From the NCBI GenBank assembly GCA_964473525.1, contig CAYYPK010000031.1, positions 7,820 to 71,819 of the forward strand: DNA of 64,000 nt, read 5' to 3'. This document shows positions 1 through 64,000 of this stretch, piece after piece. This DNA comes from an uncultured bacterium. GTDB taxonomy: Bacteria > Poribacteria > WGA-4E > GCA-2687025. The notes beneath the pieces are model-generated. The model saw only the letters and a list, made by a program, of their open reading frames with translations. It was not told where the DNA came from and searched no databases. Each line of letters starts with the position of its first letter. Positions within the stretch are counted from its first letter, which is position 1. The translations under genes and the position numbers were made by a program.

Positions 1-27
1 CATCCCTACCCTGTCCATAGCCATCAG

Positions 28-621
28 GTGGGGATGCGCGGCAGCGTGGTCCAGTGGTCGCAGGACGGCGCCTTTCTGCGCCTTGGCCCAGACGTGCCGG
101 TGTTCGGCTGGTGGGCGTTCACCGTGGATGGCAACAGCGTTTCGGCCGAGGACGCTGCTGAGATCACCTGGGCGGATCCCGTTGTGCCAAGCGATCTGCC
201 GGACTTCATGACGCAGAGGACGCCAACGGTGTCGCGAGCCATGCCGCTCGTTTGGGGCGTCGATGCGAAGGCACTGTATGTAGCCGACGCGGAGGGCATC
301 TGGCGGGCGACGCTGACGCACCCGTACATGACATCCTGGGACATGATTCACCCCCTAGCGCATGTCCAGTCGCTAGCCATGTCGCCCTCGGGTGAGCTCC
401 TTGTGTCCTTGGCGGGCACGGGGGAGGTGCGCGAAGTCTTCGAGCTACACATCGGTGGCGACGAGATGGTGGCGCGGAACGTCGGCACGGGGTTCGACGT
501 GACGTTCTCGCCGACAACGGACACGTACTACTTTGGGAACAACGTGGGCTACTACGCCGTGCGGCCAGGCGCAGAGCCGCTGAAGCTAGCGTTTGTCGCA
601 GGCCACCCGGACCGGTGGTGA
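28..621 (+). CDS. hypothetical protein, possibly 5'-truncated by the window edge (frame is open back to position 1); no family recognised
   Basis: 197-aa ORF with a GTG/ATG start at 28-36. The reading frame has no stop back to base 1, so the gene may begin upstream of the window. No diagnostic motif recognised. Confidence 0.35.
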   Translation: MGMRGSVVQWSQDGAFLRLGPDVPVFGWWAFTVDGNSVSAEDAAEITWADPVVPSDLPDFMTQRTPTVSRAMPLVWGVDAKALYVADAEGIWRATLTHPYMTSWDMIHPLAHVQSLAMSPSGELLVSLAGTGEVREVFELHIGGDEMVARNVGTGFDVTFSPTTDTYYFGNNVGYYAVRPGAEPLKLAFVAGHPDRW

Positions 622-633
622 GCGCCCATCGGC

Positions 634-1233
634 CTACGACGCACGCGCCTCCAGTGCCGCCTCGAACCGGTCGATATCGGCGGCGTATTCGAGCGTCCAG
701 CCGATGTCGTCCAGGCCGTTCAGCATGCACTGCTTGCGGAAGGGGTCCACGTCGAACGGGTGCTCTGCGCCGCCCGGTTCCACGACGACCTGCCGTGCAA
801 GGTCCACAGTGACTTCGTAACCCTCCGTCGCGGCGACGCCGCGGAACAGGTCACCGACGGTGTCTTCGGCTAGTTCGACCGGCAGCACGCCGTTCTTGTA
901 GCAGTTGTTCTTAAAGATGTCGGCGAACGACGGCGCGATGACTACGCGAAACCCGTACTCGAGGAGCGCCCACGGAGCGTGCTCGCGCGAGCTGCCGCAG
1001 CCGAAGTTGTCGCGGGCGATCAGCACGGTGGCGCCGTCGTAGCGCGGCGCGTTGAGCGCGAAGTCGGCGTTTGGGCTGCCGTCCTCGTTGTATCGCCAGT
1101 CGAAGAAGAGGAACTCTCCGAACCCCGTGCGCTCAATGCGCTTGAGGAACTGCTTCGGGATGATCTGGTCGGTGTCGACGTTCACAACGTCCAGGGCGGC
1201 GACGATGCCAGTGTGCTTAACGAAGGCGTCCAT
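634..1233 (-). CDS. leuD: 3-isopropylmalate dehydratase small subunit
   Basis: 199-aa product with LeuD/aconitase swivel-domain-like sequence (…[14 protein letters not shown]…). It lies 9 bp downstream of leuC on the same strand. Confidence 0.88.
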
Positions 1234-1242
1234 GAGCTTCTC

Positions 1243-2658
1243 CTAACCCCAGTTGCGTACGTCGACGAAGTGGCCGGCGATGGCGGCGGCGGCGGCCATC
1301 TCTGGACCCACGAGGTGCGTGCGGCCGTCCTTGCCTTGCCGCCCCTCGAAGTTCCTGTTAGACGTGCTGGCGCACCGCTCGCCCGGCTCCAGCTTGTCGG
1401 GATTCATCGCGAGGCACATGGAACAACCCGCCTCCCGCCACTCAAACCCAGCCGCGCGGAACACCTCGTGTAGGCCTTCCTCCTCCGCGGCTGCCTTCAC
1501 GCGTCGCGACCCAGGGACGACCATTGCGTTCCTCACTGAGCCATGCACCGTGTGACCGCGGACGATCTCGGCGGCAGCGCGCAGGTCGCCCAGACGCGAG
1601 TTCGTGCAACTCCCGATAAAGACCCGGTCGATGGCGACGCCAGCGATGGGCGTTCCAGCTTCGAGGCCCATGTACTCCAGCGCGCGCTCCGCCGCCTTGC
1701 GCTCGTTCATGTCCTCGAGCGCGGCGGGTACCGGCGTCGAGCCGGTGATGTCCGTGACCTGGCCAGGGCTGGTGCCCCACGTGACCTGCGGGACGAGCTC
1801 ATCCGCGCGAACCGTGACGACGCGGTCGTATTCCGCGTCGCGGTCGGTGGGCAGCGATTGCCACATGCGCAGGGCCTCATCCCACGCCTCGCCGCTCGGC
1901 GCGAATGGGCGGCCTTTGAGGTACTCGTAAGTCTTCTCGTCGGGGGCGATGAGCCCCGCGCGCGCGCCCGCTTCGATGGTCATATTGCACACGGTCATGC
2001 GCTCGTCCATCGACAGCGCGACGATGCCCTCACCGGTGTATTCGACCGCGTATCCGGTGCCTCCCGCCGTGCCTATCTGCCCGATGATCGCCAGCACGAG
2101 GTCTTTCGCGCCAACGCCCGTAGGCAGCGTGCCCTCGACGTGTATCTGCATCGTGCGAGGGCGTTCCTGCTGCAAGCACTGTGTGGCGAGGACGTGTTCC
2201 ACCTCGCTCGTGCCGATGCCGAACGCCAACGCGCCGAACGCGCCGTGGGTCGCCGTGTGGCTGTCGCCGCACACGATCGTAGAGCCCGGCTGGGTCAACC
2301 CCTGCTCCGGCCCTATGACGTGCACGATCCCCTGCTCGGGGCTATGCAGGTCGTAGAGCGTCACCCCAAACTGTTCGCAGTTCGCGGACAGCGTCTCCAT
2401 CTGCTTCGCCGCGATGGCGTCCGCGATGGGCAGGGACTGATCGGTCGTGGGGATGTTGTGGTCCATCGTGGCGAACGTCTTGTCCGGCCGCCGCACCTTA
2501 CGGCCTGCGAGACGGAGCCCCTCGAAAGCCTGGGGAGAAGTCACTTCGTGGACGAGGTGGAGGTCAATATAGAGAATCGTCGCCTCGCCCGCGCTGGCGC
2601 GGACGACGTGGCTATCCCAGATCTTGTCGACCATCGTCTTGGGACTTTTTCCCAGCAT
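1243..2658 (-). CDS. leuC: 3-isopropylmalate dehydratase large subunit
   Basis: 471-aa product with aconitase-family motifs (…IGSCTNSR…, Cys ligands as in …CSMC…). Typical LeuC length, and leuC-leuD arrangement. Confidence 0.92.
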
Positions 2659-2809
2659 TGACCTGCTCCGTCTGACCTTGGTGTTGCGCGGCGGATGGTG
2701 ACTGAATGATACGCGTCGCGATTCCAGCTGGACAACGCAAACAGGCTGGAGCGGAAACGGCAGGCCCTGGCAGGCCCGCCGCTTCCAAGCGTTCGTGTGT
2801 GGTCGGCTC

Positions 2810-5800
2810 TTAGTCGTCGGCGGACGCCTCGAGCGCCGGGTCTTCCGCTGGCGGCAACGCCTCCTCGCCCACTGGCAGCGGACGATGCGCCTCGACGGTG
2901 ACGCGGTGATGCTCGGACAGCCCCGTTCCCGCAGGAATGAGGCGACCCATGATGACGTTCTCCTTGAGCCCGCGCAGCGTGTCGCGCTTGCCCATCGCGG
3001 CAGCCTTCGTCAAGACGTTCGTCGTCTGTTGGAACGACGCCGCCGAGATGAACGACTCCGTGCTGAGCGCCGCCTTGGTGATGCCCTGCAACAGTGGCGC
3101 GGCCTCGGCGGGAGAGCTGTCGCCCTCGAAGACCAGGTGCACCGTCTCGAGCCCGGCGTTCCGGAGTTCGTCCAGCAACTCGCCAGATAGGACGCCACCC
3201 TCTTCGACGGCGACTTCACCGTCGATCTCGATGGTCTCGCCAACCTCGCCACCGACGTATTCGTCGGCGCTTTCCAGCGCGACTTCCGCCACGTGGACCG
3301 TCGGGTGCGTCGCCACACGCGTGTTCTCGCGTCGGAACGACGTCAGCGGGATCTCATCGCCTTCGAGGAAGTCCGTGTCGCCGGCATCGGTGACGCGCAC
3401 CTTCTTCATCATCTGGCGGATGATGACTTCACAGTGCTTGTCGTTGATGCGCTCGCCCTGGCGACGGTAGACCGCCTTGATCTCCTTGACGATGTACCGC
3501 TGCACCTCATCCTTGCCCTTGACGTCGAGGATGTCGTGCGGGTTCATCGAGCCGTCCGTCAGGGGATCGCCCGCCTCGAGGTAGTCGCCCTCCTGGACGA
3601 CGATGAACTTCCCGAGCGGGATCTTGTATTCGCGGTAGTTGTCTGGCGCATCCTGTGGCGTCACGCGGACGACCTGCATGCCGCGGCTCATCCCCTGGAA
3701 GGAGATCTCGCCGGTGATCTCGGAGATCGTGGCGTGGTCCTTCGGCTTGCGCGCCTCGAACAGCTCTGTCACGCGGGGAAGCCCGGTAACGATGTCGGAC
3801 GTCTTCGCCGCCTGGCGTGGCATACGCGCCAGTGTGTCGCCCGGTAGCACCTCGGCGCCGGCGTTCACCGACAACCGTGCGCCAGCAGGCAGCACGTACG
3901 ACTCGATGACCTCGCCGTCGGCAGCAGTGAGGATCTCCGCGCGTGGCATGTTCTCACGGTAGTCCGTGATGACGCGTTCACGCTGACCGGTCACATCGTC
4001 GACGAGTTCCTCGAGCGTCACGCCCGGGATGACGTCCTCGAAGCGGACCACGCCCTTCACCTTCGTGAGGATCGGCACGTGATCGGCGACCCCGGTGAAC
4101 AGCTCGTCGTCGCGCACCACTTCCTGTCCCTCGGAGACGAGGATCGTCGATCCCGCAGGCACTCGGCGTCGCTCGCGCTCCCGTCCGTCGGGCCCTTCAA
4201 TGGACAGCGTCCCGTTACGGAGGGCGATCACCTCGCCGTTGGGCCGCTTGGTCGTCTCGAGGTTGTGGTAGACGATCGTTCCCTCACGCGCTCGCGCGTG
4301 GATGAGGGACGCCTCGCCCGTCTCCGCCGACGCGGTTCCGCCTGTGTGGAACGTCCGCATCGTGAGCTGCGTGCCCGGTTCTCCAATGGACTGCGCGGCG
4401 ATGATGCCGATGGCCTCCCCAACGTCCACCAATCGGTGGTTCGTGAGGTCCATCCCATAGCACATCTGGCACACGCCCCAGATCGTCTCGCACGTCAGAG
4501 GCGACCTCACGGTCACTTCCAGCAGTTCGACATCGTCCAGGCGACGCGCCGTCTCAACATCAATGACCGTGTTCGGCGCCACCAACTCTTCGTTGGTCGC
4601 CGGGTCGATGATCGCCTGCGAGGTGACGCGTCCAACGAGAAGCGCGGACAGAGGGGAACCCTCCTCGTCCGCTTCCATCTCTGTCTTCGTGACGCCGTCG
4701 AGTGTGCCGCAGTCGTCCGTGGTGACGATAACGTCCTGGGACACGTCCACGAGCTTGCGCGTGAGGTACCCGGAACTCGCCGTCTTGATGGCGGTGTCCG
4801 CGAGACCCTTGCGGGCGCCGTGCGTGGAGATGAAGTACTCTAGAACGCTGAGTCCCTCACGTAGCGACGTGAAGATCGGGCGCTCGATGATGCTGCCGTC
4901 CGGCTTCGCCATCAGTCCGCGCATGCCGGCGATCTGACGCATCTGGTCGTAACGCGCTCGAGCGCCGGAGTCCGCCATGATGTGGACCGGGTTGAAGCCC
5001 TCGGCGTAATGCTCCTCGGAGTCGCCGTTGGCCCCGCTTGCCACCTCTGGTAGCCCGCCCCCGCTGTCCGCGGTGGCGCCTTCGGGGAGCGCGGCTGTCT
5101 GGCTTGCTGTGCCACGACTGAGAGTGTCGAACAGGCTCTTCTGCACGTCCTCCGTCAGACGCGCCCACACGGCGACGATGCGGTTGTACCTCTCGCCGTC
5201 GCTGATGCGCCCGGCTTGGTACAGGTCGCGGATGTCCTCGACCTCCTTCTCGGCGGCCTCCTTGAGGTTCCCCCGCTCCGCGGGATACGCGAAGTCGGTG
5301 ATCGCCAGGGAGAGGCCTGAGATGGTCGCATACCGGAAGCCGATGCCCTGCAGCTCGTTGAGCAGTTCCACCGCGCGCCGGTTGCCGAGGGTGCGGAAGC
5401 AGTCCGCGACCAGGCTCTCCAGCCCACGCGTCTTGAGCTCACGATTGACGAACGGCAGCCGCACGGGGTCGCCGTTGATGTCCTCGCAGTCGAAGAGCAG
5501 TTCCGGCGGCAGCGTCTGGTTGAACAGGACGCGGCCTGGCGTCGTGCGGAGGATGCCCGAGGCGCCGGCGTGTGACACGCGCACATCCACGATCTCGTGG
5601 ACCTGCACGTGGCCTGCCTCATAGGCGTACACGGCGTCTTCCGGCGAGGCGAACTGCAGCGGCGTCTCACGACCCGAGGTTTCGCCTGCGGGCAGCATGT
5701 GGCCGCCCAGCCCGGCCGCCTTGGCGGTTTCGGGGTCGACGTCCTTCGTGAGGTAGTTGCAGCCGAGCACCATATCTAGGTCAGGCACGGCGATGGGGTT

Positions 5801-7300
5801 GCCATGCGCCGGCTTGAGGATATTTCGGTGCGACGCCATGAGGAACTGCGCCTCGACCTGCGCCTCGGGTGACAGCGGCACGTGCACCGCCATCTGGTCG
5901 CCGTCGAAGTCCGCGTTGAACGCCGAACACACCAACGGGTGGATTCGGATAGCTTCCCCCTCGACAAGGTGCGGTTGGAACGCCTGGATGCCCAAGCGGT
6001 GCAACGTCGGCGCGCGGTTGAGCAGTACCGGGTGCTCCTGGATGACCTCCTCCAAGACCTCCCAGACTTCCTCGTCAAGCCGCTCCGTCATGCGTTTCGC
6101 CGACTTGATCGTAGTCGCGTAGTTCCGCTCCTGGAGCTTGCGGATGATGAACGGCTTGAACAGCTCGAGCGCCATCTTCTTCGGCAGCCCGCACTGGTGC
6201 AGTTTCAGCTCCGGGCCGACCACGATCACCGAACGCCCGGAGTAGTCGACGCGCTTCCCGAGCAGGTTCTGACGGAAGCGGCCCGGCTTGCCCTTCAGCA
6301 TGTCGCTGAGCGACTTCAAAGGACGGTTGCCCGGCCCCTTCACGACGCGGCCGTGCTTCCCGTTTTCAATGAGCGCGTCGACGGCTTCCTGTAGCATCCG
6401 CTTCTCGTTGCGGATGATGACTTCGGGAGCTTTCAGCTCCACAAGCCGCTTGAGACGGTTGTTGCGGTTGATGACGCGTCGGTACAGGTCGTTCAGGTCC
6501 GACGTGGCGAACCGTCCACCGTCCAGAGCGACCAGCGGACGCAGTTCCGGCGGCATGACCGGGATGACGTCAAGCACCATCCATGACGGCTGGTTCTCCG
6601 TCTTCTGGAGGCCGCGCACCAGGCCCAAGCGTTTGCGAATCTTCTTCGCCTTCTGCTTGGAGTTGGTGATCGACAGCTCTTGCTCCATGAGCGCGGATTC
6701 CTGCGCCAGGTCGATGCTGTCGAGTATCTCCTTGACCGCCGACGCGCCCGTCTCCGCGCGGAAGTGGTACCCACGGTCCAGCAGCGCCTGATACTGCTCT
6801 TCCGTCAGCCGGTCCTTGAACTCGAGCGGGCTGTCGCCTGGATCCAGGACGAGGTACGCCTCGTAGTAGAGGACGCGCTCCAGCTCCTTCAGCGACAGGT
6901 CCAGGAGCAATCCAAGGTGGCTCGGGACGCTCTTGAAGAACCAGATGTGGGACACCGGGGTCGCCAGTTGCACGTACCCCATGCGCTCCCGGCGCACCTT
7001 CGAGAGCGTGACCTCCACGCCACAGCGCTCGCAGACGACACCCTTGTATTTGATGCGCTTGTACTTGCCGCACGAGCACTCCCAGTCCTTCGTAGGACCG
7101 AAGATGGCCTCGCAGAACAAGCCGTCACGCTCGGGACGAAACGTGCGGTAGTTGATCGTCTCCGGCTTCTTCACCTCACCCGTAGTGAACGAGTTTGGGT
7201 TGGGGTTCTTAGCCCAGTCCTTGATCTTCTCCGGCGACGCTAGCCGGATCGCGATCGAGTCGAAGTGCCGGACGCTGTGCGTGGGTAGATAGCGAGCCAA
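2810..7300 (-). CDS. rpoC: DNA-directed RNA polymerase subunit beta'
   Basis: 1496-aa product. The N-terminus [31 protein letters not shown]… and the NADFDGD catalytic motif are characteristic of RpoC. Confidence 0.97.
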
Positions 7301-7373
7301 GGGCTATCCCTCCATAGGCCGTGAGAGACGGAGCTGTCGTCAGTGAAGGCGTTGGTCAATCGCTCGACGCGCG

Positions 7374-10300
7374 TTAGTCCGCGAAGATGCCGGCTTCTTC
7401 GGCCCGCGGCGCCGCCGCGTAGTACTGCTCGTTGCTTTCGGGGTCGTCCGGCTCCTCGAGGGTCACATCCAGACACAGGCTCTGGAGCTCCTTGACGAGG
7501 ACGTTGAACGACTCGGGAGTGCCGGGCTCGGGCGTGTTCTCGCCCTTGACGATCGACTCATACACGCGTGTGCGACCCGTCACGTCGTCTGACTTGATCG
7601 TCAGAAGCTCCTGCAACAGGTGCGCCGCTCCATATGCCTCGAGCGCCCAGACCTCCATCTCGCCGAAGCGCTGCCCGCCGAGCTGAGCCTTACCGCCCAA
7701 CGGCTGCTGCGTCACCAGCGAGTACGGCCCGATGGACCGCGCGTGGATCTTGTCCGCCACGAGGTGGTTCAGTTTGAGCATGTAGTGGACGCCAACCGTC
7801 ACGCGCTGGTGGAACGCCTCGCCCGTGCGTCCGTCGTAGAGCTTGATCTTGCCGCTCGCTGGCAGACCAGCGTCCTCGAGCTCCTGGTGGATCTCCTCCT
7901 CGGTCGCCCCATCGAACACAGGTGTCGCCACCTTGATGCCCTGTTGCAGCGCCGCCCACCCGAGGTGGGTTTCCAGGATCTGGCCCACGTTCATACGGCC
8001 CGGAACACCCAACGGGTTGAGCACCATGTCCACCGAAGTTCCGTCTTCGAGGTACGGCATGTCCTCGATCGGCAGGATCTTGGCGATGACGCCCTTGTTG
8101 CCGTGTCGGCCAGAGAGCTTGTCGCCCACGGAGATCTTCCGCTTGGTCGCGATGTACACCTTGACCAGCTTCAGAACGCCCGGCTTCAGCTCGTCGCCCT
8201 TGCGGATCTTCTCGACGCGCTCTTCCTTCTCGTCGGCGACGGCGCGGATGCGCGCCTGCGCCAACTGCCGCATCTGACGGATGCGGTCCATCGTCGGGGC
8301 GTCCGTTACGATCGCCTCGTTGATGTCCGCGGCCGCTTCCGCGACCTCATCGGTGATGGTGTCGCCGCGTTCAGCGACGTCTCCGTCTTCGCCGCGTAGT
8401 GGCGCCGCCAGATCCTTGCCGATGACGAGCCGCTTCGTCTGCTCGCGGAGGCCCTGGTTGATGAGCGCCTCTCGCCCCTCGCGCAGCAGGTCCGCTTCTT
8501 TCACCTGCGCGTCCTCGCGCAACTCGCTCTGGTGGTCGCGATCGCGCTCCTTGCGCGCGAACACACGCGTGTCGATGACGACGCCGTTCGTGCCGGGTCG
8601 CGCTTCGAGCGACGCGTCCTTGAAGTCGCCCGCCTTGTCGCCAAAGATGGCGCGTAGCAGCTTCTCTTCGGGGCCAAGCTCGCTCTCGCCCTTCGGCGTG
8701 ACCTTGCCGACGAGGATGTCCCACGGGTCGATGCACGACCCGATCTGGACGACGCCTTCGTCGTCGAGGTTGAGCAGCGCTTCTTCGCTCTTGTTTGGGA
8801 TGTCCTGGGTGATCTCCTCTTTGCCCAGCTTCGTGTCGCGGGCCTCGAGGTCGAACTCCTGGATGTGGATCGACGTCAGCACGTCGTCGCGCACCAGGCG
8901 TTCGCTGATGAGGATCGCGTCCTCGAAGTTGTAGCCTTCCCAGGGCATGAACGCGACGACGCAGTTCGCGCCCACGGCGAGTTCGCCGTTTTCGGTCGCG
9001 CTACCGTCGGCGACGACCTCCCCAGCCTTCAGCGGCTGACCCTTGCGCACCACGGGCTTCTGGTCGACGACCGTGTTGGCGTTGGACCGCTTGTACTTGA
9101 TGAGACGATACACGTCGTAGCCCATGTCGCTGAACGAGTGTTCGCCCTCGTGCGACAGGTCCGCGTCCTGCGTGCGCACGATGACTTCGTCCGCGGACAC
9201 GCTCTCAACGATTCCGTCACGCTTCGCAACGACGACGGCCCCGGAGTCCAGCGCCGCCTTGTATTCCGACCCCGTGCCGACGATGGGTGACTTCGGGGCG
9301 AGAAGCGGTACCGCCTGCCCCTGGTAGTTCGCGCCCATGAGCGCGCGCACGGCGTCGTCGTGTTCGAGGAAGGGAATCAGGGCCGCCGAAATGCCCACCA
9401 CCTGCTTTGGCGATACATCAGCGTACTGCACCTCGCTCATCGGGTGCTCGCGGTAATCGCCGCGGTTGCGGGTGAACACACGGTCGTCGCCATCGGCGCG
9501 TTCCTCGTGTTCCATGTCCGCCTGCGCGATGATGTACAGGTCTTCTTGATCGGCGGTCAGGAACTCCGTCGACCCCTCGATGATCTTGCCGTTCTCGACC
9601 CGCTGGTATGGCGTCTCGAGGAAGCCATACTCGTTCACGCGGGTGTACGTGCTGAGGTACAGAATCAGACCAACGCCAGGCCCTTCAGGCGTCTGGATCG
9701 GGCAGATGCGACCGTAGTGCGTGTGGTGCACGTCACGCGCGTCGTACGTCGCGCGGTCGCGGTGCAGTCCGCCCGGCCCCAGCGCGGTGATGCGGCGCTT
9801 GTGGACCAACTCGTCCAGCGGGTTGTTCTGCGACATGAACTGCGACAGTTGGCTGCTGCCGAAGAAGTCCTTGACGGCGCTCACGAGCGGCTTCGGGTTG
9901 ATGAGGTCGTTGGCGGTCTTCTGGTCCAGCTCCTGCGCCTGGATCGTCATGCGCTCGCGGATGTTCCGCGTCATGCGGTGCAGACCGGTGCGTACGGTGT
10001 TCTCGAGGAGTTCACCGACGGCGCGCACGCGACGGTTGCCCAAGTGGTCGACGTCATCAACGAACAGCTCGCCAGCCATCACCTTCAGCATGTACGTGAG
10101 AGCGGCGACGATGTCGCTGTGGTCCAGCGTTCGTAGGCCGGGGTCGTTGTCGACAGCAAGCTTCTTGTTGAGCTTGTACCGCCCAACGCGCGACAGGTCG
10201 TACCGCGTCTCATCGAAGTACAGACGGTCGACGCGCTGCTTCGCGGTGTCCACGGTCGGAGAGTCGCCCGGCTGTAGGGTGCGGTAGATCTCGAGGAGAG

Positions 10301-11441
10301 CGTCCTCTTGCATCTGCCCGCGGTCAGCCTGCGTCTGGATGGGATCCTTTCGGAGCGTGTCCAGCACGGGAGCCAACCACGTGGTGTCCTCCTCCGGCAC
10401 CAGATGCACCACGTGGACAGCGTGCTCGATGAACGTGTCCACCAGCCCCTCGTCCAACTCGACGCCTACCTCGGCGAGGGTTGTGCCTTCGACGTCCTCA
10501 ATGACGCTCTGCGCCAGCATTCGGCCGGTAAGGTGCGACAGGTCGGCCTTTCGACCACCCATGACGGCTACCGTCTCGATACCGCCCTCACGCGCCTGCG
10601 CCAGGACTTCCTCTGTCAACGCGGCGCCGGCCTCACCGTACAGCTCGCCGGTTTCCTCGTTGGCCACGGCGGTCGACAGCGGGTTCCCGATATGCTCGGT
10701 GGCGGCCCCAACGTCCACGGCCACGGAATCGTAGAGCGACTCCACGTCCGGCGGCGCGAACATGCCGATGATTTCGGCGTCGGTGACCCACCCAAGCGCG
10801 CGCAGGAACGTCGACGTGTGGCGCCTCTTGTGCTTGTCCAGCCGCACGTGGAGGACGCTGTGCACGTCCGACTCGAACTCCAGCCACGCGCCGCGAATCG
10901 GGATCACCTGCGCCGTATAGGTCTTGCGTCCGCTGGGCTGCGTGTCCTCTTTAAAGATGACGCCCGGCGAGCGGTGAAGCTGACTGACGATGACGCGTTC
11001 GGCGCCGTTCACGATGAACGTGCCGCGTTCGGTCATGAGCGGGATCTCGCCCATGTACACTTCGGAGTCGCGGACCTCTTCGATGGCCCCTTCCTCGTCC
11101 CCCTTGCCCTTCTCACGGATCGTGAGGCGGACGGTCACCTTGAGAGGGATGGCGTACGTCATTCCCCGGTCTTGGCACTCGTTGATGTCGTACTTCGGCC
11201 GACCGAGGTCGTAAGAGAGATATGCGATGGATGCGGTGCCGCTAAAGTCTTCCGCGTGGAGCATCTCTTGGAAGACGGACTCCAGCCCAACGTTGGCCCG
11301 CTCTTCGGGCTTCACGTCGCGTTGTAGGAAGTCGTCGTAGGAGCGTCGCTGAATCTCGACTAGATCCGGCAGGTCCAAAACCTCGGGAATCTTGCCGTAG
11401 GATCGCCGTACCGTTCTGCCAACTCGGATGTCGTGGGGCAT
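7374..11441 (-). CDS. rpoB: DNA-directed RNA polymerase subunit beta
   Basis: Unmistakable RpoB sequence. The track ORF runs to 12074, but the true start is Met at 11439-11441 (MPHDIRVGRTVRRSYGKIPEVLDLPDLVEIQRRSYD…), preceded by an AGGAGG Shine-Dalgarno. The upstream extension is low-complexity and overlaps the neighbouring gene. Confidence 0.96.
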   Translation of the reverse strand: MPHDIRVGRTVRRSYGKIPEVLDLPDLVEIQRRSYDDFLQRDVKPEERANVGLESVFQEMLHAEDFSGTASIAYLSYDLGRPKYDINECQDRGMTYAIPLKVTVRLTIREKGKGDEEGAIEEVRDSEVYMGEIPLMTERGTFIVNGAERVIVSQLHRSPGVIFKEDTQPSGRKTYTAQVIPIRGAWLEFESDVHSVLHVRLDKHKRRHTSTFLRALGWVTDAEIIGMFAPPDVESLYDSVAVDVGAATEHIGNPLSTAVANEETGELYGEAGAALTEEVLAQAREGGIETVAVMGGRKADLSHLTGRMLAQSVIEDVEGTTLAEVGVELDEGLVDTFIEHAVHVVHLVPEEDTTWLAPVLDTLRKDPIQTQADRGQMQEDALLEIYRTLQPGDSPTVDTAKQRVDRLYFDETRYDLSRVGRYKLNKKLAVDNDPGLRTLDHSDIVAALTYMLKVMAGELFVDDVDHLGNRRVRAVGELLENTVRTGLHRMTRNIRERMTIQAQELDQKTANDLINPKPLVSAVKDFFGSSQLSQFMSQNNPLDELVHKRRITALGPGGLHRDRATYDARDVHHTHYGRICPIQTPEGPGVGLILYLSTYTRVNEYGFLETPYQRVENGKIIEGSTEFLTADQEDLYIIAQADMEHEERADGDDRVFTRNRGDYREHPMSEVQYADVSPKQVVGISAALIPFLEHDDAVRALMGANYQGQAVPLLAPKSPIVGTGSEYKAALDSGAVVVAKRDGIVESVSADEVIVRTQDADLSHEGEHSFSDMGYDVYRLIKYKRSNANTVVDQKPVVRKGQPLKAGEVVADGSATENGELAVGANCVVAFMPWEGYNFEDAILISERLVRDDVLTSIHIQEFDLEARDTKLGKEEITQDIPNKSEEALLNLDDEGVVQIGSCIDPWDILVGKVTPKGESELGPEEKLLRAIFGDKAGDFKDASLEARPGTNGVVIDTRVFARKERDRDHQSELREDAQVKEADLLREGREALINQGLREQTKRLVIGKDLAAPLRGEDGDVAERGDTITDEVAEAAADINEAIVTDAPTMDRIRQMRQLAQARIRAVADEKEERVEKIRKGDELKPGVLKLVKVYIATKRKISVGDKLSGRHGNKGVIAKILPIEDMPYLEDGTSVDMVLNPLGVPGRMNVGQILETHLGWAALQQGIKVATPVFDGATEEEIHQELEDAGLPASGKIKLYDGRTGEAFHQRVTVGVHYMLKLNHLVADKIHARSIGPYSLVTQQPLGGKAQLGGQRFGEMEVWALEAYGAAHLLQELLTIKSDDVTGRTRVYESIVKGENTPEPGTPESFNVLVKELQSLCLDVTLEEPDDPESNEQYYAAAPRAEEAGIFAD

Positions 11442-11587
11442 GGGACCTCCTGCGAGACGAATATGCTGCCTGGGAGCCAGAAAGGCGCAACTTAGTATGC
11501 TAGGCCTGTGTCCAGGCGTTGTCAAGGACTTTCGGTTGCGACACACGCACTCGGACGGGGCGGCATTCGCGCCGCCTACGGCGCGTC

Positions 11588-12454
11588 CTACACCGCGTCC
11601 GGCTGGTGCTCTCGCAGCCACGTTCGTAGCGGCGCGTCGTCGTCGGTCGGGGAGGTGTACCCGAAGCCGCCGTTGGCGCTGGCCCCCAGCAGCTGCCGCT
11701 GAATGGGGTCGCAGGCGTCCAGGTACCGCTCGACGGTCATGTTGTCTCGCGGCCGCAGCCATCGGTAGCTGTAGCCGTAGAACAGCACCTTCCGCGTGAC
11801 GTCCGAAGCGTTCGGGCTCGCGGAGTGCCACAGCCGACGGTCGAAGAAGACAGCGGACCCCGGCCCCGCGCAGACAGGCAGAGCGTCCGGCGGATCGGTC
11901 TCGCCGTCGGGCGGGAAGTCGACCGAGTTGTGCAGATGGCTCCCGGGGATCACGTGGAAGTTCCCACGGCCAGTGGCGGACGTGTCGCTCAGGAAGAAGG
12001 CGACCTTGAGCGACACACGCGGCCTCGGATCGCCCTCCAGTTCCGCGTTCAGCCGGCCTGTGTCCTGATGCCAACCTAGCCGTCGCCCGCTACGCTCGGC
12101 AGCGCGCGGGTCCGGCGGCGTGATGATCATGTGGGAGTGATAGAGCTGTATGTTCCAGCCCAGGATTCCCCACACCTTGGGGAAGGTCGCTGGGTAGTCA
12201 AGCAGTTCCAGGAACGCGTCGTCGCGGCCGATGAAGTCGAGCTGGTTCAGCATCGCCCCGTCCGGGCGGCCCCGTTGTTCCTGCTCCTCGCCGTAGACAC
12301 GGTCGGCGGCTTCCTCCAGCCTCCCGAGCAGCCCTTCGGGCAGCAGGCGGTCCAGGACGAAGTATCCGTCCGTCTCGAACTTGTGCGACTCCTCGTGGGT
12401 GAGGACGTGGGTCAGGCAGCTAGGATCCATGTCGGCGCCTCCGTGTGTTCCCAC
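11588..12454 (-). CDS. phytanoyl-CoA dioxygenase (PhyH) family Fe(II)/2-oxoglutarate-dependent oxygenase
   Basis: 288-aa product with PhyH-family features (HxD…H metal triad context, …WHQDTG…, …FHVIPGSHL…, …RRLWHSASPN…). It starts 9 bp after the stop of the sigma-54 activator gene. Confidence 0.7.
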   Translation of the reverse strand: MGTHGGADMDPSCLTHVLTHEESHKFETDGYFVLDRLLPEGLLGRLEEAADRVYGEEQEQRGRPDGAMLNQLDFIGRDDAFLELLDYPATFPKVWGILGWNIQLYHSHMIITPPDPRAAERSGRRLGWHQDTGRLNAELEGDPRPRVSLKVAFFLSDTSATGRGNFHVIPGSHLHNSVDFPPDGETDPPDALPVCAGPGSAVFFDRRLWHSASPNASDVTRKVLFYGYSYRWLRPRDNMTVERYLDACDPIQRQLLGASANGGFGYTSPTDDDAPLRTWLREHQPDAV

Positions 12455-12463
12455 GCTTGTTGG

Positions 12464-14287
12464 CTACGCTTCGTCGGCCAGTCCGTAGCGCTTCAGCTTG
12501 CGGTACAACGTCGCGCGATTGATCCCTAGCGCCTGCGCTGTCTGCGTGACGTTGTCGCCGGTCGCCGCCAGGGCTGCCATGATCGCGCGTCGCTCCAGTT
12601 CGTCGAGCGCCACGATCTCCTCCGGCGAGGAGACGGCGTCCGCCGCCGCGGCGCTCATCCTGGGACGGTCGCCCAGAAGCGCCGCGGGCAGCGAGCCGGC
12701 GTCGATCGTCTCGGACTGCTCCAGCAGCACGGCGCGCTGGATGGCGTTCTCGAGCTCGCGCACGTTCCCCGGCCAGTCGTGGTCCACGAGCCGCTGCAGC
12801 GCCCCTGATGACACCGATCGAGCCGGTCTGTTGGACTGCTCGGCGTACTTCGCCAGGAAATACTCGACGAGCAGAGGCACATCCTCGCGTCGGTCACGCA
12901 GGGCGGGCACTCCCACCGGGAACGCCGCTATGCGGTAGAAGAGATCCTCGCGGAAGCGCCCCTCGGTCACTGCCGCGTCCAGATCCTGGTTCGTTGCCAC
13001 GATGACCCGGACATCTACGGGGATCGTGGCGGCCCCTCCGACTCGGCTGATTTCACGCTCTTGCAGCACGCGCAGCAGCTTGGTCTGTAGCTGCACGTCC
13101 ATCTCCCCAATCTCGTCGAGGAAGATCGTGCCGCCTTCCGCCTGCTCGAATCGACCGGCGCGCTTATCCGTGGCGCCGGTGAATGCGCCGCGTTCGTGGC
13201 CGAACAGCTCGCTCTCGATGAGCATGTCGGGAATCGCGGCCGCGTTCACCGCCACGAACGGCCCTTTGCTGCGGTTGCTTTGGTAGTGGATCGCCCGCGC
13301 GACGAGCTCCTTGCCAGTGCCGCTCTCTCCCTGAATGAGGACAGTGATGTCGCTGTCCTTCGCCTGCCGCATGAGCACGAACATCTCACGCATCGCTGGG
13401 CTCTGCCCTATGATGCTGTCGAAGGCGAGATCCTCCTGCAACACCGCGCGCAGACGGAGCACCTCGGCCTTCGCCTCCTCGATCTCCGCGTCCTTCGAGG
13501 CGTCCCGGTAGAGGACGAGTTGGCCAAGCACACTCTCGCCTTCACGAACCGGCGTCTTCGCGCGATACAGCAGTCGGCGCTCTGATCCGCGGAGCTCGAC
13601 CACATCCTCCAGGGTCGACGTTGGGTCCGCGAACACCTCGGCATCCGCCGTCGCGAACATCTCGGCTTCCTGGAAGTGTTTCTGGATGTGCGCGCGCACT
13701 TCCTGCGCGGTCCGCGGTTCGATCAGGAAGTCGTGCAACTCGAAGACGTCACGATAGGACCGGTTCGCGAACACGAGACGCTCGTCGGTGTCGTACATCG
13801 CTATCGCGTCGCCGGTGGAGTCCAGCACTGCTTCCAGCCGCCGCGTCACGTGCCGCAGATCCGTGTTGCTCTCGGCCAATCGGTTGTAGAGCAGGCGCAC
13901 TTGCAGGAGATTGCGCATGCGCACCGCCACTTCCGGGAAGTTGAGCGGCTTCGTGATGAAGTCCTTGGCGCCTAGCGAGAACGCCCTCAGACGGCTGTCA
14001 TCGTCGAACGCGGCCGTCATGACAAGCAAGGGCAGGTAGCCAGATTCCTCCTCACGCGAGAGGGCCTCAATGACCTGGAACCCGTCCATCTTGGGCATAC
14101 GCAGGTCGCAGAAGACGAGGTCCGGTTGCTGCTCCCGGTAGAGCGTCACCGCCTCCGTGGGGTCACTCGTCGTCCGTATGTTCTCGTACCCCTCCGCCGC
14201 GAGCCGGAACCGCAGCACCTCGACGATGCCAGGCTCATCATCGACAATCAGGATGCGCGCCCCGAGGAGGTCGTCAGGCGTCAGCAT
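12464..14287 (-). CDS. sigma-54-dependent response regulator (REC + PAS + AAA+ sigma-54 activator + Fis-type HTH)
   Basis: N-terminal receiver (…LIVDDEPG…DLRMPKMDG…). Central AAA+ domain with Walker A GESGTGKE and the GAFTGA motif. C-terminal HTH (…QALGINRATLYRKLKRYGL). Confidence 0.9.
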   Translation of the reverse strand: MLTPDDLLGARILIVDDEPGIVEVLRFRLAAEGYENIRTTSDPTEAVTLYREQQPDLVFCDLRMPKMDGFQVIEALSREEESGYLPLLVMTAAFDDDSRLRAFSLGAKDFITKPLNFPEVAVRMRNLLQVRLLYNRLAESNTDLRHVTRRLEAVLDSTGDAIAMYDTDERLVFANRSYRDVFELHDFLIEPRTAQEVRAHIQKHFQEAEMFATADAEVFADPTSTLEDVVELRGSERRLLYRAKTPVREGESVLGQLVLYRDASKDAEIEEAKAEVLRLRAVLQEDLAFDSIIGQSPAMREMFVLMRQAKDSDITVLIQGESGTGKELVARAIHYQSNRSKGPFVAVNAAAIPDMLIESELFGHERGAFTGATDKRAGRFEQAEGGTIFLDEIGEMDVQLQTKLLRVLQEREISRVGGAATIPVDVRVIVATNQDLDAAVTEGRFREDLFYRIAAFPVGVPALRDRREDVPLLVEYFLAKYAEQSNRPARSVSSGALQRLVDHDWPGNVRELENAIQRAVLLEQSETIDAGSLPAALLGDRPRMSAAAADAVSSPEEIVALDELERRAIMAALAATGDNVTQTAQALGINRATLYRKLKRYGLADEA

Positions 14288-14498
14288 GCGTGGCGTTCCC
14301 TACGAGTTGCGGATGATGGACCCGTGCAGTCTACGCATTCGCCTCCGTCAATGGAAGGCGTTTCACGTGCCAGTCCCTAGTTGCCTTGTCCACACCCGGG
14401 GCCACATGCTACTTTAGCTACCGACTGTGGAAGACTGAAAAAGGAAGAGCGCCTATGGTGGCGCAACCGCCCAGGGCGGTAAGGAAAGGGACGCATAC

Positions 14499-14789
14499 TT
14501 GTCGCTGACCAAAGAGCAAGTAGCTGAGATCATCGGCGAACACCGGCGAAGCGATACGGACACTGGAAGCGCCGAGGTACAGATCGCACTGCTGAACGCG
14601 CGCATTACCTACCTGACAGAGCATTTCCAGTCCAATCGACATGACCACCACTCGCGTCGTGGTCTGTACAAGCTCGTCGGACAGCAGCGTGGCATGTTGC
14701 GATACCTGTACAACAGCGATGTGGACAGGTACCGCGCGATTATCGCCAAGCTCGGCCTACGTGATCGCTTGTCCAGCCGCGCATCCTGA
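14499..14789 (+). CDS. rpsO: 30S ribosomal protein S15
   Basis: 96-aa product with the conserved S15 core (…DTGSAEVQIALLNARITYLTEHF…HDHHSRRGL…). TTG start at 14499 with an AAGGAAAGGG Shine-Dalgarno. Confidence 0.92.
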   Translation: MSLTKEQVAEIIGEHRRSDTDTGSAEVQIALLNARITYLTEHFQSNRHDHHSRRGLYKLVGQQRGMLRYLYNSDVDRYRAIIAKLGLRDRLSSRAS

Positions 14790-14849
14790 GCGATCCACTC
14801 CGCACTTCTGCACGACACCCGATTCATGCCCGAGAGTAGGCATGCCGCG

Positions 14850-14900
14850 GCCCAGACAGCGCCGCATGGTCGTCGTGCACGCCGCACGTTTGAAGGGGAA
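14850..14900 (+). promoter_or_regulatory. structured rpsO-pnp intergenic leader: three consecutive small hairpins, a candidate rpsO terminator and pnp autoregulatory/RNase III site
   Basis: Inverted repeats read directly from the sequence: catgcc-N8-ggcatg, gcggc-N9-gccgc and cgtgc-N5-gcacg, lying between the rpsO stop and the pnp TTG start. The functional assignment is by analogy to the E. coli pnp leader. Confidence 0.35.
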
Positions 14901-14905
14901 ACCCG

Positions 14906-17290
14906 TTGCATACAGTAGAGTTACAGGTCGGCGACGAGAATATCTCGATCCAGACCGGGAAAGTCGCCAAACAGGCCCACGGATCCGTCTGGATCCAGCG
15001 GGGCGGCACGGTCGTCCTCGCGACCGCCGTGTCCGACACCAGGGCGAAGCCCGAGCTTGACTTCGTCCCACTCACCGTCGATTTCCGTGAGCGATCTTAC
15101 GCCGTCGGCAAAGTGCCACAGATATACGGGCGACGTGAGCCGCGGCCGGGCACTGACGAAACGCTGACCGCTCGCCAGTTCGATCACAGCTTCCGCCCGC
15201 TCTTTCCGAAGTCCTATAGATGCGAGACCGTCGTCCAGGCGATGGTTGTGTCAGCGGACCTTGTGAACCCTGCGGAGGATCTCGCGTTCCTCGGCATCGC
15301 CACCGCGCTGGCAATCTCCGACATCCCGTTCGACGGCCCGGTAGGCGGCTGCACGGTTGCGCGCGTCGATGGTGAGTTGGTCGCATGGCCGACTTACGAG
15401 CAGATCGAGTCTTCGGACCTGCACTTCTTCGTGGCTGGCACGAAGGAAGCGGTGATGTCGCTCGAAGGCGCCGCTCACGAAGCGCCCGAAGAGGACGTCA
15501 TTCAGGCGATCACGTTCGCGCACGAGCAGATCGTGCGCATGGTCGAGTTGCAAGAGGGACTCGTTGGGGAGCTCGGCAAGGCGAAGCGCGAGTTCGACTC
15601 GCCCGAGATCGCTGACTCGGTGGAAGCGCGGGTTCGTGAACTCGCCGTGGATCGCATCCGGGAGTCCATCGGCATTGTCGACTCCACGGAGCGTGATGCG
15701 CATCTGAGAGCGTCCCGCGACGCCGTTCTCGCTGAACTCGGCGAGGAACACGCGGACGACGAGGACGACGCCAAGACGGTGTTCCGCTCCCTTGAGAAGG
15801 AGACCATGCGCCGTTCCATCCTAGACGATGGGAAGCGCTTGGACGGGCGCGGCATCCAAGACCTTCGCCCCATCGACAACGAGGTAAGCGTGTTGCCCAG
15901 AGCGCACGGGTCCTCGCTGTTCACGCGGGGCCAGACCCAGGCGCTCGCCGTGGCGACGCTCGGCACCGCGATGGACGCGAACACGATTCGCGGACTCAAG
16001 CCGGACGACAAGCGCACGTTCTTCCTGCACTACAACTTCCCAGGATTCAGCGTCGGCGAGGCGCGTCGGCCGATGGGGCCGGGTCGCCGTGAGATCGGGC
16101 ACGGAGCGCTCGCCGAGGCGGCTCTCCTGCCGGTGATCCCCTCGCAGGACGACTTCCCCTACACGATTCGCCTCGTGTCGGAGATCCTCGAATCCAGCGC
16201 CTCCTCCTCAATGGCAAGCGTGTGCGCGGGCAGTCTTGCCCTGATGGACGCGGGCGTGCCGATCAAGAAGCAGGTCGCGGGCGTCGGCGTCGGGCTCATC
16301 AAGGAAGGCGACAACGAGGTCGTCCTGACGGACATGATCGGCACCGAGGACTTCCTCGGCGACATGGACTTCAAGGTAGCCGGCACTTCCGACGGCATCA
16401 CCGCGATCCAGCTCGACATCAAGATCGCCGGCTTGTCCATCGACCTGATGCGTCGCGCGCTCGAACAGGCGCGTGAGGCGCGGATGCGCGTGCTGGACCT
16501 GATGAACGCCGCGTTGGAAGCCCCGCGCGAAGACCTGTCCGAGTTCGCGCCGCGCATCCACATGCTTCGCATCGACCCCGAGCGCATCGGCGAACTCATC
16601 GGGCCGGGCGGCAAGGTTATCCGCGGCATCCAGGACGAATACGGCGTCACGATCGCCGTCGAGGAAGACGGCTCCGTGCAGGTCGCCACGGCGAACGCGG
16701 AAGGCGCCACAGGCGCTATTGCGGAGATCGAGAGCATCTTCGCGGTCGCCGAGCCTGGACAGGAATACAAGGGCAAGGTTACGCGGATCGCGCCGTTCGG
16801 CGCCTTCGTCGAAGTCCTCAAGGGCCGCGACGGACTCATCCACATCTCGGATCTCGCGGACGGATTCGTCCGACGAGTCGAGGATTGCGTCAACATCGGT
16901 GACGAGGTCGCCGTTCGAGTAGTGAACGTCGACGACCGTGGACGCATTGATCTGGAACCCATCACCAAGTTCCCCGGCTCGCCCGAGGGCGAGGGCGGCG
17001 ACGACGAAGGTGGCGGCGGCGAACGACGAGGTGGCGGCGGTGAGCGCAGAGGACCTGGCGGCGGTGGCGGCGGCTACCGAGGCGGTGGTGGTGGCGACCG
17101 ACGCGGTGGCGGCGGAGATCGCCGTGGTGGCGGTGGCGACCGGCGTGGTGGCGGAGATCGCCGTGGCGGTGGCGACCGACGTGGTGGCGGAGATCGTCGT
17201 GGCGGCGGTGGCGACCGACGTGGTGGCGGCGGAGATCGCCGCGAGGGCGGCCGCAGCGATGCCCCGCGCGTCCCGAAGGGGCGTTTCTAA
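14906..17290 (+). CDS. pnp: polynucleotide phosphorylase (PNPase) with a C-terminal Gly/Arg/Asp-rich repeat tail
   Basis: 794-aa product with two RNase PH domains plus KH and S1 regions (…GGVGVGLIKEGDNEVVLTDMIGTEDFLGDMDFKVAGT…). TTG start. The last ~100 aa are GGDRR/GGGGDRR repeats. Confidence 0.95.
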   Translation: MHTVELQVGDENISIQTGKVAKQAHGSVWIQRGGTVVLATAVSDTRAKPELDFVPLTVDFRERSYAVGKVPQIYGRREPRPGTDETLTARQFDHSFRPLFPKSYRCETVVQAMVVSADLVNPAEDLAFLGIATALAISDIPFDGPVGGCTVARVDGELVAWPTYEQIESSDLHFFVAGTKEAVMSLEGAAHEAPEEDVIQAITFAHEQIVRMVELQEGLVGELGKAKREFDSPEIADSVEARVRELAVDRIRESIGIVDSTERDAHLRASRDAVLAELGEEHADDEDDAKTVFRSLEKETMRRSILDDGKRLDGRGIQDLRPIDNEVSVLPRAHGSSLFTRGQTQALAVATLGTAMDANTIRGLKPDDKRTFFLHYNFPGFSVGEARRPMGPGRREIGHGALAEAALLPVIPSQDDFPYTIRLVSEILESSASSSMASVCAGSLALMDAGVPIKKQVAGVGVGLIKEGDNEVVLTDMIGTEDFLGDMDFKVAGTSDGITAIQLDIKIAGLSIDLMRRALEQAREARMRVLDLMNAALEAPREDLSEFAPRIHMLRIDPERIGELIGPGGKVIRGIQDEYGVTIAVEEDGSVQVATANAEGATGAIAEIESIFAVAEPGQEYKGKVTRIAPFGAFVEVLKGRDGLIHISDLADGFVRRVEDCVNIGDEVAVRVVNVDDRGRIDLEPITKFPGSPEGEGGDDEGGGGERRGGGGERRGPGGGGGGYRGGGGGDRRGGGGDRRGGGGDRRGGGDRRGGGDRRGGGDRRGGGGDRRGGGGDRREGGRSDAPRVPKGRF
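16984..17266 (+). repeat. intragenic tandem repeat array of ~15-18-nt units (ggcggtggcgaccgacgtggtggc…) encoding (G)nDRR repeats in the PNPase C-terminus
   Basis: The direct nucleotide repeats are visible in the sequence. The translation is RGGGGDRRGGGGDRRGGGDRR…. Confidence 0.8.
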
Positions 17291-17311
17291 ACTCCGCGCC
17301 GAGCCGATGAC

Positions 17312-17821
17312 ATGGCGTTGAGATCGCACATAGCCGCATTCCGACTGACAGCCCTAGCGTTGCTGGCAACGCTAGGGCTGTCGGGATGCGGCTATCACTC
17401 TAAGTCCGCATATCTCGACCACATCTCGACCATCCGCATACCTCGCGTGCGCAACCAGACGACCATCTTCGAACTCGAAGAGGAGATGACGTCCGAACTC
17501 CAGCGGCAGTTCGGCGTTCAGTGGAACGACGGCAACGACTGTCGTTTGGATATCGCCATCTCCGACTACCGTATCGAGCCTCTCCGCTACGACGTGAACA
17601 ACCTGCCCGAGCAGTACCGCATGTCCCTGCGGACCACCTACGAATTCCACGACAACGTCGAGCGGCGCCTCATCGCGTCCGACGACGACTACGAGTTCTA
17701 CCGTGACTTCTACGTCGTGACAGGGCGCGGCGAAGCGCCCGAGGACGAACTCACCGCCCGCGCCAACCTCGTGGACGAACTCGTGCAGAGCCTCTACAAC
17801 AAGCTGGCGACGAGGTGGTAG
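17312..17821 (+). CDS. lptE: LPS-assembly lipoprotein LptE-like
   Basis: 169-aa product with a signal peptide and lipobox (LSGCGYHSKS, compare E. coli LptE …AGCGWHLRD). Size and the …QYRMSLRTTYEF… segment resemble LptE. Confidence 0.55.
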   Translation: MALRSHIAAFRLTALALLATLGLSGCGYHSKSAYLDHISTIRIPRVRNQTTIFELEEEMTSELQRQFGVQWNDGNDCRLDIAISDYRIEPLRYDVNNLPEQYRMSLRTTYEFHDNVERRLIASDDDYEFYRDFYVVTGRGEAPEDELTARANLVDELVQSLYNKLATRW

Positions 17822-18816
17822 GCATGCGTGGTTCGCGCGCGTGGGCGCCTCTCCACGTTGCATCGTTGGCGCTCCTAGGCGGCCTGTTGCTCGCCGGATG
17901 CGGCGACGGCCCGCCGACCACGTGGTACGCGCGTGAGGGCGCCGTTGTCGTCGGCGTGTTCGACTGCCCGCGCGACGCGCTGGCGAAGGGCCTCCTGACC
18001 GAGTGGTTGGCCGCCCCAACCCCGCCAGACGCCCCACTCCCCTCCGCGGCTCAAGCCACGGACACCGCGACGCTGCTCCCTGTCTCGGACGTCGTGGGAA
18101 GGTGGCGCGTCGTCGCCGGGCCCAATATCCTCTCCGGCGCCCCGTTGGCGGTATCCCTGGGCGCCTCGGCCGATCAGTTCGCGGCGTTCGGCGTGCGCGC
18201 GTCCGCGTGGGCGGAGTACGGCAATCCCGCGCTGGGTGGTCGCGCGATGCTTCGAATCGATATGTTCGATACGGGTTCTCCCGAGAACGCATATGGGCTC
18301 TACTCGCAGCGGCGAGTGCCGCAGGGCGACATCAAGGGCATCGGCGCCCAGGCGTACGTTGGCGCCCGCGACGTCTGGGCGTGGGTGGACCGATTCGTCT
18401 ACACGGTGACGATCTACAACTACTCGACGGACACGTCCGAGGCGCTCATCGCCTTCGCCGAGCGCGTCGGCCGGCGGATCGTGGGTGTGGAGTCGCCGCC
18501 GTCACTCGTCACGGACTTGCCGGCTGGCCGTCTGATGCGCTTTAGCCACCGTTGGTTCCGCACGGAGGCGCAGCGGGATACGGCCGCCGGTCACGCCGGA
18601 CTGCATGCGTTCGCGCTTTCTGAGGGGTCGCGTGGGTTCGTCGCGAAGCTGGCGGTCGACGAGCGACGGCACGCGGATGCGTTCTATGTCGCGTTCCCGT
18701 CGGAGGGCGACGCCGTCAGCGCGATGCATGCTCTCCGCGCCTCCGCGGTCGCTGGAGCGGACATCCGTGACGCGAGGATCGGCACGGAATCCGTGCGTAT
18801 CCGGCCCAGCCAGTAG
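17815..18816 (+). CDS. putative lipoprotein, function unknown
   Basis: 333-aa ORF with signal peptide and lipobox (LLLAGCGDG). It overlaps the lptE stop by 7 nt, or begins 2 nt after it if ATG 17824 is the start. Confidence 0.4.
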   Translation: MVGMRGSRAWAPLHVASLALLGGLLLAGCGDGPPTTWYAREGAVVVGVFDCPRDALAKGLLTEWLAAPTPPDAPLPSAAQATDTATLLPVSDVVGRWRVVAGPNILSGAPLAVSLGASADQFAAFGVRASAWAEYGNPALGGRAMLRIDMFDTGSPENAYGLYSQRRVPQGDIKGIGAQAYVGARDVWAWVDRFVYTVTIYNYSTDTSEALIAFAERVGRRIVGVESPPSLVTDLPAGRLMRFSHRWFRTEAQRDTAAGHAGLHAFALSEGSRGFVAKLAVDERRHADAFYVAFPSEGDAVSAMHALRASAVAGADIRDARIGTESVRIRPSQ

Positions 18817-18881
18817 CGGCGCCGAACTTGCGCCTGGTGGGTGTTGTCTGATCGGCGGCACGTAGGCAAGCAAGGAGCTGT

Positions 18882-19841
18882 ATGATGCGAGCGGCGAACC
18901 ACCGGCGCGCTGGCCCCCTCGCCGTTGCCCTGGCGGCCCTGGCGTGGGGTTGCGGCGGCGGCGGGGACACGTGGCTGTTGGGCGATGTCTCGACGACTCA
19001 CCACCTGATGGACGCGGCGTTCTCCAGCGATCGGCTCGGTTGGGTTGTTGGTGACGAGGACACGATCCTTCACACGTCCGACGGAGGCGTGACTTGGTCC
19101 CCGCAGCGGACGGCCAAGCCTGGACACACTCCCCGCATTCTCAACGTAGTCACCTTCGTCGACGACTCCATCGGCTGGGCAGGCGGCTCGCTCGGGGTGC
19201 TCTACGTGACGAGTGACGGGGGCGCCAATTGGCGACCACAGGCCACGGGCGTGAAGGAAGGGATCATTGACCTCCACTTCCTGGACCGCGCCGAGGGCTG
19301 GGCGGTCGGTGGACGCGGCATCATCCTGCACACGACCAACGGCGGCGGCGCGTGGGAGACTCAACACAGTAACGACGATCACCTCTGGGCCATCCACTTC
19401 GTGGATGCCACGCACGGGTGGGCTGGCGGTGACGCCGCGCGTCTGCTCATCACGAACGACGCGGGCGCCCGATGGTCGCCCGTTGAACTCCCCATCGAGT
19501 CCAGCGTATACGATGTCCATTTCGTGGACACTCGACGTGGTTGGCTGGTCTCCCTGGATGGCGCCATCATGCGGTCGACGAACGGAGGACTGACGTGGTC
19601 CAGGCAGGACAGCCCCACCCGTCAGACACTCCGCGCGGTCGAGTTCGTAGATGAGATGAACGGTTGGATCGCCGGCGAGGCGGGCGCCGTGCTGCGCACG
19701 ACCGACGGTGGCGATACGTGGAGCGTGCTGGACTACCCGAACCCGACTGGAGCCCTCCGCCTCCCGAACCTGCTCGGCGCCGGACGGGTCGGCTCGAGGA
19801 TGTGCTTCGTTGGCGAAAACGGAACGGTGGTCATTCGATGA
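18882..19841 (+). CDS. BNR/Asp-box repeat lipoprotein (Ycf48/sialidase-like beta-propeller)
   Basis: Repeated SxDGGxTW-type BNR motifs (TSDGGVTWS, TSDGGANWR, TTNGGGAWE, TNDAGARWS, STNGGLTWS, TTDGGDTWS). Lipobox LAWGCGG, and an AAGGAG Shine-Dalgarno. Confidence 0.65.
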   Translation: MMRAANHRRAGPLAVALAALAWGCGGGGDTWLLGDVSTTHHLMDAAFSSDRLGWVVGDEDTILHTSDGGVTWSPQRTAKPGHTPRILNVVTFVDDSIGWAGGSLGVLYVTSDGGANWRPQATGVKEGIIDLHFLDRAEGWAVGGRGIILHTTNGGGAWETQHSNDDHLWAIHFVDATHGWAGGDAARLLITNDAGARWSPVELPIESSVYDVHFVDTRRGWLVSLDGAIMRSTNGGLTWSRQDSPTRQTLRAVEFVDEMNGWIAGEAGAVLRTTDGGDTWSVLDYPNPTGALRLPNLLGAGRVGSRMCFVGENGTVVIR

Positions 19842-20896
19842 TGGACCGCAGAGCGTTTCTCAAGGCCGGGACTCTTGGCGTGGTAACGGCGGCCGAATGG
19901 CTGGCGCGGCCAGCCGGAGCGCGCGCGCAGCTACCGGTTGCGACCAACCTCCCGGATCCCCGGGTGGTCGAGGTGTCCGGCCCAACCGTACAGCGCGAGG
20001 ATCTCGTTGATGGCGCTGTGCTACGCCGCATGCTTGATGAGGGTATGCAGTCGCTGATGCGCACGCGTGACGCCGACGGCGCGTGGCGGCGGCTCGTCGC
20101 GGCCAACGACGTCATCGGCATCAAGGTGGACACGGACGTGCCGGGTCTCTCCACGCACCATCAGTTGGTAGACGAGGTCGTCCGGCGGGTGGTAATGGCT
20201 GGCGTGACGCCCGAGAACGTCATCGTGTGGGACCGGTTCAGCGAGAACCTCGACGCTTGGGGATACACCCTCAAGCCTCTCCCCGAGCTGGGTTTCCCTG
20301 ACCCACGTGGAAAGATACTCGCGTCCGAAGGCGTCCAGGGACAGATTCGGCGCGTGGGCTACGACCCGGAGCAGTTCCTGGACTCCGAGGTCGATCTGCC
20401 CGCTCGCAGGGAGAACGGGAGCACGGCGTCGCTCTTCACGCGCATCCTTACCCAGCTGGTGACGCAGGTCATCTCCGTGCCCGTCCTGCGGTACCACCCC
20501 GTGACCGGGATTGAAGGGGCGCTGGCGTCGCTGGCGTTGGGTTCCGCCAGCAACACGTTCCGATTCCACCCCACGAGCCCGGATGGCATGCATGCCGTCG
20601 CGGACATGTGGAAGGACTCGGTGCTGCAGGACAAGCACGCCCTAACGATCGTGGACGGCCTCACGGGCGCGTTCGACGCCGGGCCTGGCTACGATCCAGC
20701 GTTCCAGTGGAAGGCCAACCGCCTCTTCCTCAGCCGTGATCCGGTCGCCCTGGACGCTGTCGCCCTGGCGGAGATCAACGATCAGCGCGATCGTCCCGTC
20801 ACGAAGCAGACGACGTACATCCGCCGCGCTGCCTCCCTGTCTATTGGCACCTCCGACGAGGACGAGATCGAGCACGAGACCATTGAGGTCAACTGA
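19838..20896 (+). CDS. Tat-signal DUF362-family protein
   Basis: The start overlaps the upstream stop in an ATGA. The twin-arginine motif MDRRAFLKAG is present. The remainder resembles the DUF362 family (assignment from memory, unverified). Confidence 0.5.
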   Translation: MMDRRAFLKAGTLGVVTAAEWLARPAGARAQLPVATNLPDPRVVEVSGPTVQREDLVDGAVLRRMLDEGMQSLMRTRDADGAWRRLVAANDVIGIKVDTDVPGLSTHHQLVDEVVRRVVMAGVTPENVIVWDRFSENLDAWGYTLKPLPELGFPDPRGKILASEGVQGQIRRVGYDPEQFLDSEVDLPARRENGSTASLFTRILTQLVTQVISVPVLRYHPVTGIEGALASLALGSASNTFRFHPTSPDGMHAVADMWKDSVLQDKHALTIVDGLTGAFDAGPGYDPAFQWKANRLFLSRDPVALDAVALAEINDQRDRPVTKQTTYIRRAASLSIGTSDEDEIEHETIEVN

Positions 20897-21119
20897 CGAC
20901 ACGAGCTCGCCCGAGGCCGCGCGGTGTTGCTCTTGAGGCCGCCCAGCGACACAATCCGCGTGGTCGACAATCGTCCTGACCAGGCCCCGCACCGAGTGTG
21001 ATCCTGGGTCTGACTGACCTGCGGACGTCTTGGCGGAGGCCGACCGACGCGGCGAAGCAAGTCATACCGCGCCACGGGCTCGGACCGATCGACGCCCGCC
21101 ATAGCTGAGGAAGAGTCTG

Positions 21120-24100
21120 ATGCCGCGCGTACCGTACATGGCTGTCGCGTTGCTGGTTTGCGCCCACTCCGCTCCGGCGTCCGAGGCCTCGTTCGAGGGC
21201 GTCGACCCGTTGGCATGGGTGGAGGAACCCCACGCCCGCACGAGCCATGCCGTCTCCATGTCGGTTGAGGCCGTGCCCGGAGACGCGACCTACCGCTTCA
21301 TGTGCCGCGAGGACGACACGAAGAGCCGCGGCTGGGCGCCAGATCCGATGTATGAGGCGACAGGCCTGGCCCCAGAAACCCGCTACACGTTCACCGCCGA
21401 AGCCCGCGTCAACGGCGACATGCCTCGCGATGCGTCACCGCCCTTCAGCGTCACAACGCGCGCGGCAGACGGCTTTGACGACATCGTTACGGACGGCGCC
21501 GAACTCATCCCTATCATGGTCCACGGCGACAAGGACAACCGGATCAACATCGTCGTCGTCAACAGGTGGCGGAAGGGCGAGGAAGACCCGTACAACAGGC
21601 CGGAGATGCGCTCTCAGTTTGTGCAGGACGTGCGCGACGTCATCAAGCCTGCGTTCGATCCTGACGGGCCGCAGGCCGTGGCGCCCTTCGCCAACCAGCG
21701 CGAGTTCTACAACGTCTACGCGCTCTGGTGGCCGGGCATCCCGCCATGGGATCCCGAAGCGCGCAACCGGGGTGAGCACGCCGCGCACTGGGAGACCTAC
21801 AACGAGATGCGGGCCCGGCTGTTCCTGCCATGGAGCCAGGAAGGACGCGGCTGGGTGACGCACCTGGCGATGGTCAACTCGCGCGGCGGAGGCGGTGGCG
21901 CGGGCCTACGACTGGAGCAACGCGTCGGCGACGCCATGATCGAGGGCAACGAGATCGACGGCTTCTATCACGAGTTCGCCCACACGGCGCTTCGGCTAGG
22001 CGACAAGTACATCGGATGGGGCATGTGGGGCCGCGCGGACGAATCGAGCAACACGACCCTCGTGTTCCAACGCGACAAGGTGAAGTGGCGGAAGTGGATC
22101 GACCCCACCACTCCCGTGCCTACGCCGTATCGACGGGCTCACATCGCCAAGACCGGGCTGTTTGAGGGAGGTACGCACCGGGCGGCGCACATCTTCCGCG
22201 CAACGCCGGTCTGCACGATGGGTGTGAATCAGTTCTCCGATGGCATGTGCGTGCTGTGCGTGCAGGAAGCTGCGCAGCGCGTCTATGAGTATGTGGACCC
22301 TCTCGAGGACGCCTCTCCGGCACGGTCAGAACTGGTCCTCGCCAAGCACGGACTGGCGCGCTTCTCGATCCGCCGCGTTCGATCAACGCCGGACACGCAA
22401 CACGTCGTCTGGACAGTCAACGGCCGAGCCGTCGCGGAGAATGTCGACGCGATAGAGATCGGGCTGGGGAGCATCGGCAGCTACGAGGTGGCCTGCTCGC
22501 TCGAGGATCGCTCGGAGCATATCCGCGAGGATCCGCCGTTCGCCCGGTACCCTCGGGCGGACAAACGGTGGTCTGTCACAAACCCGAACCCCACGAGCGC
22601 CGCGGACGCGCTACAGGTCCGTCTGGCGCCCGCGCACCCGTCTGTCCTGGGCGCGGACGATGGCTCCATTGCCGCGACGGTCACCGGTGGCGCGCCGCCC
22701 TACTCGTGGTCTTGGTCAAACGGCTCCAAGGACGCCACGGCGCGCGGGCTAGGAGAGGGCGACCACTCCGTCCTCGTTGTCGACAGCGAGTTTCGCGCGG
22801 GCGCCGCCGAGACCACGCTCGCGCGCCCGGCCGCTCTGGTCGTGACGCCGCGCAGTGAGTTCTCAGGCGGAGTATGGAACGTCGCTCTCGGCATCGCTGG
22901 GGCGGACCCCGCTGACGTGGCGTGTGAGTGGTCGACGGGGGTGGCTGGTCTGGCGCTGCGGGCCGTCGCGGATGGCGCCTACGCCTACTCCGTCACGCAC
23001 GCCACGGGTGTAGCCATTGAGGGGGAGGTGCAACTCACTGCGCCCGAGCGCACGCTGACCGCCGATTGCGAAGTGTCTCCCGCCACGGGAGCGAACGACG
23101 GGCAGGCGCGCGTGTCGATAGACGGAGGCCGGGCGCCGTACGCCGTCCGGTGGGAAGATCGCGCCGACGAGTACCTGACGGCGCGTCGGTTCTTGCCTCG
23201 CGGCGACTACACTGTCACCGTTCGTGACGCGAACAGCACGGAACTCGCACGGACCGTCACGGTCGAATCCGTGGAGCCGTTCGAACTAGCGCGACCTGCC
23301 TTCACGCGTGCCACGGATGGGTCGCTGGCGATCGTCGACGGCGACTACGAGTACCTCTGGTATTCCGACGACAACCCGTCCTACGTACTGCCGCCGCCGC
23401 GAGGCGTCTACGAGGGCACGTTCACCATGTCCGACGGGCGGGTAGTGGAAGCCGACGGCGCCGTGATCCCCAACACGAACGGCAAATGGGCCAACCCCCC
23501 TGGTACGCCGGGAGACGGGAACGGCGAGCACAACAGAGATCACAACGACTACGGGTCGTGGGTGCGCCTCGACGCCTACGTAGACGGCCGCGCCGCGCTG
23601 CCAATGACCGTGAAGCTACAGTGCGACGACGACGGCTCGCCCGGACGCTCCATCGACATTAGCGGTGAGACATCGCGTGAGGCGACTACCGCAGAGGTGA
23701 CCGGCCAAGGATCGTGGCACGGCACGGCGTCCGACGGTCACCTGGTCGTCGAGGGCACAGGCGTCGACGCCGGAACCTTCGACCTGCTGTACACGGCGCG
23801 CCACGAGAATCCATCGGATCCGCTGCACGTCGGGCGAGAATTCCTCCCACCCACGTCGGGTGGTTACTACGTTGCAGCGCGCCGTCTCACTGATGGCGCG
23901 GTCAGCCGCAACAGGGTCGGCGTGCATGTCCAGCTAGACGAGGATCCGGCAAGCTCGGACGCGGACCCCATCGCCCCCGACGCGGTTACGGGCGCACGCC
24001 TGCTGCTGTGGTTGGACGCATCGGACATGGACGGCGACGGCGTCGAGGACGCGCCTGTGTGGTCCCGTGGTTCGTTGCTTGGTTGGCGGGGAAGGCCGGG

Positions 24101-24614
24101 GGCGATGGAGCCGACGAGCTTCGTCATCTGCGAGCCGAACTCCCTCAACGGGAAGTCCGTCGCCGACTGGCAGTACATATGGCTGCAGTCTCTGGAGGAA
24201 GCGGTCGACGGCTACCAGACGCTGATGATGGTGTATCGCGACCACGATCTGTCCAAGCCCGGTTCGGGGCCGTGGCAGGGAGTTGACGCGTACATGTGCG
24301 ATCTGACCGGGGAAGGCGTCGCCGCGGATGTCGCGCCGGAGTTCGCCCAGGGGCGCGCGTGGCTGAACGGCCGCCGCGTGGACCCGTACGCCACCCCAGC
24401 GCCTTCAGACTACTGCGTAGCCACGTTCGAGCTTGCCGCGCCTGGCGCCCGCGCAATCTCCCGAACCCACACGGAGTGGGAGGGAGCCGTCGCGGAGTTC
24501 ATCGCCTTCGACGCCGTGTTGAGCGACGTTGAGCGTACGGGCGTAGAGGAGTACCTGAGGCGCAAGTGGCTCGACGCGGCCGCCTCAGGCGACGAACCCG
24601 ACCGCACACCCTAG
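21120..24614 (+). CDS. large secreted protein with an N-terminal peptidase M64 (IgA-peptidase-like) HExxH domain and C-terminal Ig-like/jelly-roll repeats
   Basis: Signal peptide present. The segment …NIVVVNRW…FANQREFYNVYALWW…MVNSRGGGGGAGL…GFYHEFAHTALRLGDKY matches the M64 pattern (…YGGGGG…HEFGHSFxxLxDEY). Downstream are repeated ~90-aa modules (…GGAPPYSWSWSNGS…). Confidence 0.6.
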   Translation: MPRVPYMAVALLVCAHSAPASEASFEGVDPLAWVEEPHARTSHAVSMSVEAVPGDATYRFMCREDDTKSRGWAPDPMYEATGLAPETRYTFTAEARVNGDMPRDASPPFSVTTRAADGFDDIVTDGAELIPIMVHGDKDNRINIVVVNRWRKGEEDPYNRPEMRSQFVQDVRDVIKPAFDPDGPQAVAPFANQREFYNVYALWWPGIPPWDPEARNRGEHAAHWETYNEMRARLFLPWSQEGRGWVTHLAMVNSRGGGGGAGLRLEQRVGDAMIEGNEIDGFYHEFAHTALRLGDKYIGWGMWGRADESSNTTLVFQRDKVKWRKWIDPTTPVPTPYRRAHIAKTGLFEGGTHRAAHIFRATPVCTMGVNQFSDGMCVLCVQEAAQRVYEYVDPLEDASPARSELVLAKHGLARFSIRRVRSTPDTQHVVWTVNGRAVAENVDAIEIGLGSIGSYEVACSLEDRSEHIREDPPFARYPRADKRWSVTNPNPTSAADALQVRLAPAHPSVLGADDGSIAATVTGGAPPYSWSWSNGSKDATARGLGEGDHSVLVVDSEFRAGAAETTLARPAALVVTPRSEFSGGVWNVALGIAGADPADVACEWSTGVAGLALRAVADGAYAYSVTHATGVAIEGEVQLTAPERTLTADCEVSPATGANDGQARVSIDGGRAPYAVRWEDRADEYLTARRFLPRGDYTVTVRDANSTELARTVTVESVEPFELARPAFTRATDGSLAIVDGDYEYLWYSDDNPSYVLPPPRGVYEGTFTMSDGRVVEADGAVIPNTNGKWANPPGTPGDGNGEHNRDHNDYGSWVRLDAYVDGRAALPMTVKLQCDDDGSPGRSIDISGETSREATTAEVTGQGSWHGTASDGHLVVEGTGVDAGTFDLLYTARHENPSDPLHVGREFLPPTSGGYYVAARRLTDGAVSRNRVGVHVQLDEDPASSDADPIAPDAVTGARLLLWLDASDMDGDGVEDAPVWSRGSLLGWRGRPGAMEPTSFVICEPNSLNGKSVADWQYIWLQSLEEAVDGYQTLMMVYRDHDLSKPGSGPWQGVDAYMCDLTGEGVAADVAPEFAQGRAWLNGRRVDPYATPAPSDYCVATFELAAPGARAISRTHTEWEGAVAEFIAFDAVLSDVERTGVEEYLRRKWLDAAASGDEPDRTP

Positions 24615-24625
24615 CGTGGAGCGCG

Positions 24626-26602
24626 CTACCAGAACCACACGACGTACAGCGGCCGTCGCACGATGACGCTCAGTATCGACCAGTAGCTCCCTGCGGCCAC
24701 GTCTCCCAGCACCAGACCCAGGAAGAACGGCAACGTCCGCCGGTAGAGACCCACGCCGCCGGACTTCAGCACTGCGAACTTCACGCCGGCCGCCACGAGC
24801 ATGACGAGCCAGAAGTGGTCCAATGAGCCGCCGTTGATGCCGATCGCGTATCCGACGGGGTGCAGCGGCCACCAGAGGAACTTCGTGCGCAGGATGCCCA
24901 GCGTAAGCGTGAACGCCAGCCCGGCCAGGATGGCAATGCAGCCGTTCGTGTCTGGATCACGTGGGAACTGGAGGGATGCAGCGAGACGGTTGTACACCGC
25001 GGCGGCCGGGCCCAACACCTGTCCTGGCGCGTCGACGGCCACTTCCGCGCCGTAGTGGTAGAGCGCGGACAGGTACACCACGAACGCGACGAGAACGGCA
25101 GGTACGATGACGGCAGCCATGAGCGCGGTCGTTCGCGCCGGCGCCAGACCCGCGCGCTGCGACAGCTTCATCCCCTCCAACTGGTGTGGCATCGGGTGGC
25201 TGCGGTTGGAGCCGTTGAACCACGAAAACAGTGCGAACGCCGCCAAGTTGCGGGGGCCGAGGGGTCGTTCCCCTACGACGGACGTGATGGCCGTCTGTGG
25301 GTTCACGCCGCTCATGTCGTGGACCGGCGGCCCAAGCTCGGCGCGGATGCGCGTGACCCCTATCGCGATAACGAGATAGAGGGAGAAGAACGAGACGAAC
25401 ACGCCGGTGGACATGCCTGCCTTCACGCAGAGAAGGTACAGCGCCGCCAGACACACGATGATCCCGACCGCCGCCGCGCGGTACCGGATCGGCTCGCCGT
25501 CGTCTATGTTGCGCCCGCCGCGTCCGAAAACCCGCGTTCGCACGGCTCGCCAATGTCCCCGCCCACCCCACATCGCGATCCCGCAGATCGCGGTCACTCC
25601 CCCTAAGGCTTGATGCGCCTGGAACGGGTAGTAGGGGATCGTTGACAGGCCGGTCGCCGCGCCCGCGACCAGTTGCGCCTTGCGCACCCAGTAGAACGCC
25701 GCGGTGCTGAAGCTCATGTCGACCGGGAGCAGGTAGCACAGCCCGAGCAGGAATAGCCGGACATGGACGTACGTGACGCCAATGGCGTTCCAGGGCGAGT
25801 CCGTGACCCACAGACCCATATCCGAGGTAGGCTCGCGTATGGGGATGCGGGGGAACGTCGGGTATAGGTGGTTGATCCCGTTGACGATGTCGACCGCCGC
25901 CGCGAGCGAAAACCCGATCCACATGGGCTTGCTCCGGAGCAGGCCCGCTCCCGGGTTGGTGAGGTCGAGTGGGAGTTGCACGATAGGATAGGGAAGCTTC
26001 TCCTGGTCGATCCACCGTTTGCGCACGAGGCTGTTCACGAGCAGGACGAGCGTGAACGTCAACGTGGCAACCGCCGTCCAGGCGAGGATCGGTGTGACCC
26101 AGTGGCGGAGTACCTCGACGCGCAGGAAGCGACCGCCGCCCTCGTAGAACGGGCGCGTGGCCTCCATGCGATCCATCACCAACCACCTGGGCAGTAGCGG
26201 GTGTAGCAACTCGCGCCATTCGTTCTCCGGCGTCGCATACCAGAAGGCGTGCGTGAAGAGCCCCATCAGGCTGACCATGCTGTCGTGCGCGATCACCGCG
26301 GTAGTGGTCGCCAGCACGACGTAAATGAGCATCAGCTCATGCTGGGACAGAGCAGCCGCTGGCAGGATCCGACGTAGCGCCTGGTTCACGAGCGCCAGGA
26401 CGAAGACGATGAAGATCACGTTGAGCGGGATGGATGTCGCCGAGAAGTGGAACCCGTGCCACACCATCTCTACGAGCGCGATCCAGTGCGCGTTGGCCGG
26501 CAGAAGCAGCATCGCGATGGCCACGGCGCGCCACCGGACGGGGCGCCCAGACGACGTAGGCGGGACATGCCGCGTCGCTTGGCGTTCCGTCTTGGCGTCC
26601 AT
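24626..26602 (-). CDS. polytopic membrane protein, paralog P1 of an unrecognised ~650-aa family
   Basis: 658-aa product with many hydrophobic segments. It is paralogous to ORFs 27031..28929 and 55120..57162, sharing a …[EK]KL[PS]YP[IL][IV]QLPL[DE]LT… block and the …SHPMPHQLEG…/…TMPHQLEA… block. Confidence 0.6.
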   Translation of the reverse strand: MDAKTERQATRHVPPTSSGRPVRWRAVAIAMLLLPANAHWIALVEMVWHGFHFSATSIPLNVIFIVFVLALVNQALRRILPAAALSQHELMLIYVVLATTTAVIAHDSMVSLMGLFTHAFWYATPENEWRELLHPLLPRWLVMDRMEATRPFYEGGGRFLRVEVLRHWVTPILAWTAVATLTFTLVLLVNSLVRKRWIDQEKLPYPIVQLPLDLTNPGAGLLRSKPMWIGFSLAAAVDIVNGINHLYPTFPRIPIREPTSDMGLWVTDSPWNAIGVTYVHVRLFLLGLCYLLPVDMSFSTAAFYWVRKAQLVAGAATGLSTIPYYPFQAHQALGGVTAICGIAMWGGRGHWRAVRTRVFGRGGRNIDDGEPIRYRAAAVGIIVCLAALYLLCVKAGMSTGVFVSFFSLYLVIAIGVTRIRAELGPPVHDMSGVNPQTAITSVVGERPLGPRNLAAFALFSWFNGSNRSHPMPHQLEGMKLSQRAGLAPARTTALMAAVIVPAVLVAFVVYLSALYHYGAEVAVDAPGQVLGPAAAVYNRLAASLQFPRDPDTNGCIAILAGLAFTLTLGILRTKFLWWPLHPVGYAIGINGGSLDHFWLVMLVAAGVKFAVLKSGGVGLYRRTLPFFLGLVLGDVAAGSYWSILSVIVRRPLYVVWFW

Positions 26603-26647
26603 GCTGCCTCCACGTCGCGCCGCGCGCGTGTGCCGGATGCGGCTCGC

Positions 26648-27010
26648 CTACGACACGGAGATCACCAGGATTCGCATGTCAGCGTCCGACGTGTTCTCCA
26701 GCCCATGCTCGCCGCCGGGGTACACGGCGGTGATGTCTCCCGGCCCCACCTCGTGGCGCTGACCGTCGAGTGTCATGGCGCCCGTCCCGCTGACGACATA
26801 GTAGTACTCCTCGTCGTCCTCGTGCCGATGGACGCCGATGGAGACGCCTGGTGGAAGGATGTCGTCGTGGATGAAGTTCACGTGGCGGCCTTGCGTCTCG
26901 CGGCCGTCGAGGACGCGCGTCCAGTCGAGGGCGCCTTCGCCGCCGTGGCATTCCGGGAGCGGCGCGCGTGCCATTTCGTCGCGCTTCTTGATGAGGGTCG
27001 TACCCGCCAT
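26648..27010 (-). CDS. cupin domain protein
   Basis: 120-aa product MAGTTLIKK… with both cupin motifs (GVHRHEDDEEYYYVVSG and PGGEHGLEN). The track ORF (401 aa) is an N-terminal over-extension. Met 27008-27010 lies 20 bp downstream of the stop of the upstream gene and is preceded by a GAGAGGA Shine-Dalgarno. Confidence 0.75.
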   Translation of the reverse strand: MAGTTLIKKRDEMARAPLPECHGGEGALDWTRVLDGRETQGRHVNFIHDDILPPGVSIGVHRHEDDEEYYYVVSGTGAMTLDGQRHEVGPGDITAVYPGGEHGLENTSDADMRILVISVS

Positions 27011-27030
27011 AGGGATCCTCTCAGCGTCCG

Positions 27031-28929
27031 CTAGAGGTCGAGGGTGATGTACATGGACCGGTCCAGGACCATCGTCATCGTGCCCCAAAACATAGTGACA
27101 ACGCACTCCCCCAGCGCCAGGCCGAGGAAGAACGGAAGGTACCGGCGGTACGCGCGGAAGCCACCGAAGGTGAGTGTCGCCCACTTCGCCACCGACGCCG
27201 TGAAGATCGAGAACCAGAACACGTTCATGGTGTACGTCGTCGAGACGGCGTAGCCGGCGATGTGGAGCGGGAACCAGACGAACTTGGCTCGGAGTACCGT
27301 AACCAGGAACGCCATCCCCGCGCCCACTGTCGCCGCCGACGTGGCCGCGCCATCGGGCGGCAGAGGGTTGGTCAGCCAGCGCTCGAGCCGTGTGAACGCC
27401 TCCCAGCCTACAAACCCCGTAAACATCCCGTTCTGATACGCGGTGTGGAGGTACGCCCATACGGCGATCGGTACGCCTACGCCCACCGCCATGGCCAGCG
27501 CCCGACCGAACTTGCGGTTGTCGATGCGCGTGCGCTCGGCGATCTTCAACGCCTCCAGCTGGTGCGGCATCGTCAGCCAGTCGTACGACCTGTTGAAGAA
27601 CATGAGGTACGTCATCGCCGTCAGGTTCGACTTGCCGAGGCGTTGGGAGCCGAAGGCGGCGTAAAGCATCGTGCCCGGGCCGCCGTAGTGGAGGTCGTGA
27701 ACCGGCGAGCCGAGCTCGGCGCGCATGCGGGTGATCCCTGTCACCAGGGCGTAGAAGAGCGCGAAGAACGCGGAGATCACCCAGAACGACATGCCCGCGC
27801 GGTAGCAGAAGATGCCGATGTACGCCTGGCACAGGACAATGAGGACGATGCACGCTCGATACCCAAGCGGCTCCCGGGCGTCATCCAGCGTCGATCGCGC
27901 TCCTACGACCTTCCTCGCGACCTGCCGGAAGTACCCCCTGCCCGTCCACAACGCCATGAGGGTGATGCCCATGAATGCGCCCGCCGACTGTTGGGTGGCG
28001 TAAGGGAATTCCGACGGCAGCCCAAGCGCGCGACCCAGGACGGCCTGGGCCTTCCACAGCAGGTAGAAGAACCAGCAGGAAAACGCTAGGTCCAGAGGGA
28101 TGGCGAAGGCGAGACCCAGAGCGAACGGGTAGATGCCGATGGGGAACCAATCGACCGCGTTCCAGGGGCGGGTCACGAAGTAGCGCGCGATGTTGTACTG
28201 TCGGATGCCCCATATGCGCGGGACGGCGGGGAAGTGGTAGTTCAGCCCGTTGATGACGTCTATGGACGCCGCGAGGGCGAAGCCTGCCCACATGTACCGG
28301 TTCTGTAGGAACCGCTCCGAGGAGTGTGTGAGTTCCAGGGGGAGCTGGATGAGCGGGTAGCTTAGCTTTTCATGCTCGGTCCACTGTCTACGCGCGAGGA
28401 AGACTATCAGGAGCGTGGTCAGCAGCAGGGCGATGAGAAACAGTGACCAGAGGGCGAGTGGTACCGCCCATGCCTCCAGATGCGACTGGACGTACAGCGA
28501 GGAGTCGCCCTCGTAGAGGCCCGCGACCGCCGCTTTGTCCGTCACCGCCAGCCAGTCGGGGGTGGCGTCGCCGAACAAGGCGGGCCAGTCGTTCTCCGGG
28601 CTCGCCAACCACACCACGTAAGAAAGCATCGGCGGCAGCATCTGGACGCACATGTGCCCGGCGATGGAGGCCCCCATACTCACCATCGCGTATATGGTCA
28701 GGAGCTCCGCGCGCGTCAGCGCGAATGTCGGCGCGAGCCGCTTGAGGGGCAGGTTGACGACCGTGACCGCGAAGAGCGCGAAGACGGCGTTGTACAGCAG
28801 GGAGATCATCGCAGCGTGCGCGATGTCCCACTTCAGCCCGTACATGACCCAGAATACCGTGGCGACCATCAGGACGAGGCCGGCCACGAGCGCGCGCGGC
28901 GTGAGGGCCGGGCGCGCGTTGCTCTTCAT
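27031..28929 (-). CDS. polytopic membrane protein, paralog P2 of the same ~650-aa family
   Basis: 632-aa product, paralogous to P1 along its whole length. Confidence 0.6.
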   Translation of the reverse strand: MKSNARPALTPRALVAGLVLMVATVFWVMYGLKWDIAHAAMISLLYNAVFALFAVTVVNLPLKRLAPTFALTRAELLTIYAMVSMGASIAGHMCVQMLPPMLSYVVWLASPENDWPALFGDATPDWLAVTDKAAVAGLYEGDSSLYVQSHLEAWAVPLALWSLFLIALLLTTLLIVFLARRQWTEHEKLSYPLIQLPLELTHSSERFLQNRYMWAGFALAASIDVINGLNYHFPAVPRIWGIRQYNIARYFVTRPWNAVDWFPIGIYPFALGLAFAIPLDLAFSCWFFYLLWKAQAVLGRALGLPSEFPYATQQSAGAFMGITLMALWTGRGYFRQVARKVVGARSTLDDAREPLGYRACIVLIVLCQAYIGIFCYRAGMSFWVISAFFALFYALVTGITRMRAELGSPVHDLHYGGPGTMLYAAFGSQRLGKSNLTAMTYLMFFNRSYDWLTMPHQLEALKIAERTRIDNRKFGRALAMAVGVGVPIAVWAYLHTAYQNGMFTGFVGWEAFTRLERWLTNPLPPDGAATSAATVGAGMAFLVTVLRAKFVWFPLHIAGYAVSTTYTMNVFWFSIFTASVAKWATLTFGGFRAYRRYLPFFLGLALGECVVTMFWGTMTMVLDRSMYITLDL

Positions 28930-28963
28930 GTAGGCAGTCTAACCTCGCGTCCGTCGTCCCGCG

Positions 28964-30088
28964 CTACTCCGGCCGCACGACGACCTTGTACGTCTCCGGC
29001 CCGCCGACCATGCCAATGCCGCGCTCCAGATCCTCAAGACCGATGTAGTCGGTGATGAGATCACCGAGCGGTGCGCGGGCGCGTTCCAGAAACGCCAAAG
29101 CCGTCTGAAACTGCATCGCGGGGTACGCCCACATCCCGTGGATGTCCACGTCCTTGTGGCAGATCAGGTGCGGCCGGATCGCTGTGGAGCCGGGGTCGGT
29201 GTAATGCCCGACTTCGATGACCTTGCCGCCACGTCGCACAAGCGACAGCGCCTCTCCGAACGCCGCCGGAACTCCCGCGCACTCGATGACCACATCCGGC
29301 CCGACCCCGTCCGTCATGTCCTGGATCTGCTGGAGGCGTTCCTCGGGAGTTGTCGTGCTGACATCGACCGTCGTGTCCGCGCCCATCTTCCTCGCCATCT
29401 CCAAGCGCGTTGGCATGGCGTCCGTGACGATGATGTCGCCTGTCCCCACCTCGCGCAGCGCCGCGATGACAAGCATGCCTATGGGACCGGCGCCCAGCAC
29501 TGCGACGCGCGATCCGATCCCCAAGCCAGCCCCGATATGCGGTATGCCGGGCGAGAACGCTCGCTCGACGGCGCGCGTGGCCACCGCAGCGGGTTCGACA
29601 AGCACCCGGAGCTTCTGCGGAACGCTTTCGGGAATGCGGAACACCCACGAGTTCCCGTGGATGTACGTGTGCCCCGCCATGGACCCGGTGAGGTGCGGCT
29701 CCTCCTCGCAGTTGGAGAACCCGTAGACGGTGCGGTTCGAGCAGAGAGCGGGTCGATGCGGGACATGCAGGCAATACCAGCAACGGCCGCAGCTCTTGGA
29801 GCTCGGGACGATCGTCACTTCGTCGCCTTCCTTCACGGGGCCGCCGACGACGTTCATCGCGTCGTTCGCGCGTGGACCCATGCTCTCGACGACGCCCAGC
29901 GTTTCGTGTCCGGGAATCAAGGGGAAGTTGACCGCCGAGTGTCCCTCGAACATGTGCTTGTCGCTGCCACAGATGCCGACCTCGACGTTGCGCATGATGA
30001 GCGCGTCGTCCGCCGGATCCGGAGTCGGGTACTCGCGTAGGTCAATGTCGTGGGCGGCGCGCATGACCGCCGCTTGTGTAGCGCCCAT
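28964..30088 (-). CDS. zinc-dependent alcohol/polyol dehydrogenase (MDR family)
   Basis: Catalytic and structural zinc motifs are present (…GICGSDKH…, …GHETLGVV…, CGRCWYC). Rossmann motif VLGAGPIG. Confidence 0.85.
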   Translation of the reverse strand: MGATQAAVMRAAHDIDLREYPTPDPADDALIMRNVEVGICGSDKHMFEGHSAVNFPLIPGHETLGVVESMGPRANDAMNVVGGPVKEGDEVTIVPSSKSCGRCWYCLHVPHRPALCSNRTVYGFSNCEEEPHLTGSMAGHTYIHGNSWVFRIPESVPQKLRVLVEPAAVATRAVERAFSPGIPHIGAGLGIGSRVAVLGAGPIGMLVIAALREVGTGDIIVTDAMPTRLEMARKMGADTTVDVSTTTPEERLQQIQDMTDGVGPDVVIECAGVPAAFGEALSLVRRGGKVIEVGHYTDPGSTAIRPHLICHKDVDIHGMWAYPAMQFQTALAFLERARAPLGDLITDYIGLEDLERGIGMVGGPETYKVVVRPE

Positions 30089-30152
30089 GTTGGGGCCTCT
30101 CAGGTTCGGTTGCCTGTAGCCAGTTACTGAGACGGTAGCCGCATGCCGATCG

Positions 30153-31007
30153 TCAGCCCAGTCTTGCCGCCTGCTCTCGCAGATAGGCGATGCTGATCTC
30201 CACGGCCTCGTCCTCTTCCCACTGACTGCTGAGGCAGTCTACCTCGACGGCGAACGTGCCCTCGTAACCGGCGTTGTCCAGCGCCTTCATGACGCCGGGT
30301 ACGTCAACGAGACCGTGTCCTGCTGGGACGCTCTCCCACCAGTCCCACTCGCTCGGTGAACCGCCGCGGGTCGGCATGAGATCCTTGATGTGCGTCGCGT
30401 GCGTGTGATCCGCCAGAAGGCGCGCCGCCTCGACCGGATCTTCGAACCTCCGCAGGCAGTTACCCGTGTCGAAGTTGACCCCCAGGTGGTCGGAGCCCAC
30501 CGCCTCGATGAGACCCAGGATCTCCGCTGCTGTGTAGTCGATGTGGTTCTCGACCGCCAGGATCACGCCCTTGTCCTCGGCGATGGCGGTTGCGGTCTTG
30601 AGCATAGCGGTGAGCTTCTCGAGTTGCGGGCCGTGCGGCTCGTCGCGGAACATGAGACTGCTGGCGACGATCCGCATCACGTCGGCGCCCAGGGCGACCG
30701 CGGTGTCGATATGTCGGATCATGTCGCGCAGTTCGGCGTCATTCCCTCCCGCCTCGAGGCCGTCGGGATGTCCCCATGCCGCGACGCGTTCGATCCCAGC
30801 GTTGTCCAGCATCGCCTTGAGGTTGGCCAGGTACGCGGCGTCGAACTGCGGGAAGAAGCAGAGCTCCAGCGAAACGCCATCCACGTCGAGCTCGATCGCG
30901 CGCCGTACGAAGTCGTCCGTGGTCCATCTCGTGCCGGGATCGGTCTGGCTGTCGTACACCTCGCCGAAGTAGCGATGGTAGCAGTAGCTGTCTACGCCGA
31001 TCTTCAT
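30153..31007 (-). CDS. sugar phosphate isomerase/epimerase (xylose isomerase-like TIM barrel)
   Basis: 284-aa product with the typical …LAVENH…/…HIKD… pattern of this TIM-barrel family. Confidence 0.8.
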   Translation of the reverse strand: MKIGVDSYCYHRYFGEVYDSQTDPGTRWTTDDFVRRAIELDVDGVSLELCFFPQFDAAYLANLKAMLDNAGIERVAAWGHPDGLEAGGNDAELRDMIRHIDTAVALGADVMRIVASSLMFRDEPHGPQLEKLTAMLKTATAIAEDKGVILAVENHIDYTAAEILGLIEAVGSDHLGVNFDTGNCLRRFEDPVEAARLLADHTHATHIKDLMPTRGGSPSEWDWWESVPAGHGLVDVPGVMKALDNAGYEGTFAVEVDCLSSQWEEDEAVEISIAYLREQAARLG

Positions 31008-31037
31008 GTCCCGCCTTCCGTCCGTCAGTGGGAGCCG

Positions 31038-32231
31038 TCAGTGGGATATCGTGACGCGCGCTCCAGATTCCGCTGAGCGCAACACGGCGTCGAGTACCTG
31101 TTGGTTCTTCCATCCGTCGTAGAAGTCGGGCTGCGGGTCGGTGTCCTCGTGGATGGCGCGGACGAAGTCCGCCACCTGGTGCACGAACGTGTGCTCGTAG
31201 CCTATCGCGTGACCGGGTGGCCACCAGGCGGCGACGTACGGGTGCGCCTCGTCCGTTGTGAGGATGGTGCGGAAGCCTTGGGCGCCAGCGTCGTCCTCGC
31301 GCGAGTAGAACTCGAGCTCGTTCATCCGCTCGAAGTCGAACACAATGCTGCCCTTGCTGCCGTAGATTTCGAAGCGGTTGTGGTTACGGCGGCCAGGCGC
31401 AAACCGGGTGGCTTCGAATGTCCCTACGGCTCCGTTCTCGAATCGGGCTAGGAACGACGCGGTGTCTTCCACCGTGACTTCGCCGGTCTCCACCCCGCCC
31501 TCGGCCGTCAGCATGGTTGTCAGCTCGCCCGTCTCCTGCGGCAGAGGGCGCTCCGTGATGAAGTTGTGGGTTTGCCCCGTGACCTCGGTGATCTCGCCGA
31601 CCAGGTACCGCGCCAGGTCGACCAGATGTGCGTTGAGGTCGCCGTGGGCGCCGGAGCCAGCCGTCTCCGCCCGGAGCTTCCAGATGAGTGGGAAGTCCTC
31701 GTCGACGATCCAGTCCTGCAGGTAGGCGCCGCGGAAATGGAAGATGCGGCCGATCTTGCCTTCCTCGATCAGGCGCCGCGCGTACGCCACCGCCGGCACA
31801 CGTCGATAGTTGAACACGATCATGTGCTTCACGTTCGCCGCGCGGACAGCGTCCAGCATCTCGCGGGCCTCGGCCTCGTTGAGCGCCATCGGCTTCTCAA
31901 GGAGCACGTGCTTGCCGGCCCGCGCAGCGGCGACGGCGATGTCCCGGTGCGTGTTCTGCGGTGACGCTATGTCGACAATGTCGATGTCGTCCCGCTCAAT
32001 GACGCGTTCCCACGACGTGTCAGCCTCCTCCCATCCCCACGCGTCCGCAGCCGCTTGGAGAGGGGCTTCGCTGCGACCACAGATGACCTTCATGACGGGC
32101 TTCGCGTCGCAGGGAAAGAAGAAATCCGCGTCCTTGTAGGCATGGGAGTGCGCCTTCCCCATGAACCTGTAGCCGATCAGCGCGACGTTCAGTTCCGAGG
32201 GCACGAGGCGCCTCCTCTTCCGGCGGGTCAC
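31038..32231 (-). CDS. Gfo/Idh/MocA family oxidoreductase
   Basis: N-terminal NAD(P)-binding segment (…VALIGYRFMGKAHS…) and …GKHVLLEKPMA… characteristic of the family. Confidence 0.85.
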   Translation of the reverse strand: MTRRKRRRLVPSELNVALIGYRFMGKAHSHAYKDADFFFPCDAKPVMKVICGRSEAPLQAAADAWGWEEADTSWERVIERDDIDIVDIASPQNTHRDIAVAAARAGKHVLLEKPMALNEAEAREMLDAVRAANVKHMIVFNYRRVPAVAYARRLIEEGKIGRIFHFRGAYLQDWIVDEDFPLIWKLRAETAGSGAHGDLNAHLVDLARYLVGEITEVTGQTHNFITERPLPQETGELTTMLTAEGGVETGEVTVEDTASFLARFENGAVGTFEATRFAPGRRNHNRFEIYGSKGSIVFDFERMNELEFYSREDDAGAQGFRTILTTDEAHPYVAAWWPPGHAIGYEHTFVHQVADFVRAIHEDTDPQPDFYDGWKNQQVLDAVLRSAESGARVTISH

Positions 32232-32532
32232 GGGCGGTCGTGAAGCGGCGAGACATGTCGGCGTTGCGCTGCGCCGCCCTGGGAGTGCGGCTCCACTCTA
32301 CCTGCTGAGGCGTGAGCACGCAATCCTGGCATCCGCAGGCTCAGGCCGGGACATGCGGGCGGCGGACGGTCTGCCGATGGACGTTACAGCGGTCGGTCAG
32401 CCCTACGGATACCCTCGTCGCGCCCGTCCGCCGGTGGGGAGCTTGCGCCCTCGGCCACCGGGCGCCGATAATCCAGACGGCGGCTTCTCGCGCTCGCGCT
32501 GTCGGCGGGCGAAAGGACGGGGGTAGGAGGCT

Positions 32533-35529
32533 TTGACGCGCGTGCAGCGTACACAATCGACGGTGTTGACTTCGCTTGTCGCGGTCGCGATCTCGGCGCT
32601 CGTGGCCGGATGCGGCTTCGGTGGCGACACAACGCTCAACCGGGCGCGCAAGGCGCTTGCCGCCGGCGACGCGGAGCGCGCCCGCGACGTGCTGTCTCAG
32701 GCGGACGCGTATCCTGCCGACCTGTCTCGCGGGCTGGTCCTGGCCGTTGATCTTGCGGGGAAGCCGGGCGACGACTGGGTGGCAACCACGCGCCTCATCC
32801 TCGATGCTGTCAACGCTACATACCGACAATCCCGCTCAGACGAGCGAACGGCGATCCACTCCTACGTAAGCGCCCGGCAGTTGCGCCGGACCCGCGCAGC
32901 CGCCGAGGCCGCGGATTTCGCCGTCGAGCGCCTCGCGGGTTGGCTTGCGAGCGCCGACCCCGGCGCCCTGCTCTCCGCCCCGGCCGCTGCGGTCGACGTC
33001 TCCCTGCTGGCGACGCGATCCCTGAATACAGCAGTCGCCGCGCGCGCCGACGACATACTCACCACTCTCGGCCCGGCGGCGATCCCGCCGTTGATAGCTG
33101 CGTTGTCTCACGACGCTCCGTCCGCGCGCGCGGCAGCCGTCCGACGGCTGTCGCGGTTGGGAACGGACGAGGCGCTGACGGCCTTGCTGCCCCTGATCGA
33201 CGCCGAGACCGAATTCGAGCCGCTCTACGAACTGCCCATGGCTCTCGGTCGGTTCCCGCTCGCAGACGCCGCCGCTCCGCTCATGGCAATGCTCGCCCTC
33301 CGCGACGACTCCTCACACGCAACGCCGTCCGGCCCTGCCCGGGCGGAGGCCATGGCGCAGCTGGGCCGCGTCCTTCGCGCGGTTCCCGAAGCGCGCGGTG
33401 TTGGCATCCCGGTGGTGATAGCGGGCCTCACGGACGAGCACGATTACGTTCGGTCCCGCGCGGCGTCCATCCTCACGGACCTGCGCCGCGACGCCGTTGG
33501 GCCTTTGCTGGCGCTCCTCGCCGCGGGGTGGCGGGATGAGCCGTTGCCCGTGCTGTCGCTGCTCCAGCCGTCCGTCGAGGTGGAAGCGCGTGTCTCCCTC
33601 TTTGGCGCAGCCTCGACGGCCCTTCTCGCGCTGTCGGAGCCCACCGTGATGACAGCCGACGAACGCGAGACCTTCGTGACCGCGTTGAGGGACGCGCTGT
33701 CGGACGAGACGCGTCGCTCGGTTGCCGTAGAGGCGCTGTCAGCCCTGGGTTCCGACGGCGCGGCTACCCTCTACCCGCTGCTGGACTCCCACGACGCTAG
33801 CGTGCGCGCGCTCGCCGCCGAGACACTGGCGGGGATGGGCGAGGACGCGTCCGCGGACCCGATCGTAGCCAGGATCACGCGGGAGACCGAAGCGGAGCCG
33901 TTGACGGCCATGGTCGCGGCGCTCGGCGCGCTCGACCCGGGCGCCGTGGTCGCGGCGGCAGATGCCCTGGTGGCTGCCGCGGACGGTAGACCCGATGTGC
34001 TCGAAGCGGTCGCTACGGCGCTGGCCGACGCCCTCGAAGGTGGGGCAGACGCCGCGCCGGTCGCGGACGCCGTGGACGCGCTGCTCGTCACGGCGACTGC
34101 CGACAGCGCGCGAGAGGGACTGAGGAGAGCTGCGATACGCGCGCTCGCTCTCCTCGCCCCGGACGGTATCGAGCTGACGATGCGGGACATCATGCTGTCG
34201 GAACACGCCGCGCCCCTCATCCGCAAGTCCGCGGCGGCGGCCCTCACGTCGATGGGTCCGCGCGCGGACGTGGCTCTCGGCGCCATGGAGGAGATCCTTC
34301 ACATCCGCCGCGAGGATCCTGACGCCTTCCTGAAGCGGCTTCGCAAGCGCCACGGATCGGAAGCCAGCCTGAATGCCGCGTGGGGCCAGTTGGGATGGCA
34401 GACAGGCTTCGGCAACTTCCGGGAGGTGAAGGTCATACCGAGCGTGCTGAGGTCCGAGGTCGTTCGCGCGGTGCACACGCTGCGCGGGTCCGATGCCGAC
34501 GACCTGCTCGCGGAAGTGCTGAGAGATGACCAGTCCGCGTCCGTGCGTGCTGTCGCGGCCTCCAAGCTCGCGGACGCGTCCACCCATGTAGACGCTCTGC
34601 TGCGGGCGCTGCGCAAGGACAAGTCAGGCTCTGTCCGCGCCGCGTGCGCCGTCGCGCTCGGACAGATGGGCGACGCTCGCGCCGAGAGGGCGCTACTGCG
34701 CGTCGTCGAGCGCGACGACTACGAGCAGGCGCGTAGGCAGGCGGCCATCGCGGTTGGGTCGCTGGGCGGCGCCAACGCCGCGAAGGCCCTCGCCGCGCTG
34801 CTCATAGCCGATGGGAAGGACGAGGACGACCAACTCACCGATGCGCTCGTGGGCGACATCGCCGACGCATTGGCGGCGATCGGCGAGGCGGGGACGCCGC
34901 ACGTGCTCCCCGGGTTGCAGCACGCCAGCGCAGACGTCCGGCACGCTGCGGTCCGAGCGTTGGCGCCCAATCCGTCGCCGGAGGCCCGCACGGCCTTGCG
35001 AGCTGTCCTCACTGACGATCCAAGCGCCCGCGTCCGCAAGGCTGCTGCCGGCGCGTTGGCCGCGCGGGAGGATCTGGACGTCCTTGCCGCCATCGTGGAC
35101 GACGCTGGCGAGTGGGGCGAGGTCAGAGCCGCAGCGGCGCTCGCGCTGGCCCGCGTAGGCAGGGCAGCGGTCGCGCCGACGCTGGTGGGTCGGCTCGATG
35201 ACCCGATTCCACACGTGCGCGCGGCGTGCGCGACGGCGTTGGGTGAGTTGCACGGCGCCGACGCCGCAGGTCCGCTGGCACGAGCTGCGGAGAATACGTC
35301 CGAGCTGTCGTCGGTCAGGGTCGCCGCCATCCAGGCGCTCGGCGCCATTGACGATGCCGGCGAACCCGCGCTTCTGCGTCTCGCTGCCGTGGAAACCGGC
35401 GCCGTACGCGAGGCTGCCGTCACGGCGCTGGCCGGCATCGAGTCGACCGCTGCCGCAGAGGCGCTGGCAGGAATCGCCGCGTCTCCGGCAGAGCCGAGGG
35501 CGCTGCGCGACATCGCCGCAGGCGACTGA
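32533..35529 (+). CDS. HEAT/PBS-lyase repeat lipoprotein
   Basis: 998-aa product with lipobox LVAGCGFGG. It is built from iterated …D.DVRxAAxxALGxLGD…A.A.LL… HEAT-like repeats. Confidence 0.75.
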   Translation: MTRVQRTQSTVLTSLVAVAISALVAGCGFGGDTTLNRARKALAAGDAERARDVLSQADAYPADLSRGLVLAVDLAGKPGDDWVATTRLILDAVNATYRQSRSDERTAIHSYVSARQLRRTRAAAEAADFAVERLAGWLASADPGALLSAPAAAVDVSLLATRSLNTAVAARADDILTTLGPAAIPPLIAALSHDAPSARAAAVRRLSRLGTDEALTALLPLIDAETEFEPLYELPMALGRFPLADAAAPLMAMLALRDDSSHATPSGPARAEAMAQLGRVLRAVPEARGVGIPVVIAGLTDEHDYVRSRAASILTDLRRDAVGPLLALLAAGWRDEPLPVLSLLQPSVEVEARVSLFGAASTALLALSEPTVMTADERETFVTALRDALSDETRRSVAVEALSALGSDGAATLYPLLDSHDASVRALAAETLAGMGEDASADPIVARITRETEAEPLTAMVAALGALDPGAVVAAADALVAAADGRPDVLEAVATALADALEGGADAAPVADAVDALLVTATADSAREGLRRAAIRALALLAPDGIELTMRDIMLSEHAAPLIRKSAAAALTSMGPRADVALGAMEEILHIRREDPDAFLKRLRKRHGSEASLNAAWGQLGWQTGFGNFREVKVIPSVLRSEVVRAVHTLRGSDADDLLAEVLRDDQSASVRAVAASKLADASTHVDALLRALRKDKSGSVRAACAVALGQMGDARAERALLRVVERDDYEQARRQAAIAVGSLGGANAAKALAALLIADGKDEDDQLTDALVGDIADALAAIGEAGTPHVLPGLQHASADVRHAAVRALAPNPSPEARTALRAVLTDDPSARVRKAAAGALAAREDLDVLAAIVDDAGEWGEVRAAAALALARVGRAAVAPTLVGRLDDPIPHVRAACATALGELHGADAAGPLARAAENTSELSSVRVAAIQALGAIDDAGEPALLRLAAVETGAVREAAVTALAGIESTAAAEALAGIAASPAEPRALRDIAAGD

Positions 35530-35545
35530 TCCTCGCACGCGCTGG

Positions 35546-36472
35546 CTACCCGTCCGCCCGCGCGACGCCAACGCCGAATTCCGCTTCGAATTCCCGCCAT
35601 GTCTCCGCCGGGATGTCCGTAGTCGCGGACTCGTACCCCTGCTCAACCTGACTTGTGTCGCCAGGGCCGAACATCACGACGCCGTCGCACGGCGCCGCCA
35701 GGCAGAATTGCATCGCGAGGTGTCGAATGTTCGCGCCACGGTCCCGGCACCATTGCCACATGTCGTGCGCGCGAGACTGGCGGCCGCCGTGTCGGCGCTT
35801 GTCCGTCTCAGCGTCGGGCTCCAAGCCGGTTAGCAGGCCCATGCCGAGGGGGCTCGCCAAGATGAGGCCGACGTCGTGCTCACGCGCGCCCGCGAGGGTG
35901 GTCGCTTCCGCCGACTGATCCAACAGCGTGTAGTCCAGGTACGTCAGCACGACTCCCGCCTCGCCCGTCTCGATGACACGCCGATGGGACGCATGGTCCC
36001 GTACGCCGACGCCAACGTGCTTGACGAGCCCTTCGTCCCGCATCTTCAGCAGTTCGTCGAACGCCCTGCCGGGCGCGAGGACGTCTTCGATGTCGTCCGG
36101 GTCGTGGACCAGCACGGCGTCCAGGTAGTCGACGCGCAGGTCGCGCAGGCTGTTCGTGACGCTCCATCGCGCCGTTTCCGCGGAGAAGTCCTTGCGCCGG
36201 TCGGGATGCGTGCCCACCTTCGCCTGTAGATAGAATTCTTCCCGCGGCACGTCCGCCAACGCCTGGCCCCAGTAGGTCTCGTTGTGCCCTGGGTACGTGT
36301 CGATGTAGTCCATCCCCAGGTCCAACGCGCGGCGAATGGCCCTCACGACCTCGTCTTCCGGCTGGCGGCAGAGCCACGCGGCGCCTAGCGCCAACGCGCG
36401 CGGCCGCATCTCCGTCTTACCCATGCGTCTAATCGGCAGTTCAGGCATCGGTATCTCCGCTCTGCTCTCCAT
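35546..36472 (-). CDS. aldo/keto reductase
   Basis: AKR-like segments (…MDYIDTYPGH…, …VDYLDAVLVHDPD…, …HVGVGVRD…). The true start may be the internal Met MPELPIRRMG. Confidence 0.78.
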   Translation of the reverse strand: MESRAEIPMPELPIRRMGKTEMRPRALALGAAWLCRQPEDEVVRAIRRALDLGMDYIDTYPGHNETYWGQALADVPREEFYLQAKVGTHPDRRKDFSAETARWSVTNSLRDLRVDYLDAVLVHDPDDIEDVLAPGRAFDELLKMRDEGLVKHVGVGVRDHASHRRVIETGEAGVVLTYLDYTLLDQSAEATTLAGAREHDVGLILASPLGMGLLTGLEPDAETDKRRHGGRQSRAHDMWQWCRDRGANIRHLAMQFCLAAPCDGVVMFGPGDTSQVEQGYESATTDIPAETWREFEAEFGVGVARADG

Positions 36473-36818
36473 CGGGCGGCTCTGCGACAGTGTAGCGCGA
36501 GGCGAGGGTGGTCACACGCGGCTCGGGCGACACGCGGTCGCCACCAGCAGCGCGGGCCTCTGCCTATGGCGCAACGCCGACGACATTCGCTATATGTAGC
36601 GGCAGCGGATGTCCGAAGCCCCGCACGCCGCGCGAACGCGCGCTCAGGGCTCGGCCTGACCGCTCGCAATGTTGGTCCGCGCCAGCGAGAACAGCGGAGC
36701 TGAATCCCCTCTCGCCGACGGAGAGCGTTAGGGTGAGGGCGGATGCAGGCCTGCGGTCGCAGGCCGGCGCCGGTCGATCCGCACATACGGGCCACGCAGC
36801 CTGGGAGAGAGTAGCGCA

Positions 36819-37961
36819 TTGAAGCAGCGCTGGACGACGCACGCCGATCTCGCGATCAAGAAGCCCATGCACGTCCGGCGTGAGGAGTACCTGGATCACA
36901 TGACGTTCCAGGCCAACGAGCGCCCTCTGTTCACAGAGATCTTCGGCCCGATCATCGGGCTGAAGGAGGAGTGGCACGCCCAGGGCGCTACGGAAGCCGA
37001 ATTGGACATGTCGCACTACCGCTACCGATGCCCAGCATTTGGCGGCGTGCCCGTCAACACAGGGTGGATGGGCGGCCCGCCGTCGCAAGTGCTCGAAGAG
37101 AACGACAAGGTCATCATCACGCGGGACCGCATGGGCCGTACGATGCGGATGGACAAGGGGTTCGCGACTCTCGCCCTGCCGCAGGACTGGCCCGTCGCCA
37201 CCATGGACGACTGGCTGAGCGTCCGGCATCACTACGAGTTCTCAGAGGAACGCTTCGGCCGCGACTGGGAAGCCGCGGCGCGCGCGCATCGCGAGGCGGG
37301 TCGCGTTGTGACAGTGGGCATCCCTGGCGGCTTCGACCAGCCACGGCAGCTCATGGGCGAGGCGGCCCTGTGCGAGGCGTACTACGACGACCCAGAGCTG
37401 GTCCACGACATGCTGGACACCATAGGCGAGACGGCGTGCCGCGTCCTCGACCGCGTGTCGCAGACTGTGCCCCTTGACCAGCTCAGCGTGCACGAGGACA
37501 TGGCGGGCAAGAGCGGCCCGCTCGCCGGCCCGGCTCAGATACGTGAGTTCATCGCGCCGTACTACCGCCGCGTCTGGGACATGCTTCACGACCGTGGAGC
37601 GCGGCTCTTCGATCAGGATTCCGACGGCGACATGAACCCGGTGATACCAGCGTTCCTGGATGCCGGCGTGAACGTCATGCATCCCATGGAGGGCGCCGCG
37701 AACATGGACGTCGTCGCGGTTCGTGAGACGTACGGCGAGCGTCTCGCGTTCTACGGCGGCATCGACAAGCACATCATACGGCGCAGCAGGGAGGAGATCG
37801 TCGCGGAGTTGGAGGCGAAGATCCCGCCAATGATTGCTACCGGAGGATGCGTCATCGCCCTCGACCATCGCATCCCCAACGGCACGCCATTGGAGAACTA
37901 CCGCTTCTACGTGGACACTGCCTGGGAGATCATTGAGCGGGAGGCCGCACGGGTGGCATAG
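36819..37961 (+). CDS. uroporphyrinogen decarboxylase (URO-D)/MtaA-like family protein
   Basis: 380-aa product with URO-D-fold family resemblance (…FYGGIDKH…, …CVIALDHRIP…). TTG start with a GGGAGAGAG Shine-Dalgarno. The context is not tetrapyrrole biosynthesis. Confidence 0.6.
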   Translation: MKQRWTTHADLAIKKPMHVRREEYLDHMTFQANERPLFTEIFGPIIGLKEEWHAQGATEAELDMSHYRYRCPAFGGVPVNTGWMGGPPSQVLEENDKVIITRDRMGRTMRMDKGFATLALPQDWPVATMDDWLSVRHHYEFSEERFGRDWEAAARAHREAGRVVTVGIPGGFDQPRQLMGEAALCEAYYDDPELVHDMLDTIGETACRVLDRVSQTVPLDQLSVHEDMAGKSGPLAGPAQIREFIAPYYRRVWDMLHDRGARLFDQDSDGDMNPVIPAFLDAGVNVMHPMEGAANMDVVAVRETYGERLAFYGGIDKHIIRRSREEIVAELEAKIPPMIATGGCVIALDHRIPNGTPLENYRFYVDTAWEIIEREAARVA

Positions 37962-38133
37962 TCGGCGGCTCGTCCCAGACATGCCCGCCGACGCCCGTCG
38001 CGTGACACAACGCCCGACCGCGCCGGTAGCGCCACGATGATGGCGCCTTGCCCGTCTACCGGGCCGAAGGCCATAATGGCGCCCGCGCGGCCGTGCGTAG
38101 CGCCCATCCACCCGCCAACGAGATCCGACCCGC

Positions 38134-40200
38134 ATGAAGAGCAACGGCGATGCAACGCGGCTGGAGATGGCCCACGTCCTCTTCATGGACGTCGTCGGCT
38201 ACACCCGTCTGTCGCTGGAGCGGCAAGGCGCCTGCATCCAGCAACTCCAAGCCCTCGTGCGCGGCACGCCGACCTTCCAGCAGGCCGAAGCGGACGGGTT
38301 CCTCCTCAGTCACCCGTCCGGCGACGGGATGGCGCTGGCGTTCTTCGACGACCCCACCGCGCCGGTGCGGTGTGCGTTGGAGATCGCGGACAGGATGCGT
38401 GGCGGGCAGAACATCGAGTTGCGGATGGGCGTTCATTCCGGCCCAGTAACGCGCGGCGAGGACATCAACGGCATGCCCAACGTGCGCGGGCAGGCCATCA
38501 ACATGGCGAACCGCGTGATGGACTGCGGCGACGCCGGCCATATCCTCGTGTCGCGCAGCGCCGGTGACATCCTCAGCGAACTCACCAGGTGGGCAGAGGC
38601 GCTCGTCGATCTTGGCGAGGCAGAGATAAAGCACGGCGAGAGCATCGGCCTGTACAGCCTCGTGGATGGGGGCCTCGGCAATCCCGCTCGTCCGTCTCGG
38701 CTCCCCTCCGCGGCACTGGAGCCCGTGGAACCCACGCCGCCCAGTGGCGCGCACGTGGCGCTCCTGTACCGCCGCAACGCGCAGCCCGACGGGGCAGTGC
38801 TCGACGCGCTTGATGAGCACCTGCGGGAGGCGGGCCACACGGTCTTCATAGACCGGCACATGACGGTCGGGATCGAGTGGGCGCGTGAGATCGAAGGTCA
38901 GATACGCGCTGCGGACATCGTCGTCGCGCTACTGTCGGCCAGCTCGGTGCGCAGCGAGATGCTGGACTACGAGGTGCGCGTCGCGCATGAGGCGGCGCAG
39001 GCGCAGGACGGCCGCCCGCGGATGTTACCCATACGCGTGGACTACGACGGAGCCCTCCCTCCACCCATGGCGGCGATCCTGGACCAGCTCCAGCAGTTCA
39101 TCTGGACGTCAGCCGACGACAACGACCAGATGGTGACGGAGATCGCGCAGGCCATCGACGGCCCGGCGCCCGTGGTCGATGCGGGCGAGGTATCCACGCC
39201 GGTCGGCGGCGCCGTTCCCATCGACTCGAAGCTCTACGTCGTCAGGCCGACCGACGACCAGTTCCACCGCGCCGTCTCACGGAAGGACAGCATCGTGCTC
39301 GTGAAGGGCGCGCGGCAGATGGGCAAGACGTCTCTGCTCGCCCGAGGCCTGCAGCAGGCGCGCGACATGGGCGTGCAGGCGCTGTTCACTGATTTGCAGG
39401 CGTTGAGCCCCGAGCAGGTGTCGTCGCCGGAGGAGTTCTTCCTGGCGATGGCGTACTCCCTCGCGGATCAGATGGACCTCGACGTGTTCCCAGAGGAGCG
39501 TTGGACGGATCGCCTCGGGCCGGGCGTGAATTTCGAGCGCTACCTGCGACGGGTCGTGCTTGCGGACGCCGATCACGTCCTATGGGCGCTGGACGAGGTG
39601 GACCGCATGTTCATCACCGACTACGCAAGCGAGGTGTTCGGGCTGTTCCGGTCGTGGCACAACAAGCGCGCGCTCGACCCCGATGGACCGTGGAGTCGTC
39701 TCACGTTGGCTATCGCGTACGCCACGGAGGCGCACCTGTTCATCACGGACGTGAACCAGTCGCCGTTCAACGTAGGCACGCGCCTCGAGCTAGCCGACTT
39801 CGACGTGGCGCAGATAGCCGAACTCAATCGCCGCCACGGCGCGCCGCTGAGCGCGACGGACGTCGACGCGTTCGCGCGTCTGGTCGGTGGGCACCCGTAC
39901 CTCGTGCAGCGCGGGTTCCAGGCGTTCGTAGAGGGTGGCGTGACCTACGCGACGCTCGAAGCGACGGCTGCCGACGACGACGGCCCCTACGGCGACCATC
40001 TGCGACGCATCCTTTTCCTGCTTGCGCAGAACGATCAGCGCCGCGCCGCGGTCGCGGGCCTCACGCAAGGCTCCATCGATGTCGACCCCGAGACGTTCTA
40101 TCACCTGCGCACGGCGGGACTGCTGACCGGAGCATCGATGCGGCAGGCGGAGTTCAGGAACGGGCTGTACGCCGACTACCTCGGCAGGCATCTGGCGTAG
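38134..40200 (+). CDS. multidomain signalling/conflict protein: class III adenylyl/guanylyl cyclase domain + TIR domain + AAA-like (STAND-type) ATPase
   Basis: Cyclase (aa ~5-185): …HVLFMDVVGYTRL…GDGMALAFFDD…RMGVHSGPV…NVRGQAINMANRV…HILVS. TIR-like (aa ~205-330): …VALLYRRNAQPDGAVLDALDEHLREAGHTVFIDRHMTVGIEW…IVVALLSASSVRSEMLDYEV. ATPase (aa ~375-640): …KLYVVRPTDDQF…IVLVKGARQMGKTSLLARGL…LWALDEVD… It matches the AAA-like PF14516 family as I remember it. Confidence 0.72.
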   Translation: MKSNGDATRLEMAHVLFMDVVGYTRLSLERQGACIQQLQALVRGTPTFQQAEADGFLLSHPSGDGMALAFFDDPTAPVRCALEIADRMRGGQNIELRMGVHSGPVTRGEDINGMPNVRGQAINMANRVMDCGDAGHILVSRSAGDILSELTRWAEALVDLGEAEIKHGESIGLYSLVDGGLGNPARPSRLPSAALEPVEPTPPSGAHVALLYRRNAQPDGAVLDALDEHLREAGHTVFIDRHMTVGIEWAREIEGQIRAADIVVALLSASSVRSEMLDYEVRVAHEAAQAQDGRPRMLPIRVDYDGALPPPMAAILDQLQQFIWTSADDNDQMVTEIAQAIDGPAPVVDAGEVSTPVGGAVPIDSKLYVVRPTDDQFHRAVSRKDSIVLVKGARQMGKTSLLARGLQQARDMGVQALFTDLQALSPEQVSSPEEFFLAMAYSLADQMDLDVFPEERWTDRLGPGVNFERYLRRVVLADADHVLWALDEVDRMFITDYASEVFGLFRSWHNKRALDPDGPWSRLTLAIAYATEAHLFITDVNQSPFNVGTRLELADFDVAQIAELNRRHGAPLSATDVDAFARLVGGHPYLVQRGFQAFVEGGVTYATLEATAADDDGPYGDHLRRILFLLAQNDQRRAAVAGLTQGSIDVDPETFYHLRTAGLLTGASMRQAEFRNGLYADYLGRHLA

Positions 40201-40268
40201 GCTGCCGCCGCCCTCGCGCGTGTCGCGCATCGGCCTTGGCAGCAAACGATAGGGAGTTCGCAGGACGC

Positions 40269-41435
40269 ATGCCCATCTATGAGATAACCGACGGAGGGTT
40301 GGCGCCCGTCTCGCCAACTACGTTCGCTGACGAGGACATCAAGGAACGCGAGGACCTCCAACAGCTCGTCAAGGGCCGGATCGCTGTTCTCGCTGGCGAG
40401 TTGCCAGACGTAGACGAATTGATGGTGCTCTCGGAGGAATTTAGCGACTGGGAGGACAGCCGTCGGCGCATCGACCTCCTCTGTCTAGACAAGGACGCTG
40501 GTCTCGTCGTCGTTGAACTGAAGCGCACCGAGGACGGCGGCCACATGGACCTACAGGCTCTGCGATACGCCGCGATGGTGTCGGCAATGACGTTTGAGCA
40601 GGCTGCTCGTGCGCACGGCGCGTACCTGCGCAACGAGGCCCACGCTGAGGCGAAGGGTGAGGATGTCGCTGAGGACATCACTGCGCATGCTGCGTCGTCC
40701 ATCCTCGCGTTCCTGGAGTGGGACGAACCCGACGAGGACAGCTTTGCGCAGAACGTGCGGATTGTCCTGGCGTCGGCAGAATTCTCGCGAGAACTCACAA
40801 CTGCCGTCATGTGGCTGAACGAACGAGATGTCGACATCCGCTGCGTGCGGATGCGTCCTTACAAGCTCGACGGGACGCTGCTGATAGATGTGCAGCAGAT
40901 CATCCCGCTCCCAGAATCAGTGGACTATCAGGTACGCATTCAGGAAAAAGCGCGTAGCGAGCGGGCATCAAGGGCGGGACAACGGAATTGGGATCGCGAG
41001 CAATTCACCGCCGAGGTCCGACGCAACCGTGGCGACGATGCAGCGACAGCTGTGGCTGACATGCTGGACTGGGCGGAGGAGCACGCTGACGATATCGCGT
41101 GGGGGAAGGGAGCCGAGGGGAGCTTCAGTCCACGTCTGGACGGCGCAGCGAATCGCTTCGCGGGCTTCATGGTGTGGACTGGGGGCACAGTCGAAAACCA
41201 GTTGCAGCAGCATGTCAAGAATGGGCCCTTCGCCGAGGAGTCACTGCGCGCCGAATGGCTAGACAGGCTCAACGCACTCCCCGGAGTGCAGCTGCCCACC
41301 GACGCCGTGTCCGCCAGACCTAGTTTCAGCCTGCCCGTCCTCCTGGCCCCGGCCGCGATGCAGGGATTCAAGGATGTCTACGAGTGGGTCATACGTACGG
41401 TACGTGACTTCGATCAGACCGACGACCCCGGTTGA
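40269..41435 (+). CDS. PD-(D/E)xK (NucS/DUF91-like) nuclease-fold protein with a C-terminal extension
   Basis: 388-aa product starting MPIYEITDGGL…; the core motif is …RRIDLLCLDKDAGLVVVELKRTED…LQALRY… The track ORF beginning at 39501 is an over-extension, and Met 40269 lies 68 bp after the stop of the upstream gene. Confidence 0.6.
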   Translation: MPIYEITDGGLAPVSPTTFADEDIKEREDLQQLVKGRIAVLAGELPDVDELMVLSEEFSDWEDSRRRIDLLCLDKDAGLVVVELKRTEDGGHMDLQALRYAAMVSAMTFEQAARAHGAYLRNEAHAEAKGEDVAEDITAHAASSILAFLEWDEPDEDSFAQNVRIVLASAEFSRELTTAVMWLNERDVDIRCVRMRPYKLDGTLLIDVQQIIPLPESVDYQVRIQEKARSERASRAGQRNWDREQFTAEVRRNRGDDAATAVADMLDWAEEHADDIAWGKGAEGSFSPRLDGAANRFAGFMVWTGGTVENQLQQHVKNGPFAEESLRAEWLDRLNALPGVQLPTDAVSARPSFSLPVLLAPAAMQGFKDVYEWVIRTVRDFDQTDDPG

Positions 41436-41457
41436 GCGGGCCGCCGAGCAGGACGGC

Positions 41458-42459
41458 CTAGTGCGGCCTCGGTGTCCCCTGACACTCGTGGTGTCGCTGT
41501 GCGAACTTCTGCACCCGCCCATCCAGCTGACCGTTGATGATGTCGCCGTTGGACAGGACGGTGATGTCGTGGTTCCCGGCCATCTGCCCGGGCTCCCTGC
41601 CGAACTCGCCGAAGAAGCCGATCACCTCGCCCGTGACGCCCACCTTCGAGATGCGTCCGTTGGGGCCGTCGCAGATAAAAAAGTGCCCGGCGGAGACATA
41701 CGCAAGGTCCGACGGCCTACCGATGTGTGTCCACTGCGTGAGGAACCCGCCGTCCGGGTCGAACAACTGCACGCGCCAGTTGTTCCGGTCGGCGACGTAG
41801 ACGACCCCCTCGTCGTCGACGGCAACCGCGTGCGGCAACACGAACTGTCCCGGCCCCTCGCCCGGGCCGCCCCATTCCAACATGAACTTGCCGTCTGGAT
41901 CGAACTTCGCGACGCGCATGTTGCCGCCGTAGCCATCGGTCACGTACCGCTCGCCGTGGGCGTTGAAGGCGATGTCCGTTGGCTGGTCGAAGAGCTCGCC
42001 GGTACCTAACGTGTCCTTGACGCCGAGGGTGGCGAGGATCTCGCCTTCGGGCGACATCTGATAGATGACGTGTCCGCCGTCGTCGGTGAGCCACACGTTG
42101 TCGTCGGCGTCGCAGGTCACCATGTGCGGGCGCCCGAAGTCGACGTGGTCCCACGAGAACAGGATGGCGCCGTCCGCGTCGAAGCAGATGAGCGGAGGAG
42201 CGTCGCTTCCGCGATGGAAGAGGTAGATGCGGTCCTGGGAGTCGGTCTCGACGCCAGCGACCTGACCCAAGGTCCAGTCCTCGGGCAGGGCGCCCCACCC
42301 GGGCACGACATCGTATCCCAGGTCGACGGGGCTGTCTGTCACTTCCCAGGCGCGTGTGCGCAGCAGGCTCCCGTCATCCATCGCACTGCCATCGACACCC
42401 AGGACGGGGCCATCCTTCACTTGCCACGCCCGCTTGCCTGGTTGATTCTCGAAAGCCAT
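41458..42459 (-). CDS. NHL-repeat beta-propeller protein
   Basis: Repeated …YVADRNNWRVQLFDPDG… and …YVTDGYGGNMRVAKFDPDGKF… NHL-type blades. Confidence 0.75.
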   Translation of the reverse strand: MAFENQPGKRAWQVKDGPVLGVDGSAMDDGSLLRTRAWEVTDSPVDLGYDVVPGWGALPEDWTLGQVAGVETDSQDRIYLFHRGSDAPPLICFDADGAILFSWDHVDFGRPHMVTCDADDNVWLTDDGGHVIYQMSPEGEILATLGVKDTLGTGELFDQPTDIAFNAHGERYVTDGYGGNMRVAKFDPDGKFMLEWGGPGEGPGQFVLPHAVAVDDEGVVYVADRNNWRVQLFDPDGGFLTQWTHIGRPSDLAYVSAGHFFICDGPNGRISKVGVTGEVIGFFGEFGREPGQMAGNHDITVLSNGDIINGQLDGRVQKFAQRHHECQGTPRPH

Positions 42460-42678
42460 TGGGCCTCCCTACGGTTGTCGTGGGCCTGGGTCCCACGCCG
42501 GCGTTGGGGCGCGAACGTCGCCTGGGGCCTGCGACCCGCCAAGCTGCACGGTAGCACAGGCTTGGCGACGTCGCGAAGGCATTGCCCACACGCGACAGTG
42601 CATCCGGGCGGCTGTATTGGCGGGATCGCGTCCGCGCCAGTCTCGCCTCGCTGCAGCGGCCGGTTCGCGTGACGCGCC

Positions 42679-43449
42679 GTGTGTCGTCAGCCAGAGAGAG
42701 GAGATCGACAGCATCCCATGAAGGGCTACACGCCAGGCATGAGCTTCGACGAGGGCGCCGCCCGGACGTACGACGACTCCCTGCGCGGCGACGAGGATGC
42801 CGCGGTCGAATTCCTAGCGTCGCTGGCGCAATCGGGTTCTGCTCTGGAGCTCGCGATCGGCACCGGTCGGATCGCGTTGCCCCTCGCCGGCCGCGGACTC
42901 CGCGTCGATGGTATCGACATCTCACAGCCCATGGTCGATCAGCTGCGCAGCAAACCTGGCGGAGATCAGCTTGCGGTCACGATCGGCGACTTCGCCGACG
43001 TGCCGGTTTCCGGCGAGTACGGGCTGATATACGTCGTGTTCAACACGTTCTTCAACCTGCTGACGCAGGACGACCAGGTACGCTGCTTTGAGAACGTCGC
43101 GGCCCATCTCACGGAGGATGGCGTCTTCGTGATTGAGGCGTACGTTCCTGCATTCCTTGTGCGGCTGCGTAACGATCAGTATGTGGACGCGGAAGCCGTT
43201 GAGGTCGACGAGGTCCGGCTCGACGTGCTGCGGCACGACCTGGCGACGCAGAGGATCGACGAGAGCCACGTGTCGCTGTCAGCCTCGGGAGTGAGCCTGA
43301 ACCCGGTGGTGCAGCGGTACGCCTGGCCTAGCGAACTTGACCTCATGGCCCGCATAGCCGGACTGCGCTTGAAGGAGCGCTGGGGCAGCTGGGGTCGCGA
43401 CCCCTTCACGTCCGCCAGCGGGAACTGCGTCTCCGTCTACGGACGCTAA
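42679..43449 (+). CDS. class I SAM-dependent methyltransferase
   Basis: Motif I …LELAIGTGRIALPLA… and an acidic post-motif (…VDGIDIS…). The start may be internal, at MKGYTPG near 42718. Confidence 0.75.
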   Translation: MCRQPERGDRQHPMKGYTPGMSFDEGAARTYDDSLRGDEDAAVEFLASLAQSGSALELAIGTGRIALPLAGRGLRVDGIDISQPMVDQLRSKPGGDQLAVTIGDFADVPVSGEYGLIYVVFNTFFNLLTQDDQVRCFENVAAHLTEDGVFVIEAYVPAFLVRLRNDQYVDAEAVEVDEVRLDVLRHDLATQRIDESHVSLSASGVSLNPVVQRYAWPSELDLMARIAGLRLKERWGSWGRDPFTSASGNCVSVYGR

Positions 43450-43551
43450 ACGGCCGCTGACACAATGCCCATGCGGACGGCCGAACGCACGGCAGGCGCG
43501 GGATAGCGGCACACCTACGGCCGAAAGTCCTGACGCGATTCCCCAGCCCCA

Positions 43552-44805
43552 CTATCCCCACGGGCCGCTTGCGGTAGGTTGGCGGGGGAACCATGCGCTC
43601 AGAACAGTCGCCGCTGATGGATGGATGCTCTCCCGGTCAGAGATGGGAGCTTCCTCAAAGGAGAGGATTCCTAGCAGGAGTTTCGTCAGAGATCCCTGGT
43701 CGGTTTGCATGCGAAACGCCGCATCGCCCACGGTTACGTCTGTGGTGACAGCTCCATCGCCAACCCTCAAGCCGACACGCTGGCTCTCAAAGCCGATCTC
43801 AATCTCGCCGCGCCAATCCGCAGCACTGCTGGAACGCAACCGCAGTTCCAATTCGGGGGTCAGTTTGCTCAGCAGGGAAGCGAGATGGACTATCTGAATC
43901 ATGTTCGAGGCGCGTCCACCCTGACGCTCAATCAACGTGAAAGCGATGTCTGCCCCTGTCAGTATCCGCAGAACGGCTGCATCAAAGGGAAGGCGAGAGC
44001 TGACAGAACTGACGCCGCGTTCGGCAGCAAGGTGGAGGATCTGTTGCATCAATCCCACCAACGCATCTGGGCGTGAGAGGTTGAATGCGACCTCGCCAAT
44101 CGACCTGCCGCCATCCCCGGCGAACAGATAGCCTTCGACGATGCCATCGGCTTCGTAGACCAGCCGCAACGGATTGGGAGAAGAGGGTCGGCTGGGCAGC
44201 TTGGCGTTCGGGTCGAGATCTCGGACCTTGGAGCCACTGCGTCCATTGTTGAACACTCCGTACAGTTCGTCGTTGCGAACCGCATCGCGGCTGGCGTCAT
44301 AGGGCCGGACCTCACCAGGCAGACCTTCCGGGGGACGAAAGACCTCCTGCACAGACATGAGGTTCGCCCCGGCGCGGACGGGTTCGATTGGGAATTCAAC
44401 GGAACGCCTGGGAAGGGGGACGTAGCCGAAACGGCGATAGAAGATGGAGGAACCGCCCAGCCTGGAGATGTCGCAATCGCTGTCGCGCATCCATTGAACG
44501 ACATCGCGCATCAATGCGCTGCCGTAGCCCTTACCCTGGAATTGGGGCAGGACAGAGACTTCCCCGACATCCGCTTTGACGATTTCGCAACTCCCGACGC
44601 ATAGACGTTCGGGCTTGACGATCGCCACTCCGACAACTGTCCCTTCGACCTCCAGAACGCGGAACCGTTGCGCGTCTCTTACTGCTAGCTTGTGCCAGCT
44701 ATGCCACCTGTCAGAGTTCTCCTCGACTTGGAAGGCCCTCACCATGACCTCGAAGATCGCTTCCGTGTCATCAGCAACGCCGCTACGCGAACGAAATCCC
44801 TGCAT
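43552..44805 (-). CDS. GNAT acetyltransferase with a C-terminal SCP2-like domain (Eis-like architecture)
   Basis: N-terminal GNAT segment (…VVGVAIVKPE…QFQGKGYGSALMRDV…). The ~400-aa length with a C-terminal domain resembles Eis-type enzymes. The family call is from memory. Confidence 0.6.
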   Translation of the reverse strand: MQGFRSRSGVADDTEAIFEVMVRAFQVEENSDRWHSWHKLAVRDAQRFRVLEVEGTVVGVAIVKPERLCVGSCEIVKADVGEVSVLPQFQGKGYGSALMRDVVQWMRDSDCDISRLGGSSIFYRRFGYVPLPRRSVEFPIEPVRAGANLMSVQEVFRPPEGLPGEVRPYDASRDAVRNDELYGVFNNGRSGSKVRDLDPNAKLPSRPSSPNPLRLVYEADGIVEGYLFAGDGGRSIGEVAFNLSRPDALVGLMQQILHLAAERGVSSVSSRLPFDAAVLRILTGADIAFTLIERQGGRASNMIQIVHLASLLSKLTPELELRLRSSSAADWRGEIEIGFESQRVGLRVGDGAVTTDVTVGDAAFRMQTDQGSLTKLLLGILSFEEAPISDRESIHPSAATVLSAWFPRQPTASGPWG

Positions 44806-45121
44806 GTTCTCTATTCCCGTGATAGCTTGGCTCTGCCAGATCAGGTCATGCGCCGATCGGCGCTCTCGCGCTGCTACCTGCGTTGATGAGAGGGACGCGC
44901 TGAAAGCCCGGCCTGATGCCTAGCCTCGATAGGCTTGAGTATCTCTTGCTTGTCGATGTGACGCTTGGGCAGGGCCAGGATCCCCAAGCGAGATCGGCCC
45001 AGGAGTCTGGGCCAGAAGCGCGGTTGAGGTTCCTCGGGACAGAATCAGGCCGATACCAGCGAGGACGGCTGACAGTGCTTGTCACCGGGAAGGCAGTGCA
45101 TCACAGGCAAGGAAGAGCTGG

Positions 45122-45211
45122 TGGCGGAGAGAGAGGGATTCGAACCCTCGGTGACATTGCTGCCACACATGATTTCCAGTCATGCCAGTTAAGCCGCTCC
45201 TGCATCTCTCC
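45122..45211 (-). tRNA. tRNA-Ser (anticodon GGA), class II tRNA with long variable arm and encoded CCA
   Basis: Hand-folded: 7-bp acceptor GGAGAGA/TCTCTCC, 3-bp D-stem CAG/CTG, anticodon stem CATGA/TCATG with loop CTGGAAA, an ~18-nt variable arm, T-arm GAGGG-TTCGAAT-CCCTC, discriminator G and CCA. Confidence 0.85.
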
Positions 45212-45274
45212 GCGCGGCTGTCGGGAATGGTAGAGGCCCATCGGAACGGCAGTCAAGAGCCACTGGCAGGGGAT

Positions 45275-46375
45275 CTAGCGGCCGACCGCCGCGACCCGTG
45301 ACGCAGCCATTGCCGCTTCGAATCGCGCCCAGTCGAACCCGGGGAAGGAGATGACCGATATAGCGTCGCCCTCACCGATCGTATCGTCGGGGGATGGAGC
45401 GACGATGGGGTGCTCTCCCGACTTAACCAGCGCCAGCGGGTTAACGAGCACGCCCGTGGCGCCAGAGGCCTCCATCGCCGCGAGGACGAACTCCCGCCAC
45501 GTCCATCCGACGGTGCGCGATGGCACGACCGTGTCCGGGTTCGCCCCTTCGGTGTTGAGCAGCAGCCGCTGCACGATCGGGGCGCTGTGCGTGTCCTGGC
45601 ACTCCTGTACGAGCGCGAGCACCTCCAGGTGCTCCATGATCGCCGTCGAGTCGATGTCGTCGAACATCCACCCGTTCTCCGCGCTGACAAGCACGTGCAG
45701 GATACGCGTCGTTTCGTCCACGAAGCGGGCGACCAGGTCGACGACGGTGCGTGTCGTGCCGTCGGATTCCGGCAGCGACGCCTCAATCGGGAACACGATG
45801 ACGGCGGTATTCTCGCGGATGCGCGCGCGTTCGTACGTACCTTGGTCGAGTATCGATCCGCGGATGAAGTGTACGTTGTCCAGGCCTGCGGCGGCCGTGG
45901 GCAGTTCGTCGAGCGTGTCGTCCACGACGCAGACCGGTACCTCCCGCTCGACGTGGCGCAATTCCGCCACCAGCGCCTCGAAGCGCGATGTCCCCGGGTA
46001 GTTGAACAGCACGTAGCCGTCTTTGTACGGGTTCCTCATGAGTCCTGACCGTCTACGCGCCCGCCTGTCCTCGCGTTCGTCGAAGATCGCCCCGATGGTC
46101 GCGCCGAGGATGGCGATGTCGATGAGTCCGAAGAACATCGTCGCCATGCGTCCGAGCAACGTCTGCGCTGGCCGGTTGCCGAAGCCGACGGTTGTCGCCG
46201 TCTGCCACACCTGCCAGACCGCTTCCTCCCAGCTCACACCCTCGATGTAGCGGTACGCAAACAGGAAGAGAACCGACACCACGACCGCAGTGGCGAGCAG
46301 GTCGATTAGCCATAGCATTGGGCGGCGGACGGCGAATCTGCGCCGAACATGCTGCGGGATGAGTAGAAGGATCAA
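45275..46375 (-). CDS. potassium channel (2TM pore with TVGFGN filter) fused to RCK/TrkA-N-like cytoplasmic domain
   Basis: Selectivity filter …TATTVGFGN… between two hydrophobic helices. Downstream is an NAD-binding-like RCK domain. Confidence 0.8.
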   Translation of the reverse strand: MILLLIPQHVRRRFAVRRPMLWLIDLLATAVVVSVLFLFAYRYIEGVSWEEAVWQVWQTATTVGFGNRPAQTLLGRMATMFFGLIDIAILGATIGAIFDEREDRRARRRSGLMRNPYKDGYVLFNYPGTSRFEALVAELRHVEREVPVCVVDDTLDELPTAAAGLDNVHFIRGSILDQGTYERARIRENTAVIVFPIEASLPESDGTTRTVVDLVARFVDETTRILHVLVSAENGWMFDDIDSTAIMEHLEVLALVQECQDTHSAPIVQRLLLNTEGANPDTVVPSRTVGWTWREFVLAAMEASGATGVLVNPLALVKSGEHPIVAPSPDDTIGEGDAISVISFPGFDWARFEAAMAASRVAAVGR

Positions 46376-46469
46376 GCGCGCGGGCCTCCACTACCCCGGC
46401 TCCCCATATCGTGTCCCGTGCCCGCGCAGGCGCCAACACCGCCCCGCGCGACGGGCAGCGCCCGAGCGC

Positions 46470-47174
46470 CTACGACGGCAACGACTTCTTCTGTGCGGCG
46501 GCCATGAGCTTGGCGACCTCGTCATTTACCTCGGCCGTCCCCGCATCGCCGTATTTGTCCTCGAGGGACTTCTGCGCCTCCGCGGCTGGATCGGTCGAGA
46601 GTTCCTCCCACGCCTCCGCTTCCGTCTCGAGCGTTTCGACCTCTCGCTCGAGGTTGTCCAACGCCGCGAGTGGGCTGTCCCCGGAGTCGAACGACGAGGA
46701 CGCCTTAGCGAGCTCCTGCCGGACCTTCGCGCCTTCCATGCGCGCGGACATACGAACCAGATTGCTTTCCGCCCCAGCAACCTTGGCCCGTGAGTTGTTC
46801 AGCTGGCCACGCAACTGCGCAATGAGCTGGCTCGTGTTCTCGATTTCGCTCTCGAGCGTCCCAAGGCGTTGCTCTGCCTCGGCGCGGTGTTCGAGCGCGG
46901 TGCGAACGTCGTCTTCGTTCCCGTCACCCGCCGCGCGCTCCGCGAACGTCTGGAACTTCTGCGCTTCCGCGAGCGTGTCGGCGCGCTCCCGCTCCATGCG
47001 CTTGTTGGACGCCACGAGCTTCGCGATCTTCTGCGTGAACTCCGCGATCTGCTTCTTGCTGTCCTCAATCGCGAACTTCCCGTCGCGGACGGGATCCCCA
47101 ATCGCCTTCGCGGCGTCCTCGTCCTTCGCGCGGAGCCAATTCCCGAGAGCCTTGAATACCTTTGCCATAGCCAT
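46470..47174 (-). CDS. PspA/IM30 family protein
   Basis: 234-aa coiled-coil protein with PspA/IM30-like heptad pattern (…KVFKALGNWLRAK…AIEDSKKQIAEFTQKIAKLVA…). Confidence 0.85.
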   Translation of the reverse strand: MAMAKVFKALGNWLRAKDEDAAKAIGDPVRDGKFAIEDSKKQIAEFTQKIAKLVASNKRMERERADTLAEAQKFQTFAERAAGDGNEDDVRTALEHRAEAEQRLGTLESEIENTSQLIAQLRGQLNNSRAKVAGAESNLVRMSARMEGAKVRQELAKASSSFDSGDSPLAALDNLEREVETLETEAEAWEELSTDPAAEAQKSLEDKYGDAGTAEVNDEVAKLMAAAQKKSLPS

Positions 47175-47216
47175 GGACTCCTAAAAAGCGTGCGGCGCGG
47201 CGCGCCCGTTGGTGGA

Positions 47217-47669
47217 TTACCGAACGCCCTGACCGATGCCAATGCGCAGCACCTCGGCTCCTGCGACGAGCGCCGACCACAGACTATCAATGGATGTGGT
47301 CAGTTCCTCGTCGGAAAGGTCACCGATGGGCAGGCTGTCCGTCAGCACGATGGGCCAACTGTCGGGGTCGTCGAGGTCGGGGTTGTCAGAGGCGGTAATC
47401 GTCGCGAACGCATACGGCCGTATCTGAGTGTTGATATCGAGACATGCAACGCAGAACTCCATGACCATGTCGTCGTCGATGTCACCGAGCTTCGCCACCT
47501 GGCAGGTGACCACTAGTTCGCTGGTCGCGTCGTTGAGGGTGATGACCGCGACGAACGGGTTTTCTGACCCTCCCACGCCGATGGATACCGACCCGTTCTG
47601 CGCCTCGGGCTCGTAGCCGCTGGCCTCGAGCGCGTCAGCGACCTTCTCCAGGCTGTCGATCTTTGCCAT
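47217..47669 (-). CDS. YjfI/DUF2170-like protein, the usual partner of PspA-like YjfJ
   Basis: 150 aa from Met MAKIDSLEKVADALEASGYE…; the track ORF is over-extended at the 5' end. Adjacency to the PspA-like gene supports the call. Confidence 0.6.
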   Translation of the reverse strand: MAKIDSLEKVADALEASGYEPEAQNGSVSIGVGGSENPFVAVITLNDATSELVVTCQVAKLGDIDDDMVMEFCVACLDINTQIRPYAFATITASDNPDLDDPDSWPIVLTDSLPIGDLSDEELTTSIDSLWSALVAGAEVLRIGIGQGVR

Positions 47670-47951
47670 GTTTGCCTCGTTGAGTCGGGGAACGGTAAGG
47701 GGCGTCGTCGCGTGACTGCCCGCAATTCTACACCATCGCCCCCGCCACACGCACGCCACCCGATGTGATGGCGCCAGGCGTACCCCTGCTCCTCATGTTT
47801 GACACGACCCAGACCATGTGTTAGGTTCGGCTGCGGCTTCTGCCGCGCGGATGGGCGTCCCGTCACTTTGTGCGCGCTGACGGCGACGATGCCCAAGTTC
47901 GCCGACTGCCACATTGAGGTATCGCGCTGCGTAGGCTGAATAGAGAGCGAG

Positions 47952-50900
47952 ATGCGGAAGATAGACACTCCTCGGACCCGGCGATCCCTGTCCTTGCGCC
48001 GCGCGCCGATCGTGGCGTGGTGCGTCCTCCTGCTCGTAGCAACTCTCCATCACGCGCACGCGCAACGCCTGGACCTCACCCTGTCCGAAGACGCCGAAGC
48101 GATACGCCGCGCTGTCGGTATGGACAACATCAAGCGCGACATCGCCAGGCTCACTGCGCTCGAAAGCCGAGTAAGTGGCTTCCCGGGCGCCGATAGCGCG
48201 TCCAAGTACGTCTTTGATCGGTTCCAGGAGATCGGCCTCGACGACGTCGAGACGCGCACCTTCACCATGACCGTGCCGATGGAGCACGGGCTCGGGTCCA
48301 TGGTCGTCCGAGATGCGGACGGCGCCGAGATACGCCAGATCGACGTTCGGGCCGTGTGGCCCAATCTCGTACGCACCTCCTTCCTGCCGAACGGGCTGAA
48401 GCACACTGTCGAGAGTGGGCACACGCTCGAGTGGATAGGCGCCGCCTACCAGGTGGATCCAGCCGACATCGTAGCGGACATGCGCAACCAGGCTCTCCGT
48501 AACCAGCGCACCGACGGTCTGGACAACGACAACGACGGCCTGGTGGACGCCGCGGACCCCGACGGTGAAGTGACGCCCGTCGAAGGCACGTCCATCTTCG
48601 TTCCCACGGGCGGCCTGCAAGGTCGGCTCATCTACGGTAGCAGGTCCGCGCTACGCAACTACGACGGCAAGGAAGTTGGCGGGTTCTGGCACTCCGTGAG
48701 CCCAGACGACACGCTCGACGGCGTCGCTCGCAGATACCGTGTCACCCCCGGTAGCATCCTTGACGACGTCCTGAACCTGCACCTGAGCCGCAGCCAGGAC
48801 GGGATCGACAACGACGCCGACGGCGAGATCGACGAGGACGGCGAGATCGACCCGTTCGCGGTGATCGCCGCGTGGGCGTCCGACGGGGTCGACAACGACG
48901 GCGACGGGATGATCGACGAGGCCGCCGACAAGGACCTGGCGAAGACATCGGAGGCGTCCGTCTTCATCCCGCGCGGCTCGATCGTGCTGGCGGACTTCAA
49001 CTCCAGCACCAACTGGATCAACGCCGCGATGCTCGGCGCGCAGGCGGTCCTCTTCATTGAGCCAGAGGACACGATCCGTGGCGAGGCCGAGAACAAATAC
49101 CTTACCGTACCGGCGAACCTGCCCCGATTCTGGATCGGTAAGGCCGACGCCGACGAACTCCTGGAGATCCTGGGCGAGGATGGCGGGGCGTCCGTCTATC
49201 TGTCCGCCCAGCTCACCGCCGACGTGCGCTGGGAGCGGCGTCCGGCCCAGAACGTGCAGGGCATCCTGCCCGGCGCCGACCCGGTGCTTCGTGACGAGCT
49301 GATCGTCGTCCAGAGCTACTACGACTCCATGTCCGTTGTGCCGTCCCTGGCGCCTGGGGCGCAGACGACATCCGGCATCGCGTCGATGTTCGAGTTGGCG
49401 CGCCTCCTGAAGCAGCCGGAATTCCGGCCGGCGCGTTCGGTGCTGTTCCTGGCGACGGGAGGTCATTTCCAGGGCCTCAGCGGCATGCGCGCCTTCATGG
49501 AAGGCCTGAGCCAGGACAACGTTGAGACGATGCGCGAGATGCGCCGCGACCTCAACCAGGACGTCATTGAGTTCCAGGAACTCGGCCGCAAGATGGCCCT
49601 CTCGATCGACCGCGGCTACCTTGTCGAGTTTCCGCCCGCGTTCTTCCACCGTGTCGAGGACATCGCGACGGACCTCGATTCGGTCGTCAGCAGCCTGAAC
49701 GACCTCGCCGCCGCACAGCGACAGGTAGACCGGCTAGCTGAGGCGCAGCGCGCGGACAAGGAAGAGCAGCGCAAGCGTAAGACGGCGGACCTCTCGAAGA
49801 ACCGCGACGCACAGAACTTCACCGAGGAGGAACGCGCGCTCCTCAACGTTCACCTCGCTCGCGCCGAATTCCTTGGCCTGCAGACTGCCCAATTCCTCAA
49901 GGACGTAACACGGCGCATCGGGGACCTGAAGGTCATCGGCCTTCTCAAGTCGCGCGAGACCGAGCGGCAGATTCTGAACGACGTCGCGATCCCTATCGCC
50001 CAGTTGGACGTGTGGGCGATGGCTCAGGTCCGCGCCATCGCGGAAAGCGGCCAGGTTGGCGACGGCTATTCGCGGGACCGCGCCGATAGCTTGCTGCCGT
50101 ACGAGGACCGCGCGGCGCCTCCCGCGGCTGCTCTCAACACCATGCAGCCGGTGGTGATCCCCGGCTTCGGCGAACTCGATCCCAGGGACGCGTTCGATCA
50201 TCTGGCCAGCCCTGGCGTGCTGGACGAGTGGGAGATCGTGAAGGGCCGAGTCTCCACCCTCTACATTCCCGACAAGGTTCTCGGACGCCATCTGAACGCT
50301 GTTGAGCTAGGGCGCCTACGACGCGCCGCGAAGACGCTGAACGAACGGGCGTCCGGGTCGGACTACGCTAAGACGCGCAACGATCTCCTCGCGAAGGCTC
50401 TGGCGGCAGCGCAAGGGTACGCAGGGGCGGCGGGCGACATCGCGACGATCCAGGGGGCGCTGCAAGCGGGGTCGTTCCGCGCGATCCGCCCCGCCCTCGC
50501 GCGATACCTGACCGACGACGAGATGCGCGGGGCCGAGGCGAGCTTCGCCGAGCTCCAGGACGGCGCCGAATACGCTGCCGAGGAGTTAGCGCACTTCCTG
50601 AACATCGCGGAGCGGCGGCTCGAGCAGGAGGGGCCGCGACTCGAGAGCCTCCTCAGCGCGGCGCAGTCCGGCGCCCTCAACCGCGCCTTCCGCGCGGAGG
50701 AGCAGCTGGCGCTTGCCAATCATCTCACCCAGGCTGACCAGGATGGGCTAGCGGGCGCGCACGAGCAGCTCGTCGCGGAGTACGACCACGAGACGTATCT
50801 CGGCGTGGCGGAGGCCCGCGCGCGCAACGACGTGCTGGAACTCGCGCAGCTACAGCGTCTCGTCCCGACGATGGAGCGCGCCTTCACCGAGGGCGAAAAG

Positions 50901-53900
50901 CGACTCCTTCGCACGAACCTGATGACCATGCGGAACTCACGCGTCCGCAACGTCCACAAGCGCATTGAGCGCCTGTCCCGCATCGACCCGGTGGTGTATC
51001 AGGAGCGCGTCGCTGGCGTCATTCAGTCCATCCAGCTGCAGCAGGAACTCGGCCGCTACTACCAGTCCCTTGTCGTGTCGTTGGACCTCTCGACGCAGAG
51101 CGACGGCTTCGGCGTCTTCTACAAGGGCTCGTTCTACGACGACAACCGCGAATTCGAGCTACGTCGCGAATACGCGCCCATCGGCAACAAGCTGATGGAG
51201 TATGCGACGAACGCCAACCTGAAGCGCAACCTGGAAGCCCTACGTCGCTTCCCAGACGACCACGTCCGGCAGGCGATCTTGTCCAGCCAGTGGGGCGTCG
51301 CCGACCGCGTGAACACCGTCGAAGCGCTCGAAGGCAAGACGCTCGAGACGCTCGTCTTCGACTACTACGACACGCTCGTCACGCTGGGTGGCGTCAGCCG
51401 CCTCATGAAGCTGCAGTTCGAGGACATGCGGCAAAAGGGCGAGCCGTCCAAGACGATGCTCAAGGACATCGACTACATCCGCAAGGAGGTCAGTCGGTTC
51501 GTCCGCAACGACATTCGCGAGGCGCGTCGGCGCCGCAAGTCCACGAAGCGCCTGTTCGCGCGCGTCGAGAAGATGCTCGCGCTCAAGAGCCGACCCATCG
51601 AAGGGCTGTCGGACGACGAGATCAACGACCTGCGCAGCCTCATGGCGATGGCGGGCATCGAGTCCGAGACGAACTTCGTCAACGCCATCAGCGCCAGCGG
51701 CGGTAAGACCTGGCAGACGTATATCCCAGGCAAGATGGCGTTCGACAGCGAGGTCGCCACGCTCTCCGGCAAGACGGGCATGACCTTCGCGACCATCGAC
51801 GACGGACGGGTGTACACGGACACGCCACTCGACACCTACGACCGGCTGAACTTCGACAACCTGGAAGCGCAGGTTCAGACGCTGGCGTCTGTTCTGGTGC
51901 AGATGCTCCGCGACCCGAAGATGCCGACATCCGCGCGGGTCGGGAACTTCTATACGGCGCTGTCCGGCCGCGTTGTCGAATACGACGCCCGCGAGAGCGC
52001 CGTCCCGCAGACTCCGGTGCAGAACGCCATCGTCGCCGTGCGACGCAAGACGAAGACCATGATGGGCGTGCGCGGGGATCTGTACGTGCTCGGCGACCAG
52101 AAGGGCCGATACACGCTGGCTGGCCTGGCGATGGAAGGCCGCGCGACGACGCGTCCGAAGGGCACGCAGGAGGTAGAGGCGTTCGTCCTCGACCCAGACT
52201 CGGGCGACATCGTCTATGCCCCCGACCTCGGCGAGTTCGGCGCGAAGTTCTATCCGAACCTCGTTCCCATGAACCGCCGCCGCGTCGGGGCCAACATCGT
52301 CGCGTTTCCGTGCGTCAGCACGACGATTTACGACCTCGTCGACCAACGGTACATGCGTACGCTCACGTCCTTACAGGTGTACGATTCCACCCGCGACGCG
52401 CCGCCGCAGCGGTACGGCATCTCGCGCCCGTGGATACAGCCGCTGGTGTCCGCCGCGGAGCCCATCGCGCTCGTCTATTCCGAGCCGGACTCCCGCATCA
52501 AAATCAGCATGGCGTCAGGCCTGTTGGGCAAGCTCCTGCTGCTCATCAAGGCCACCGGCACGAACGTCGACAACCCCACGCTCTACACGGGTGAAGGGTT
52601 CGTCGTCCGCGAGAACGGGTCGATCCGCGTGACGCCGTACGTGGTCGTGAAGGACATGTGGAATCTCGATGAGGCGCGCATCGGCCTCTACACGCGCTAC
52701 GGCATCAGCAACAAGCGTCTGGAGGAGTTGCACGGCGAAGCGCAACGGCTGCTAGAGAAGGCTGAGCGTGACTTGGCCGCGAACGAATATACCGCGGCCC
52801 TGAAGAAAGCGCGCGCCGCTTGGGGCAACGAGTCCATCGCCTACCCTGACGTCAAGGCGACCGGCAACGATGTCGTCCGGGGCGTCATGTTCTACCTGTT
52901 CCTGCTGCTCCCGTTTGCGATGTTCGGCGAGCGCCTTCTGTTCGCGGCGACGAACATCAACAAGCGCATCGGTTACACGTTCGGCATCTTCCTGCTCGTG
53001 TTCTTCTTCCTCAGCCAGGTGCATCCGGCCTTCGAGATTGCCGAGACGCCGTTCATCATCCTTATCGCGTTCATCGTGCTTGCGCTGACGGTGGTCGTCA
53101 TCACCATCATCATCCGCAAGTTCAACGAGCAGCTCGAGAAGATGCGGCGTGAGAAGTCGAAGATCTACAAAGCGGACGTCGGGCGGCTGTCGGCCAGCGC
53201 CGCCGCGTTCTCGCTGGGCATCTCCAACATGCGGAAGCGCAAGGGCCGCACGCTGCTGACCTGCGCGACGTTGGTGGTGCTGACGTTCACGGTGATTTCA
53301 TTCACGTCCGTGCGCACGGAGATTCGCGCGCATTCGACGCGCATCCCAGGGGTCACGCCGAACTATCAGGGCGTGCTGATTCGCGACCAATACTGGCGGC
53401 CGCTCGAAGAGCCGGTCGTCGACGGCTCGCGCACGAACTTCCTCAGCGCGACCATCGCGGCGCGTATCGAGGGCGCGATGCAGAACATCGACGTGACCAG
53501 CTACGTCGCCCCGCGCGCTTGGTACGAAGCGGCGAGCGTCGGCAACCAGTCGGCGGTTGTCATCGATAGCCTCGTCGAGGATGACACGAGCTACACCGTG
53601 AACATGCTCGTGGGCATGTCGCCCGACGAGAAGCACGTCACGCGCATCCACTCGAAGCTCGCCTACGGTCGGTGGTTCGAGGACGACGAGCTAGACGCCT
53701 ATGTGTGCGTGCTGCCCAAGGGCGTGTCGGATTCCCTCGGCGTCACTGAGGAGCAGGTCGTCAACGGCGACGCCAAGGTGCGCATCTTGGGCGCCGAGTT
53801 CCTGGTCGTGGGCGTTCTCGGGATCGACTTCAAGGAGCTGACGGACCTCGACGGCGAGGAACTGACCCCCGTTGACTACACGCTCTTGCAGCAGCAGCAG

Positions 53901-55070
53901 CAGCGCGGTTCGCAGGACTCGACCCTCGAGGGTGAGCTGCAGAAGTACCAGCATCTGCCGCCCGACGCCATCGCGGTCCTCCCGTACCAGATCGTCGTGG
54001 ACTCCGGCGGCAACGTGAAGTCCGTCGCCGTGAACATGGAGGATGTGCAGGGCGAGCTGCCAGCGGGCGTGACCGTCGGCGACAAGATCGACGCCATCAT
54101 GTCGCCAGTGATGAAGCGCTCCGGCTTGGACTACTTCGTCGGGAAGGGGCGCAACGTCTTCCTATACAGCTCCATCGGCGGCACGTCCACGGAGCAGATG
54201 AGCAACCTCGCGGTGCCGATCATCATCGCCGCGCTGATCGTCCTCAACACGATGCTCGGCGCGGTCTACGAGCGTGTGCGCGAAATCGGAATCTACAGCG
54301 CCGTCGGCTTGGCGCCGGTGCACATCGCCTTCCTCTTCATGGCTGAGGCGTGTGTGTATGCCGTCCTCGGCGCTGTATTGGGTTACCTGCTGGGTCAGAT
54401 GACCGCCTGGACGCTCGTGCAGACAGGCTGGCTGGCGGGACTCACTCTGAACTACTCCGCGCGATCCACGGTCTACGCGACGATGATCGTCATGTTCGTG
54501 GTGTTGGCGTCGACTATGTATCCGGCGATCAAGGCCGGGCGCATGGCCGTGCCGGACATTGAGCGCAAGTGGCGCCTCCCCGAGCCGGACGGAGACGAAT
54601 GGCATTTCGACCTGCCGTTCACGGTTCTCGGTGAGGAGGCCCTTGGTCTCAACATCTTCATGCGGGACTACTTCGAGGCTCACGCGGACGAGTCGGCGAG
54701 TGACTTCTACGCGGACGATGTCAGCTTCCGACGGGAGACGCCGGAGGGCGCGGAGGACGAGGAGTACGCCTGCGAGATGATGGTGTGGTTGGCGCCGTAT
54801 GACTTAGGCGTAAGCCAGCGCGTCAGCCTCCAGACAACGGCCGTCGGCGGCGAGGAAGAGGAGCTCTTCCGCATCCACTTGGTCGTCTACCGCGAGAGCG
54901 GCGAGATCGCTTCGTGGAAGCGCGTCAACCGACGCTACCTGAACCTGATTCGCAAGCAGTTGCTTATCTGGCGCACGTTCAACGTCGAGTTGCGTGGCGA
55001 ATTCCACGCGCGTGGACGCGACGAGACCGAACGCATGGCGGGTGCCACCCCGGAATTCGCGTCCGACTGA
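47952..55070 (+). CDS. giant fusion protein: signal peptide + degenerate M28-peptidase-like (transferrin-receptor-like) ectodomain + Asp-rich Ca-binding-type repeats + long coiled-coil region + 3 TM + FtsX/MacB-type ABC permease
   Basis: M28-like block …LIVVQSYYDSMSVVPSLAPGAQTTSGIASMFELARLL…RSVLFLATGGHFQGLSGMRAF, with the canonical HxDS / GAxDDxSG / EE zinc-ligand positions substituted. DxDxDG-like repeats (DGLDNDNDGLVDAAD, DGIDNDADGEIDEDGEID, DGVDNDGDGMIDEAAD). FtsX-like first TM …ISNMRKRKGRTLLTCATLVVLTFTVISF…, large periplasmic domain, and C-terminal 3-TM FtsX core …IYSAVGLAPVHIAFLFMAEACVYAVLGAVLGYLLG…. Confidence 0.7.
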   Translation: MRKIDTPRTRRSLSLRRAPIVAWCVLLLVATLHHAHAQRLDLTLSEDAEAIRRAVGMDNIKRDIARLTALESRVSGFPGADSASKYVFDRFQEIGLDDVETRTFTMTVPMEHGLGSMVVRDADGAEIRQIDVRAVWPNLVRTSFLPNGLKHTVESGHTLEWIGAAYQVDPADIVADMRNQALRNQRTDGLDNDNDGLVDAADPDGEVTPVEGTSIFVPTGGLQGRLIYGSRSALRNYDGKEVGGFWHSVSPDDTLDGVARRYRVTPGSILDDVLNLHLSRSQDGIDNDADGEIDEDGEIDPFAVIAAWASDGVDNDGDGMIDEAADKDLAKTSEASVFIPRGSIVLADFNSSTNWINAAMLGAQAVLFIEPEDTIRGEAENKYLTVPANLPRFWIGKADADELLEILGEDGGASVYLSAQLTADVRWERRPAQNVQGILPGADPVLRDELIVVQSYYDSMSVVPSLAPGAQTTSGIASMFELARLLKQPEFRPARSVLFLATGGHFQGLSGMRAFMEGLSQDNVETMREMRRDLNQDVIEFQELGRKMALSIDRGYLVEFPPAFFHRVEDIATDLDSVVSSLNDLAAAQRQVDRLAEAQRADKEEQRKRKTADLSKNRDAQNFTEEERALLNVHLARAEFLGLQTAQFLKDVTRRIGDLKVIGLLKSRETERQILNDVAIPIAQLDVWAMAQVRAIAESGQVGDGYSRDRADSLLPYEDRAAPPAAALNTMQPVVIPGFGELDPRDAFDHLASPGVLDEWEIVKGRVSTLYIPDKVLGRHLNAVELGRLRRAAKTLNERASGSDYAKTRNDLLAKALAAAQGYAGAAGDIATIQGALQAGSFRAIRPALARYLTDDEMRGAEASFAELQDGAEYAAEELAHFLNIAERRLEQEGPRLESLLSAAQSGALNRAFRAEEQLALANHLTQADQDGLAGAHEQLVAEYDHETYLGVAEARARNDVLELAQLQRLVPTMERAFTEGEKRLLRTNLMTMRNSRVRNVHKRIERLSRIDPVVYQERVAGVIQSIQLQQELGRYYQSLVVSLDLSTQSDGFGVFYKGSFYDDNREFELRREYAPIGNKLMEYATNANLKRNLEALRRFPDDHVRQAILSSQWGVADRVNTVEALEGKTLETLVFDYYDTLVTLGGVSRLMKLQFEDMRQKGEPSKTMLKDIDYIRKEVSRFVRNDIREARRRRKSTKRLFARVEKMLALKSRPIEGLSDDEINDLRSLMAMAGIESETNFVNAISASGGKTWQTYIPGKMAFDSEVATLSGKTGMTFATIDDGRVYTDTPLDTYDRLNFDNLEAQVQTLASVLVQMLRDPKMPTSARVGNFYTALSGRVVEYDARESAVPQTPVQNAIVAVRRKTKTMMGVRGDLYVLGDQKGRYTLAGLAMEGRATTRPKGTQEVEAFVLDPDSGDIVYAPDLGEFGAKFYPNLVPMNRRRVGANIVAFPCVSTTIYDLVDQRYMRTLTSLQVYDSTRDAPPQRYGISRPWIQPLVSAAEPIALVYSEPDSRIKISMASGLLGKLLLLIKATGTNVDNPTLYTGEGFVVRENGSIRVTPYVVVKDMWNLDEARIGLYTRYGISNKRLEELHGEAQRLLEKAERDLAANEYTAALKKARAAWGNESIAYPDVKATGNDVVRGVMFYLFLLLPFAMFGERLLFAATNINKRIGYTFGIFLLVFFFLSQVHPAFEIAETPFIILIAFIVLALTVVVITIIIRKFNEQLEKMRREKSKIYKADVGRLSASAAAFSLGISNMRKRKGRTLLTCATLVVLTFTVISFTSVRTEIRAHSTRIPGVTPNYQGVLIRDQYWRPLEEPVVDGSRTNFLSATIAARIEGAMQNIDVTSYVAPRAWYEAASVGNQSAVVIDSLVEDDTSYTVNMLVGMSPDEKHVTRIHSKLAYGRWFEDDELDAYVCVLPKGVSDSLGVTEEQVVNGDAKVRILGAEFLVVGVLGIDFKELTDLDGEELTPVDYTLLQQQQQRGSQDSTLEGELQKYQHLPPDAIAVLPYQIVVDSGGNVKSVAVNMEDVQGELPAGVTVGDKIDAIMSPVMKRSGLDYFVGKGRNVFLYSSIGGTSTEQMSNLAVPIIIAALIVLNTMLGAVYERVREIGIYSAVGLAPVHIAFLFMAEACVYAVLGAVLGYLLGQMTAWTLVQTGWLAGLTLNYSARSTVYATMIVMFVVLASTMYPAIKAGRMAVPDIERKWRLPEPDGDEWHFDLPFTVLGEEALGLNIFMRDYFEAHADESASDFYADDVSFRRETPEGAEDEEYACEMMVWLAPYDLGVSQRVSLQTTAVGGEEEELFRIHLVVYRESGEIASWKRVNRRYLNLIRKQLLIWRTFNVELRGEFHARGRDETERMAGATPEFASD

Positions 55071-55119
55071 GGCGGCGCACACGACAGGCGCATGAACGAC
55101 CGCGCCCAAGGGAGCGAGA

Positions 55120-57162
55120 GTGGCTCGATCAAGACGTAAAGGGGAATCGCTAGCCGAGGAGATGCAATCCTGGGCAAAGCGATACGACACGGACGAAGGT
55201 ATCCGCACCTTCGAGTCCGGGCTAAGCGTCAAAGTCCTCCTGGGCGCGGCTTTCGTCGGCTTCCTGATGATGCCCGGCGCCATCTACCTGACCCTACAGA
55301 CCGGTGGCGCGGCGGGCGGGGCCGCTGCCCCGTGGGTAGCCGTCATTCTCTTCACGGAGATTGCGCGACGCTCCTTCCAGACCGCCAAGCGGCAGGAACT
55401 CTACATCCTGCTGGCCCTCACGGGGGCTGCGGTGAACGCTGGCGGGCAGTATTACGGCTACATCATGGACTCGTACTTTATCAACTCGCAGCAAGCCGAG
55501 TCGTACGAGATCGCCGACAAGATACCTGACTGGGCCATCGCGCCCAAGGACTCCAGGGCGCACGCAGACCGATCTCTATTCCACAAAGACTGGTGGCGCG
55601 GCGCTAGGAGCGAGGCGCGCGTGTTCGGGTTCCCCATCGGCCCCATCACCCTGATGCTCCTGTTGCAGGTGTTGGGACGGCTCCGGCACATATCAGGCAG
55701 TTACTTCCTGTTCAGGGTGTGCGCGGACTTCGAGAAGTTACCGTACCCAATGGCGCCCGTGAGCGCCCAGGGGGCCACTGCGCTCGCGGAGAGCACCCAC
55801 AAGACGGAGACCTGGAGGTGGAGGGTCTTCAGTATTGGCTCCATTATCGGGATGGGTTGGGGAGCCATCTATGTCGGGGTGCCCCAAATCAGCGGCGCCC
55901 TAGGCATGTCGGAGCCGTTGCGCATCATCCCCATTCCGTTCATCGACTTCACGCAGAGCATTGAGGCGTTCGCGCCGACCGGGACGTTCGCTATCACGAC
56001 GGACGCCAGCGCGATACTCACTGGCTTCGTGATGCCCATTCCCGTCGTGGTCGCCCAATTCGTGTCCGCTTCGTTTACGCAGTTCCTCCTCAACCCGTTC
56101 CTGTACCGGCAGGACATCCTGCACACGTGGGAACCGGGGATGGACGTGCGCATCACAGGCCTGCGCAACAGCCTCGACTTCTGGATGAGCTTCGGCTACG
56201 GGAAGACCTTCTCGTTCGCCGTCCTCGGGCTCGGCACCGTCATCATCATGTTCGCCAAGAGAGGCAACAAGAAGGAGGTCGGCGCGGGGAGTTGGGCGGC
56301 GCCTCCTGGACGCGGCGATTTCCCCATCTGGCTGGCCCTCATCATGTGGGGTCTTGGGATGGGCGGCTATGTCTACGTCGTGCACAAGCTGATCCCAGGC
56401 TTCCCGCTCGCGTTCCTGATGGGCTTCGCGTTCCTCTACACCCCGCTGAACTCCTACATCAGCGCCCGAACCTTCGGCATCATGAGCCGCGACCTGTTCG
56501 ACATCCCGTACATCAAGGAAGCCACGTTCATCCTGAGTCGATACGATGAGATCGACATATGGTTCGCGCCGTTCCCAAGCGAGGACTACGGCACGGAGAC
56601 ACAGGGGTGGCGCATCCTCGAGCTGACCGGCACGACCTTCACAAGTAAGATCGCGGCTGACCTGCTTGCCTGGCCGGTACTGCTGATCGCCGGTATCGTG
56701 GCGTGGCATTTCATCTGGAAGCTGGCGCCGATTCCGTCTGCGCAGTACCAGTTCGCGCAGATGATGTGGCCTCTGTTCGCAACGAACCGAGCGTTGTGGA
56801 TCACGGCTCTGCGGGATGGTCACTCCGAGCAGTTACAGGCCATCCGACCGACGTACATTCTCGCGGGCTTCGTCATATCGTTGGGCATCTACGGACTAAC
56901 CGTCGTGTCCCGCATTCCATACCGTCACATTGCAGGTTACGGGGTCATCGGGGGCCTCGGCGCCGACCCGGGTATGTTCTTCCTCCAGTTCATTGGCGCG
57001 ATCGTTGGCCGCTACGTGATGATCAAGCGCTTCGGGCGTAACCGATGGGCGCGGTACAACCCGGTGCTGCTAGCTGGGTTCTTCTGCGGCATGGCGCTGG
57101 TGGGTATGGCGGGCGTCGCGATCGACCTGATACAGAAGTCGGTCATCGTGAAGCCGTTCTGA
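55120..57162 (+). CDS. polytopic membrane protein, divergent paralog P3 of the P1/P2 family
   Basis: 680 aa with a GTG start and a GGGAGCGAG Shine-Dalgarno. It shares …FEKLPYPMAP… and the overall hydrophobic pattern with P1/P2, and lies 49 bp downstream of the giant ORF. Confidence 0.55.
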   Translation: MARSRRKGESLAEEMQSWAKRYDTDEGIRTFESGLSVKVLLGAAFVGFLMMPGAIYLTLQTGGAAGGAAAPWVAVILFTEIARRSFQTAKRQELYILLALTGAAVNAGGQYYGYIMDSYFINSQQAESYEIADKIPDWAIAPKDSRAHADRSLFHKDWWRGARSEARVFGFPIGPITLMLLLQVLGRLRHISGSYFLFRVCADFEKLPYPMAPVSAQGATALAESTHKTETWRWRVFSIGSIIGMGWGAIYVGVPQISGALGMSEPLRIIPIPFIDFTQSIEAFAPTGTFAITTDASAILTGFVMPIPVVVAQFVSASFTQFLLNPFLYRQDILHTWEPGMDVRITGLRNSLDFWMSFGYGKTFSFAVLGLGTVIIMFAKRGNKKEVGAGSWAAPPGRGDFPIWLALIMWGLGMGGYVYVVHKLIPGFPLAFLMGFAFLYTPLNSYISARTFGIMSRDLFDIPYIKEATFILSRYDEIDIWFAPFPSEDYGTETQGWRILELTGTTFTSKIAADLLAWPVLLIAGIVAWHFIWKLAPIPSAQYQFAQMMWPLFATNRALWITALRDGHSEQLQAIRPTYILAGFVISLGIYGLTVVSRIPYRHIAGYGVIGGLGADPGMFFLQFIGAIVGRYVMIKRFGRNRWARYNPVLLAGFFCGMALVGMAGVAIDLIQKSVIVKPF

Positions 57163-57214
57163 CGCGGCGTCGTCGACGCGATCGCACGGTATTCCACGCC
57201 ACGGACATGGAACC

Positions 57215-58156
57215 ATGGCCGACTCATGGGCGCGGTTTGGGTGGCAGGGCCTCTCCGCTGAGGCGCCCGTCGACTGGGAACTCGTGGGCATCCCCAAAAC
57301 CCACGACGCCGCGGAAGGCTATCTGCGCCTCGATGACGCCACGCAGCCGCGCTTCGAGCTGAAGTGGAACTCCAACGCGCAGCGCAAGTTCGACATCGAG
57401 AAGACGCTGGACGACTACCTGTCCGGCATTCGGAAGACCTACGAGAAGCAGATCGGCCCCATTGAGGTGCGCAAGGACCAAGTGCTCATCCCGGACGCTG
57501 GCGCGGATGCCGCGTTCCACGAGCATCGTGAGGTGCGCTTCTTCTCGTGGCGTGGCGAGTTGCGCGCGTACGGCGCCATATGGCGTTGCGCCGAGTGCAA
57601 GCGCGTGGTCATGGCGCAGGTCATCGGCCCTTCGGGCGGGCAAGGGACGAAGACGCAAGCAGTGCGCATCCTACGTTCTATCCAGGACCACCCGTCCGGT
57701 CCTACGAACTTGTGGACCGCCTACGGCCTGGAAATGGACGTGCCGCGGCGCTTCCGCTTGGACAAGCTACAGCTCCTGAACGGCTACATCCTCTTCTCCT
57801 TCACCGACGGTTCGTCTCGCGTGGCGGTCGAGCGCTACGGGCTCGCCGACCAGCACATGAAGGATGGCGACATCGACGCGTGGTTCCGACGGACGTATGC
57901 TAAGCAGATGCGCGGGACGACGCTGGCCTTGGACGACGACGACCTGCACGACCATTCGCTGCGTATCTGGGACGCGTCGCTCCCCAAGGCCTGGGAGTCG
58001 TACGCGCGCCCCGTGCGCACTGCGGGACATGTGTGGCAGGACGCCACGGCGAACCGGCTCTATGTCGTGCGGGCCACCGGCAAGCGTGATCTGCGAGCCG
58101 CGATGCGGCGTATCGCGGCGAGCATCCCGATGCGGCCGGTCGAGGTCATGGAATGA
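57215..58156 (+). CDS. hypothetical protein (313 aa), no family recognised
   Basis: ORF with coding-like composition. Its stop overlaps the start of the next gene in an ATGA. Confidence 0.4.
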   Translation: MADSWARFGWQGLSAEAPVDWELVGIPKTHDAAEGYLRLDDATQPRFELKWNSNAQRKFDIEKTLDDYLSGIRKTYEKQIGPIEVRKDQVLIPDAGADAAFHEHREVRFFSWRGELRAYGAIWRCAECKRVVMAQVIGPSGGQGTKTQAVRILRSIQDHPSGPTNLWTAYGLEMDVPRRFRLDKLQLLNGYILFSFTDGSSRVAVERYGLADQHMKDGDIDAWFRRTYAKQMRGTTLALDDDDLHDHSLRIWDASLPKAWESYARPVRTAGHVWQDATANRLYVVRATGKRDLRAAMRRIAASIPMRPVEVME

Positions 58157-58647
58157 TGGCGGCGGCGCTTAACAACGTGCTGCACACTTTGCGCCTGCGG
58201 CGCAGGCCGCCGCAATCGCAGCGGTCGCGCGCCGACGTCATGGCGTCCGTGCCGGTGCGGAATTCTTTGGTTGAGTGGCGCAAGGAGGAGACCGGCGACG
58301 TCTCGCTCGTAATCCCGGCGGACCACAAGCGTACGTTGCGCATCCTGGTCCGTGTGATGAACCTGCCCGCCAAGCGGGTCGTGGCGTTGGACGCGGTGGG
58401 CTCCTTCGTCTGGGAGCAGTGCGACGGTGAGAAGACGTTCGGCGAGGTGTCGGAGGCGCTGGCGAAGCAGTTCGGCATGACGCGCCGCGAGTCCGAAGCG
58501 TCCCTGGCGGAGTTCTTCCGCGTGCTGGGTAAGCGTGGGATGCTGGGCTTCGTCGTGGCTGACGGGGTGAAAGAGCAAATAGAGGCGGCGAAAAACAGCG
58601 GCCGAGGGCGCGGCAAGCGGCAACACGGGAAGAAGGGGCGTCAATGA
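58153..58647 (+). CDS. PqqD-family protein (RiPP recognition element-like)
   Basis: …ALDAVGSFVWEQCDGEKTFGEVSEALAKQFGMTRRESEASLAEFFRVLGKRGML matches the PqqD consensus (…LNetaaxiWellDGkrtveeixeelaeeydvdpeeaexDvlefleeLxexgLl). It is ATGA-coupled to both neighbouring genes. Confidence 0.7.
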   Translation: MMAAALNNVLHTLRLRRRPPQSQRSRADVMASVPVRNSLVEWRKEETGDVSLVIPADHKRTLRILVRVMNLPAKRVVALDAVGSFVWEQCDGEKTFGEVSEALAKQFGMTRRESEASLAEFFRVLGKRGMLGFVVADGVKEQIEAAKNSGRGRGKRQHGKKGRQ

Positions 58648-59444
58648 CCGAAGGAACCATGGGAGTCCAGGCCACGGACGCCGGGGCGATTGCCGCGACG
58701 TTGGCCCCCGTCGAGAACGCTGTTCGTGTGCGCAATGTCGTCAAGCGCTACGAGATGGGCGACACGGTCGTCGATGCGCTCAGGGGCGTCAACCTCGAAA
58801 TCCGGCGTGGTGAATACATCTCCATCGTCGGGCCGTCGGGCTCCGGCAAGTCCACGCTGTTCAACATGGTCGGCGGACTCGACAAGCCGACAGAGGGGCG
58901 CGTCTACATCGACGAGGTGGACATCGCCCAGTTGGACGCGCGCGAGTTGGCGTGGCTCCGATGCCGCAAGATCGGCTACATCTTCCAGAGCTTCAACCTC
59001 ATTCCCGTGATGACGGCTCTCGAGAACATCACGCTGCCCATGATCTTCGCAGGCGACACGGCGGACGACGCCATTGAGAAAGGCGTCGGGCTCCTAACGA
59101 GGGTGGGTCTGGGCGATCGCGTGCAGCACAAGCCGGTCGAGCTCTCCGGCGGGCAGCAACAGCGCGTTGCGATCGCGCGCGCCTTCGCAAACGATCCGTC
59201 CATCATCCTCGCGGATGAGCCGACAGGGAACCTGGACACGCAGACAGGACTCGATGTTATCGACCTGTTGCGTGAGCTGAACCGGGAAGGCAACGTCACG
59301 ATCATCACGGCGACGCACGATCTTAAGATGCTGGATGTATCCGACCGCATCGTGCACATCGAAGACGGCCGAGTGGCGAAAATCGAGCTCCGCGAGGACG
59401 CCGACCTGGATGTCGGCACGCTCGACGGACAGGAAGTAGGATAA
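58644..59444 (+). CDS. ABC transporter ATP-binding protein (MacB/LolD-type)
   Basis: Walker A GPSGSGKST, the Q-loop, signature LSGGQQQRVAIARA, Walker B IILADEPTGNLD and an H-loop. Typical partner of FtsX-type permeases. Confidence 0.92.
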   Translation: MTEGTMGVQATDAGAIAATLAPVENAVRVRNVVKRYEMGDTVVDALRGVNLEIRRGEYISIVGPSGSGKSTLFNMVGGLDKPTEGRVYIDEVDIAQLDARELAWLRCRKIGYIFQSFNLIPVMTALENITLPMIFAGDTADDAIEKGVGLLTRVGLGDRVQHKPVELSGGQQQRVAIARAFANDPSIILADEPTGNLDTQTGLDVIDLLRELNREGNVTIITATHDLKMLDVSDRIVHIEDGRVAKIELREDADLDVGTLDGQEVG

Positions 59445-59448
59445 CCGC

Positions 59449-60312
59449 ATGTATCGCGACCTTTCGCCCGGCGCCGTGGGCATCCCAGCAAATACGATTG
59501 AGGACGGCATCCGCTACGCGAAGGCGGGCAGCTTCCAGGGGCTCGATCTGCCTCTCGGCGACGCACGCCGCATCGTCGAAGCTGACGGCGTCGACGCCGT
59601 CAAGCAGATGTACGCGGAAGCGGGGCTGCGGATGGGCGCGTGGGGTTTGTCCACACGGTGGAACGCCGACGACGCGGAGTTCTACGAGAGCCTGGCGAAG
59701 CTGCCCTCGGACGCTGCTCTGGCCGCCGAACTCGGGTCGACCCGCACGATGACCTGGGTTGTCGGTTGGTCCAGCGAGAAGACGCGCCAGGAGCAGTTCG
59801 ACTTCCTCGTGAAGCGTTTCGGGCTCATCGCGGAAGTCCTGCTCGACTACGGTTGCACGATCGGCCTGGAATTCATCGGGCCACACACATCACGCAAGAG
59901 CGCCCGGTACGGCTGCGCCTACACGATGGAGGGCATGCTCGCGGTCGCCTGCGCCATCGGCACGGGCAACGTCGGCCTCCTGCTTGACTGCTGGCACTGG
60001 TACACCTGCCAGAGCACGCTGACGGACATTCGTCAACTCGTCGCCGAGGAGGTCGTTTACGTCCACGTCAACGACGCGCCGACGGGCATCGACGTGTTGG
60101 ACCAGATCGACAGCACGCGCGCGCTGCCGGGAGAGACGGGCGTCATCGACCTCGTCGGGTTCCTGCAAGCGCTCAAGGAGATCGGCTACGATGGGCCTGT
60201 CACGCCTGAGCCGTTCAGCAAGGAACTGAACGCGATGGAGGACAAGGAAGCCGCCTCGGCGAAGGTCGGCGGCGCCCTGAAGGCCGTGTGGGACGAAGCT
60301 GGTCTCGACTAG
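59449..60312 (+). CDS. sugar phosphate isomerase/epimerase (xylose isomerase-like TIM barrel), second copy
   Basis: 287 aa with …GLEFIGPH… and …LLLDCWHWY…VHVNDA… family pattern. It starts 4 bp after the ABC ATPase gene. Confidence 0.8.
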   Translation: MYRDLSPGAVGIPANTIEDGIRYAKAGSFQGLDLPLGDARRIVEADGVDAVKQMYAEAGLRMGAWGLSTRWNADDAEFYESLAKLPSDAALAAELGSTRTMTWVVGWSSEKTRQEQFDFLVKRFGLIAEVLLDYGCTIGLEFIGPHTSRKSARYGCAYTMEGMLAVACAIGTGNVGLLLDCWHWYTCQSTLTDIRQLVAEEVVYVHVNDAPTGIDVLDQIDSTRALPGETGVIDLVGFLQALKEIGYDGPVTPEPFSKELNAMEDKEAASAKVGGALKAVWDEAGLD

Positions 60313-60393
60313 GACAGACCAGCGCGCTAAGCGCGGCTCCCTAGTAGCCTCCCACGCATGGTCGGCCAGCGGGTGCTGGGCAAAGACGACAAC

Positions 60394-60438
60394 ACGCCGT
60401 CCCTTCCCCCTTACCAGGGGGAAGGCCAGGATGGGGGT
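60394..60438. repeat. 45-nt GC-rich palindromic intergenic element, copy 1 (acgccgtcccttcccccttaccagggggaaggccaggatgggggt)
   Basis: 9-bp perfect inverted repeat ccttccccc/gggggaagg around a 6-7-nt loop, followed by aggatggggg. It is near-identical to the copy at 63497..63541. Confidence 0.8.
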
Positions 60439-60507
60439 TCTGCGTCGCTAGCCCCACGGATCGCTACACCCGACGTCACAGAGGTCGCGTAGGACGGAGA
60501 ACGCGCC

Positions 60508-61452
60508 ATGCGGAACGTACGCTTCCTCGTCGCACTGCTATGCGCCGCTGTCGTCGTGTTCGCCGCGTGCTCGAACTCCAAGGAGGCCGAGGCCGACCTA
60601 CTCGGTGACCTCCGCGTCTTCGTGAGCCCAGACGCGGCAAACCTGTTCTTCGTCGAGGTCGCCGCGTTCGCCGACACGGAGCCGTTTCGCAAGGTCGAAG
60701 CCGAGCTCCGAGCCGCGGACGGCATGGGCGAAGTCATCGAGCAGCTAGGGGCGCCACTGGGTGAGGTGGCGAAGCGCGCGGTGTTCGCGATGGCTAACCC
60801 GGGTCCAGACGGCCGTCACGGCACGCTGGTCCACGTCGTGATTGAGACGTCTCTGGACGACGGCTTCCTACAGCGCGTGATGTCCAGCTACGACCACGAC
60901 TTCGAATCGGAATCCGTCGACGGCGTCACGATGTGGGTCCAGAGAGACGCCGGCATAGCGGTAGCCCTGGCCCAATACCCGGGCGGCTACCTGGGCTTCG
61001 GACACGCTGACGCCGTGCGCGGCGTGACCCAACGGGCCGTCGCCGGGTCAGGCGGCCTCGCGAAGGACGCTGAGCCGCTTCGGCTGGCCCGAGAGTTGGC
61101 GACCGGCGCCGTCGCCTGGGGCGTCGTGCGCGCGCATCCGCGCGTGACTGCCGGACTCCCTGATGAGGCGGGCGACCTGAGCAGTGTAGAACACGGCGTC
61201 GTCGCGCTGACGCGGGATGCGGCAGGCGACACCGTTGTAGAAGCCCGGGCGGTAACTAAGTCCGCACAGGACGCGCAGGACATCGAGGCGCGCTTCCAGC
61301 TTGTCGCGGGGATGGGCGCGCTTTCCGAGGACCTGGATTCCGATCTCGCCGACGTGCTCGCGTCACTTAGCGTGGGCAGGCAGGGAGAGACCGTCAGCAT
61401 GCGCGCGGTGCTTTCCCAGGAGCTTATCGCGTCGCTGTTCGACGACGACTGA
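60508..61452 (+). CDS. putative lipoprotein, function unknown
   Basis: 314-aa product with signal peptide and lipobox (VVFAACSNS). Confidence 0.4.
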   Translation: MRNVRFLVALLCAAVVVFAACSNSKEAEADLLGDLRVFVSPDAANLFFVEVAAFADTEPFRKVEAELRAADGMGEVIEQLGAPLGEVAKRAVFAMANPGPDGRHGTLVHVVIETSLDDGFLQRVMSSYDHDFESESVDGVTMWVQRDAGIAVALAQYPGGYLGFGHADAVRGVTQRAVAGSGGLAKDAEPLRLARELATGAVAWGVVRAHPRVTAGLPDEAGDLSSVEHGVVALTRDAAGDTVVEARAVTKSAQDAQDIEARFQLVAGMGALSEDLDSDLADVLASLSVGRQGETVSMRAVLSQELIASLFDDD

Positions 61453-61477
61453 CAACGAAGCCCGGAGCCCATCCGAC

Positions 61478-63073
61478 ATGTCCGAGGACGCCACGACGAA
61501 TCCACCACTCCAGGGGCGCGCGACCCCAGACGGCACGCGCGGCTACTTTGAGGAGGCGCGGCAGCGTGGCGTGGCCATCCAGGACGACGCCGTCCGCGGC
61601 ATGGGTCGCACGGGGCTCGCCGTCGCGAAGGTGGGTTACGGCACCTATCGCGTGCATTCGGATGTCGAGGAGCACGTTCGCACGCTCCTACACGCCATGC
61701 TCCACGGCGCGAACCTGGTAGACACCAGCACGAACTACACCGACGGCTCTAGCGAGCGCCTTGTGGGCAACGTCCTACGCGCGCTCATTGAGGCTGGCGG
61801 CGTCGACCGAACGGGCGTGACCGTCGTGAGCAAGGTGGGCTACGTCCAGGGCACGAACTACGCGGACGCAGTCGCCGCGGAGGAGCGTGGCGAACCCTAC
61901 GCGGAGATGGTGCAATACCGCGACGGGTTGTGGCACTGCATCCATCCAGACTGGGTGCGCGAGCAACTGGCCCAAAGCCTCGAGCGCACGCAGCTCGAGG
62001 CGATCGACGTCTACCTGCTTCACAATCCAGAGTACTTTCTGATCGACGCGGACGCGGGCGAGGCTGGCGTGGACGAGGCTGCCCGCGACGAATTCTACCG
62101 CCGCGTTACGGCTGCCTTCGAGGAACTGGAGCGCGCCGCGCAGGCGGGCTCCATCTCCTACTACGGCGTCTCCTCCAACACCTTCCCGGCCCCGGCGGAC
62201 AACCCGGCGTGGGTGTCACTACCGCGCTTGCTGGCGTGTGCCGAGGCGGCGGCCGATGCCGCGCATGGTGACCCGAGCGCGCATCGCCTTGCGGTGGCGC
62301 AGCTGCCTCTGAACCTCTACGAGGCGGGAGCCTTCACCGAGGACCACGGGGCGCCAGACGAGTCGTTCCTCGACTTCGCGCGCGCCAACGACATCGCCGT
62401 CCTGGCCAACCGACCGCTCAACGCCGTCGTCGGATCCCGCCTCGTTCGCCTGGCGCAATACTCCCACGAGGACGATGCCGGTGACCCCTTGGAGGCTTTC
62501 GCGGAGGTTGCCGCGGCTGAACGTGACGTGGTCCTCGCGCTCCGATCGTGGGACGTCTGGGCGCCGCTACGTGACGCTGTCTCTGGCGCGAGCGTGGTGT
62601 TCAACGTCGGCGAGAGTCTGAAGGGCGCGTTCCCCGAGATCACCGGCCGCGACCAGTGGCTCCAGGTCTTCGAGCAGGTGGTGGCTCCTAGCGTCGTGGC
62701 GTGCACGCGCGCGGCGGCCAAGCTTGTTCCGGGCGCCAACCTGGAGGAATGGGAAGGCCTGCTGGACGTGTATCAGCGCCGACTGCACGCGCTGGCGTCC
62801 GTGGTTACGTCCCACTTCAACTCCCGCGAGACGGAGGCGAAGGCTCCCCTATGGCGCGAGCTGGTGGCCGAGATCGCCGGTAGGTCCGCCGACATGACGC
62901 TGAGTCAGATCGCGCTGAACAGTGTCGCGTCGCTCCCTGGCGTCACGGCCGCGCTCTGCGGTATGAAACGAGACCCCTATGTAGCCGAGGCCGTGGAGCT
63001 CATGGACCTGCCGCTATTCGACGACGCCTACGGCGCGTTCCGAGCCGCGACGCGCGTAAGTCTCGACAGCTGA
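61478..63073 (+). CDS. aldo/keto reductase family oxidoreductase
   Basis: 531 aa from Met MSEDATTNPP…; the track ORF is extended at the 5' end. AKR-like …VDTSTNYTDGSSERLVG… and …IDVYLLHNPE… segments. Confidence 0.72.
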   Translation: MSEDATTNPPLQGRATPDGTRGYFEEARQRGVAIQDDAVRGMGRTGLAVAKVGYGTYRVHSDVEEHVRTLLHAMLHGANLVDTSTNYTDGSSERLVGNVLRALIEAGGVDRTGVTVVSKVGYVQGTNYADAVAAEERGEPYAEMVQYRDGLWHCIHPDWVREQLAQSLERTQLEAIDVYLLHNPEYFLIDADAGEAGVDEAARDEFYRRVTAAFEELERAAQAGSISYYGVSSNTFPAPADNPAWVSLPRLLACAEAAADAAHGDPSAHRLAVAQLPLNLYEAGAFTEDHGAPDESFLDFARANDIAVLANRPLNAVVGSRLVRLAQYSHEDDAGDPLEAFAEVAAAERDVVLALRSWDVWAPLRDAVSGASVVFNVGESLKGAFPEITGRDQWLQVFEQVVAPSVVACTRAAAKLVPGANLEEWEGLLDVYQRRLHALASVVTSHFNSRETEAKAPLWRELVAEIAGRSADMTLSQIALNSVASLPGVTAALCGMKRDPYVAEAVELMDLPLFDDAYGAFRAATRVSLDS

Positions 63074-63087
63074 CGGGGAGGCTCGAC

Positions 63088-63432
63088 ATGGCGGAGACGA
63101 TCTTCACGCGCATCATCGCTCGCGAAATCCCTGCGGACATCGTGCACGAAGACGACCACACGCTCGCCTTCCGCGACATCGACGCGAAGGCGCCAACGCA
63201 CGTCCTCGTGATACCCAAGAAGCCAATCGCCGCCGTAGCGGACGCAACCGACGACGACGTCCCGCTTCTGGGCGTGCTGCTCGCGACCGCGGCTCGGGTC
63301 GCGGCGGATCTTGGCCTCGCGGACGATGGCTATCGCCTGGTCATCAACCATGGGCGCGACGGCGGACAGACGGTCGACCATCTGCACGTACACATCCTCG
63401 GCGGTCGGCCCATGGCGTGGCCCCCAGGATGA
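63088..63432 (+). CDS. HIT family protein (histidine triad nucleotide-binding)
   Basis: 114 aa with …CIFCRII-like N-terminus (IFTRIIAREIP) and the histidine triad HLHVHILGG. Confidence 0.88.
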   Translation: MAETIFTRIIAREIPADIVHEDDHTLAFRDIDAKAPTHVLVIPKKPIAAVADATDDDVPLLGVLLATAARVAADLGLADDGYRLVINHGRDGGQTVDHLHVHILGGRPMAWPPG

Positions 63433-63496
63433 CATGCGCCACGGGCCGGCTGTCAGCGCCCCGGACACGGCGTCCGCGACACGAATGGTGGCCCTC

Positions 63497-63541
63497 ACGC
63501 CGTCCCTTCCCCCTCACGAGGGGGAAGGCTAGGATGGGGGT
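63497..63541. repeat. 45-nt GC-rich palindromic intergenic element, copy 2 (acgccgtcccttccccctcacgagggggaaggctaggatgggggt)
   Basis: Same element as at 60394..60438, with only about four substitutions and the same 9-bp stem. Confidence 0.8.
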
Positions 63542-63613
63542 CTGGGCGAACGCGCGAGCGTACAGTCGCCACCAGGCCCAGGTGCGACGCAGTGCTATTA
63601 GGGAGGCGCGCGC

Positions 63614-64000
63614 ATGGCGCTAATGAAGGTCCTGATCGGGGTACCGTGCAACTGGCCGACAGTGCCGGTGCAATTCGTCGAGTCGCTGTGCAACCTGCGG
63701 CGGCCGCCCGTGTCCGAGGTGCACTTCATGCGCGAGCCGATGCTGGACATCATGCGCAACAAGCTCGCCGACATGGCGGTCGAGGGTGGATTCAGCCACC
63801 TGTTCATGCTCGACGTCGACATGCTGTACCCGCCCGACTCACTAATGACGCTGTTGCGCGATGACGTCGACGTCGTCTGTGGTCTCGCCTGCCGGCGCAC
63901 GCCTCCTCATGTTCCGGTGTGCTTGCAGCCGACGGACGAGCGGTTCGTGTTCGAGGTGCAGATGCCGGACAAGCGTGGGCTGCTGAAGTGCGGCGCGGTC
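63614..64000 (+). CDS. 3'-truncated ORF (runs off the window), hypothetical
   Basis: ATG at 63614 preceded by a GGGAGG Shine-Dalgarno. The frame is open to the window end (MALMKVLIGVPCNWPTVPVQFVESL…). No family call is possible. Confidence 0.35.
   Translation, partial: MALMKVLIGVPCNWPTVPVQFVESLCNLRRPPVSEVHFMREPMLDIMRNKLADMAVEGGFSHLFMLDVDMLYPPDSLMTLLRDDVDVVCGLACRRTPPHVPVCLQPTDERFVFEVQMPDKRGLLKCGAV

Follow-up and report, generated by a model that had tools for sequence, protein, structure and literature searches.

Type VII ABC systems of the MacB, LolCDE and FtsEX kind are the closest described relatives of a gene cassette analyzed here in a 64,000-nucleotide stretch of DNA from an uncultured poribacterium (the window). 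Its large permease, G1, shares with these systems the FtsX helices TM2–TM4, a MacB-type periplasmic core domain (PCD) between TM1 and TM2, and an N-in/C-in topology, and a separate ATPase of the MacB/LolD/FtsE class (G5) is encoded as well. As with LolC/LolE, related loci in other phyla carry two different FtsX-type subunits, one large and one small. However, the cassette contains neither the membrane-fusion protein nor the outer-membrane channel of MacAB-TolC, and it lacks an EnvC-like partner, unlike FtsEX. Scores against the corresponding NCBIfam families all fall far below their cutoffs, and G1 adds three transmembrane helices, an ectodomain of approximately 1,600 aa, and a C-terminal cytoplasmic domain. 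To our knowledge, nothing equivalent to the products of G2, G3, and G4 has been described for a type VII system. Full-text literature searches found no published description of the G1–G5 cassette, in line with the original prediction, which had not recognized the combination as a known system.

Organization and conservation of the cassette

Six genes on the forward strand with minimal spacers had been described, and the coordinates and gaps were all reproduced. G1 (47952..55070), G2 (55120..57162), G3 (57215..58156), G4 (58153..58647), G5 (58644..59444), and G6 (59449..60312) are separated in turn by 49 bp, 52 bp, a 4-bp overlap, a further 4-bp overlap, and 4 bp. The overlaps of the G4 start with the G3 stop and of the G5 start with the G4 stop suggest translational coupling of both gene pairs. 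The domain calls also held, with Peptidase_M28, MacB_PCD, and FtsX in G1, PqqD in G4, ABC_tran in G5, and AP_endonuc_2 in G6; G2 and G3 have no match in Pfam or NCBIfam. Three genes do lie between the ATPase gene G5 and the FtsX permease gene G1, and this order is conserved across loci.

G1–G5 (47952..59444) are colinear in 73 of the 80 Poribacteria loci, the remaining seven being cut by contig ends. Median identities in these loci are 53% for G1, 60% for G2, 35% for G3, 40% for G4, and 79% for G5, and all sampled Poribacteria carry a single, syntenic copy of the cassette. For the genes flanking G1–G5, conservation stops at the closest relative. The cassette was also found in Armatimonadota, Desantisbacteria, Brocadiia (partial), Gemmatimonadota (partial), and many metagenome contigs. 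Absence of the block from every other genome, which had been named as evidence against such a unit, is therefore contradicted. Outside Poribacteria, the sixth cassette member is a small four-helix FtsX encoded directly before the ATPase gene. The same gene order with this small FtsX is present in Armatimonadota (CP070648), in L093, and, among the 25 metagenome loci located on long contigs with enough flank, in 17; in Poribacteria, none was detected within 10 kb of the cassette. Desantisbacteria and others carry permuted cassettes in which the sub-blocks G1–G2 and G3–PqqD–small FtsX–ABC stay intact (L090, L134, L137, L141, L164, L166). Components also occur apart, as G1 homologues with no partner within 10 kb in Latescibacteria (L095, L096) and as small FtsX–ABC pairs without G1–G2 nearby (L126, L136, L140, L161, L168). 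Fusion proteins joining cassette families were not found. Thus, G1–G5 form a genuine conserved unit extending from Poribacteria to Armatimonadota and Desantisbacteria, and with order and strand conserved across phyla, the term "operon-like unit" is appropriate for these five genes.

The sixth gene does not share this conservation. G6 encodes a xylose-isomerase-like TIM-barrel protein, as judged by Pfam AP_endonuc_2, and was proposed as an isomerase component of the system. Its orthologs are present only in L007 and L009, in addition to L001 and L002, which represent the same organism, and are absent from the other Poribacteria loci. Because G6 is limited to these closest relatives, the conserved unit is G1–G5, and G6 is a lineage-specific addition rather than a core member; it may be a recent passenger.

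Domain architecture of the large permease

G1 is the cassette's large permease subunit, a 2,372-aa protein in which an M28/PA-like ectodomain is fused to a MacB/FtsX-type permease. Pfam matches comprise Peptidase_M28 (aa 434–541), MacB_PCD (aa 1771–1983), and FtsX (aa 2090–2198), and the MacB topology TM1–PCD–TM2–4 is preceded by three extra transmembrane helices and a secreted M28/PA-like domain. The first 38 residues (47952..48065), with a basic N-terminus, a hydrophobic stretch peaking in hydropathy at aa 13–31, and an AHA/Q motif, are a probable Sec signal peptide. The M28/PA aminopeptidase-like domain that follows (aa 47–540; 48090..49571) has the degenerate active site of a pseudo-peptidase and matches only the first half of the Pfam M28 profile. 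Relative to the Aeromonas aminopeptidase (1amp/2anp), His97 is replaced by Tyr, Asp117 by Gln/Thr with a one-residue deletion, Glu151 by His, and Glu152 by Phe; the family consensus at the site is YYDS...APGAE...SAHF, with an invariant His505. Judged from these substitutions, the domain is without the catalytic residues needed for processing. Conservation of the region extends to the homologues from Armatimonadota, Desantisbacteria, and Brocadiia. The G1 family profile matches the aminopeptidase YwaD (6hc6, 9e-25), the transferrin receptor (about 4e-11), Nicalin (2e-8), Nicastrin (0.04), and MacB (5lil). As in the transferrin receptor, Nicastrin, and Nicalin, the zinc ligands and the general base are lost from the M28/PA-like domain of G1, which likewise forms the ectodomain of a putative membrane complex and, by analogy, may serve as a receptor. 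As a bacterial protein fused in cis to an ABC permease, G1 differs from these receptors and from YwaD and the Aeromonas aminopeptidase.

Two Poribacteria-specific inserts account for the size of G1. One, at aa 160–340 (48429..48971), contains three acidic DxDxDG-type repeats, with NCBIfam acid_disulf_rpt matches at aa 187–204, and a weak LysM-like segment at aa 247–271; it is missing from alignments with other phyla, and a Pfam LysM domain is present in two partial relatives (P0220, P0221). The other, at aa 541–1238 (49572..51665), is rich in helices and has only aa 1039–1086 in common with other phyla; BLAST alignments with the Armatimonadota, Desantisbacteria, and Brocadiia homologues pass over it. 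It yields spurious matches to viral heptad-repeat bundles, as is typical for coiled coils, and may itself form a coiled coil. Homologues of 1,426–1,838 aa occur in Armatimonadota, Latescibacteria, Gemmatimonadota, Acidobacteria, Planctomycetota, and one Bathyarchaeia MAG. "Giant", as the permease had been called, is consequently not an essential property of the family: its members typically measure 1,450–1,700 aa, and the additional ~900 aa are the inserts.

The remainder of the protein is shared more widely. A conserved extracytoplasmic domain (aa 1239–1640; 51666..52871) is 39–44% identical to homologues from other phyla and has no sequence match in Pfam, PADLOC, or PDB. The three extra transmembrane helices (aa 1641–1720; 52872..53111), identified by hydropathy and located at the equivalent place in homologues, join the ectodomain to the MacB-like module. 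This module comprises TM1, assigned by hydropathy, with the MacB-type core domain (aa 1769–2080; 53256..54191; MacB_PCD E 1.1e-7), and the FtsX domain with TM2–TM4 (aa 2081–2198; 54192..54545; E 1.3e-12), for which the closest solved chains are MacB 5lil, YtrF 9o9x, LolC 7arh, and LolF. A C-terminal cytoplasmic domain (aa 2199–2372; 54546..55067) is conserved to the C-terminus across phyla and, searched alone, has no Pfam or PADLOC match.

The closest catalogued relatives of the membrane module are the PADLOC profiles PDLC01991 and PDLC01990 ("CARF_m8--CARF_LolE_TM" and "CARF_Beta-galactosidase_LolE_TM"), whose names presumably trace to a published CARF census. The match (167–220 bits) covers the three extra helices (PDLC01991 positions 75–207), TM1, the core domain, FtsX, and part of the C-terminal domain, extending to aa 2265 in G1 and to profile position 684 of 810 in the Armatimonadota homologue. 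Because the terminal ~125 profile positions are unmatched, the CARF assignment is not transferable to G1. The beta-galactosidase variant resembles G1 in fusing an enzyme-like ectodomain to this LolE-like module. Neither profile includes the M28/PA ectodomain.

Partner proteins G2 to G5

G2, a 680-aa polytopic membrane protein with an OPT/Yellow-Stripe-like (YSL) transporter fold, directly follows G1 in most loci carrying both. It is 12–13% identical to barley HvYS1 (TC 2.A.67; PDB 7wsr), and Pfam OPT is reached by one of 16 G2 relatives, but not by G2 itself or the other 15. G2 had been assigned, as "P3", to a triplicated membrane-protein family with two upstream genes of the window (24626..26602 and 27031..28929, both on the reverse strand). 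These encode DUF6785+DUF6784 proteins that are 34% identical to each other, and kinship of G2 with them could not be demonstrated: the BLASTP E value is about 0.05, the hhalign probability is 5–19%, and HMM scores in both directions lie inside the block-shuffled null. G2 is a separate family with the OPT/YSL fold.

G3 and G4 are soluble proteins without signal peptides. G3 (313 aa) represents a cassette-specific family with a PsbP/Mog1-like alpha/beta fold and, from its secondary-structure pattern, appears to contain two such modules; a CxxC...WHC...CH motif is present in most of the family. It shows no sequence-family membership with proteins of the PsbP/Mog1/DcrB/Eag-chaperone fold, and its cytoplasmic location sets it apart from most bacterial members of this fold, which are secreted. 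G4 (164 aa) is a cytoplasmic PqqD-like protein of the RRE-type winged-helix class (Pfam PqqD 44 bits against a cutoff of 23.4) and is 36–38% identical to its Desantisbacteria and Armatimonadota cassette counterparts. Its closest solved chains are the lasso-peptide RRE TbiB1 (5v1u, E 7e-4) and PqqD. Unlike PqqD-type RREs, it has no identified modifying-enzyme partner or precursor gene, and its gene belongs to an ABC cassette in which the genes for the small FtsX and the ATPase come next. G5 is an ABC ATPase (ABC_tran E 5e-34) with intact Walker A (GPSGSGKST), signature (LSGGQQQR), Walker B (ILADEPT), and H-loop (THD) motifs. G5 shares 70% identity with the cassette ATPases of Armatimonadota and Desantisbacteria, and its best NCBIfam matches, LolD, MacB, YbbA, and DevA, are all under their cutoffs.

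Functional interpretation

Chance adjacency of unrelated genes can practically be dismissed, since order and strand are kept at 33–60% protein identity over 73 Poribacteria loci while the flanks change, and also over several phyla; promoter and terminator scans favor neither side. The PADLOC names raise the idea of a cyclic-oligonucleotide-controlled membrane effector of antiviral defense, and G1 with six homologues does match PDLC01991 (E 4e-51 to 9e-66), including part of the C-terminal cytoplasmic domain. That match, however, is to the membrane module and core domain (positions 30–684), and CRISPR, cas, and cyclase genes are absent among annotated or recurrent neighbors of what is a core, syntenic locus, making a defense role very improbable. 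Export and maturation of a RiPP-like peptide, with G4 as an RRE binding the leader peptide, the ABC module exporting the peptide, and the M28 domain trimming it outside the cell, is improbable despite the bona fide PqqD domain of G4, its relationship to TbiB1, and sub-cutoff NCBIfam matches of G5 to bacteriocin and darobactin exporter ATPases. The original prediction of an RRE finds no support in this RiPP sense. With every cassette member identified, the set includes no radical-SAM, YcaO, lasso-cyclase, or other peptide-modifying enzyme; no such enzyme recurs among neighbors in the approximately 170 loci examined, nor in flanking-gene clusters built from ORFs of at least 120 aa in about 90 non-Poribacteria loci (L087–L176). 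The spacers of the cassette in the window are too small for a precursor gene, and the catalytic His, Asp, and Glu-Glu are missing from the M28 domain. In addition, RiPP clusters are not typically conserved as a single copy throughout a phylum.

Nutrient scavenging, in which the ectodomain captures extracellular peptides or glycans, the OPT-fold G2 (with DUF6785 proteins in other phyla) imports them, and the ABC module gates or powers capture, is unlikely but draws on several observations. OPT/YSL proteins are importers, G2 shares the fold of HvYS1, and some sources name its relatives "peptide transporter". DUF6785 genes lie directly upstream of G1 homologues in L089, L090, L092, L094, L141, and L151, and those of the window and L089 are located amid sugar-type oxidoreductases, TIM barrels, a cupin, and a sulfatase; the PADLOC sister architecture carries its beta-galactosidase ectodomain on the same LolE-like module. 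The TIM-barrel gene G6 begins 4 bp after G5, and in L095 the gene after G1 encodes an AP_endonuc_2 protein, but this adjacency may be due to chance because such genes are very common in these phyla. Moreover, catabolic enzymes are not among the conserved members, single-copy synteny throughout the sampled Poribacteria looks more like housekeeping than a substrate-specific accessory locus, and we know of no type VII ABC system acting in uptake. We assign a similarly low probability to FtsEX-like control of cell-wall remodeling. Here the ectodomain, moved by the ABC module, would activate a peptidoglycan hydrolase or set its position, and the released peptides would be taken up by G2. The precedent is FtsEX, a type VII ABC system that regulates periplasmic enzymes through a coiled coil, and G1 has a long helical insert and a LysM-like segment, with Pfam LysM in two relatives. 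Both features, however, are Poribacteria-specific and not ancestral. In one metagenome lineage (L103–L118), the cassette is followed by a SPOR-domain-like gene (assigned by eye), a GrpE-like gene, and an FtsZ-like gene, yet this neighborhood is restricted to that lineage. The NCBIfam FtsX models score 17–25 bits against cutoffs of 250–255, no hydrolase or EnvC-like gene was identified in the cassette or recurred among its neighbors, and one partial homologue is assigned to the murein-less Bathyarchaeia, although MAG contamination is possible.

The reading we prefer, at roughly even odds, is that the G1–G5 products assemble into a single conserved envelope machine belonging to the type VII (MacB/FtsX/LolCDE-like) ABC class, a new mechanotransducer coupled to an OPT-fold permease. 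Since characterized OPT/YSL proteins, which are proton-coupled importers, have no ABC partner known to us, whether in gene context or in function, the proposed ABC–OPT coupling is without precedent. In this machine, a G5 dimer would hydrolyze ATP in the cytoplasm, and the FtsX helices of G1 would pass its movement to the periplasmic core domain and then to the non-catalytic M28/PA-like receptor domain. Such mechanotransmission would resemble that of MacB, LolCDE, and FtsEX, with the permease itself transporting nothing. G1 might act as a homodimer in Poribacteria, which is a guess, and it probably pairs with the small FtsX in other phyla. The actual transmembrane pathway would be G2, with G1 capturing or releasing its solute outside the membrane; this solute would be small and, from the family associations of the M28, OPT, and PqqD folds, probably peptide-like. 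The PsbP/Eag-like G3 and G4, with its PqqD-like peptide-binding fold, may lie at the cytoplasmic face and there act as adaptors for the ATPase module or regulate it. In Poribacteria, the specific inserts of G1, namely the acidic repeats of calcium-binding type, the LysM-like segment, and the helical stalk of about 700 aa, probably lengthen the receptor so that it reaches closer to the cell wall.

The cassette and its conservation in Poribacteria

The six plus-strand open reading frames at 47952-60312 lie where the original prediction placed them, with spacers of 49 bp and 52 bp, two 4-bp overlaps and a final 4-bp spacer, and all six are regarded as real genes because each has homologs. In order, they encode an M28/MacB/FtsX permease (G1), an OPT-fold membrane protein (G2), a PsbP-like soluble protein (G3), a PqqD-like protein (G4), an ABC ATPase (G5), and a TIM barrel "isomerase" (G6). 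The window has a G+C content of about 65% and is most closely related to MAGs of pelagic Candidatus Poribacteria; G2 is 91% identical to its counterparts in JABGQA010000106 and NYZG01000416. The same genes are also present on several marine metagenome contigs from JGI and ENA. When 80 Poribacteria loci were gathered with a G2 profile, G1-G2-G3-G4-G5 were colinear on one strand in 73, and the remaining seven end at contig ends. Median identities to the window proteins were 53, 60, 35, 40, and 79% for G1 to G5, and the cassette was single-copy and syntenic in every sampled Poribacteria genome. Conservation of the block in other genomes, a check named beforehand, was thus found in Poribacteria and also beyond the phylum.

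The proposal of a six-gene unit holds for the conserved, colinear G1-G5 and fails for G6 (59449-60312, plus strand; Pfam AP_endonuc_2 TIM barrel), whose orthologs occur only in the loci L007 and L009. This distribution rules out G6 as a cassette member and identifies it as a recent addition, while its 4-bp spacer suggests co-transcription in this lineage. The flanking genes are common only to the nearest relative, L007. Upstream of G1 these are a PspA/IM30 membrane-stress gene (46470-47174), a 180-aa ORF without a Pfam match (47217-47759), and an ion channel gene; downstream of the cassette they are an ORF of 314 aa and an aldo-keto reductase gene. The first two lie on the minus strand, opposite in direction to G1. 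Inserted DNA separates G4 from G5 in some sponge-associated Poribacteria, at the point where other phyla carry a separate four-transmembrane FtsX gene (small FtsX). The insert at L019:13423-18491 encodes a C5 DNA methylase, an HATPase_c_3 protein, an N6/N4 methylase, and an HNH nuclease, and looks like a restriction-modification or defence island; similar gaps of 1.6-5 kb occur in L029, L032, L035, L049, L061, L069, and L079.

Scanning for promoters and terminators gave no signal above shuffled sequences. A possible promoter is formed at 47798-47835 by a perfect TTGACA, some 150 bp before G1 begins, and a TAGGTT about 17 nt further on, although it falls below the scan's -10 criterion. An Rfam search of the window returned no riboswitch or leader, its sole match being a tRNA gene (45125-45211, minus strand). 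The window also contains two further very large minus-strand ORFs, at 2810-7300 (1,496 aa) and 7374-12074 (1,566 aa), and a plus-strand ORF of 1,164 aa at 21120-24614 with a SprB repeat and, below threshold, a match resembling M64 peptidases.

Protein families of the cassette

G1 comprises 2,372 aa and begins with a probable signal peptide. Its length, compared with 1,426-1,838 aa in homologs, is explained by Poribacteria-specific inserts, namely an acidic DxDxDG-repeat and LysM-like segment (aa 160-340; the Pfam LysM match is weak) and a second, helix-rich one of about 700 aa; the parts common to other phyla are aa 47-160, 342-530, 1039-1086, and 1239-2372. Pfam Peptidase_M28 matches aa 434-541 (43.6 bits, cutoff 21.3), in an alignment confined to the first half of its profile. 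A profile of the G1 family picks up YwaD, a PA+M28 aminopeptidase (9e-25), as well as transferrin receptor, Nicalin, and Nicastrin, which are M28-fold receptors with no catalytic activity. In Aeromonas aminopeptidase numbering, where His97, Asp117, and Glu152 are zinc ligands and Glu151 is the general base, G1 carries His97 to Tyr, Asp117 to Gln/Thr with a one-residue deletion, Glu151 to His, and Glu152 to Phe; the remaining two ligands (Asp179 and His256) fall in the half of M28 not aligned to G1. The family consensus at the catalytic sites reads YYDS, APGAE, and SAHF, with the His invariant. As the catalytic positions are replaced and the replacement is a family trait, the domain is read as a pseudo-peptidase, and the ectodomain is, as judged from its residues, non-catalytic. 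G1 therefore differs from the M28 metallopeptidases in lacking the four tested catalytic residues despite its sequence and profile similarity to the M28 fold.

Further along G1 lie a conserved 400-aa domain with no known fold, three transmembrane segments, and a basic cytoplasmic linker. The C-terminal part then runs from TM1 through a MacB-type periplasmic core domain and FtsX TM2-4 to a 175-aa cytoplasmic tail. MacB_PCD (32.9 bits, cutoff 27) matches aa 1771-1983, flanked by peaks of hydropathy (1769-1787 and 2080-2105), and the FtsX domain comprising TM2-TM4 (PF02687; 48.3 bits, cutoff 25.5) matches aa 2090-2198. The best solved matches to this permease are MacB, LolC, YtrF, and LolF. Among catalogued profiles, PADLOC 'CARF_m8--CARF_LolE_TM' (PDLC01991) and 'CARF_Beta-galactosidase_LolE_TM' match the membrane module of G1 and six homologs, with E values down to 9e-66, and are its nearest catalogued relatives. 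The LolE-like 7-TM plus PCD module of PDLC01991 scores 172 bits in G1 and 167-220 in the six homologs over positions 25-684 of 810, and positions 685-810 (about 125) are unmatched in all of them.

G2, which almost always follows G1, has no Pfam or NCBIfam match, Pfam OPT (PF03169) included. It possesses the three-dimensional fold of the OPT/YSL family (TC 2.A.67), yet misses the Pfam OPT model, which is matched by only one of 16 G2-family members (6.3e-7). PDB sequence searches with the G2 and DUF6785 profiles gave no matches. G2 had been considered the third paralog of a triplicated membrane-protein family whose other members, the two DUF6785+DUF6784 genes at 24626-28929 (minus strand), match PF20581/PF20580 at 1e-144 to 1e-149. 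That assignment was abandoned, as G2 matches neither model. Nor was paralogy with DUF6785 demonstrable by BLASTP, which was not significant, by hhalign, which gave probabilities of 5-19% with 16- and 82-sequence profiles, or by HMM scores, which lay inside the block-shuffled null in both directions. The sole remaining shared feature is a short D-x-E-[KR]-L-P-[YF]-P motif. In several other lineages, however, the gene directly before a G1 homolog is again a DUF6785 gene, so that the idea of this family and the giant permease forming one story has support from gene context, though not from homology. In the window, the two DUF6785+DUF6784 proteins (658 and 632 aa, 34% identical) belong to a minus-strand run at 24626-32231. 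Between the two is an ORF that ends in a cupin domain and, as listed, overlaps the second gene. Next in the run come genes for a Zn-dependent dehydrogenase, an AP_endonuc_2 TIM barrel, and a GFO/IDH/MocA oxidoreductase. The run looks like a carbohydrate-type utilisation locus of an orphan transporter-like family.

For the cytoplasmic components, G3 (57215-58156) has no Pfam or NCBIfam match. Most members of its family carry a W-x-C-x-x-C ... W-H-C ... C-H set, with C-H at the C-terminus, which is probably metal-binding; the window protein and its close relatives retain the CxxC only (aa 125-128). The predicted PqqD-like domain of G4 proved sound, with PF05402 scoring 44 bits against a cutoff of 23.4, and the lasso-peptide RRE TbiB1 is its nearest match (7e-4). 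G5 is an intact ATPase of the MacB/LolD class that matches Pfam ABC_tran, with Walker A, signature, Walker B, and H-loop all present, and is 70% identical to counterparts in other phyla; its top NCBIfam matches are LolD, MacB, YbbA, DevA, and FtsE.

The cassette beyond Poribacteria

Outside Poribacteria, the cassette includes the gene for small FtsX, a protein with the motif RYKEIGTMKCLGA, before the ABC ATPase. An Armatimonadota chromosome encodes an M28-FtsX protein of 1,545 aa, followed by G2-like (679 aa), G3-like (262 aa, as called), PqqD (142 aa), small FtsX (215 aa), and ABC ATPase (245 aa) proteins, and this six-gene order recurs on an unassigned 4.2-Mb contig. A metagenome scan was seeded on small FtsX, and ORFs were annotated with custom HMMs. 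Among the 25 loci having at least 9 kb upstream, 17 showed the order G1-G2-G3-PqqD-small FtsX-ABC, one of them with a DUF6785 gene in front. The order is G3-PqqD-small FtsX-ABC-DUF6785-G1-G2 in Desantisbacteria and DUF6785-sulfatase-DUF6785-G1-G2 in a Brocadiia contig, where the sulfatase is flanked by DUF6785 genes. DUF6785-G1 also occurs in the Gemmatimonadota locus L092 and in the unassigned metagenome contig L094. The long G2-like gene of L092, at 14278-16995 after the G1 homolog, encodes 905 aa, about 230 aa more than usual, and the extra part has no Pfam domain. In permuted loci, the sub-blocks G1-G2 and G3-PqqD-small FtsX-ABC stay intact. The small cytoplasmic proteins of the G3 and G4 types are tightly linked to small FtsX and the ATPase, often by start/stop overlaps. 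Taxonomic labels of the compared loci are those in public MAG records.

Clustering of flanking ORFs revealed no further generally conserved gene, only lineage-specific neighbours, so the ancestral cassette is taken to comprise six genes, and the Poribacteria version to be one without small FtsX. Neither tblastn nor HMM searches found small FtsX in the window or within 10 kb in the 80 Poribacteria loci; the only FtsX matches were G1's own domain and an unrelated 391-aa FtsX/ATPase pair at a distance of about 7 kb. No fusion proteins joining cassette families were found. In one metagenome lineage (L103-L118), three genes after the ABC ATPase resemble, by eye, a SPOR-domain protein, GrpE, and FtsZ. 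AP_endonuc_2 TIM barrels recur near G1 homologs in unrelated lineages (L095:9196-10011, L092:3234-4007, L096:23580-24566, and window positions 30153-31007 and 59449-60312), and one lies directly downstream of a G1 homolog in Latescibacteria. This recurrence may be due to chance, since these phyla carry very many AP_endonuc_2 genes.

A candidate type VII ABC machine

By sequence, the cassette is assigned to the type VII ABC class (MacB/FtsX superfamily), and membership tests place it outside MacAB-TolC, FtsEX, and LolCDE. No HlyD/MacA membrane-fusion adaptor of the MacAB-TolC kind was found among the identified cassette members or the annotated or recurrent neighbours. Equivalog cutoffs were missed for FtsEX (FtsX_Gneg 16.9 against 255, FtsX_actino 25.5 against 250, and FtsE 210 against 264.85 bits) and for LolCDE (LolC 20.7 against 473 and LolD 237 against 307.75 bits). 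The cassette thus belongs with known type VII ABC machines, but its partner set is one not described for any of these three systems. A full-text literature search on the domain combination, on DUF6785/6784, and on Poribacteria plus FtsX returned nothing relevant. To our knowledge, an OPT-fold permease, a pseudo-M28 receptor, and PqqD-like and PsbP-like proteins have never been seen with type VII ABC systems.

We give an even chance to a model in which the cassette forms one machine operating by mechanotransmission. A G5 dimer would drive G1 as in MacB, LolCDE, and FtsEX, with small FtsX as the partner of G1 in other phyla and probably a G1 homodimer in Poribacteria. The movement would be passed on to G1's periplasmic core domain and its receptor-like ectodomain, a small and possibly peptide-like solute would cross the membrane through G2, and G3 and G4 would serve as cytoplasmic adaptors or regulators. 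The sole pointer to the substrate, and a weak one, is that M28, OPT, and PqqD folds are tied to peptides elsewhere. A bolder version, which we put forward tentatively and consider doubtful, is a hybrid transport machine of a class not recognised before, in which the type VII ABC with its pseudo-aminopeptidase receptor is physically coupled to the OPT-fold permease and energises or gates it, with the PsbP/Eag-like and PqqD-like proteins handling peptide cargo on the cytoplasmic side.

Other functions were weighed against this model. Wall remodelling in the manner of FtsEX would account for the LysM-like insert, the stalk, and the FtsZ/SPOR neighbourhood in one lineage; these features are lineage-specific, however, and the FtsEX family models are missed, making this reading unlikely. 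Nutrient scavenging appears just as unlikely. In its favour are the OPT fold, the sugar-type enzymes around DUF6785, and the sister architecture with a beta-galactosidase; against it, we know of no type VII ABC that takes part in uptake, and the locus has the character of a core gene set. The PqqD-like domain of G4 recalls RRE systems and hence RiPP export and maturation, which we judge improbable. No peptide-modifying enzyme was found in the cassette or among recurrent clusters of flanking genes, which covered ORFs of 120 aa or more, the intergenic gaps of the window cassette are too short for a precursor gene, and the peptidase appears to be dead from its residues. The PADLOC profiles would suggest CARF-linked defence, but aa 2197-2372 of G1 alone have no PADLOC match, and we consider this role very improbable. 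Chance adjacency of the genes is scarcely credible given the colinearity of G1-G5 across the Poribacteria loci.

Type VII ABC systems, including MacB, LolCDE, FtsEX, and BceAB, play central parts in building the envelope, in division, and in resistance to drugs or peptides, and each newly understood member has shown another use of mechanotransmission. If true, the hybrid machine would provide a first function for three large orphan families, G2, G3, and, by context, DUF6785/DUF6784, which range across Poribacteria, Armatimonadota, Planctomycetota, Gemmatimonadota, Desantisbacteria, and other mostly uncultured phyla. The cassette is widespread in phyla with few cultured members, and solving it would annotate thousands of 'hypothetical' genes. 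Furthermore, it would test whether OPT-fold proteins work with ABC motors and reveal the role of PqqD-like domains outside RiPP biosynthesis.

Follow-up and report, generated by a model that had tools for sequence, protein, structure and literature searches.

A PqqD-like RRE protein as a putative cytoplasmic subunit of a type VII ABC envelope machine in Poribacteria and other phyla

RRE/PqqD domains serve to mark RiPP gene clusters independently of their class. In MacB/FtsX-type (type VII) ABC proteins no substrate path leads through the membrane; force is transmitted through them and work is done outside the membrane (PMC5985334). Some FtsEX-type systems have extra membrane cofactors, e.g. 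SweC/SweD (PMC6705773), and YbbAP is paired with a hydrolase (PMC12646458). In the window, by which we mean the whole 64-kb stretch of DNA that was analyzed, a PqqD-like protein is encoded within a five-gene operon together with an FtsX/MacB permease and its ATPase. We propose, at about even odds (roughly 0.5), that the five genes encode a previously undescribed type VII ABC envelope machine, in which the PqqD-like protein and a tandem PsbP-like protein are putative cytoplasmic accessory subunits. The features are, in the order of transcription:

47952-59444, + strand: operon of five genes, with the trio of 313-aa, PqqD and ATPase genes as its tail
47952..55070, + strand: giant fusion protein, 2372 aa (Pfam FtsX, Peptidase_M28 and MacB_PCD; hydropathy scan)
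55120..57162, + strand: 680-aa polytopic membrane protein, OPT-like (homologue-based OPT link; hydropathy scan)
57215-58156, + strand: ORF of the 313-aa protein (ORF list)
58153-58156, + strand: ATGA stop/start overlap of the 313-aa and PqqD genes (read directly in the sequence)
58153-58647, + strand: ORF of the PqqD protein, 164 aa (ORF list)
58644-58647, + strand: ATGA stop/start overlap of the PqqD and ATPase genes (read directly in the sequence)
58644-59444, + strand: ORF of the ATPase, 266 aa (ORF list)

An earlier note on this DNA did not recognize that the trio belongs to a longer operon starting at 47952. The three ORFs and both ATGA overlaps that it described are real, as all were re-read in the sequence on the + strand. 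At the first junction the stop TGA of the 313-aa gene occupies 58154-58156 and the ATG of PqqD 58153-58155; if translation began at a second in-frame ATG, at 58156, the overlap would instead be TGATG, of 1 nt. Both downstream starts are preceded by Shine-Dalgarno-like sequences within the upstream gene, GAGG (58142-58145, 7 nt 5' of the PqqD start) and GAAGGGG (58632-58638, 5 nt 5' of the ATPase start), and the intergenic gaps of the operon are just 49 and 52 nt. ATGA overlaps are frequent in compact operons and constitute weak proof when alone; the conservation of gene order is stronger evidence for linkage of the trio. The junction of PqqD and the ATPase stays within a few nt in most Poribacteria loci, and that of the 313-aa gene and PqqD ranges from -44 to +565 nt across loci; junction gaps are biased toward zero since our script takes the start codon closest to the upstream stop.

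With the 313-aa family, loci of 44 GTDB species were recovered, and every one of them has this gene order; 41 are counted as Poribacteria (including one 'uncultured Poribacteria', one Planctomycetota-labelled MAG and two further MAGs) and three as Armatimonadota. The order 313-aa protein, PqqD, ATPase was retained in each locus of sufficient length. The module was present in every Poribacteria genome examined and is apparently universal in these sponge symbionts. It was also found in Firestonebacteria, Desantisbacteria and another Armatimonadota genome, there with a small FtsX-only gene that adjoins PqqD and the ATPase gene and usually with a DUF6785 protein; a 262-aa Armatimonadota neighbour is homologous to the 313-aa protein (hhalign E 1.7e-38). 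In the 44 loci the module is a collinear chromosomal operon beside housekeeping genes, and the flanking genes vary between loci. The tie of the RRE to an FtsX/ABC system, which the note had based on translational coupling, is conserved across at least four phyla.

The operon has the hallmarks of a type VII system: its permease has an FtsX four-helix domain and, between TM1 and TM2, a periplasmic domain, and its ATPase belongs to the LolD/MacB/FtsE clade and retains all motifs. The permease is the giant fusion, the sole FtsX/MacB permease of the operon in its window version. It starts with a signal peptide or TM segment (13-31) and continues in an ectodomain of ~1600 aa, in which acidic repeats of the Ca type are found along with an M28-like domain (434-541) and extended helical (coiled-coil) stretches. 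The hydropathy scan placed three TM segments at 1641-1720, a MacB-type TM1 at 1769-1787 and the FtsX TM2-4 at 2080-2190, with the MacB periplasmic core domain (1771-1983) between TM1 and TM2. At the C-terminus is a cytoplasmic domain of ~180 aa, which was considered as a relative of the 313-aa protein and proved unrelated on comparison. Pfam matches were FtsX (1.3e-12, 48.3 bits), Peptidase_M28 (3.7e-11, 43.6 bits, N-terminal half only) and MacB_PCD (1.1e-07, 32.9 bits). Compared with the Vibrio aminopeptidase, the M28-like domain has H97 replaced by Y and E151/E152 by H/F, and at D117 one residue is deleted. The His/Asp/Glu/Asp/His zinc ligands and catalytic Glu of an active M28 aminopeptidase are thus not retained as a set, and in every phylum examined the aligned giants share this loss of canonical catalytic/metal residues. 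The ATPase, called MacB-type in the earlier note, was confirmed as such by PF00005 (E 5.4e-34) and by its top NCBIfam models, LolD (1.7e-70), MacB-NBD (MacB 6.1e-66), YbbA, DevA and FtsE. Walker A, signature, Walker B and H-loop are all intact in the alignment, and identity to the module ATPases of other phyla is 66-75%.

A close comparison is with FtsEX and its partners EnvC, PcsB or CwlO, which share with the module the LolD/MacB/FtsE-type ATPase and the four-helix permease with a TM1/TM2 periplasmic domain; as in FtsEX-EnvC, where the LytM domain is dead, a long helical extracytoplasmic arm carries an enzyme-like end domain lacking catalytic residues. In contrast to FtsEX, the effector arm of the module is fused to the permease in a single chain of 1450-2400 aa, the enzyme-like domain is M28-like rather than LytM, CHAP or NlpC, the membrane partners are OPT-like or DUF6785 proteins of the 16-TM class, and the two cytoplasmic proteins, with an RRE fold and a tandem PsbP-like fold, have no counterpart. 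FtsEX proper, i.e. a cell-division orthologue, was rejected on NCBIfam scores (FtsE TIGR02673 210 vs. a cut-off of 264.85; FtsX models 9-25 bits vs. 225-255). YbbAP-TesA, MacAB-TolC and LolCDE likewise use cytoplasmic ATP hydrolysis for envelope work, and YbbA and LolD are among the best ATPase models, whereas the module has no MacA adaptor, TolC gene or lipoprotein-carrier partner, a different ectodomain and cytoplasmic accessory proteins. A MacAB-TolC tripartite pump was also rejected, as no HlyD/MacA-type domain was found in the operon genes or in the neighbours at annotated loci. Of the four smaller proteins of the operon, scanned against the PADLOC defence models, the 680-aa, 313-aa and PqqD proteins gave no match and the ATPase showed only generic ABC similarity.

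The 680-aa protein has at least nine hydrophobic segments in the hydropathy scan and more than 1051 homologues, several of which are named 'peptide transporter' by NCBI. PF03169 was matched by 3 of 25 sampled homologues (best 1.5e-9), the window protein itself had no Pfam match even at E 10, and sequence and profile searches of the family against PDB returned nothing. The homologues thus point indirectly to membership of the OPT (oligopeptide transporter) superfamily, on a branch that has diverged. A relationship to DUF6785 was not significant in hhalign (prob 1.2%), despite an ERLPFP/EKLVFP-like motif in both.

For the 164-aa protein the RRE fold is genuine. The earlier note had staked its PqqD assignment on an HMM match, and PF05402 is matched over residues 69-131 with E 2.8e-11 and 44 bits against a cut-off of 23.4. 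The core of the AF2 model has pLDDT 84-93, and Foldseek aligned the model with the lasso RRE TbiB1 (5v1u) at TMt 0.81-0.83, with further matches to PqqD 5sxy and to 6jx3. Invariant residues cluster on beta3 (R75-D80) and alpha3 (E113-G129), the canonical peptide-binding elements of the RRE fold. This cleft and the PF05402 match are common to the module protein and to discrete RREs such as TbiB1 and the PqqD of PQQ synthesis. Unlike these, the module protein is longer (126-169 aa), with a helical insert of ~17 aa between beta2 and beta3 and with terminal extensions (here a basic N-terminal helix and a basic C-terminal tail), neither a precursor nor a radical-SAM, B2-protease or cyclase partner goes with it, and it is obligately tied to the ABC ATPase/FtsX module. 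No TM segment was seen in the hydropathy scan. The protein scored under every NCBIfam PqqD-subfamily cut-off, RiPP classes included (TIGR03859 27.5/46, NF033536 18.6/80, TIGR04248 25/100, TIGR04302 17.3/100).

The 313-aa protein matched nothing in Pfam or NCBIfam, and its family (1246 clusters at E <= 1e-3, no Pfam model) gave nothing useful, and no sequence-family membership, in sequence and profile searches against PDB. Its AF2 model is confident (pLDDT 87.8, pTM 0.85) and was predicted as two tandem PsbP/Mog1/DUF1795-like alpha-beta domains, the best PDB matches in Foldseek being PsbP, CyanoP, Mog1p, Tsi3, DcrB and SciW (PsbP: E 5.6e-5, prob 1.0, TMt 0.5-0.6 per domain). This was further supported by an internal duplication at the sequence level (N-half vs. 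C-half, hhalign E 6e-7). The alpha-beta-alpha sandwich is shared with the Eag/DUF1795 chaperones, PsbP, Mog1p, DcrB and Tsi3, and the two side-by-side copies are reminiscent of the Eag homodimer. In contrast to the PsbP-like proteins it has two domains in a single chain and no detectable sequence relationship to them, and it is predicted to be cytoplasmic, being soluble without a TM segment in the hydropathy scan, and found in an ABC operon rather than with a T6SS or photosystem. To our knowledge the known members of this fold class bind partners and are not catalysts, and the modelled fold is of the binding/chaperone type, not an enzyme fold. The suggestion of the earlier note that the protein is a hidden modifying or processing enzyme is therefore unsupported. 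Its 48 invariant positions, many of them charged, include a conserved C125-x-x-C128, and these residues could form a catalytic or metal site hidden from fold comparison.

For the machine as a whole we envisage that an ATPase dimer would bind and hydrolyse ATP and move the FtsX helices, and through them the giant ectodomain, to perform mechanical work outside the membrane, by analogy with FtsEX driving the dead-LytM activator EnvC and YbbAP driving TesA. The OPT-like protein would be its partner in the membrane and, should anything cross the bilayer, would serve as the conduit. The beta3/alpha3 cleft of PqqD may grip a conserved peptide segment through strand addition, most likely a segment of a partner subunit and not a free precursor, and PqqD together with the pseudo-dimeric PsbP-like protein may act in the cytoplasm as an adaptor or regulator by which the ATPase/FtsX unit is gated or assembled. 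Since type VII ABC proteins lack a transmembrane substrate path (PMC5985334), a cytoplasmic RRE is more likely to be such a regulatory or adaptor subunit, and of the earlier idea that the RRE was recruited to deliver a substrate to the FtsX exporter, the conserved tie to FtsX/ABC stands while the delivery is doubtful. If a peptide does cross the membrane, the OPT-like partner is a more plausible conduit than FtsX. For the RRE itself we tentatively favour, a little short of an even bet, a stoichiometric cytoplasmic subunit outside RiPP biosynthesis in a new class of ABC envelope machine that spans several phyla and unites a pseudo-M28/FtsX giant, membrane partners of the OPT-like or DUF6785 type and the PsbP-like tandem protein, with the RRE clamping either a partner segment or a transported peptide and thereby coupling the cytoplasmic state to extracytoplasmic work. 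Two candidate ligands within the ATPase were considered: its N-terminal extension was ruled out, as it is not conserved, and its conserved C-terminal tail of ~20 aa was weakened by locus L050, where the tail is missing and PqqD is present.

Another reading, which we find rather unlikely, is that the module handles peptides, with the OPT-like protein exporting an oligopeptide or importing peptides that the ectodomain has captured or released, the RRE binding the free peptide as receiver, chaperone or sensor feeding back on the ATPase, and the PsbP-like tandem acting as an Eag-type holder. The relationship of the 680-aa protein to the OPT superfamily speaks for it, as does the conserved cleft of a fold that binds peptides; SciW, an Eag chaperone of the kind that grips hydrophobic segments, is among the matches of the 313-aa fold, the ATPase lies near the export ATPases of darobactin and lactococcin-972 in NCBIfam, and peptide handling is common among type VII ABC systems. 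However, the M28-like domain lacks canonical catalytic residues in the aligned giants, which makes local peptide production unlikely, the module has no conserved peptide gene and the OPT assignment of the window protein is indirect. Moreover, the cleft is conserved across phyla and hence its ligand should be conserved, as would be expected of a partner protein more than of a free peptide.

That PqqD is a conventional RRE of a cryptic RiPP pathway, with a precursor or tailoring enzyme elsewhere or the 313-aa protein as a new tailoring enzyme, and with the ABC proteins exporting the product or giving immunity, is very improbable. MacB-type exporters are present in RiPP clusters such as that of darobactin, the DarD model scores 4.9e-61 for the ATPase, and the Pfam match and fold of PqqD and the invariant CxxC of the 313-aa protein would fit. 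Nevertheless, radical-SAM, YcaO, lasso cyclase, B2 protease and lanthipeptide dehydratase were absent from the large ORFs scanned across the window, and no RiPP enzyme was found in eight Pfam-annotated homologous contexts from at least four phyla, so that the RRE is, as the earlier note had it, an orphan with respect to such enzymes. Short leader-core precursor ORFs, which the note had thought worth seeking, were absent from the window and not conserved around the module: clustering of small ORFs at all loci gave just a 55-aa two-TM protein, which the window clade lacks, and ORFs that shadow coding regions in another frame. The wide gaps between the 313-aa and PqqD genes of some Poribacteria were considered as hideouts for a precursor, and the one inspected (L011) holds an inserted 165-aa gene for a four-helix bundle. 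A precursor gene could still lie at a remote site. As neither radical-SAM, YcaO or lasso enzymes nor a conserved leader-core ORF accompany it, the module is not a RiPP cluster; RiPP clusters are also typically patchy in distribution, against a collinear operon beside housekeeping genes in 44/44 loci, and the PsbP-like fold, which has no known catalytic members, and the RiPP-class PqqD scores, all far under cut-off, argue in the same direction.

Transcription factors are frequent look-alikes of the winged-helix RRE fold (PMC12710340), and we give hardly any credence to a DNA-binding regulator of the operon with the basic N- and C-terminal tails of the Poribacteria versions contacting DNA, as the match is PqqD-specific, the best fold matches are RREs and not regulators, the basic C-terminal tail is absent outside Poribacteria, and the gene lies within the operon in junction with that of the ATPase or of the small FtsX protein, a pattern that suggests a stoichiometric subunit.

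Literature searches on DUF6785/DUF6784, on PqqD with FtsX and on FtsX with M28 and MacB found nothing, and RRE survey papers do not mention such an RRE context. If the type VII reading is correct, a large and phylogenetically broad ABC-linked RRE subfamily would systematically produce false positives in RiPP genome mining and be a clear case of an RRE fold reused beyond leader-peptide recognition. The machine would then be a fifth type VII mechanotransducer architecture beside FtsEX, LolCDE, MacAB and YbbAP, and would be new among them in having accessory proteins dedicated to it in the cytoplasm. It is carried by Poribacteria and several candidate phyla without model organisms, and brings together three families without assigned function, i.e. 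the 313-aa family, the 680-aa OPT-like family and DUF6785/6784.

At loci L048 and L052 the giant and OPT-like genes are present with no 313-aa, PqqD or ATPase gene nearby; the cytoplasmic block may be separable, or these genomes may encode it at another site. The genes adjoining the pair in L052 were compared as divergent 313-aa and PqqD candidates and ruled out. At L049 and L053 the block of 313-aa protein, PqqD, FtsX and ATPase lies upstream, not downstream, of the DUF6785, giant and OPT-like genes and its four genes are still contiguous, which indicates that the 313-aa protein and PqqD belong to the ATPase side of the system.

The earlier note had described an orphan PqqD-like protein translationally coupled to a 313-aa protein and to an ABC ATPase. 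All three ORFs were found in the sequence as claimed, with their coordinates, stop and start codons and ATGA overlaps, and they form the 3' end of a five-gene operon, which has two further genes upstream on the same strand:

47952-55070 (+), giant M28-like/FtsX fusion protein, 2372 aa
55120-57162 (+), polytopic membrane protein, 680 aa
57215-58156 (+), 313-aa protein
58153-58647 (+), PqqD protein, 164 aa
58644-59444 (+), ATPase, 266 aa

The first two intergenic gaps are 49 nt (giant/680-aa) and 52 nt (680-aa/313-aa). At the 313-aa/PqqD junction the ATG at 58153-58155 is overlapped by the TGA at 58154-58156, and the PqqD/ATPase junction is an ATGA at 58644-58647; Shine-Dalgarno-like GAGG and GAAGGGG lie 7 and 5 nt 5' of the PqqD and ATPase starts, respectively. 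Use of an alternative in-frame ATG at 58156 would give a 313-aa/PqqD overlap of 1 nt, not 4, and the genes abut with either start. Divergent minus-strand genes (PspA/IM30 and a 180-aa ORF) lie 5' of 47952, and a xylose-isomerase-like TIM-barrel gene, retained only in close relatives, begins 5 nt past the ATPase gene. The remaining window is ordinary chromosome (rpoB, rpoC, aconitase, PNPase, a sigma-54 activator and sugar-type oxidoreductases). It also encodes, at 38134-40200 (+), a 688-aa protein of defence- or signalling-type architecture (cyclase-like segment, TIR domain and AAA_35 NTPase), not related to the module.

A pattern scan using one genome per GTDB species gave 44 module loci, of which 41 bear the label Poribacteria, one is a MAG labelled Planctomycetota and two are further MAGs; three more lie in Armatimonadota. 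By tblastn, the five genes are in fixed order on one strand at every locus with sufficient sequence, and the outer flanking genes vary. In most Poribacteria loci the PqqD and ATPase genes are tightly joined; from the 313-aa gene to PqqD the distance varies between -44 and +565 nt. At one locus (L011, 10942-11439) an unrelated 165-aa four-helix-bundle gene of the 23S rRNA intervening-sequence type separates the two genes and breaks the overlap present in the window, and gaps of similar size are found at L013, L015, L023, L025 and L031. Gene order is thus the conserved property, and the ATGA at the 313-aa/PqqD junction is a local feature.

The 680-aa protein has >1051 homologues, and six of their loci outside Poribacteria were followed (Desantisbacteria, Armatimonadota, Firestonebacteria, Brocadiia and two metagenome assemblies). 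Four carry the module with an additional gene for an FtsX-only protein of 196-215 aa, and usually a DUF6785/DUF6784 membrane protein is encoded next to the giant. At the remaining two (L048, L052) the giant occurs with the OPT-like 680-aa gene, and the cytoplasmic block is not nearby. At L049 and L053 the contiguous four-gene block (313-aa homologue, PqqD, small FtsX, ATPase) lies upstream, not downstream, of DUF6785-giant-OPT-like. The block is displaced intact, and therefore the 313-aa and PqqD proteins segregate with the ATPase side. Outside Poribacteria the gene of the FtsX-only protein, which has 196-223 aa and four TM segments but lacks a periplasmic domain, lies between PqqD and ATPase (L051 9800-10390; L050 13402-14049; L053 1570-2181; L049 957-1628; also L045-L047), which suggests a heterodimeric permease there. 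Poribacteria modules, including that of the window, have no such gene. A ~55-aa two-TM ORF is found between the giant and OPT-like genes at L001 (7622-7798) and at the same position in 35 other Poribacteria loci (consensus MEKLAY..I..GA..W..SI...G.W..Q.L.A.IL..GI..AH.WEE.F); it recalls the small two-TM modulators, VraH for example, of other MacB-type systems. The window, its close relatives (L003-L008) and the non-Poribacteria loci do not have it.

The giant is composed as follows:

N-terminal part: signal peptide, acidic Ca-type repeats, M28-like domain, long helical regions, three TM segments
Residues 434-541 (window 49251-49574): the M28-like domain
C-terminal part: complete MacB/FtsX permease (TM1, MacB periplasmic core domain, FtsX TM2-4) and a cytoplasmic tail of ~180 aa

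Aligned to Vibrio aminopeptidase, the M28-like domain carries Y in place of H97 and H/F in place of E151/E152, and it is one residue short at the D117 position. Since these changes are identical in aligned giants of Firestonebacteria, Desantisbacteria and other loci, the domain is, from its sequence, best regarded as a conserved non-catalytic module, a pseudo-peptidase. Its PDB matches include Nicalin, itself a non-catalytic M28-like protein. The ATPase, which the earlier note rightly called MacB-type (best NCBIfam models LolD, MacB NBD, YbbA, DevA and FtsE), has all catalytic motifs and is unusually conserved: the module ATPases of Poribacteria, Armatimonadota, Firestonebacteria and Desantisbacteria are 66-75% identical. 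A conserved acidic C-terminal tail (RE..L.VG..GEEVG), missing in L050, extends past the normal NBD end. Two candidate RRE ligands on the ATPase were weakened by the ATPase alignment.

The PqqD protein belongs to PF05402 (E 2.8e-11; 44 bits vs threshold 23.4; residues 69-131) and to the RRE fold, in agreement with the earlier identification. TbiB1 and PqqD, both RREs of solved structure, are sequence matches, and its model, with a well predicted core (pLDDT 84-93, residues 31-50 and 81-130), superposes on RREs, among them PqqD and TbiB1 (TMt 0.81-0.83, rmsd 2.8). It scores far under the cut-offs of every named NCBIfam PqqD subfamily and, compared with canonical PqqD, adds a basic N-terminal helix, a ~17-residue helical insert between beta2 and beta3 and, in Poribacteria, a variable basic tail. 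The invariant residues are concentrated on beta3 (R75-D80) and alpha3 (E113-G129), which in known RREs make up the cleft that binds the leader (PMC12710340). Despite the basic additions a DNA-binding role is unlikely. A cryptic RiPP role is also unlikely: as had been noted, no radical-SAM, YcaO or lasso enzyme was found among the large ORFs of the window, nor a lanthipeptide enzyme, and the locus has neither the tailoring enzyme nor the precursor gene by which a RiPP cluster is defined.

The 313-aa protein matches nothing in Pfam or NCBIfam. It is predicted with high confidence (pLDDT 87.8, pTM 0.85) as two similar alpha-beta domains, and its N- and C-halves are detectably homologous (hhalign E 6e-7). 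Foldseek matches in the PDB, each covering about half of the query, are PsbP, CyanoP, Mog1p, Tsi3, DcrB and the Eag-type chaperone SciW; to our knowledge, members of this PsbP/Mog1-like fold class bind proteins or ligands or act as chaperones and are not known as catalysts. A word-indexed search gave 24 clusters, the named members being Candidatus Poribacteria, and an exhaustive profile search, clustered at 50% identity, gave 1246 at E <= 1e-3 and 625 at 1e-10. Nearly all members are 290-340 aa, so the family is a stand-alone one of considerable size that Pfam does not model. A 262-aa Armatimonadota protein encoded 5' of PqqD is homologous to it (hhalign E 1.7e-38). Across the family 48 positions are invariant, C125 among them, and C128 is almost so. 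This C125-x-x-C128 (window 57587-57598) is conserved across phyla, as is an invariant C90 (58420-58422) just before the DG motif of the PqqD subfamily; the two proteins might share a metal or disulfide site. Hydropathy gave no hydrophobic segment in either protein, and both are therefore taken to be cytoplasmic.

Some type VII ABC systems extract lipoproteins. MacB/FtsX-type (type VII) ABC proteins have no transmembrane substrate path and turn cytoplasmic ATP hydrolysis into movement of periplasmic domains (PMC5985334); they activate coiled-coil effectors such as EnvC (PMC7668044) or drive a hydrolase partner (PMC12646458), and some need extra membrane cofactors (PMC6705773). Taken together, the module has the structure of such a mechanotransducer and, by analogy, would work like one. 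By curated NCBIfam models it is not FtsEX, LolCDE, MacAB or YbbAP, and unlike MacAB it has no MacA adaptor. It looks closest to a fused FtsEX-EnvC-type arrangement, here with OPT-like membrane partners, in that a permease-fused long helical ectodomain ends in an enzyme-like, catalytically altered domain. On the favoured reading, the RRE-fold and pseudo-dimeric PsbP-like proteins would serve, on the ATPase/FtsX side, as a cytoplasmic adaptor or regulator. Because the RRE cleft has stayed conserved from Poribacteria to Desantisbacteria, a ligand with the same degree of conservation is expected, more likely part of a partner protein than a fast-evolving precursor peptide. The main rival explanation is that the RRE binds a peptide carried by the OPT-like protein. 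Several members of the 680-aa family are named 'peptide transporter' at NCBI, and PF03169 is matched by 3 of 25 sampled members (best 1.5e-9), so the family may be a divergent OPT-superfamily branch; the window protein itself has no Pfam match, which leaves its own assignment indirect.

Our literature search found no mention of DUF6785/6784, or of PqqD together with FtsX, and we therefore rate the cytoplasmic accessory proteins and OPT-like partners as unprecedented among type VII ABC systems. The DUF6785/DUF6784 family directly adjoins the giant M28-FtsX gene in other phyla. The window encodes two paralogous members at 24626-26602 (-) and 27031-28929 (-), with Pfam E-values of 1e-144 and 1e-149; they lie 20 kb from the giant, in the midst of GFO/IDH/MocA, xylose-isomerase-like and Zn-ADH genes. 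Adjoining this pair, at 21120-24614 (+), is a gene for a 1164-aa protein with an SprB repeat and a weak M64-peptidase-like segment.
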